From Methylobacter sp. (GTDB lineage Bacteria > Pseudomonadota > Gammaproteobacteria > Methylococcales > Methylomonadaceae): a stretch of 24,000 nucleotides of DNA. The stretch covers positions 14,721-38,720 of the forward strand of contig JAQUOU010000013.1 in NCBI GenBank assembly GCA_028716975.1, in the 5' to 3' direction. How positions within the stretch are numbered: position 1 is the stretch's first letter; each line of letters opens with the position of its first letter. This document shows positions 1 to 24,000 of this stretch, in pieces. The notes under the pieces are model-generated. The model was given only the letters and a program-made list of their open reading frames with translations, ran no database searches and was not told the origin of the DNA. The position numbers and the translations under genes were made by a program.

Positions 1-926
1 AACGTCCAGTAGCTGTAACCTTGCACCAAGCCGACCGCTTCCATATTGGTCTTGGTGACAAACGCCGCGGCATAAGGTTCGTCATGCAAGCTATCGAAAG
101 GATTGGATGACGAACACCATTCGGTGTAATAGACCGGCTTTCCTTGCGCGCGCTGACAGGTTCCCCAAGCTTGCTCACGCAACACGCTGCGGCGGCTCTT
201 CGCTAATTGCGTCGCGGTGTCGTCGCCGGGTTGGCCGAACGCATCGGTTGGATAATGGTGTGTGCTGACAAAGTCCGCAGGTAGATTATTAGCCGCGCAA
301 AAACCGAGAAAATCGGCTATCCAGGCATTCTGCGCGGTTGCCGGACCGCCGACTTTGAGTAGGCTGTCGACCGCTTTGATTGCGATTGCGGTGGTTTGGT
401 AAAGCTTGAAATAATCTTCTTGTTCCGCCGCCCAGAAAGATTTCAGGTTCGGTTCATTCCAGACTTCGAAGAACCATTGCCGAACCTCGTCCAAGCCGTA
501 GCGGTCAACCCAGTGGCTAACCAGTTTTTTAATTAGCGTTTGCCACTGCGCATAATCTTTCGGCGGCGTGATGTTGCCTTTGTATTTGAATACCGTCGTA
601 GAACCGGAAGCCAAGGTGTTCGGCATGAACGACAGTTCGACAAACGGCTTTATGCCGATTGACAACAGAAAATCGAAAATCCGATCGCTGTTGAAAAACG
701 AATAGATCAGTTTTTCCTGCTGGCAAGTCAGCGTCCCCATATCGTCGTCGAGAATGCCGTGGAAGCGAACATGGCGGAAGCCTAATTCTCCGCGCGATTT
801 CTTAAGCTGTTCCTGCCAGTCGGCGCGCAACGCCAGCCGCGCATGGCTGCTGCCGACTGTATGCTCCCAGACATGCGGCAACGAGGTGGTTGCAGCACCG
901 AGATCGCAGCTAAAATCCGCGCTCAC
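1..926 (-). CDS. Glycoside hydrolase family 39 (beta-xylosidase-like). About 308 N-terminal aa are present; the 3' end runs off the window.
   Basis: Absent from the ORF track because the frame is open at the window edge. My minus-strand translation from GTG 926-924 reads VSADFSCDLGAATTSLPHVWEHTVGSSHARLALRADWQEQL...RIFDFLLSIGIKPFVELSFMPNTLASGSTTVFKYKGNITPPKDYAQWQ...WFFEVWNEPNLKSFW...KVGGPA...DFVSTHHYP...PVYYTEWCSSS. This is nearly colinear with XynB-type GH39 enzymes as I remember them. The acid/base Glu of the NEP motif is at 453-455 and the nucleophile Glu of TEW is at 120-122. The GTG start overlaps the upstream stop (GTGA at 923-926). The start choice is less certain than the family call. 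Confidence 0.8.
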   Translation of the reverse strand, partial: MSADFSCDLGAATTSLPHVWEHTVGSSHARLALRADWQEQLKKSRGELGFRHVRFHGILDDDMGTLTCQQEKLIYSFFNSDRIFDFLLSIGIKPFVELSFMPNTLASGSTTVFKYKGNITPPKDYAQWQTLIKKLVSHWVDRYGLDEVRQWFFEVWNEPNLKSFWAAEQEDYFKLYQTTAIAIKAVDSLLKVGGPATAQNAWIADFLGFCAANNLPADFVSTHHYPTDAFGQPGDDTATQLAKSRRSVLREQAWGTCQRAQGKPVYYTEWCSSSNPFDSLHDEPYAAAFVTKTNMEAVGLVQGYSYWT

Positions 927-1309
927 GGCAATTCTCCCGCGGCGGCTGGATAAGCCACCGTGGTCATCAGCGCGAGCGCCGACTGGCGGGAATCGAGCCG
1001 CGTATGCTGAACGACGATAGGCACATCCGCTTCGATAACGCTGGCGTAATCGGTATTGTGCGGAACCGGTTCGGGATCGGTGAATTCATTGAAGCGGACG
1101 TGTTTAGTGCGCGAGGCATTGACGGCAAAGCGATAAGGCCCCACCGGGTCCCGGTCGGAAAAATAGAGCATGACCTCGACATGGGCATCTTGAGCATTGC
1201 AATTCAGGATGCACATGGCATCGTGGCTGACTAATTCCCGGTTGCTGCCGGTGCTGGCGGGAGGAATATAACCGTCGGGAATGACCCAGCATTTATGACC
1301 GATATTCAT
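923..1309 (-). CDS. ASRT-family protein (homolog of the Anabaena sensory rhodopsin transducer), about 128 aa
   Basis: The ORF-track entry 923..1318 starts at a GTG. The ATG at 1309 has AAAGGAG 8 nt upstream and gives MNIGHKCWVIPDGYIPP.... The product is colinear with ASRT from memory (CW.I..GYIPP, HVE..LY.SD..PVGPYR, RTKHVRFN, VPIVVQHTRLDSRQ). Confidence 0.8.
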   Translation of the reverse strand: MNIGHKCWVIPDGYIPPASTGSNRELVSHDAMCILNCNAQDAHVEVMLYFSDRDPVGPYRFAVNASRTKHVRFNEFTDPEPVPHNTDYASVIEADVPIVVQHTRLDSRQSALALMTTVAYPAAAGELP

Positions 1310-1365
1310 AGTTATCACTCCTTTGTTAAAGCTGAAACAAAGCCAAGCCTGGCGGAATTCTCTTC

Positions 1366-1400
1366 CCCTTCGACAGGCTCAGGGCGAACGCAACTCAGCA
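1366..1400. repeat. Family-A interspersed repeat, partial copy (CCCCTTCGACAGGCTCAGGGCGAACG...)
   Basis: The core TTCGACAGGCTCA followed by GAACG is shared with the copies at 13212-13260 and 23485-23508. It lies in the 123-bp spacer between the SDR stop and the ASRT start. Confidence 0.5.
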
Positions 1401-1441
1401 AGGCTTACGGCTGTGAAAGCTGCGGTACTGACCCAGCCCAT

Positions 1442-2491
1442 TCACTGCCTGCCGGCAGTTTTCAAGCGCCTGTTTTCACGCAAGCGCCGGCAAGCCCATA
1501 CGCCGGCGACCAGCAAGCCTATCGCGATCGGTTCCCGGTAGAGCGTGGCCCAAAGTTGCAGTTCGCCCGATTTGGCGCGTTTATCAAAACGGCCGTGAGC
1601 GGCAAAATCCCCTTCTACCGCTTGCCATAGATTATTCGGATTTGAAGGATCAGCGGGCTGACTGCTTTGCTGGCCTTCATAACCGCTGCGCGCCAGGTAG
1701 CGGTCAATCCAGCCCGGAATGAATTTGTTCGCCCAAATCACTTTTACGGTAGGCAGCCCGACATACACCTCGCGCCGCTGGTGAGACGCCGCCCAGAAAA
1801 TGGCCTTGGCCGCCATTTCCGGTTCGAAAATGGGCGGCACCGGCTGCGGCCGCTTCGGCATATTATTTTTACCCCAGTCGAACTGCGGCGTATTAAGGGC
1901 GGGCATATGCACCATCGTCAGCCGGATTTTGCTGCGATCATGCAACAGCTCGCTGCGCAAAGCATCGGTAAAGCCGCGGATCGCAAACTTCGCGCCGCAG
2001 TAAGGCGACTGTAGCGGAATGGCCCGGTAAGCCAGCGCCGACCCGACCTGAATGATGATGCCGCGATTGAGAGGCTTCATGCGCTTGAGCGCGGCCATTG
2101 TGCCGTATACGGCTCCCAAATAAGTGACTTCTGTGGCGCGCTTGTAATCGTCAGCAGAAATTTGCTCGAAAGGCGAATAGATCGTCGCCATGGCATTATT
2201 GATCCAGATATCAATTCGGCCGAATGTTCTTTCCACAAGCGCCGCCGCCGCTTCGACCTGAGCCGCATCGGCCACATCCGCTGTGCCTATAACGGCTTCA
2301 CCGCCTAAATTGCGCACTTCATTGGCTGCCTGCTCAAGGCGAGCCCGGTCGCGCCCGATCAGTCCGATGCGGGTGCCGGCTCGGGCGAATTCTTGAGCCG
2401 TCGCGCGGCCAACGCCTGCACCCGCGCCGGTAATGACGATAACCTGCGCCTTTGGGTCTGTGCTATCTCTTTTCAAGTTCCGGTCAATCAT
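1442..2491 (-). CDS. Short-chain dehydrogenase/reductase (SDR) with a roughly 90-aa C-terminal extension ending in a hydrophobic segment
   Basis: Contains VITGAGAGVGRA (TGxxxGxG), NNAM, and YCGAKFAIRGF (catalytic YxxxK). The C-terminal EPIAIGLLVAGVWACRRL looks like a membrane anchor. AGGAGA lies 7 nt upstream of the ATG at 2491. Confidence 0.85.
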   Translation of the reverse strand: MIDRNLKRDSTDPKAQVIVITGAGAGVGRATAQEFARAGTRIGLIGRDRARLEQAANEVRNLGGEAVIGTADVADAAQVEAAAALVERTFGRIDIWINNAMATIYSPFEQISADDYKRATEVTYLGAVYGTMAALKRMKPLNRGIIIQVGSALAYRAIPLQSPYCGAKFAIRGFTDALRSELLHDRSKIRLTMVHMPALNTPQFDWGKNNMPKRPQPVPPIFEPEMAAKAIFWAASHQRREVYVGLPTVKVIWANKFIPGWIDRYLARSGYEGQQSSQPADPSNPNNLWQAVEGDFAAHGRFDKRAKSGELQLWATLYREPIAIGLLVAGVWACRRLRENRRLKTAGRQ

Positions 2492-2532
2492 GAAAAATCT
2501 CCTGATTTGTTACGAGAAGCTCTCACTTGAAC

Positions 2533-5430
2533 CTACACAGCATTTCCATGCTGTTCATTTTCCAGCGCCATGAGGATGACTTCCGCACTATGCAGGCTGC
2601 GCTGCCCGGTCAGTTGGGCAATTTGCTCGCGGCAGCTATAACCATCGGCCACTATCAGCGTATCAGGCGGAGCGGCGCGCACGGCCGGCAGTAAAACCAG
2701 CTCCCCTATCTGTTTTGACACTTCATATTTATCTTTTTCAAAGCCGAATGAACCGGCCATGCCGCAACAACCTGAATCAAGCCATTGACAATCCAAGCCA
2801 AGATTTTTGAGTACGTTTAATGCGTCATCCGTTTTAATAATAGCCTTTTGATGGCAATGCCCGTGCAGTATGGCTTTACGCGGAAGCTTCGGAAACGGCA
2901 AATTCGGCGCCTTCTTCATCAAAAACTCGCTAAAAAAATAGGTTTGCCGGCTTAATTTTTGCGCGTCTTCGTCGTCAGGAAAGAGATTGACCAATTCGTC
3001 GCGGAATACTGCGACGCAAGCAGGCTCCAGGCCAACCATGGGAACACCGTTATTAATATCCTGGCGCATACCGGCGAGAATTTGCTGCAATTGCCGCTTG
3101 GCCTGTTTCAGCATGCCGAAATCATATAACGGACGTCCGCAGCAAATGTGCTGCTCGGGAATGCGCACCTGAAAACCCGCCGCTTCCAACACCGCGACCG
3201 CGGCTTTAGCGGTTTCAGGATGAAAATGGTTGTTGAAGGTATCCGGCCAGAGGATGACGGCAGGCTTATCCTGATTGCTAAGCGGCCTCTGTTTAAACCA
3301 GTGCAGGAAGGTTTCCGGCGCAAATTGCGGAATACGGCGCTGCGGCGCCATCCCAGACATCATCTTCATCAGATCGCTAACACCAGGCGCTTGCACCAGC
3401 CAATTAATCGGCCCCGGTGCATAGGCAGCAAGTGCTGCCCAACGGTTAATCCAGCCGAAGGCATAAGCTTGGCGAGGGTGCCGTTTGCGCTGGTAATAAT
3501 GCGATAAAAACTCGGCCTTGTAAGTCGCCATATCGACATTGACCGGACAATCGCCTTTGCAGCCTTTACAGGCAAGGCATAAATCGAGCGATTCTTTCAT
3601 TTCCTCGCTTTGCCAGAGGTCTTTAATAATTTCGCCGCGCATGGTTTCGAACAATAACCGTGCTCTGCCCCGGGTGGAATGCTGTTCTTCGCGAGTGACT
3701 CTATAACTGGGACACATGGTCTGGGTATGGTGCTGGCGGCAGTTGCCGATGCCGACGCAGCGCAAGATGACCTTGCTGAATTGGCCTTTGTCTTTCGGAT
3801 ACTGGAAATGCGTAGTCGCTTGCATCAATTTGTATCCCGTTCCCAGGCGCAGATTTTCAGTGGGGAGATAGGCATCGACAATCTTGCCGGGGTTCATTTT
3901 GCCATCCGGGTCCCAAATTGATTTGAACTCCCGGAACGCCTGCACCAATTCCTCGCCGAACATAAGCGGCAGGAATTCCGCTTTCGATTGACCGTCGCCA
4001 TGTTCCCCCGAAAGCGAACCGCCATAGCTTACGACCAGATCGGCCGCTTCGTTCAAAAAGGCATGGAAGGCCTGTATACCGGCAGCCGTTTCCAGGTCGA
4101 AATCGATGCGGGTATGAATACAGCCTTCGCCAAAATGCCCGTACAAATCGCAGCCGTAGCCGAATTTTTCCAGCAGTTTGCGGAAATCGCGCAGATAGCT
4201 CCCCACTTTATCGGGCGGCACCGCGGCGTCTTCCCAGCCTTCCCAAGTGATTTTTTTGTCGGGCACATGAGCTGTTGCGCCTAGCCCGGACTCGCGCACT
4301 TTCCAGATCATTTCCTCTTCTTTGGGATCATCGAATAATTTCATTGTTGGCGGATTGCCTGATTGCCTTAGCGCATCCATGCAAGCAGTTGCCAAAGCAT
4401 CGGACTGGTTTTTAGTGTTGCCGCCGAATTCGGCGAGCAGCCAGCCGCCGCCTTCAGGCAATAACCGGATATCTTGAGGATGCAGGTTAATAGCTTTCAT
4501 GTCCGCTATCAAGCGGTCATCAATGCCTTCCAGTCCGATAGGTTTATGCTTTAGCACCTCGGGAACATGATCGCCCGCGCTGAACACATCCGGATAACCG
4601 AGCACCAGCAGCGACCGCGCCGGAGGACTATCGACCAGCCGTAACGCGGCTTCAAGAATGACAACACACGTGCCTTCCGAACCGACCAGGGCGCGGGCTA
4701 CATTAAATCCATTTTCAGGCAACAGCTCGTCAAGGTTATAACCAGATACGCGCCGCGGGATTTTCGGATAGCGGCTGCGGATTCGATCAGCCTCCCGCTC
4801 GCACAAGGCTTTCAGCCGTGCATAGATGCCGCCGCGGCGTCCGCCTTCGGCAATAATCCTTTCAAACGCGTTTAGATCGGTTTTGCCGACTTTCATACGC
4901 GTGCCGTCATAGAGCAGCACGTCGAGCTCAATGACATTATCGACGGTTTTCCCGCCCATCACCGAATGCACGCCGCACGAGTTATTGCCAATCATGCCGC
5001 CAAGCGTATTATGCGTGTGCGTTGACGGGTCAGGAGCGAATGTTAAATGATGTTTTTCGGCAGCGTCGCGTAAATCATCCAGTACGCAGCCCGGCTCGAC
5101 TCTTGCCATTTTTTTATCGGGATTGAGCTCAAGGATACGGTTGAGGTACTTGGACATATCCATGACGACGGCGACATTACAGCACTGTCCCGCGAGGCTG
5201 GTGCCGCCGCCGCGCGAAACGAGAGGCGCGCTGTGCCTATTACAGGCGGTGACTGTCGCAATGACATCATCAATTGATTTTGGAATGACCACGCCGATAG
5301 GCGCCTGACGGTAATTGGACGCATCGGTCGCATAAAGGGCGCGGCTGCCGTTATCAAATCGCACTTCGCCCTGAATGTTCCGGCTTAGCTCGGCGGCAAG
5401 GGCAGCGGCATTAAGACTGGAGATTGTCAT
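2533..5430 (-). CDS. FAD-linked oxidase fused to 4Fe-4S and two CCG domains (YdiJ / Fe-S D-2-hydroxyacid or D-lactate dehydrogenase type), 965 aa
   Basis: The N-terminus has an FAD-binding-4 type region (SRGGGTSLAGQ). The middle has CVGIGNCRQHHTQTMCP and CLACKGCKGDCPVNVD Fe-S motifs. The C-terminus has two CCG motifs (HICCGRPLYD, SGCCGMAGSFGF). GGAGA lies 7 nt upstream of the ATG at 5430. Confidence 0.85.
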   Translation of the reverse strand: MTISSLNAAALAAELSRNIQGEVRFDNGSRALYATDASNYRQAPIGVVIPKSIDDVIATVTACNRHSAPLVSRGGGTSLAGQCCNVAVVMDMSKYLNRILELNPDKKMARVEPGCVLDDLRDAAEKHHLTFAPDPSTHTHNTLGGMIGNNSCGVHSVMGGKTVDNVIELDVLLYDGTRMKVGKTDLNAFERIIAEGGRRGGIYARLKALCEREADRIRSRYPKIPRRVSGYNLDELLPENGFNVARALVGSEGTCVVILEAALRLVDSPPARSLLVLGYPDVFSAGDHVPEVLKHKPIGLEGIDDRLIADMKAINLHPQDIRLLPEGGGWLLAEFGGNTKNQSDALATACMDALRQSGNPPTMKLFDDPKEEEMIWKVRESGLGATAHVPDKKITWEGWEDAAVPPDKVGSYLRDFRKLLEKFGYGCDLYGHFGEGCIHTRIDFDLETAAGIQAFHAFLNEAADLVVSYGGSLSGEHGDGQSKAEFLPLMFGEELVQAFREFKSIWDPDGKMNPGKIVDAYLPTENLRLGTGYKLMQATTHFQYPKDKGQFSKVILRCVGIGNCRQHHTQTMCPSYRVTREEQHSTRGRARLLFETMRGEIIKDLWQSEEMKESLDLCLACKGCKGDCPVNVDMATYKAEFLSHYYQRKRHPRQAYAFGWINRWAALAAYAPGPINWLVQAPGVSDLMKMMSGMAPQRRIPQFAPETFLHWFKQRPLSNQDKPAVILWPDTFNNHFHPETAKAAVAVLEAAGFQVRIPEQHICCGRPLYDFGMLKQAKRQLQQILAGMRQDINNGVPMVGLEPACVAVFRDELVNLFPDDEDAQKLSRQTYFFSEFLMKKAPNLPFPKLPRKAILHGHCHQKAIIKTDDALNVLKNLGLDCQWLDSGCCGMAGSFGFEKDKYEVSKQIGELVLLPAVRAAPPDTLIVADGYSCREQIAQLTGQRSLHSAEVILMALENEQHGNAV

Positions 5431-5481
5431 CAGTAAGTCTCCACAAAATCATGAGTTTTGAACTGGACAAGAGCCGCATAT

Positions 5482-6597
5482 TCAAACCGCGTACCGCGCT
5501 GCATCCGCATATTTGAACTCCAGTCCTAAACCCGGACGAGAAAGATCAGGGATCAATTCGCCATTTACCGGTTCGAGCGCGCCGTCGAAGAGCATTTTTT
5601 CTATGCGTACATGGTCGTGGAAATATTCCAGGTGACGTACCGCTTGGGCAGCGCAGCAGGAATGAACATGTATCGATGGCGCACAGTGGCTGGAAAGCGG
5701 CAAATTAAACGCCCGGCACAGGGCGGCTGCCTGCATGAAGCCGGTAATTCCCGCACAGCGGGTAGCATCGGCTTGCAATACATCGACAGCGCCGGCTTGC
5801 AGCATGCGACGAAAGTAAATACTGTCATAGCCATATTCGCCGGCGCTAATGTCCATACCCGGCGGCGCTCTGTCGCGTATCAAACGCAATCCTTCCAGGT
5901 CATCGCTAACCACTGGCTCCTCGAGCCATGATACGCCCTCATCGGCAAAGGCTTGCGCCATCGCCAGCGCCTGTTTGCAGGAATAAGCGCCATTGGCGTC
6001 GACGAAAAGCTCACTGGCCGCCCCAACGGCTTGACGCGCAGCGGCGACCCTGGAAACATCCTGCTCCGGTTCGCGCCCGATTTTCATTTTGACCCGCGTT
6101 ATTCCTTTCTCCGTCCAATCGGCAAGCTGTTCCTGCAATGTTGCAACCGAGTAAGAGGTAAAACCGCCGCTGCCATAAACAGGAACCGCTGTGCGTACCT
6201 GGCCCAATAAGGTAACCAGAGGCATATCGAGAAGTCGCGCTTTTAAGTCCCATAAGGCGTTATCAACCGCGGCAATCGCCATGGAACAAATACCCGGCCG
6301 GCCCAGATTACGGATTTGCGCGGTCATGGCCTCCCAGCAGTAGCCCACCGACAGCGCATCGCATCCCGTTACGATACCGGCGAGTTTATCGTTAACCAAT
6401 CTTGCGGTTGCCGTATCGGCATAACTGAAGCCAATGCCGGTCTTGCCGTTCGCAGCAGCTTCGACCAGCACCAGCGTAGTCGAAGTCCACTCAAGCGTGC
6501 CGTCGGATTCCGGCGTGGCGGTCGGGATACGAAAGGCTGAGCTTCGTATCCTGGCGATGGGCGGACCGCTGAAATTAGGACGGCTGCTCCGGCTCAT
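5482..6597 (-). CDS. Enolase-superfamily enzyme, mandelate racemase subgroup (racemase or acid-sugar dehydratase; substrate unknown)
   Basis: Contains AIAAVDNALWDLKAR, a KxK motif (RVKMKIG), metal-ligand motifs FVDANGAY / WLEEP / ISAGE, LQADATRCAGITG, and SSHC (His of the His-Asp dyad). GGAG lies 6 nt upstream of the ATG at 6597. The gap to the upstream gene is 13 bp. Confidence 0.8.
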   Translation of the reverse strand: MSRSSRPNFSGPPIARIRSSAFRIPTATPESDGTLEWTSTTLVLVEAAANGKTGIGFSYADTATARLVNDKLAGIVTGCDALSVGYCWEAMTAQIRNLGRPGICSMAIAAVDNALWDLKARLLDMPLVTLLGQVRTAVPVYGSGGFTSYSVATLQEQLADWTEKGITRVKMKIGREPEQDVSRVAAARQAVGAASELFVDANGAYSCKQALAMAQAFADEGVSWLEEPVVSDDLEGLRLIRDRAPPGMDISAGEYGYDSIYFRRMLQAGAVDVLQADATRCAGITGFMQAAALCRAFNLPLSSHCAPSIHVHSCCAAQAVRHLEYFHDHVRIEKMLFDGALEPVNGELIPDLSRPGLGLEFKYADAARYAV

Positions 6598-6610
6598 TGG
6601 CAGCTCCGGC

Positions 6611-8377
6611 CTAGGCGAAGAGTTGTTTAAATGACGCCTTGATAATAGCAGCCGAATCCGGATCGCCCTGCAAAATTGCCGAGGAATACGCTCTCACCTG
6701 ATCGAAGCTGATATGGGGCGGCAGCGGCGGCACATTAGGATCGGTATAGGCTTCAAGCACCATCGGCCGGTCGGCGCCAAGCGCTTGCTCCCAGGCATCA
6801 GCGAGCTGCTCCGGCCGATCAATGCAAAGGCCGCGCAAGCCGATCAGCTGCGCACAGCGTGCATAAGGGAAATCCGGTAAATCCTGCGAGGCTTCAAACT
6901 TCGGATCGCCTTCCATCGCCCGCTGCTCCCAGGTTACCTGATTCAGGTCGCGATTATTGAGAACCATAATGACCAGCCGCGGATCGCTCCAGCGCTGCCA
7001 GTATTTGCCGATGGTAATCAGCTCATTGATGCCGTTCATTTGCATGGCGCCATCGCCGACCAGCGCAATTACTACGCGGCCTGGATGCGCGAATTTTGCT
7101 GCAATCGCATAAGGCACGCCCGGCCCCATGGTGGCAAGTCCGCCGGACAACGAAGCCATCATGCCCGAGCGCATTTTCAGGTCGCGCGCATACCAGTTGG
7201 CTGACGAACCCGAATCGCAGGTGAGAATGCAGTTATCTGGCAGACGCGGGGACAGCTCCCAGAAGACGCGTTGCGGATTAATCGGATCAGCCGATTGCAT
7301 GGCCCGCGCCTCCAGGGTTTCCCACCAATGCGTGACTTGTTTTTCAATGCGCTCCTGCCAACTGCGGTCTTCTTTTTTTTGCAATAATGGAATAAGGGAT
7401 CTTAACGTTTGAACGCTGTCGCCGATCAGGTTCACTTCCATCGGATAGCGAATGCCGATCATGCGGCCGTTAATGTCGATTTGCACGCCTCGAGCCTGGC
7501 CTTCTTCGGGCAAAAATTCCGAATAAGGAAAACTGGAGCCGACCATCAACAAGGTATCGCAATCCATCATCATGTTATAGCTGGGCTTGGTACCCAACAG
7601 CCCTATTGAACCAGTCACATACGGAATATCATCGGGCACCGCGGCTTTACCCAGCAAGGCCTTGGCAATGCCGGCCCCCAGCAGCTCAGCCACTTCCAGT
7701 ATCTCGGCCGTGGCCTGCAGCGCCCCCGCGCCAACCAGCATGGCCACTTTGTCGCCTGCATTAAGCACGTCGGCGGCATGCTGTAAATCTTCGGCATGAG
7801 GCACGGTGCGCGGCGCCTGGTATCCTATCCCGGAATGGATGGTGCCATGCTCGTGAGGCGGCGTCTGGGCGTCCATTTCCTGAATATCGTTAGGAATGAT
7901 GATGCAGCAGACCGTACGTTCAGCTTGTGCGATGCGCATGGCGCGATCAATCAAATGACGCATTTGAGCCGGGGTTGACGCCATTTGCACATATTCATGG
8001 GCGACGTCTTTAAACAATGAAACAAGATCGACTTCCTGCTGATAATTGCCGCCCAGCGCAGCCCGCTTCTGTTGCCCGACGATTGCGACCACCGGTTGAT
8101 GGTCGAGTTTTGCATCATAAAGTCCATTCAATAAATGAATCGCGCCCGGGCCGGAAGTCGCCAGGCAAACACCGACTTCGCCGGTAAATTTGGCATGGGC
8201 GCAAGCCATAAAAGCCGCCATCTCTTCATGCCGCACCTGAATAAACTCGAGCTTGTACGGATCGCGGTTTAAGGCGCCCATAATGCCGTTAATGCCATCG
8301 CCCGGATAACCGAAAATGCGTTTTACCCCCCAGCCGGATAAACGCTCGACTAAAAAATCGCTGACGTTCTTCTTCAT
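6611..8377 (-). CDS. Thiamine-diphosphate-dependent enzyme, pyruvate oxidase / pyruvate:quinone oxidoreductase (PoxB)-like, 588 aa
   Basis: The N-terminus VKRIFGYPGDGINGIMGALNR...VRHEEMAAFMACAHAKFTGEVGVCLATSGPGAIHLLNGLYDA parallels E. coli PoxB from memory. The ThDP motif is GDGAMQMNGINELITIGKYW...VLNN. Substrate is not assignable from sequence. Confidence 0.85.
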   Translation of the reverse strand: MKKNVSDFLVERLSGWGVKRIFGYPGDGINGIMGALNRDPYKLEFIQVRHEEMAAFMACAHAKFTGEVGVCLATSGPGAIHLLNGLYDAKLDHQPVVAIVGQQKRAALGGNYQQEVDLVSLFKDVAHEYVQMASTPAQMRHLIDRAMRIAQAERTVCCIIIPNDIQEMDAQTPPHEHGTIHSGIGYQAPRTVPHAEDLQHAADVLNAGDKVAMLVGAGALQATAEILEVAELLGAGIAKALLGKAAVPDDIPYVTGSIGLLGTKPSYNMMMDCDTLLMVGSSFPYSEFLPEEGQARGVQIDINGRMIGIRYPMEVNLIGDSVQTLRSLIPLLQKKEDRSWQERIEKQVTHWWETLEARAMQSADPINPQRVFWELSPRLPDNCILTCDSGSSANWYARDLKMRSGMMASLSGGLATMGPGVPYAIAAKFAHPGRVVIALVGDGAMQMNGINELITIGKYWQRWSDPRLVIMVLNNRDLNQVTWEQRAMEGDPKFEASQDLPDFPYARCAQLIGLRGLCIDRPEQLADAWEQALGADRPMVLEAYTDPNVPPLPPHISFDQVRAYSSAILQGDPDSAAIIKASFKQLFA

Positions 8378-8562
8378 GGCAACTCCTTTATCTCAAGTTG
8401 GCAGCTTGAATGCCCGCAGGCGCAGGCATCACTGTTTGGCTGATTTTTACAGCTCAGGCTACAGTACTCATCGCCCGGTGATACTTTGCAGAGGCAACGC
8501 GGATGGGCGCAATAAGTTGCGTCGTCCTGATCCGACACGTTACCCGGTAGTGCTGCTGTCAT
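8374..8562 (-). CDS. Cys/His-rich 62-aa miniprotein, SmtA/BmtA-metallothionein-like or zinc-ribbon-like
   Basis: Has 8 Cys and 2 His in the pattern YCAHPRCLCKV...EYCSLSC...ACACGHSSC, which resembles SmtA (CACEPCLCNV...YYCSEAC...GCGHTGC). GGGAGA lies 5 nt upstream of the ATG at 8562. Its stop overlaps the start of the TPP enzyme (ATGA at 8374-8377). Confidence 0.55.
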   Translation of the reverse strand: MTAALPGNVSDQDDATYCAHPRCLCKVSPGDEYCSLSCKNQPNSDACACGHSSCQLEIKELP

Positions 8563-8932
8563 CTCATTCTCCCGGAATAGTTCTCATGGCTAAAAAACAG
8601 GCGTCTCATTTATCTCCTTCTAACGCAGCGGAGACATAGGCTCTGTACATTGGCGCTATTCCTTATCAGTATCTGCAATCAAGTATGAAAATAAGGCATA
8701 ACTTCATGAATCGCTCCTGCTTTCATCTTCCGGTTTTACGCTTAGGCTAAGCCTGGCAATGGCGTATAAAAAATATTAATACCTGAAATCCCTTTAATGT
8801 TATGTACGCTAGGTAGCTTATAAAAATTTTTTCCGTATTTTGAATGCCATTGCCAATTAGCCTAAAAACCATAGTTATGCCTGCCGAAATCCCGCTCCTT
8901 TCACTATTGATCCGGCCCATTGATGTGTAAAA

Positions 8933-9043
8933 CCGTTCGAGCTGAGCCCTTCGGCGGTGCTCAGGAAAGCCTTGTCGAAGCCAGCTGGGGCCTTTCGATA
9001 GGGTTCTTCTGAGCATTGTCGAAGAGCTCAGGTTCTGCAAACG
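8933..9043. repeat. Family-A repeat cluster
   Basis: 8933-8982 (CCGTTCGAGCTGAGCCCTTCGGCGGTGCTCAGGAAAGCCTTGTCGAAGCC) matches 23522-23570 (CCGTTCGTGGTGAGCCCTTCGATAAACTCAGGAGAGCCTTGTCGAAGGA) at roughly 80% identity by eye. It is followed by the small hairpin CTGAGCattgtcgaagaGCTCAG. Confidence 0.55.
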
Positions 9044-9340
9044 GCGTCACCCCGGCATGGACTCACTCCGGGCTTTCCTGCCCGGAGCCCTTCGGGTAAA
9101 TGCAAATCTGTTCCAGACAGATTTGTGCCGGGGTCCAGGCTACAGGGAGGTAAACTTTGGTGGTTAATCACATCCTTGTGTTCTGGATTCATGCGGGGCT
9201 TTCCTGCCCCGCACCCCAATGGGGGTAAATGCCAATCCGCTCCTGGCGGATTGGTCCGGCACAAATTCGTCCGGAGCGAATTGGCATTTACCCGAAGGGC
9301 GTCAGGCAGGAGTGCCTGACGTGACTCCATGCCGGTATGA
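9044..9340. repeat. Family-B repeat, three copies of about 60-85 nt forming a MITE/BIME-like composite
   Basis: Copy B1 at 9052-9110 is CCGGCATGGACTCACTCCGGGCTTTCCTGCCCGGAGCCCTTCGGGTAAATGCAAATCTG. The reverse complement of 9277-9335 is CCGGCATGGAGTCACGTCAGGCACTCCTGCCTGACGCCCTTCGGGTAAATGCCAATTCG, so it is an inverted copy. Copy B2 at 9186-9262 is direct and carries GCGGGGCTTTCCTGCCCCGC...GGGGGTAAATGCCAATCCG. Each copy has internal hairpins. Confidence 0.6.
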
Positions 9341-9588
9341 CGGGCTTAAGAGTTTACTGCTTCCGCTGAAGCTTATACGTAATCAAGAAATTTTATAGAA
9401 TCGGATCAATAAGGGCTTCCTGGGGCAAAGCCAAGCTTAGTAAGAACAGCTTTCGCATCTGACGATTGCTGTTTTCAAGGAATTGCCATCACAGAGCAGG
9501 TCGTGAAGAAAGGTGAGTTTATGAAGTACTTGATTACGTCAGGCCTTTGTTAGTAGATAGGGCGATCAAGCTATAATGCGGAGTTGTT

Positions 9589-10545
9589 TTATTTTGCTAA
9601 TGCCCCGGAACAGCTGGAGCCTTGACCGGCAGTACAGCCGAAGCAATGATCGGCGACGGCTATGGTCATAGCTTCAGGCATTCCTTCCAGCAATTCACTC
9701 ATATGAGTAGCCCGGCCCGCAATCGGAATCCCCAGCATTTGATTGAAATCGCAATCATAGACGAAACCTTGCCAATCCACGCTCAACAGACTCAGGCACA
9801 TTACCCGCTCAATGTTGGCCGGCCGGTACGCCTGTTTCAGCAGATTCATATAGTCTTCGAGTTGGCCTTTCGCCAACAGCACGGCGCCGAAGCGTTGTAT
9901 CGGCATATTGGTAATGGTGAACAGATGATTAAACTGCACATTAAAATGTTCGCTTAAAAACTGCCGGTAGGCCGCTTCCAATGGCTCTTGCGGCGGCGGC
10001 AAAGCGAGTCCTTGCGGATTAAACACCAGATTAAGCGTTAAACTGCTATCAGGCCGGCCATAACCCAGGCTGTTAAGTTTTTGCAAAGCTTTAATGGAAG
10101 CGGTGAATACGCCTTTACCGCGTTGCGCATCGACGTTGTCTTCCAGATAACACGGCAGGGAAGCAATTACTTCTACTTGCTGTTCAGCCAAAAAACCGGC
10201 CGTGCTTTCAAAGCCCGGCTCAACTAAAATCGTGGGATTGCAACGATCCATGACATGCAGCCCTTGCGTTCTGGCCGTTTGCACCAGCCAGCGGAAACCC
10301 GGGTTCATTTCCGGCGAACCGCCGGTTAAATCCAATTGTTTCAGTTGATATTTACCGGCAAATTCCAGGGCGATTTCCATCGTTTCGCGTGTCATCAATT
10401 CAGTTCGCTTCGGGCCTGCATTGACATGGCAATGCAGGCAGCTCAAATTGCATAAGTAACCCAGGTTCATCTGCAATATCTTGAGTTGCCCGCGATGAAT
10501 TCCGGGAAAGCCGTGCTTAAACAGTAAAGGTTTGACGTCACGCAT
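9589..10545 (-). CDS. arsS: Radical SAM/Cys-rich-domain protein of the TIGR04167 type (arsenosugar biosynthesis ArsS-like)
   Basis: Has a CxxxCxxC radical-SAM motif in LGYLCNLSCLHCHVNAGP. The C-terminal Cys-rich tail is HCFGCTAGQGSSCSGALAK; this position is Sec in some family members and Cys here. It sits in the canonical context with TIGR04282-like and TIGR04283-like genes and arsM. Confidence 0.8.
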   Translation of the reverse strand: MRDVKPLLFKHGFPGIHRGQLKILQMNLGYLCNLSCLHCHVNAGPKRTELMTRETMEIALEFAGKYQLKQLDLTGGSPEMNPGFRWLVQTARTQGLHVMDRCNPTILVEPGFESTAGFLAEQQVEVIASLPCYLEDNVDAQRGKGVFTASIKALQKLNSLGYGRPDSSLTLNLVFNPQGLALPPPQEPLEAAYRQFLSEHFNVQFNHLFTITNMPIQRFGAVLLAKGQLEDYMNLLKQAYRPANIERVMCLSLLSVDWQGFVYDCDFNQMLGIPIAGRATHMSELLEGMPEAMTIAVADHCFGCTAGQGSSCSGALAK

Positions 10546-10614
10546 AATTAATATTTGTTAAGGTTCCCGCTAAACCCGGGATATATTGAATGAGAGACAC
10601 GATTTCTCTTTCCT

Positions 10615-11289
10615 TCATACAGGAACAGAATCCAGAAATCGGATCAATGCCTGTTGCTCCGGTAAAGGCTCTTTCAACTCCTGCAAGGTCTTACGCAATG
10701 CAATTAAATCGTCCGGCTCATCGACATCCCGTAATGTTAATAACAGGAGGACATTTCCCAATTGCTCGATTTTACTTAAGAATTGACTGCCGGTATCGGC
10801 GGTGCTGTAAGTCACCTGAGTCCAGAATTCGTCCGGCAAACTGCAATTGCCTCCGAACAGCCAAAAGCCGCCATCGAAACTGGGGCCGAACGCGAAACGC
10901 GCCGCTTCGTCATCAGCCAGCCAGTCGGAAGCGTTCAATAGTTGGGAGACCGTCATTTGCGGAATATCGGCGCCGGTTAAAAGGACAAAATCATGCCGCT
11001 CTAACAGCGTTCGATATACATGCGCCATACGCTCGCCCAAACCGCATTCACCTTGCCATAAACAGGGTAAATCCAGCCAAAAAGAGTGATTCAGTGCCTC
11101 CGTTTCAGCTACCGCATAGTAACCCTGAATATTACCGAGCTGTCCGGCGCAAGCTGCAACTGCGGCAACCGCTCGGGCAGATCTCAAATGAAAAGACTCG
11201 GCGAATTCGATGCCCAAATTAACGGCGAGACGTGTTTTCACCGGGGAGATTCCCGGCGTTTTAACAAATACTGCAATTGCTCCGCTCAT
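10615..11289 (-). CDS. DUF2064 / TIGR04282-like transferase (transferase 1, rSAM/selenodomain-associated; annotated in databases as an arsenosugar biosynthesis glycosyltransferase)
   Basis: The ORF-track start at 11343 would overlap the upstream gene by 58 nt. The internal ATG at 11289 forms an ATGA overlap with the upstream stop (11286-11289). It gives MSGAIAVFVKTPGISPVKTRLA, the typical DUF2064 N-terminus (FxKxPxxGxVKTRL). Confidence 0.7.
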   Translation of the reverse strand: MSGAIAVFVKTPGISPVKTRLAVNLGIEFAESFHLRSARAVAAVAACAGQLGNIQGYYAVAETEALNHSFWLDLPCLWQGECGLGERMAHVYRTLLERHDFVLLTGADIPQMTVSQLLNASDWLADDEAARFAFGPSFDGGFWLFGGNCSLPDEFWTQVTYSTADTGSQFLSKIEQLGNVLLLLTLRDVDEPDDLIALRKTLQELKEPLPEQQALIRFLDSVPV

Positions 11290-11972
11290 GAGCCTTGCGC
11301 TAAACGGCGTCTGGCTTGCCGGAATAAATACCAGGTCAGCCAAATATGCCGCAGCGTTGTGGCTAGCCAGCCTTGTTGCCGATAACGGCGGGCGCTGGTT
11401 ATCAAGTCCGCTTGCATTTCCTGTAAAGAGACGCCTGCGGCTTTCAGGCGCACTACAAAATCCAGGTCTTCGCCTAACAATAGGTTTTCATCGAAACCGT
11501 TCAATTGCTCGAATACGGTGTTATTGACGATAAAACCCTGATCTCCGAAAGGCAAACCAAAAAACCGGGAGCGTAAATTGGCCGCCCAGGCATTTAGACA
11601 GGTTTTTTTGGGGCCATCGGCGTCAAATCTTAAGCGAAAATAGCCCAGACACGTATTTCCTGCCTCGATATAGTTTTGCATTGCGGTCATGACCCCAGAC
11701 GTCAACCGGCTATCGGCATGCAGAAGCCAGATCATGCGATGCCTGGCATGCCGGACTCCGGCATTGAGCTGGCGCGCGCGTCCTTGCTTGAGATGCAGCC
11801 ACTCTGCATTCGCCGGCAATTCAATATCGGCTGGCGGCTGCTGCGAGGCAGCCAGGATGATTTCTATTTCCTGGCCGAATATCACTAATTGATTCAGTAA
11901 AAGACGCCAGCTCTGATCGTCCGGACCGATTGGAATAACGACGCTCAGATTGCTGAAAATCGTCTTAGTCAT
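11286..11972 (-). CDS. GT2-like TIGR04283-type transferase (transferase 2, rSAM/selenodomain-associated)
   Basis: Motifs recalled for this family are present: LSVVIPIG, GRARQLNAG, WLLHADS, FGDQGFIV, GEDLDFVVRL and TSARRYRQQGW. The start ATG overlaps the arsM stop by 1 nt (TAATG at 11970-11974). Confidence 0.7.
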   Translation of the reverse strand: MTKTIFSNLSVVIPIGPDDQSWRLLLNQLVIFGQEIEIILAASQQPPADIELPANAEWLHLKQGRARQLNAGVRHARHRMIWLLHADSRLTSGVMTAMQNYIEAGNTCLGYFRLRFDADGPKKTCLNAWAANLRSRFFGLPFGDQGFIVNNTVFEQLNGFDENLLLGEDLDFVVRLKAAGVSLQEMQADLITSARRYRQQGWLATTLRHIWLTWYLFRQARRRLAQGS

Positions 11973-13018
11973 TAACAGCAGGCCGCGCCTGAGTCAAGGG
12001 ACAAGCTTTTGTTGGGCGGGGCGCACTCAAATAAGCCAAAATGCGTGGATTTATTGCCCCATATTTCAAAATGTCCTGAATAGCGGCTGATACCGAGCAT
12101 GTCAGCGGTATTGCCGCAAACGCGCAAAGGCCGGCCGGTTTCAAAATGATGATGATCGTCCAGGTCGAAAAAGTGCGGGTGCTCAGGTAAAGTGCCTTTA
12201 TAGACAGCGACTTGCCCGAAATCCTCGCAACGGTCTTCCAGCGCTGCCTTGAAAGCTCTCACTGTTATTGAACGAAAATTTACCATGCCGATTTTCGCAG
12301 AGATTTCAAGATCATCGAGGGTGACCGGGTTATCATTGACGATACGAATATCGGGACAGCTCAAATCTTGCATAATCCGGCGAAAATCCTCCCAATATAA
12401 AGCGCCGCCCAGGCATTCGCCTAGTAAAACCGGATCCAGTTTAAGCGTCTGCGGTATGCGCCGGTCGGAATAGACATCGGAAAAATAAAGTTCGCCGCCG
12501 GGTTTGAGCACGCGAAAAATTTCCGCCAACACCTGCTTTTTATCGGGCGATAAATTGATAACGCAGTTCGATACCACAACGTCGATAGAATTGCCGGCAA
12601 TGCCGATCGAGGCGAGATCTTCAATTTGCCCCTGAAGGAATTCAACATTGGAGCGAGCGTAACCATAACGTTCCGCATGCCAATCGCAGTGACGTCTGGC
12701 GACAGCGAGCTGCTCTTCCGTCATATCGACGCCGATGACACGCCCCGCCTCACCGACTAAACGGGACAGCAGGTAGCAATCGCGTCCTGAACCGCACCCC
12801 AAGTCCAATACGGTACAATCTTCAAGCGCCGGCGGCAGCGGCGAACCGCATCCGTAAAAACGCGAGATAACTTCCGGGTGCAAATCGGCGAGAAACGGAC
12901 GCAAATGCTTAGGTATGGCGTCAAGCGTGCAGCAGGCGCCAGTTTTTAAATCCAGGCTGGATTTAAGCACTTGCCCGTAATAGTTCTGTACAGATTCACT
13001 GATGGCGGCGTCGATCAT
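11972..13018 (-). CDS. arsM: Arsenite S-adenosylmethionine methyltransferase, AS3MT/ArsM type
   Basis: Long colinear similarity to human AS3MT from memory: VQNYYGQVLK, RFYGCGSP, VLDLGCGSGRDCYLLSRLVGE.G.V.GVDMT, VVSNCVINLSPDKKQVL, LKPGGELYFSDVY, GECLGGALYWEDF. Cys pairs occur near both termini (GACC, GAACC). GGAG lies 5 nt upstream of the ATG at 13018. Confidence 0.85.
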   Translation of the reverse strand: MIDAAISESVQNYYGQVLKSSLDLKTGACCTLDAIPKHLRPFLADLHPEVISRFYGCGSPLPPALEDCTVLDLGCGSGRDCYLLSRLVGEAGRVIGVDMTEEQLAVARRHCDWHAERYGYARSNVEFLQGQIEDLASIGIAGNSIDVVVSNCVINLSPDKKQVLAEIFRVLKPGGELYFSDVYSDRRIPQTLKLDPVLLGECLGGALYWEDFRRIMQDLSCPDIRIVNDNPVTLDDLEISAKIGMVNFRSITVRAFKAALEDRCEDFGQVAVYKGTLPEHPHFFDLDDHHHFETGRPLRVCGNTADMLGISRYSGHFEIWGNKSTHFGLFECAPPNKSLSLDSGAACC

Positions 13019-13211
13019 GTAGGCTCCGGATATAAGCTAAGTTGTTTCTGCAAACGCGTAAGTAAATGGCGAATACTCTTACGTATTTTATTTTCTAAGT
13101 TGTTAAATCGTAAGGTTTCTTACAAGCAAGTGCAAAATATTTTTTTATATGCAGGGGTCATGACGAAAGGGAGGGATAAAACAGGCGCTATCCATATAAG
13201 GGAAACTCTAA

Positions 13212-13260
13212 AAATAAATACGTTCATGGTTCGACAGGCTCACCATGAACGTATTTATTT
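13212..13260 (-). terminator. Perfect 19-bp stem / 11-nt loop hairpin derived from the family-A repeat; putative intrinsic terminator between the polysaccharide locus and the arsM cassette
   Basis: The left arm AAATAAATACGTTCATGGT (13212-13230) pairs with ACCATGAACGTATTTATTT (13242-13260). The loop is TCGACAGGCTC. On the transcribed minus strand the 3' arm runs into TATTTATTTTTAG. It lies 182 nt downstream of the GT2 stop at 13442. Confidence 0.45.
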
Positions 13261-13441
13261 GATAAGAGTAGAACTGTTCGTGCTGAGCTCTTAGTCTGTG
13301 CCCACGAGAACCCTGTCGATACACGGTATTTTTAGAGGCAACCCTATATGCCAGGATTGATATTTGATGCACTGCCTCCAGCCGCCAAGGATAGTATCCA
13401 GGCAAAAACCAGACAGCCGCGCCTTTCTTTGCCGTAAAGTT

Positions 13442-14365
13442 TTACGGCAAAATGCGAAGCCAGTAAGTTTTATGCAGGCTAAAGCCTTTACGAATACCTT
13501 GCGGCAATTCCATATGCAGGGCGCCCAGCTTGAATCCCAGCCATTTCAGTCCTGTTCGCAGCACGGCGGAGGGAAGCAGCCAGGGCGCGCGTTTCATCAG
13601 ATAGCGCATTTCCGAGATCACGAAGCGCAAGCCTTCGCCGGACGCACCGCCAAATGTCTGTTGCAGCCAGGCGGTTTGGGTGTGGAACACGCCGATATCG
13701 AAATAACGCTTAAATTCGTCCAGGAAACTGTAGTCATGAGAGTGAAACACTTGGGCATCGGCGCAGTAAGCAATTTTCCAGCCGGATACCAGCATTTTTC
13801 CGGCCACATAAGTATCTTCATTCATAATGGTATCGGCGGGGAAGCCGCCTGCCTGCATCAGTATGTTTCGCCGGTAAGCGGCAAAAGAATTGGATATAAA
13901 TACCGACTTGATGCCAAACCTTGTTCGATCTTTCATGCAACGCAACTGACTTTCGGCCGGATAATTAAAAAGGCGGGCATGGGCGGCAATCGGTCCGGCA
14001 TTCGTATGCGGAAGCTGGCGTCCATAGGCTGCACCGACTCGTTCATCGTCGAACGCAATTAACAGCCGTTCGATGGCATCGGGACTGGCCAATAAAGCGT
14101 CCTGCGTCATGAATACGATAATATCCACCTCCGGCAGTCCATTCACGCCGGACTGACGCGTGCCGCCGTGATTAAACTCCGGCTTAGGAATTACTTGCAC
14201 CTCAAAGCCTTGAGCGCACGCCAAGGCGACGGTGTTATCGCTGGACGAAGAATCGATCACCAAAAGGCAATCCGGTTTCCGGGTTTGTTGTTCGAAGGCT
14301 TTGAGCCAGGATTCCCAGAGCCTGCCTGCGTTCAGCGTGGGTACGATAAGGCCGACCTTACTCAT
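13442..14365 (-). CDS. Glycosyltransferase family 2 (rhamnosyltransferase-like)
   Basis: Contains VGLIVPTLNAG, LLVIDSSSSDNT, FNHGGTRQ, MTQDA, GRQLP, NSFAAYRR...GGFP, NEDTYVAGKML and VFHSHDY. The start overlaps the upstream stop by 8 nt (ATGAGTAA). Confidence 0.8.
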   Translation of the reverse strand: MSKVGLIVPTLNAGRLWESWLKAFEQQTRKPDCLLVIDSSSSDNTVALACAQGFEVQVIPKPEFNHGGTRQSGVNGLPEVDIIVFMTQDALLASPDAIERLLIAFDDERVGAAYGRQLPHTNAGPIAAHARLFNYPAESQLRCMKDRTRFGIKSVFISNSFAAYRRNILMQAGGFPADTIMNEDTYVAGKMLVSGWKIAYCADAQVFHSHDYSFLDEFKRYFDIGVFHTQTAWLQQTFGGASGEGLRFVISEMRYLMKRAPWLLPSAVLRTGLKWLGFKLGALHMELPQGIRKGFSLHKTYWLRILP

Positions 14366-15560
14366 ATGAGGAACCCTCAGTTAATTGTTGAGGTACATTG
14401 CCTTGGTTCGATCGAGTCAATACCTGCCAGACCCGCTCCCCAAGTTTGATGGGATCGAGCTGTTGTTCAACATAGTGCCGGCCATTCCGCGACATCCGTT
14501 CCCACGCCAAGCCGTCAAGCGATTGTGCTTTGCGCAGCACGTCACAGACAGAAACCTCGTTTCTATCGAAAACGAAACCGGCCTCAAATGCTTCCAGGTG
14601 ATCCCATGCCAAGCCTCTGGCTACCAATACCGGACGTCCCGCGGCCATGGCCTCGGCCACCACATTGCCGAAGTTCTCGCGCATGCCGCCTGCCGCCTCC
14701 AACCCCGAAGGCAGCACCAGGAAATGGCTGGACGCCAACAAGCCCAAGACTTCCCCGTGCTCCATATAACCGCGATAACTGATGGCGCCCTGGGCGCGTT
14801 CGACCAGCGCCTGAAACTCTTCGAAATAGGCGCCATCCACGCTTCTACCGGCAATCACCAGACTATCTTCAGGGTTCCTGACTTTCAACCAGGCCCGGAT
14901 AAAAGCATTGATGCCTTTTTCCTGCTGAATATGCCCCAGAAAGCAGAGCTTCATGCCTGCTCCGGCAGGATATTCGGCTACTTTAATATCGCGGCTGTCG
15001 ATGCCATTGGGGACCAGAAGAATACGGGCGTCTTCGCCGAGCATGTTGCGTACGCCTTCGGCCTCGGTTTCGCTTGTGCAATGCACGGCGATAGCGCGGC
15101 GCAGGGTTGGCAAGGTCAGCCATTTATAGAACAGCCATTTATGAAGTTTCTGCCGCCGAATGAGATCAATATGCTCAGGCATCAATCCGCCATGCGCGGC
15201 CACCATAAACGGGCGGCGCAACAGGGAGCAAAAAACCGCCGCCAGCGTGGAAGGCCAGGTGGCTATGCCGTGGATATAAATTACCGGCGCCCGCAAGCAC
15301 AACTTAAACAGCTCAGGAATAGCATCCAGTCCAAAACCCCAGCGCCTGAATCCATAGCAATGATAGAGCCTGATATCCACCTGTTCGCCAAGCTGCACAT
15401 CCTCAGCGCGCAGTCTTCCGGCAGTAGACTCGTCGGAGGCGACCAGCGTCATCTTATGTCCACGCTCCGCCCATGCCTGGGTTAATACACCGGCTGTGAC
15501 GGATACCCCGCCGTAACCTTTGGCCGGCGGTATATGCGTGGTAACGATACCTGCATCCAT
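14358..15560 (-). CDS. Glycosyltransferase, GT-B fold (GT4-like)
   Basis: Has the EX7E-type C-terminal motif (SGLEAAGGMRENFGNVVAEAMAAGRPVLV). The ORF-track start at 15638 overlaps the upstream gene. The ATG at 15560 is preceded by AGGAGA 6 nt upstream and gives MDAGIVTTHIPPAKGYGGVS, a typical GT4 N-terminus. Confidence 0.8.
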   Translation of the reverse strand: MDAGIVTTHIPPAKGYGGVSVTAGVLTQAWAERGHKMTLVASDESTAGRLRAEDVQLGEQVDIRLYHCYGFRRWGFGLDAIPELFKLCLRAPVIYIHGIATWPSTLAAVFCSLLRRPFMVAAHGGLMPEHIDLIRRQKLHKWLFYKWLTLPTLRRAIAVHCTSETEAEGVRNMLGEDARILLVPNGIDSRDIKVAEYPAGAGMKLCFLGHIQQEKGINAFIRAWLKVRNPEDSLVIAGRSVDGAYFEEFQALVERAQGAISYRGYMEHGEVLGLLASSHFLVLPSGLEAAGGMRENFGNVVAEAMAAGRPVLVARGLAWDHLEAFEAGFVFDRNEVSVCDVLRKAQSLDGLAWERMSRNGRHYVEQQLDPIKLGERVWQVLTRSNQGNVPQQLTEGSSYE

Positions 15561-15627
15561 AACGTTTCTCCTGAAACTGTTTGCGAATAAATAAACCCAT
15601 TGCCAACTCGATTTTCGTACATCAAAC

Positions 15628-16482
15628 TCACCTTCCATAGGCCAGGAACCCGCGCCAAATGCCGACGAGATTATAAAAAGAATAAGTCAGCTTTTTCGGG
15701 TTTAATAAAATCACGGCAAGCATCATTTTAAGGATGGGCACCACAAACATCTTGCGAACGATGTAGTACAGAATGAATACATCCTGCTCATTGGTAAATT
15801 TCCTGATGTAAGCCCCGATTCCGGTGGAATACATCAGCATTCTTCCGGTTCCCAACTTGTAGTGATCTTTATCCGGGTGATAAATCTTTATTTCCGGAGT
15901 ATAGAATGCGGTACCTCCGGCGCGAAGCAAGCGATATAAAAGTTCAAATCCCTCTGCCCCTGAATATTTGGAGCCAATCCCGAAGTCGTGATCCAGGTGA
16001 AACTGCTCGCCGTCAATCCGGTTCCGATTAAAAAACTGCGTAAACTCTACGCCCATCATATTGAAACGTGAAAAATATTGCGCTCTGTGACTGTTAATGC
16101 CAATACTGAATCGATTCGATGAAAAATCGTACGAACCCGCTACCAGAATGGAAAGTTCTTTACGCTTTTCAAACTCAGCGATCACTTTTTCGAGGACTTC
16201 CTTTTCATAGACACAATCGTCATCAGGAAATGCAATGATTCTGCCTTGCGCAAAGCTTATGCCGTAATCTCTGGCCCGGGCGTTACCGGTAAAATTCACT
16301 TTTACATGCAGCACTTCAAAGCAGCTCATGAATGGCTTGACCATAGTGTCGATTTTACCGTCCTTGTTCTGGTCGATGATGACCAACTCAAAGTTTTTAT
16401 GGGTCTGGTTCAGTAGCGAATGCAAAAACTCCGCCACCTCAAGGTCTCTTCCCAGCGTTGCCAGAATCAGCGAAACTTTCAT
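15628..16482 (-). CDS. Glycosyltransferase family 2
   Basis: Contains KVSLILATLGR, ELVIIDQN and AFPDDDC (DxD). The track start at 16491 is a GTG overlapping the upstream stop (GTGA). The ATG at 16482 has AAGGTGA 5 nt upstream, and either start is possible. GC is markedly low, about 37-40% in the sampled lines. Confidence 0.8.
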   Translation of the reverse strand: MKVSLILATLGRDLEVAEFLHSLLNQTHKNFELVIIDQNKDGKIDTMVKPFMSCFEVLHVKVNFTGNARARDYGISFAQGRIIAFPDDDCVYEKEVLEKVIAEFEKRKELSILVAGSYDFSSNRFSIGINSHRAQYFSRFNMMGVEFTQFFNRNRIDGEQFHLDHDFGIGSKYSGAEGFELLYRLLRAGGTAFYTPEIKIYHPDKDHYKLGTGRMLMYSTGIGAYIRKFTNEQDVFILYYIVRKMFVVPILKMMLAVILLNPKKLTYSFYNLVGIWRGFLAYGR

Positions 16483-16487
16483 ATTAA

Positions 16488-17270
16488 TCACCTTGCCTGA
16501 ATGCCGGCCTTTGCCTGCAGATAGATGGCGGCCTCATACCAGGTAAACATCAATGCAAACTCCAGGCCTGCAAAGCCGTCCCTAAATCCGCTCCGAAGTA
16601 TGAAGTGGTATAAAAACCGGGCAAGAATCCTGAGCCAGGATCGCCCCCATAAGACGCTTAACCGTCCGCGCCTGGTCATTACCGCACCCGCAGTAGGCTG
16701 AAGCTGCACTTCTTGCGCGGCCTTATCGACATGCTTATGCATCCATTCGATGATCTCGCCATGATAAAAATAATGTTCATAGGGAATAGCGGAATACCCG
16801 ATCCGGCACGTATTCATGACGGCTTCGCCGTGCCCGGTGTGATTGCGGACAAAGCCGGCCGTTTCCCTGCGCACCAGTCTCGGGTGGTAAATAGGATAGC
16901 CGGGGGCGTGATTCAGGCGTTTGCCGCGAAGATAAAGTATCGACGGCACCATCACCACATCAATTGAATCGGACTCCGCCATTCCGGATTCAAACCAATC
17001 GTAAAACGTCTGCGGGTAGATTTCGTCGGCATCGACGAACAATATCCATGCCGTGCTTATATTGCATTGCCTGATGGCAAAGTTGCGCTGTTCGGCAAAG
17101 CCGGGCCACGGATTCGTATAAATTCCGCAGCCCCGGCTTTTGGCGATGGCAACCGTATCATCGGTGCTTCCCGAGTCTACAACAACGATGGGATAGCGTT
17201 CCGGAATAGCCGCCAGACAACGCGGCAGATTGGCTTCCTCGTTTTTAGTCAAAATAACGACAGTTAGCAT
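16488..17270 (-). CDS. Glycosyltransferase family 2 (WaaE/KdtX-like)
   Basis: Contains LTVVILTKNEEANLPRCL, VVVDSGSTDDT, FAEQRNFAI, FVDADE and a C-terminal RSGFRDGFAGLEFALM. Confidence 0.8.
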   Translation of the reverse strand: MLTVVILTKNEEANLPRCLAAIPERYPIVVVDSGSTDDTVAIAKSRGCGIYTNPWPGFAEQRNFAIRQCNISTAWILFVDADEIYPQTFYDWFESGMAESDSIDVVMVPSILYLRGKRLNHAPGYPIYHPRLVRRETAGFVRNHTGHGEAVMNTCRIGYSAIPYEHYFYHGEIIEWMHKHVDKAAQEVQLQPTAGAVMTRRGRLSVLWGRSWLRILARFLYHFILRSGFRDGFAGLEFALMFTWYEAAIYLQAKAGIQAR

Positions 17271-17279
17271 AGGGTTTGC

Positions 17280-18227
17280 TTAAAGCTTCTTGACAGCATA
17301 TAAATTGATGTAGATGCCGAGTCCGAAAAAATTCATCAACCCGCCAAACGGGGCTTGCGCGAGCTTTACCAGCGCATCAACAAAAGCAGCCGGCCTTCCT
17401 TTCATGCGCAGCCTTTTGGATAACGCATTGGATGGAATCCGGGTTATTTGCTCTACCTTAGCCACACTAAAACCATTTCGCTCCACCAAGGCTATTAATC
17501 CATTCCGGGTAAAGTAATTGACATGCTCAGGCACCCATAGACAGGCGTTATCCTTCGTGCCCAGCAGTTTGACTAAAAACGAATCATAATTAGGCACGGC
17601 GCAAGCCAAAACGCCACCCGGAGCCAAGAGCCCCGCCACCTTTTTTATAGCCTGATCCGGCTCAAGAAGATGCTCCAATACCTGCGACATCATCACCACT
17701 CCAAACTGCTCGGATGATTCATAATTTTCGAACATCATGGCAAGCGGATCCTCGCCATTCAAATTCCTGAACACTTCGTTTTCATATTCGCCCGGATTGA
17801 TGCTGACCGTCCGGTAGCCCAATTTTCTGAGCGCCTGCGTATAAAAGCCAAAGCCCGAACCAATATCAAGAGCCTTGCCAAAACCCGAAACATTAAACCA
17901 GTCGGCTTGATGACTCATCCGTTCCGCATCCATTTTGCAGTTGGGAAACTCCGTTTCCCGGATCAGCACGGCTTCCAATGTTATCGCTTGAGTCAGCGCC
18001 TGACCGGAGTATTGATAGATGGATTGCAGCCATTGTTCATGGGGAGGACGATTCAAAAAACCGGTACCGCAGCTATCGCAACGGTAAATATGGAATTCCT
18101 TAAAGTTCGCGCCTGCCGTATATTGAAAGTTTTTTTGGCGCCAATAACTTATTTTCCCGCTTCCACAAGCTACACATTTATGTAAAACATCGCCATATAT
18201 GCCTGAAGCCGTTGCCGCATAAGTCAT
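17280..18227 (-). CDS. Class I SAM-dependent methyltransferase with an N-terminal CxxC...CxxC zinc-ribbon-like element
   Basis: Contains CVACGSG...YRCDSCGTGF, then ALDIGSGFGFY (SAM motif I) and LAPGGVL. The track start at 18254 is a GTG. The ATG at 18227 has GGAGG 8 nt upstream. Confidence 0.8.
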   Translation of the reverse strand: MTYAATASGIYGDVLHKCVACGSGKISYWRQKNFQYTAGANFKEFHIYRCDSCGTGFLNRPPHEQWLQSIYQYSGQALTQAITLEAVLIRETEFPNCKMDAERMSHQADWFNVSGFGKALDIGSGFGFYTQALRKLGYRTVSINPGEYENEVFRNLNGEDPLAMMFENYESSEQFGVVMMSQVLEHLLEPDQAIKKVAGLLAPGGVLACAVPNYDSFLVKLLGTKDNACLWVPEHVNYFTRNGLIALVERNGFSVAKVEQITRIPSNALSKRLRMKGRPAAFVDALVKLAQAPFGGLMNFFGLGIYINLYAVKKL

Positions 18228-18322
18228 AGTATTACCCTCCGATGTGCTGTTCACAAAACAAGTAGATTTTAAAAAAAATTTTATTCACCGGAAACCCCGG
18301 GCTAAGTTCCTGGTCCTGTCTC

Positions 18323-18356
18323 TCCTGAGCGCAGTCGAAGGGCTCAGGACGAACGG
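18323..18356. repeat. Family-A repeat copy with an 8-bp hairpin (TCCTGAGC gcagtcgaagg GCTCAGGA, followed by CGAACGG)
   Basis: The stems are 18323-18330 and 18342-18349, followed by GAACGG as in the other copies. It lies in the 182-bp spacer between wzx and the methyltransferase gene. Confidence 0.5.
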
Positions 18357-18436
18357 AATTTGATAGGGCCATAACTGCGGTTTAGGATAAATGGAATCAA
18401 CCCATTCAGAAATTCCGTCAACGGTTAACAAAACCA

Positions 18437-19762
18437 TCAGGCCGTAGCCTTACAGTTTGAACCATCCTGTTCCGCCTGACCCATTGCCTCCTGCTGCCCG
18501 GAGCTGATCCGCCAAGGTTTGGCCAGCATCGTCAAAACCAGCGCCTCTACGCCGAAGTAGATGGGGTTGGCCATGGCAGCGCCCGGTAAGCCGAAATTTT
18601 TTACCATCAGCGGAATGCTGATCGCCGCCGTCATTACTCCGCATAAGCGCCCCGCCAATAACACCTGCGTCCGTTTATTTGCCAATAGCGGTTGAGCCAT
18701 GACCGTGCCCAAGGCATGCAATGCGCACCCGATGGCCATGGCCGGCATTAACTCAACTGCTGAATGATATGATTTTGCGAGCACCATCGATGCCACCCAA
18801 TCCCTGGTAATAAGCAATAACGACACGCCGATGAGTCCCACAGCAAAAACACAACTTATCCATATCCATAAAATCCTGAAGCCTTCGTTATTCCGGTTCA
18901 GGGAACATGACTGAAAATAAACCGGCTGAAATAGTCGCAGCAAAACCATTGCGCTGCGATTGAACGCCTCGTTGATTATCACGTAAGCAGCTACGTATAA
19001 ACCTACTTCCGCAGGCGTCATGAAATAGCCGATCACATAGCGGTCACCCAAGCCATTAACCCAAAATATTAATTCCATCGGAATTAGCGGCAAGGCATAG
19101 GCCCAGACATCACTCCTGAAATTACGGGTGATGCCGAGGCGCTTCATTTTATCGGCTTTCTCGCCCCGGACAAACGACCAAACCGTATTAGAAACCAGGC
19201 TTGCCGCGATGTAACCCAGCAACACCCACTCTGCCTTTTGGCCTGCGAACCCTACCAGCGAAATTGCCAATAACGGACGCAGAATGCTGTCGCTGGTCTG
19301 CCATAGGCTGGCGCCGAGCTGTTTACGTTCGCCGATCAGCAACTGTATGCCCAGCTCGCGGCGAACGGTTACTGCCAGCAGGATGCCTGTCAGCACAAAC
19401 GGCCAAATATCGGTATGCGTGATGTAGCCGTATACAGCCCCCGCCAGCACCAGCAGAATCATCGCTAGAGCGGTTGATCCAGCTGTCAGGCCGGCCACAA
19501 CTTTATATAAACCCGCACGTTCCTCTTCGTTTATGCATTCCGGCCCTATCCTCATTCCGGCGCATATAAAAGGATACGAAAAAACCGCCACGCCAAGCGC
19601 GACAAAACCATTCAACAAAGCCACCTGCCCGTATATATCGGGCGAGACCAGTTCGGTCAGGACGCGAGTGCCCGCCAGCAACGCAATGCCGGATGCCAGT
19701 TGTCCAAACAGCGCCCAAAATGCGTCGCTGAATAATCGTCTTTCTTTCAATAGTCCGGGCAT
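18437..19762 (-). CDS. wzx: Polysaccharide/oligosaccharide flippase (Wzx-like, MOP superfamily)
   Basis: A 441-aa protein that is hydrophobic throughout, with at least 10 predicted TM stretches by eye. It sits between Wzy-like and transferase genes in a Wza/Wzc locus. There is no enzymatic motif; the call rests on topology and context. Confidence 0.7.
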   Translation of the reverse strand: MPGLLKERRLFSDAFWALFGQLASGIALLAGTRVLTELVSPDIYGQVALLNGFVALGVAVFSYPFICAGMRIGPECINEEERAGLYKVVAGLTAGSTALAMILLVLAGAVYGYITHTDIWPFVLTGILLAVTVRRELGIQLLIGERKQLGASLWQTSDSILRPLLAISLVGFAGQKAEWVLLGYIAASLVSNTVWSFVRGEKADKMKRLGITRNFRSDVWAYALPLIPMELIFWVNGLGDRYVIGYFMTPAEVGLYVAAYVIINEAFNRSAMVLLRLFQPVYFQSCSLNRNNEGFRILWIWISCVFAVGLIGVSLLLITRDWVASMVLAKSYHSAVELMPAMAIGCALHALGTVMAQPLLANKRTQVLLAGRLCGVMTAAISIPLMVKNFGLPGAAMANPIYFGVEALVLTMLAKPWRISSGQQEAMGQAEQDGSNCKATA

Positions 19763-19780
19763 GGCGCTTATCTTTTAAAG

Positions 19781-21031
19781 TCAGGATGGGCGTCGGCAAT
19801 ACCAACCGGATACTTCCGAATTAGCCTGCAATGGGGATGAAACCGGCTTAAATCCGGTACCCAATACGGCTCCCCACAGGAACATCAGCATCGCGTTTTG
19901 CGGAAAATACTCCCACATATTGAAAGTCAGCCCGGCAACGAAGATAAACGTTATCACCAGTCCCTTGTTAGAGTGGACTGACATCCTTGTCGTTGTCCAT
20001 AAAAAGCATAGATATGCCAAAAGACCGATCAGGCCGTAACCGTTCAGCAAAAATAAATACAGGCTGTCGGAATCGAATTGCCCCTGAAAATGTTCCGCGC
20101 CATAGAGAATATTGATGGTATTGGAACTTAATCCCAGGCCCCAGCCGACCAGCAAGTCCGCAGGCTCATGGATTTGCTCGGAAAACACCTGTTGCCACAG
20201 GTCTATACGGCCGTCTTCGGTTGGGTTGGCGTCATCGCGACCGCTGAGCAAAGGGCTGGACGCCAGCAACAGCGCACCGACGGCAAGTATCGGCGCCGGC
20301 ATGACTAAAGCCCAGCGATCGCGCGGACGGAGCAGCGCGTAAACCTGGAAATACACCACCAGCAAAGAGCTGATGAACGCAGTTCGCGAACCGCTCAGCA
20401 AGGCCAATAATACGCTGACAGCTAACCACTTGCGCAGGCCCGGAACCAGCGAGAACAGTAAGGCGCAAGTCGCCATGGTGGCTCCAAACAGGTTGGGACT
20501 GACAAAAGTGCCGAACGGCCGCCCTCCGCCCAAGAATGACACCCCGAACAAGGGCGGCGCCCACACTGCCTGGGCTATTGCCAACACGGCCTGTAGAGCA
20601 ATGTAATAGCGCAGATAATGCGCGAACCGATAGATAACATAGCTACCTGCACCCAACCGGCTGGTCACGAAGCCGATCATTGCCAGCGGCAGGTATTCAA
20701 AAATGCGCAAGCCCGCCATCGGCACCACCAACGGCAAGTCCAGGTACAGCGCATAGCCAACCTCAAACAGCACATAACTAGCAATAACGCCTAAAAAAGC
20801 CAGCACCGCGCTGGACATTGTACCGCGCCGCAAGCGTGGTTCAAAAAAGGCGTAAGCTATCAGCACTATCAACATCGCCTCGCGAAGAATGCGTAAACCG
20901 AAATCCTGCTCGCCATACACCTCCTTAACCCCTGTCCAGGCTGACTCGACCTGTGGCAAAGAAGCCAGGGTCGACGCGCTGACCAGCGCGAACAGCAGAA
21001 CCGGCAAATCCTTTTCGAAGCGTAGTCTCAT
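19781..21031 (-). CDS. wzy: O-antigen ligase/polymerase family membrane protein (Wzy-like)
   Basis: A 416-aa polytopic membrane protein with the region LALLSGSRTAFISSLLVV typical of the Wzy_C/O-antigen-ligase domain. It starts 3 nt downstream of the wzc stop. Polymerase versus ligase cannot be decided from sequence. Confidence 0.65.
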   Translation of the reverse strand: MRLRFEKDLPVLLFALVSASTLASLPQVESAWTGVKEVYGEQDFGLRILREAMLIVLIAYAFFEPRLRRGTMSSAVLAFLGVIASYVLFEVGYALYLDLPLVVPMAGLRIFEYLPLAMIGFVTSRLGAGSYVIYRFAHYLRYYIALQAVLAIAQAVWAPPLFGVSFLGGGRPFGTFVSPNLFGATMATCALLFSLVPGLRKWLAVSVLLALLSGSRTAFISSLLVVYFQVYALLRPRDRWALVMPAPILAVGALLLASSPLLSGRDDANPTEDGRIDLWQQVFSEQIHEPADLLVGWGLGLSSNTINILYGAEHFQGQFDSDSLYLFLLNGYGLIGLLAYLCFLWTTTRMSVHSNKGLVITFIFVAGLTFNMWEYFPQNAMLMFLWGAVLGTGFKPVSSPLQANSEVSGWYCRRPS

Positions 21032-21034
21032 CGC

Positions 21035-23407
21035 TTATGCCTGTACCTTGTCGTCTGTGTCTTCGGTAGACTCTGAGGTTAAAAGGTAGTCACGATCCTC
21101 GCGCTTGCCGAACCAGTCGCCCAGCGCCTGACAGCCTGCCATCCACGCAGGCGCGTTTTTAGCTTCATCATCAGTACGCTGATAGGCGTAGCCATAATAG
21201 GGATAATATGAAGAACTTTCTTTCATATCATTGATAATAAAACCATTCGGCTTCACGCCCACCTGTTGGAAGCGCCTAAAACTGACCTCCAGTTCCTGTG
21301 CCGTGTAGCGCCCTTCCTTGACTACCAGAAACGTGGCGTCGGCGTGCTTGCCCATTATGGCGGCATCGGTGGCGCCCAGAATCGGCGGTGAGTCGATCAC
21401 GATATGGTTGTAAAAACTTTTCAACTGCTCAAGCGTCTCCGCCAGATTCCCCAGAACCAGTAATTCCGCTGGATTCAGCGCCATACTTCCTCTCGGTATC
21501 AAATCCACCCCCACATCAGGCAGGCTTATGATGACGTCGCCTAGCGAAGCCCTGCCGGCCAACAGGTCGGAAAGTCCCGGTTGTTTTTCGACAGAAAAAG
21601 TTTCATGCAACCGGCCGTTGCGCATGTCGGCGTCTATGATCAGTACGCGCTTTTTGATGCTGGCCAGCAACGCGGCCAAATTGGTGCTGACAAAAGATTT
21701 GCCCATACCCGGCACCGGGCTGCTGACCATGATGACCTTGCTTTCGCCGCCGGCCAGAGTCGCTTCCAGAGTCGTGCGCAAGCCGCGCAGCGATTCAACG
21801 GAAATATCTAGCGGATCCTGGCTGACCAGGATGCCGGGTTGACGATCCCTGCCCTGGTCAATCAGGCGTGACAACCGGCGCTGCTTTTTACTATGAGGGA
21901 TGGCGGCATAGAGCGGCAATCCCACCTGATATTCCAGCAAGGCCGGATAATTGTCATGGCGCTGCAGGGAATGTCTTAGAAACACCAATGCCGCTCCCGC
22001 GCTCAATCCCAGTAAACCGGCGATAGCCAGTAATAGGCCCGGTTTTGGCCAATACGGTTTTTCCGGGGTTACGGCAAAGTCGACGATACGCGAGTTGCCC
22101 AAGGAACCTGCGGCGGCAATCCGCTGCTCCTGGGCGCTATTCAGCAGCGAGGTGTAAAGCTCGGTATTGACTTGTACATCCCGCGACAGGCTCACCATAT
22201 TCTGTTGAGTGCGCGGTAAATCTTTAATCCGCTTTTCCAAATTCGCCAGCTTGCGGTCGATGCGCTTGATTTGCGCCTGAGTGGCGATCATATCGGGATG
22301 AGCGGATTCAAGGCGCTGATTCTGCTCTTCGTATTTCTGTTTGAGTTGAATGCCCAGCGTCTCCATTTCGGAAGCCTGCTTAAGCAGTATTTCGGCCTCA
22401 GCGGATATATCGACGGCGCCATGCTGCTGTCTGTAAGCGCTCAAGCCCTGCTCCGCCTTTTCGAGCCGTTCTTTAATAATAGGCAATTGGCTTTCTAAAA
22501 AAACCAGCTTTTGCGATGCTTCCGCAGACTCCCAATTGACTGTCGCGTTGACATAAATGGCGGCGATGTCGTTGACTGATTTGGCAAGCTGCTCAGGATT
22601 TCGACCCTTAAGTTCGACGCTGAGAATGTCTGTGTCCTTGGAAACCTCCTTGACGGAAAATGCTTTTTGCAAGGTTTCAATGGCTGCCAACGAGGTTTTT
22701 CTGCTCAACTCGAAATGGGTGCCTGGATGAGCCTCAAGTTCTGCGAGCTTAATAACGGCAGGCGTAGTCTCGCCCATGTCGGCTGTCAGAGTTTCGCCTG
22801 TCCGCCCTTCGGCCAGGGCTTCATCCTTGGGACCAAGCAAGCGAAAGCGCCCTTCTTCCAAAGCGATCAAGGTAAACTCTTTATCCAGATAACGATCCGG
22901 CACGGTGAAGGCAGCGATCTTCAGCTTTTCGCCTCCCCAGGCCCAACGGCCGAATCCCCACCATGACGCTGCAATCCCGTCATGAGCGTCATGCCGGCGG
23001 GCCAGCGTCTCGCCGATAACCGGGAAATAATAAGGTGAATATTCCACCGTCAGGTTCAGATCATCCACCACCTTGCCGAGCACCGACCGGGAGCGGAGGA
23101 TTTCCACTTCCCGCTGAGCCCGTGGATTATCGGCTTCAGTCGTAGCCCCGTTCGCCTCGCTACGCAAGGGAGCTGCGAGCAGCGCCTTGTTCTTATCGAT
23201 ACGCAACAGCGCATCGGCCTGGTAGGTACGCGGCGCCAGCACCAAATAAACTACCGCCGCCAGCAGCACAGAAAGCAGCGTCAACAGAATGATCTTCCTG
23301 CCTTCGATCACCAGATCGATAGTGTCGCGGATACTGACGCCATGCTCTTCGATCCGTGAGAAATTCAGCGGCGGGAACAGGGGAGTAGCTTCATTCTGTG
23401 AATACAT
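21035..23407 (-). CDS. wzc: Polysaccharide co-polymerase / tyrosine autokinase (Wzc-like, PCP-2a), 790 aa
   Basis: Has an N-terminal TM plus a Wzz-type periplasmic coiled-coil region and a second TM (LLLAIAGLLGLSAGAALVFL). The kinase motifs are Walker A SPVPGMGKSFVSTNLA, A' VLIIDADMR and B IVIDSPP, with a Tyr cluster SSSYYPYYGYAYQ. Confidence 0.85.
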   Translation of the reverse strand: MYSQNEATPLFPPLNFSRIEEHGVSIRDTIDLVIEGRKIILLTLLSVLLAAVVYLVLAPRTYQADALLRIDKNKALLAAPLRSEANGATTEADNPRAQREVEILRSRSVLGKVVDDLNLTVEYSPYYFPVIGETLARRHDAHDGIAASWWGFGRWAWGGEKLKIAAFTVPDRYLDKEFTLIALEEGRFRLLGPKDEALAEGRTGETLTADMGETTPAVIKLAELEAHPGTHFELSRKTSLAAIETLQKAFSVKEVSKDTDILSVELKGRNPEQLAKSVNDIAAIYVNATVNWESAEASQKLVFLESQLPIIKERLEKAEQGLSAYRQQHGAVDISAEAEILLKQASEMETLGIQLKQKYEEQNQRLESAHPDMIATQAQIKRIDRKLANLEKRIKDLPRTQQNMVSLSRDVQVNTELYTSLLNSAQEQRIAAAGSLGNSRIVDFAVTPEKPYWPKPGLLLAIAGLLGLSAGAALVFLRHSLQRHDNYPALLEYQVGLPLYAAIPHSKKQRRLSRLIDQGRDRQPGILVSQDPLDISVESLRGLRTTLEATLAGGESKVIMVSSPVPGMGKSFVSTNLAALLASIKKRVLIIDADMRNGRLHETFSVEKQPGLSDLLAGRASLGDVIISLPDVGVDLIPRGSMALNPAELLVLGNLAETLEQLKSFYNHIVIDSPPILGATDAAIMGKHADATFLVVKEGRYTAQELEVSFRRFQQVGVKPNGFIINDMKESSSYYPYYGYAYQRTDDEAKNAPAWMAGCQALGDWFGKREDRDYLLTSESTEDTDDKVQA

Positions 23408-23484
23408 AGTCTTTCATATCTCAATTGTTTGAAAAGAAAACCCAATTCCATGAGGAATCCCTGAGCAAGTTGATCCCGCTCATG

Positions 23485-23600
23485 CTTCGACAGGCTCACC
23501 ACGAACGGAATCGACAGTCTGCCGTTCGTGGTGAGCCCTTCGATAAACTCAGGAGAGCCTTGTCGAAGGAAGCTTGTCAAAGGAAGCCTGTCGAAGGACT
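23485..23600. repeat. Family-A repeat, most complete copy: core, 15-bp perfect hairpin, then three tandem inverted cores
   Basis: The core CTTCGACAGGCT is at 23485-23496. The stem GCTCACCACGAACGG (23494-23508) pairs with CCGTTCGTGGTGAGC (23522-23536). The tandem units are AGCCTTGTCGAAGGA (23556-23570), AGCTTGTCAAAGGA (23571-23584) and AGCCTGTCGAAGGA (23585-23598). The last unit is the exact reverse complement of the 23485-23496 core. Confidence 0.65.
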
Positions 23601-23623
23601 GTGCAGAGACTCCTCAAATACCA

Positions 23624-24000
23624 TTACATCCCCATAAAGGCGGCGCGTGACATAATCGAGGTGAAAGATCCGGGCAGGATTTGGTTGAGAACCCGGGACC
23701 ACTTGGTAACGCCTGCGGTGCCTACGAACACGGTATCATGCGCTTGCAAGGCAAACTGATCAGCCAGAATCAGGGCGTCGGGGGATTCCGCATTCAGCTG
23801 GAAAATCTCGGGATTCATATCGCCTGGCCGAATCACATAAACTTTTTCCGGCCTCGAACTATTGAAGTCAACGCCATAGGCTTCCGCCAAAGCTTGTGAA
23901 AGCGACAGTTTGCCCTTGTTGATCTGCAGGGCCTGCTGCCTGCCGACTTCGCCCATCATTAACACTTTGTTGTCCTTGCGGTCGGGGATATTCAGCACAT
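23624..24000 (-). CDS. wza: Polysaccharide export outer-membrane protein (Wza-like), C-terminal about 125 aa; the 5' end lies beyond the window
   Basis: The frame is open to the window edge, and the 'M' in the track is an internal GTG. The SLBB-like pattern VLMMGEVGRQQALQINKGKLSLSQALAEAYGV...VYVIRPG...DTVFV is followed by a C-terminal amphipathic segment. It lies upstream of wzc. Confidence 0.75.
   Translation of the reverse strand, partial: VLNIPDRKDNKVLMMGEVGRQQALQINKGKLSLSQALAEAYGVDFNSSRPEKVYVIRPGDMNPEIFQLNAESPDALILADQFALQAHDTVFVGTAGVTKWSRVLNQILPGSFTSIMSRAAFMGM

Follow-up and report, generated by a model that had tools for sequence, protein, structure and literature searches.

A divergent arsenosugar-type gene cassette with a putative promoter of its own in Methylobacter sp.

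Results

Four packed genes from arsM to arsS

The window analysed here, a stretch of 24,000 nucleotides of contig JAQUOU010000013.1 from Methylobacter sp., contains four intact, co-oriented genes on the minus strand between 13018 and 9589. In the ORF list they follow each other as arsM, a TIGR04283-type gene, a DUF2064/TIGR04282-type gene and arsS (Table 1). Their packing was described in a first-pass annotation made from the letters alone, and the same junctions are found in the ORF list. The arsM stop overlaps the start of the GT-A gene by 1 nt (TAATG at 11974-11970), the GT-A and DUF2064 genes overlap by 4 nt (ATGA at 11289-11286), and a single gap of 69 bp (10546-10614) precedes arsS. The DUF2064 frame is listed as 10615..11343 with a TTG start, and the ATG at 11289, yielding 224 aa, is the start in homologues and in the gene call of an identical contig. 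An arsenosugar-type cassette of ArsM, TIGR04283-like, TIGR04282-like and ArsS proteins, packed as if for a single transcript, is thus supported.

Table 1. Genes and putative regulatory elements of the cassette region.
Feature	Position	Strand	Remarks
arsM, As(III) S-adenosylmethionine methyltransferase, AS3MT/algal-ArsM type	11972..13018	-	348 aa
GT-A fold glycosyltransferase-like, divergent TIGR04283 member	11286..11972	-	228 aa
DUF2064 protein, divergent TIGR04282 member, predicted nucleotidyltransferase	10615..11289	-	224 aa; alternative TTG 11343
arsS, radical-SAM enzyme, TIGR04167 family	9589..10545	-	318 aa
Promoter-like motif TGTAAG-N16-CAAC	13099..13124	-	starts about 105 nt upstream of arsM ATG
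Terminator-like/REP-like hairpin	13215..13262	-	19-bp perfect stem then UUUUU, between last EPS gene and arsM
Weak terminator-like site	9414..9432	-	about 160 nt after arsS stop; consensus scan only

The outer genes encode ArsM and ArsS

The first ORF had been likened by eye to animal AS3MT over most of its length, and in a phmmer search of the PDB its residues 5-337 do align with solved arsenite methyltransferases (5evj, E 2.9e-110; 4fr0/4kw7, E 1e-93). Cys29, Cys57, Cys152 and Cys202 match the four conserved catalytic cysteines of the solved enzymes, the SAM motif VLDLGCGSGRD is found, and Pfam Methyltransf_31 is matched at 1.4e-35. The HMM searches proposed earlier were less favorable to ArsM than this PDB homology, as the protein falls below all NCBIfam ArsM cutoffs (PRK11873, 186 vs 263; NF038099, 114 vs 400).

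ArsS scores 443.2 bits against TIGR04167 (cutoff 300), covering profile positions 2-303 of 303, and matches Pfam Radical_SAM and DUF3641. Both the CNLSCLHC motif and the Cys-rich C-terminal CFGCTAGQGSSC, on which the family had been recognized, are present; the CX3CX2C cysteines are C32/C36/C39, and conserved C250, C265, C301 and C304 are also there. An NCBI protein from a metagenome-assembled genome (P0121) is 100% identical and already named ArsS. Natural fusions of ArsM and ArsS occur in both orders (P0262, P0275, P0308, P0314, P0320 and P0373), and those of the closest relatives that have longer contigs carry arsM-arsS pairs. ArsS is reported to combine a methylated arsenical with SAM to form DDMAA (10.64898/2026.04.29.721666; PMC12159101, citing Cheng et al. 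2021).

The middle genes look like an activating and a transferring enzyme

TIGR04283 and TIGR04282 are the best, and essentially the only, NCBIfam matches of the two middle proteins. The GT-A protein reaches 182.0 bits, exactly on the TIGR04283 cutoff of 182, and the DUF2064 protein reaches 124.2 bits, 10 bits below the TIGR04282 cutoff of 134; mainstream members score 277-283 and 179-209, respectively. Among the three family assignments put to the HMM check, that of ArsS therefore passes clearly, that of the GT-A protein is borderline and that of the DUF2064 protein falls short. Judging from its sequence, the DUF2064 protein falls short because it belongs to a divergent subclade, not because the family is wrongly assigned.

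The DUF2064 protein matches Pfam DUF2064 at 1.8e-15 and retains the invariant K18/R20 (KTRL), D108, D139-G140-G141 and D188/D190/D194. Its family profile finds 3CGX at 5.7e-47 and then FbiD/CofC guanylyltransferases. An AF2 model (pLDDT 97.1) is closest in fold to 3CGX (TM 0.85), followed by CofC/FbiD/7P97 (TM 0.67-0.69) and by KdsB/IspD/GlmU nucleotidyltransferases; after the CofC/FbiD/3-phosphoglycerate guanylyltransferases, profile and fold matches are cytidylyl- and uridylyl-transferases. The protein thus looks like a nucleotidyltransferase. Its fold resembles nucleotidyltransferases of the CofC/FbiD type and not glycosyltransferases.

The GT-A protein retains the invariant H85/D87, G143-D144-Q145, E168-D169 and S193/R195, and the best PDB folds for its AF2 model (pLDDT 95.6) are GT-A enzymes (TM about 0.6). 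The TIGR04283-type profile also matches glucosyl-3-phosphoglycerate synthases. The VVDGGSxDxT motif is missing, and with it the family's canonical nucleotide-binding motif DGGSxD; therefore, the donor may not be a standard NDP-sugar. Together, the two proteins look like a sugar-handling pair that would activate and then transfer. The reactions of both families had been called undemonstrated, and we found no biochemical study of either enzyme in the searchable literature.

The cassette appears to be its own transcription unit

A co-oriented Wza/Wzc/Wzy_C/GT2/GT4 polysaccharide locus lies 423 bp upstream of the cassette. The first-pass annotation called it a Wzx/Wzy locus; spacing, strand and Wzy_C hold, and Pfam gave no match to a Wzx-type family; a 441-aa ORF at 18437-19762 has no Pfam match. 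That annotation also raised the possibility of a glycan link. The arsenic sugar would pass to the neighboring Wzx/Wzy-type machinery and end in exopolysaccharide or a glycoconjugate, so that the cassette would functionally extend the polysaccharide locus. Co-orientation and proximity speak for this reading, and what lies in the 423-bp spacer speaks against it.

The spacer contains a terminator-like hairpin with a folding energy of -29 kcal/mol (z -6.95); none of 200 shuffled sequences folds as stably. It belongs to a repeat family with other copies at 1368, 8933, 18320 and 23477. Sites of the weak kind that a consensus scan places after arsS number 3 in the region, not above the shuffle expectation of 7.0. 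The spacer also holds a promoter-like motif, as TGTAAG and a downstream CRAC (TGTAAG-N16-CRAC) are invariant upstream of arsM in an alignment of 7 Methylococcales loci. The window has one exact copy of this motif type, and other genes in related loci are also preceded by it. The motif may act as an ECF-type promoter. Hairpin and conserved motif point to a transcription unit separate from the polysaccharide locus.

The proposed survey of gene order went against the glycan link as well. An EPS/Wzy neighborhood was found in 0 of about 90 related loci examined. Among these are five loci that share the four-gene order (L003, L006, L013, L018 and L023) and those of the closest relatives that have longer contigs (L087 and L089); both groups have wholly different neighbors. 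Around ArsS in 82 loci, EPS-type families do not recur. Hand-over to the polysaccharide machinery is highly improbable, and the adjacency is probably incidental.

The scanned ORFs of the window match no ArsR, ArsB, Acr3, ArsC, ArsH or metallophosphoesterase family, in agreement with the earlier observation that resistance genes and the sometimes-present phosphoesterase are absent. The latter accompanies ArsS in some genomes, as in Bacteriovorax.

The middle pair recurs beside arsS

Both middle proteins fall in a subclade of Methylococcales and Lysobacterales-type genomes, relatives of which are a single fused protein in many other bacteria; natural fusions of a TIGR04283-type GT with DUF2064 make up about 95 clusters. 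The four-gene order of the window recurs in Methylomarinum, Dokdonella, Lysobacterales and a further Methylococcales MAG. A TIGR04283-type GT lies no more than 7 kb from ArsS in 46 of 82 loci, and DUF2064 does so in 44.

About 45% of these sampled loci lack the pair within that distance, and close relatives have arsM alone, the arsM-arsS pair mentioned above, or arsM-DUF2064-arsS with the GT missing. Because these relatives manage without them, the two genes would be optional modules, perhaps with a role at another step. The arsenic unit could be ArsM and ArsS only, with methylarsenicals, DDMAA or its hydrolysis product as end products, while the pair modifies a non-arsenic molecule of the membrane or envelope and joins arsS through a common stress regulon. 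This would suit one Lysobacterales locus, where ArsM and a fused GT::DUF2064 protein have no adjacent ArsS, as well as the recurrent membrane- or lipid-related neighbors (VTT/DedA-Pyr_redox, FA_hydroxylase, DUF547, MgtC and LPG_synthase_TM), several of which share the promoter-like motif. However, arsM and arsS flank the pair in the window, with overlapping stop and start codons, it adjoins arsS in more than half of the 82 loci in many orders while no other family comes near that frequency, and in a minimal operon of Metallophos, ArsS and fusion protein it directly follows ArsS. We regard a separate role of the pair as unlikely.

Discussion

Proposed pathway

It is fairly probable that the cassette is a single operon, transcribed from a promoter of its own, that converts arsenite to an arsenosugar or arsenosugar lipid of the 5-deoxy-5-dimethylarsinoyl-riboside type. 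By its close homology to characterized enzymes, ArsM would methylate As(III) twice with SAM to dimethylarsenite. ArsS, by equivalog-level homology to the characterized Synechocystis enzyme, would then produce DDMAA, which is an analogue of methylthioadenosine. Adenine could be removed by an enzyme from outside the cassette, probably the housekeeping methylthioadenosine phosphorylase or nucleosidase, leaving an alpha-ribose-1-phosphate form; the cassette has no phosphorylase or nucleosidase gene. Such removal is favored by a PNP_UDP_1 gene immediately upstream of arsS in 4 loci and by a Burkholderia plasmid on which an annotated MTA phosphorylase and arsS are about 7 kb apart.

Given its fold, the DUF2064 nucleotidyltransferase would activate a phosphorylated intermediate, most simply arseno-ribose-1-phosphate, as an NDP derivative. 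CofC-type enzymes activate phospho-acids rather than sugar phosphates, so that DUF2064 might activate the aglycone instead. Finally, the GT-A protein, likewise judged by its fold, would act as an inverting GT2-like enzyme and pass the arseno-ribosyl group on to an acceptor that is a lipid or of glycerol type. Natural arsenosugars are beta-ribosides, which is what inversion at an alpha-linked donor would produce; starting from alpha-ribose-1-phosphate, an inverting GT2 is thus stereochemically consistent with such a product. No paper with a product measurement for any methanotroph was found.

The pair might also act on DDMAA without a phosphorylase. The GT-A protein would take the ribosyl group straight from the nucleoside, adenine being the leaving group, and DUF2064 would bind or activate the acceptor, such as glycerol-3-phosphate or 3-phosphoglycerate as an NDP derivative, comparably to CofC/FbiD on phospho-acids. 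Such a route would explain why the cassette encodes no phosphorylase and why the window-type GT lacks DGGSxD, which binds the NDP of standard donors. It would also fit the match of the GT profile to glucosyl-3-phosphoglycerate synthases and the nearest characterized DUF2064 relatives, which activate 2-phospholactate, PEP or 3-phosphoglycerate, and the metallophosphoesterase seen with the set in some genomes could remove phosphate from a phospho-aglycone product. However, we know of no GT-A enzyme that takes its sugar from a nucleoside N-glycoside, the GT still has the HAD/ED metal-binding residues that typically go with NDP-sugars, and the above-mentioned phosphorylase genes recur beside arsS. 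We consider direct use of DDMAA quite unlikely, and prefer the phosphorylase route. The cassette is mainly valuable as a compact system in which to test the steps beyond dimethylarsinoyl-adenosine.

Comparison with known systems

The arsenosugar pathway of Synechocystis sp. PCC 6803, with SsArsM and SsArsS, was reportedly described by Xue and colleagues in 2019. For the same pathway, PMC12159101 cites Cheng et al. 2021. Dimethylation of As(III) by SAM and radical-SAM 5'-deoxyadenosylation to DDMAA come in the same order there, and the window ArsS passes the equivalog model of the SsArsS family. In contrast, the window host is an aerobic methanotroph rather than a phototroph, its ArsM is of another clade with 5evj as the closest solved relative and a score far under the 'arsenosugar ArsM' model NF038099, and its arsM and arsS are separated by the two transferase-like genes.

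The arsinothricin genes arsQML of Burkholderia gladioli (PMC8552651) likewise combine a radical-SAM enzyme forming a C-As bond with an ArsM-type methyltransferase. However, the window has neither ArsL nor ArsQ, and its methyltransferase scores 168 bits on the arsinothricin ArsM model (cutoff 500). ArsL transfers a 3-amino-3-carboxypropyl group, not 5'-deoxyadenosyl (10.64898/2026.04.29.721666).

The DUF2064 protein has the fold of the CofC/FbiD/3-phospho-D-glycerate guanylyltransferases of cofactor F420 (2I5E, 6BWG/6BWH and 7P97) and shares their N-terminal phosphate-binding motif K-T/S-R-L, suggesting a reaction of NTP and a phosphorylated substrate to NMP-P-substrate and PPi. It is not a member of that family, however, as the sequence relation is at profile level only (E about 6e-5), and F420 genes are not near the cassette.

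The closest comparison is the mainstream TIGR04167/TIGR04283/TIGR04282 cassette of Beta- and Gammaproteobacteria, whose members NCBI annotates as arsenosugar biosynthesis proteins. The three families are the same and the invariant residues are kept, but the mainstream order is arsS-GT-DUF2064, whereas the window is reversed with arsM first and arsS last. Its GT and DUF2064 proteins are only 24-34% identical to mainstream members, with the lower scores given above and a GT devoid of DGGSxD, and the pair is the unfused counterpart of the large GT::DUF2064 fusion set. Thus, the cassette is a divergent version of a gene set that databases already recognize.

Gene layout and existing annotation

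The cassette consists of four minus-strand genes, arsM, a gene for a TIGR04283-like GT-A protein (GT), a gene for a TIGR04282-like protein (DUF2064) and arsS. arsM and GT overlap at TAATG, GT and the DUF2064 gene overlap at ATGA, and a 69-bp gap precedes arsS. All close homologues of DUF2064 start at the position of ATG 11289, as does the gene called on a 4.4-kb metagenome contig of identical sequence. Because the ORF calls and this start agree, the coordinates and junctions in the first-pass annotation are correct.

Coordinates of the cassette, of other elements in the window and of sites in related loci (L-numbers)
Feature	Sequence	Coordinates	Strand	Remark
arsM	window	13018..11972	-	intact ORF, 348 aa
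GT	window	11972..11286	-	intact ORF, 228 aa
DUF2064 gene	window	11289..10615	-	224 aa from ATG; longest ORF reaches TTG 11343
arsS	window	10545..9589	-	intact ORF, 318 aa
Antisense ORFs	window	10590-11222, 13364-14062		taken as spurious
TGTAAG-N16-CAAC	window	13099-13124		about 105 nt upstream of arsM ATG
EPS genes	window	13442-23998
441-aa ORF	window	18437-19762		between methyltransferase and Wzy_C genes
GH39 gene	window	within 1-1318	-	runs past left edge
ASRT family gene	window	923-1318		beside GH39
62-aa Cys/His-rich ORF	window	8374-8562	-	MTAALPGNVSDQDDATYCAHPRCLCKVSPGDEYCSLSCKNQPNSDACACGHSSCQLEIKELP
Long imperfect hairpin	window	9035-9350		about 310 nt, about 240 nt downstream of arsS
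REP-like repeat copies	window	1368-1393, 8933-8969, 13221-13251, 18320-18358, 23477-23543
TGTAAG-N16-CGAC copies	L087	4358-4383, 8723-8748
TGTAAG-N16-CGAC copies	L006	4829-4854, 7462-7487
TGTAAG-N16-CGAC copies	L089	1031-1056, 3039-3064, 3865-3890, 5274-5299
GT::DUF2064 fusion	L031	1520-2860
GT::DUF2064 fusion	L091	8001-9449
GT::DUF2064 fusion	L093	8001-9344
ArsM, GT::DUF2064, FA_hydroxylase	L091	6942-10261		consecutive; Lysobacterales MAG
Recurrent-neighbour sites	L018	3707-5848, 9127-10008
Recurrent-neighbour sites	L087	4655-7591
Recurrent-neighbour sites	L091	3484-6890
Recurrent-neighbour sites	L094

ArsM and ArsS have their best homologues in Methylococcales (Methylobacter, Methylomarinum, Methylomicrobium, Methyloprofundus and a methanotrophic symbiont of Bathymodiolus). 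P0121, an NCBI entry from the MAG of a Methylobacter sp., is 100% identical to the window ArsS and already bears the name "arsenosugar biosynthesis radical SAM protein ArsS". The NCBIfam name of both TIGR04282 and TIGR04283 is "arsenosugar biosynthesis glycosyltransferase", and such names have been carried over unaltered in genome papers. In the searchable literature, we found neither biochemistry of a TIGR04282 or TIGR04283 protein nor a paper connecting arsenosugars with methanotrophs. The surprise is limited, since public annotation already recognises and names the gene set, of which the cassette is a divergent and rearranged member. The core reading as an arsenosugar-type set holds.

The GC content of the cassette (0.49-0.52) is not set apart from that of the neighbouring EPS locus, so composition says nothing on horizontal acquisition. 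The two antisense ORFs have no family match. A 177-aa membrane protein is encoded 3′ of arsS in three related loci, and tblastn detected no remnant of it in the window. No known RNA was matched across the 24 kb at Rfam gathering thresholds.

ArsS and ArsM

ArsS scores 443.2 bits with TIGR04167, against a curated equivalog cutoff of 300, over profile positions 2-303 of 303, which bears out its earlier assignment as a radical-SAM enzyme of this family. C32/C36/C39 form the CX3CX2C radical-SAM motif, the Cys-rich C-terminal DUF3641 domain is matched by Pfam at 3.3e-55, and C250, C265, C301 and C304 are invariant across 45 diverse members. In the cited literature, formation of DDMAA (5′-deoxy-5′-dimethylarsinoyl-adenosine) by ArsS from dimethylarsenite and SAM is described for the Synechocystis enzyme only (10.64898/2026.04.29.721666; PMC12159101).

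The ArsS family comprises 604 representative clusters at E<1e-30, and a scan of species-representative genomes gave at least 596 confirmed matching stretches. ArsS/ArsM fusions exist in both orders (P0262, P0275, P0308, P0314, P0320 and P0373), P0256 is counted with the ArsS fusion proteins, and the set includes one Flavin_Reduct-ArsS fusion. N-terminal extensions of 130-430 aa with no family match occur in several further long ArsS proteins, and none of the long ArsS representatives tested is fused to GT or DUF2064. A possible ORF combining ArsS, VTT and Pyr_redox in locus L059 may be an assembly artefact.

By phmmer, ArsM aligns with 5evj over residues 5-337 (372 bits, E 2.9e-110) and with 4fr0/4kw7 (E 1e-93), which we take to include the Chlamydomonas (5evj) and Cyanidioschyzon (4fr0) ArsM. 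Its C29, C57, C152 and C202 align with the four conserved, catalytic cysteines of 4kw7 and 5evj, presumably C44, C72, C174 and C224 in CmArsM numbering. Methyltransf_31 of Pfam matches at 1.4e-35, and the SAM motif is in place. The label "AS3MT-type" fits the match with these solved algal arsenite methyltransferases. ArsM scores under every NCBIfam ArsM cutoff (PRK11873, 186 versus 263; methyl_ArsM, 168 versus 500), including that of the cyanobacterial-type "arsenosugar ArsM" NF038099 (114 bits, cutoff 400). Judged by its sequence, the window ArsM is of a different clade from the latter.

Family membership of the two middle proteins

The only NCBIfam matches of the two middle proteins are TIGR04283 and TIGR04282. 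GT scores 182.0 bits with TIGR04283, equal to the cutoff of 182 at printed precision, while the Dokdonella orthologue scores 157.5 and mainstream proteobacterial members score 277-283. DUF2064 scores 124.2 bits with TIGR04282, under the cutoff of 134, compared with 126.8 for the Dokdonella orthologue and 179-209 for mainstream proteobacterial members. The first-pass annotation had placed both proteins in these families and named scores below trusted cutoffs as refuting its reading; GT stands at its cutoff, but DUF2064 falls below. The low TIGR04282 score is ascribed to divergence and not to misassignment, because the Dokdonella orthologues score likewise low and the invariant residues are retained.

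In DUF2064, these family-invariant residues are K18, R20, D108, D139-G140-G141, D188, D190 and D194. In GT, H85, D87, G143-D144-Q145, E168-D169, S193 and R195 stay constant across 33 sequences. The nucleotide-binding motif VVDGGSxDxT of mainstream TIGR04283 is replaced by ILAASQQPPAD in the window GT, and it is missing too from the GT orthologues of Methylomarinum (L003), a Methylococcales MAG (L006) and Dokdonella (L018).

Fold and likely activity of the two middle proteins

The AF2 model of GT (pLDDT 95.6) has a generic GT-A fold, with GDP-fucose fucosyltransferase, chondroitin polymerase and ppGalNAc-transferases as the nearest structures at TM ~0.6. Its profile-level matches are GT2 enzymes, including polyprenyl-phosphate glycosyltransferases and glucosyl-3-phosphoglycerate synthases.

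The DUF2064 family profile matches 3CGX, a structural-genomics entry, at 5.7e-47, followed by FbiD, 3-phospho-D-glycerate guanylyltransferase and CofC. Likewise, the AlphaFold model (pLDDT 97.1) has TM of 0.85 to 3CGX and 0.67-0.69 to CofC/FbiD/7P97, and the next structural neighbours are KdsB, IspD, CMP-sugar synthetases and GlmU. Because all the characterised structural neighbours are nucleotidyltransferases, we read the DUF2064 "glycosyltransferase" as a predicted nucleotidyltransferase that would activate a phosphorylated substrate. What it would activate differs between two readings. In the main alternative to a sugar substrate, DUF2064 would activate the aglycone, by analogy with CofC, which acts on phospho-acids.

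When both window proteins were concatenated for a fusion search, about 95 clusters of natural GT::DUF2064 proteins with the same domain order were retrieved (P0393-P0481). They are 420-560 aa long, come from Lysobacterales, Rhodanobacteraceae, Planctomycetota, Deltaproteobacteria and Bdellovibrionota, and are publicly annotated just as 'DUF2064 domain-containing protein'; one locus of the genome sample has such a fusion. Because the natural fusions share the window-type sequence features, GT and DUF2064 almost certainly work together.

In the Lysobacterales MAG locus where ArsM, a GT::DUF2064 fusion and FA_hydroxylase are consecutive, no ArsS is present in the next 2.4 kb. Either the pair may work here independently of ArsS, or the locus may have been rearranged.

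Gene neighbourhoods of ArsS

Synteny was examined in a sample of 82 ArsS loci, where neighbours were counted within 7 kb of ArsS. The gene-order survey suggested earlier was thereby run, and the window order arsM-GT-DUF2064-arsS recurs in five further loci: Methylomarinum (L003), a Methylococcales MAG (L006), a Pseudomonadota MAG (L013), Dokdonella (L018) and Lysobacterales (L023). The partial contig L027, also from Lysobacterales, fits this order. The commonest order is arsS-GT-DUF2064, at times with a different ArsM clade straight after arsS. Reduced arrangements are arsM by itself in Methylobacter sp. sgz302048, arsM-arsS in the two long contigs with the most closely related ArsS, arsM-DUF2064-arsS in two MAGs, and DUF2064-arsS in Methyloprofundus.

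Alternatively, the GT and DUF2064 pair may have no dedicated role in arsenic metabolism. Within the 7 kb, GT is found in 46 and DUF2064 in 44 of the 82 loci, far above any other family. A fusion of VTT/DedA with a pyridine-nucleotide-disulfide oxidoreductase, the latter a mercuric-reductase-like flavoprotein, is found in 22/82, followed by ArsM (20), DUF547 (8), ECF sigma factor (7) and DUF3047 (6). Directly upstream of arsS lies a fatty-acid-hydroxylase-family gene in 8/82 loci and a PNP_UDP_1 phosphorylase gene in 4/82. The fatty-acid-hydroxylase-family protein is also noted as wedged in between DUF2064 and arsS, and MgtC is another recurrent neighbour.

On a Burkholderia thailandensis plasmid, a second radical-SAM gene is near ArsS and an annotated MTA phosphorylase gene is ~7 kb from arsS. 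A phosphoesterase was not a recurrent neighbour among the 82 sampled proteobacterial loci and was seen only in Bacteriovorax, where a metallophosphoesterase precedes ArsS; this locus confirms the earlier remark that a phosphoesterase is sometimes part of the signature, and none is in the window.

Spacer and promoter-like motif upstream of arsM

The EPS genes upstream of the cassette encode GT2, GT4, GT2, GT2, a methyltransferase, a 441-aa protein, Wzy_C, Wzc and the end of Wza. The 441-aa ORF has no Pfam match and may be the flippase called Wzx in the first-pass annotation. The adjacency of cassette and EPS locus across a 423-bp spacer is real, but it is conserved in none of the related loci examined. 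The spacer contains a hairpin with a perfect 19-bp stem and a U-run after it (−29 kcal/mol, z −6.95) and a promoter-like motif. Thus, with an unshared neighbourhood and these two elements in between, the suggested link to a glycoconjugate or polysaccharide finds no support and is best dropped.

A consensus scan for sigma-70 promoters and terminators gave no more sites than shuffles. It missed the 19-bp hairpin because of the 11-nt loop, and the hairpin was therefore folded directly.

In seven Methylococcales loci the motif TGTAAG-N16-CRAC is kept upstream of arsM, be this gene solitary, paired with arsS or the first of the four-gene cassette. Copies with the exact 16-nt spacing are also found upstream of VTT-Pyr_redox-DUF547, DUF547, MgtC and aldehyde dehydrogenase-DUF3179-EamA genes. 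This recurrence suggests a regulon. Two relatives (L087 and L089) have an ECF sigma/zf-HC2 anti-sigma gene pair directly upstream of arsM, and the regulon is possibly governed by this pair. Such a pair is near arsS on the Burkholderia plasmid, too. We infer that the arsM motif is an ECF-type promoter and the cassette an independent transcription unit.

The hint of a stress regulon in the motif and in the relatives' neighbours is compatible with detoxification and biosynthesis alike. As claimed before, no ars resistance family (regulator, efflux pump or reductase; arsR-arsB/acr3-arsC, arsH) was found by a Pfam scan of the ORFs in the 24-kb window, a result of little bearing on the remainder of the genome.

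Other elements in the window

A REP-like repeat with the core TTCGACAGGCTCA..ACGAACGG, often palindromic, occupies most intergenic regions of the window. Small ORFs that arise from it are spurious and encode strings such as 'RQAHHER' and 'LSKHER'.

The long imperfect hairpin downstream of arsS has arms of 87 nt with 79% complementarity and inner hairpins (−189 kcal/mol, z −15). It could be a MITE, a large REP or a structured RNA. No additional copies were found in the fetched loci, no exact 21-mer matches in metagenome contigs, and no Rfam match.

The stop of the 62-aa Cys/His-rich ORF overlaps (ATGA) the start of a TPP-dependent enzyme gene. By eye, the ORF resembles a bacterial SmtA/BmtA-type metallothionein, with no Pfam match. 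At the left edge, the glycoside hydrolase (GH39) gene is accompanied by a gene of the Anabaena-sensory-rhodopsin-transducer (ASRT) family, which is odd for a methanotroph.

Proposed pathway

We conceived a five-step pathway. By homology, ArsM would produce dimethylarsenite, and by equivalog-level homology, ArsS would convert it to DDMAA. Adenine would then be removed from DDMAA by phosphorolysis, probably through a housekeeping enzyme in this organism. DUF2064 would activate the product as an NDP derivative, and the GT-A enzyme would pass the activated group to a glycerol-type or lipid acceptor.

Phosphorolytic removal of adenine is proposed because DDMAA is a methylthioadenosine analogue, a PNP_UDP_1 gene is upstream of arsS in four loci, and the Burkholderia plasmid encodes an MTA phosphorylase. 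Nucleoside phosphorylases yield alpha-ribose-1-phosphate, GT2 enzymes act with inversion, and the arsenosugars found in nature are beta-ribosides. The pathway is therefore stereochemically consistent, as alpha-ribose-1-phosphate and an inverting GT2 would give a beta-riboside. As for the end product, we favour a lipid-linked compound in general, from the membrane and lipid neighbours VTT/DedA, FA_hydroxylase and LPG_synthase_TM elsewhere; none of the three is in the window.

The most far-reaching reading is speculative and rather unlikely: the aerobic methanotrophs of the Methylococcales might make arsenosugars or arsenosugar phospholipids via a divergent arsM-GT-DUF2064-arsS operon that is probably ECF-controlled, where DUF2064 would make nucleotide-activated arseno-ribose as the donor for the GT2-like enzyme. 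We know of no description of nucleotide-activated arseno-ribose as a metabolite type. If such an activate-then-transfer operon is true, the steps after dimethylarsinoyl-adenosine would be filled.

Among the new points, the most useful are that DUF2064 reads as a nucleotidyltransferase, that GT::DUF2064 fusions are abundant and that arsM has a conserved promoter-like motif. The DUF2064 fold and the widespread fusion with GT-A make "activate, then transfer" a testable hypothesis. Because two unassigned genes sit between two characterised ones, the four-gene cassette is a minimal test bed convenient for heterologous reconstitution.

If methanotrophs make such compounds, organoarsenical production would reach the methane-oxidising communities of sediments, paddy soils and lakes, habitats where arsenic and methane cycling meet. 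To our knowledge, arsenosugars and arsenosugar phospholipids have so far been tied to algae and cyanobacteria.
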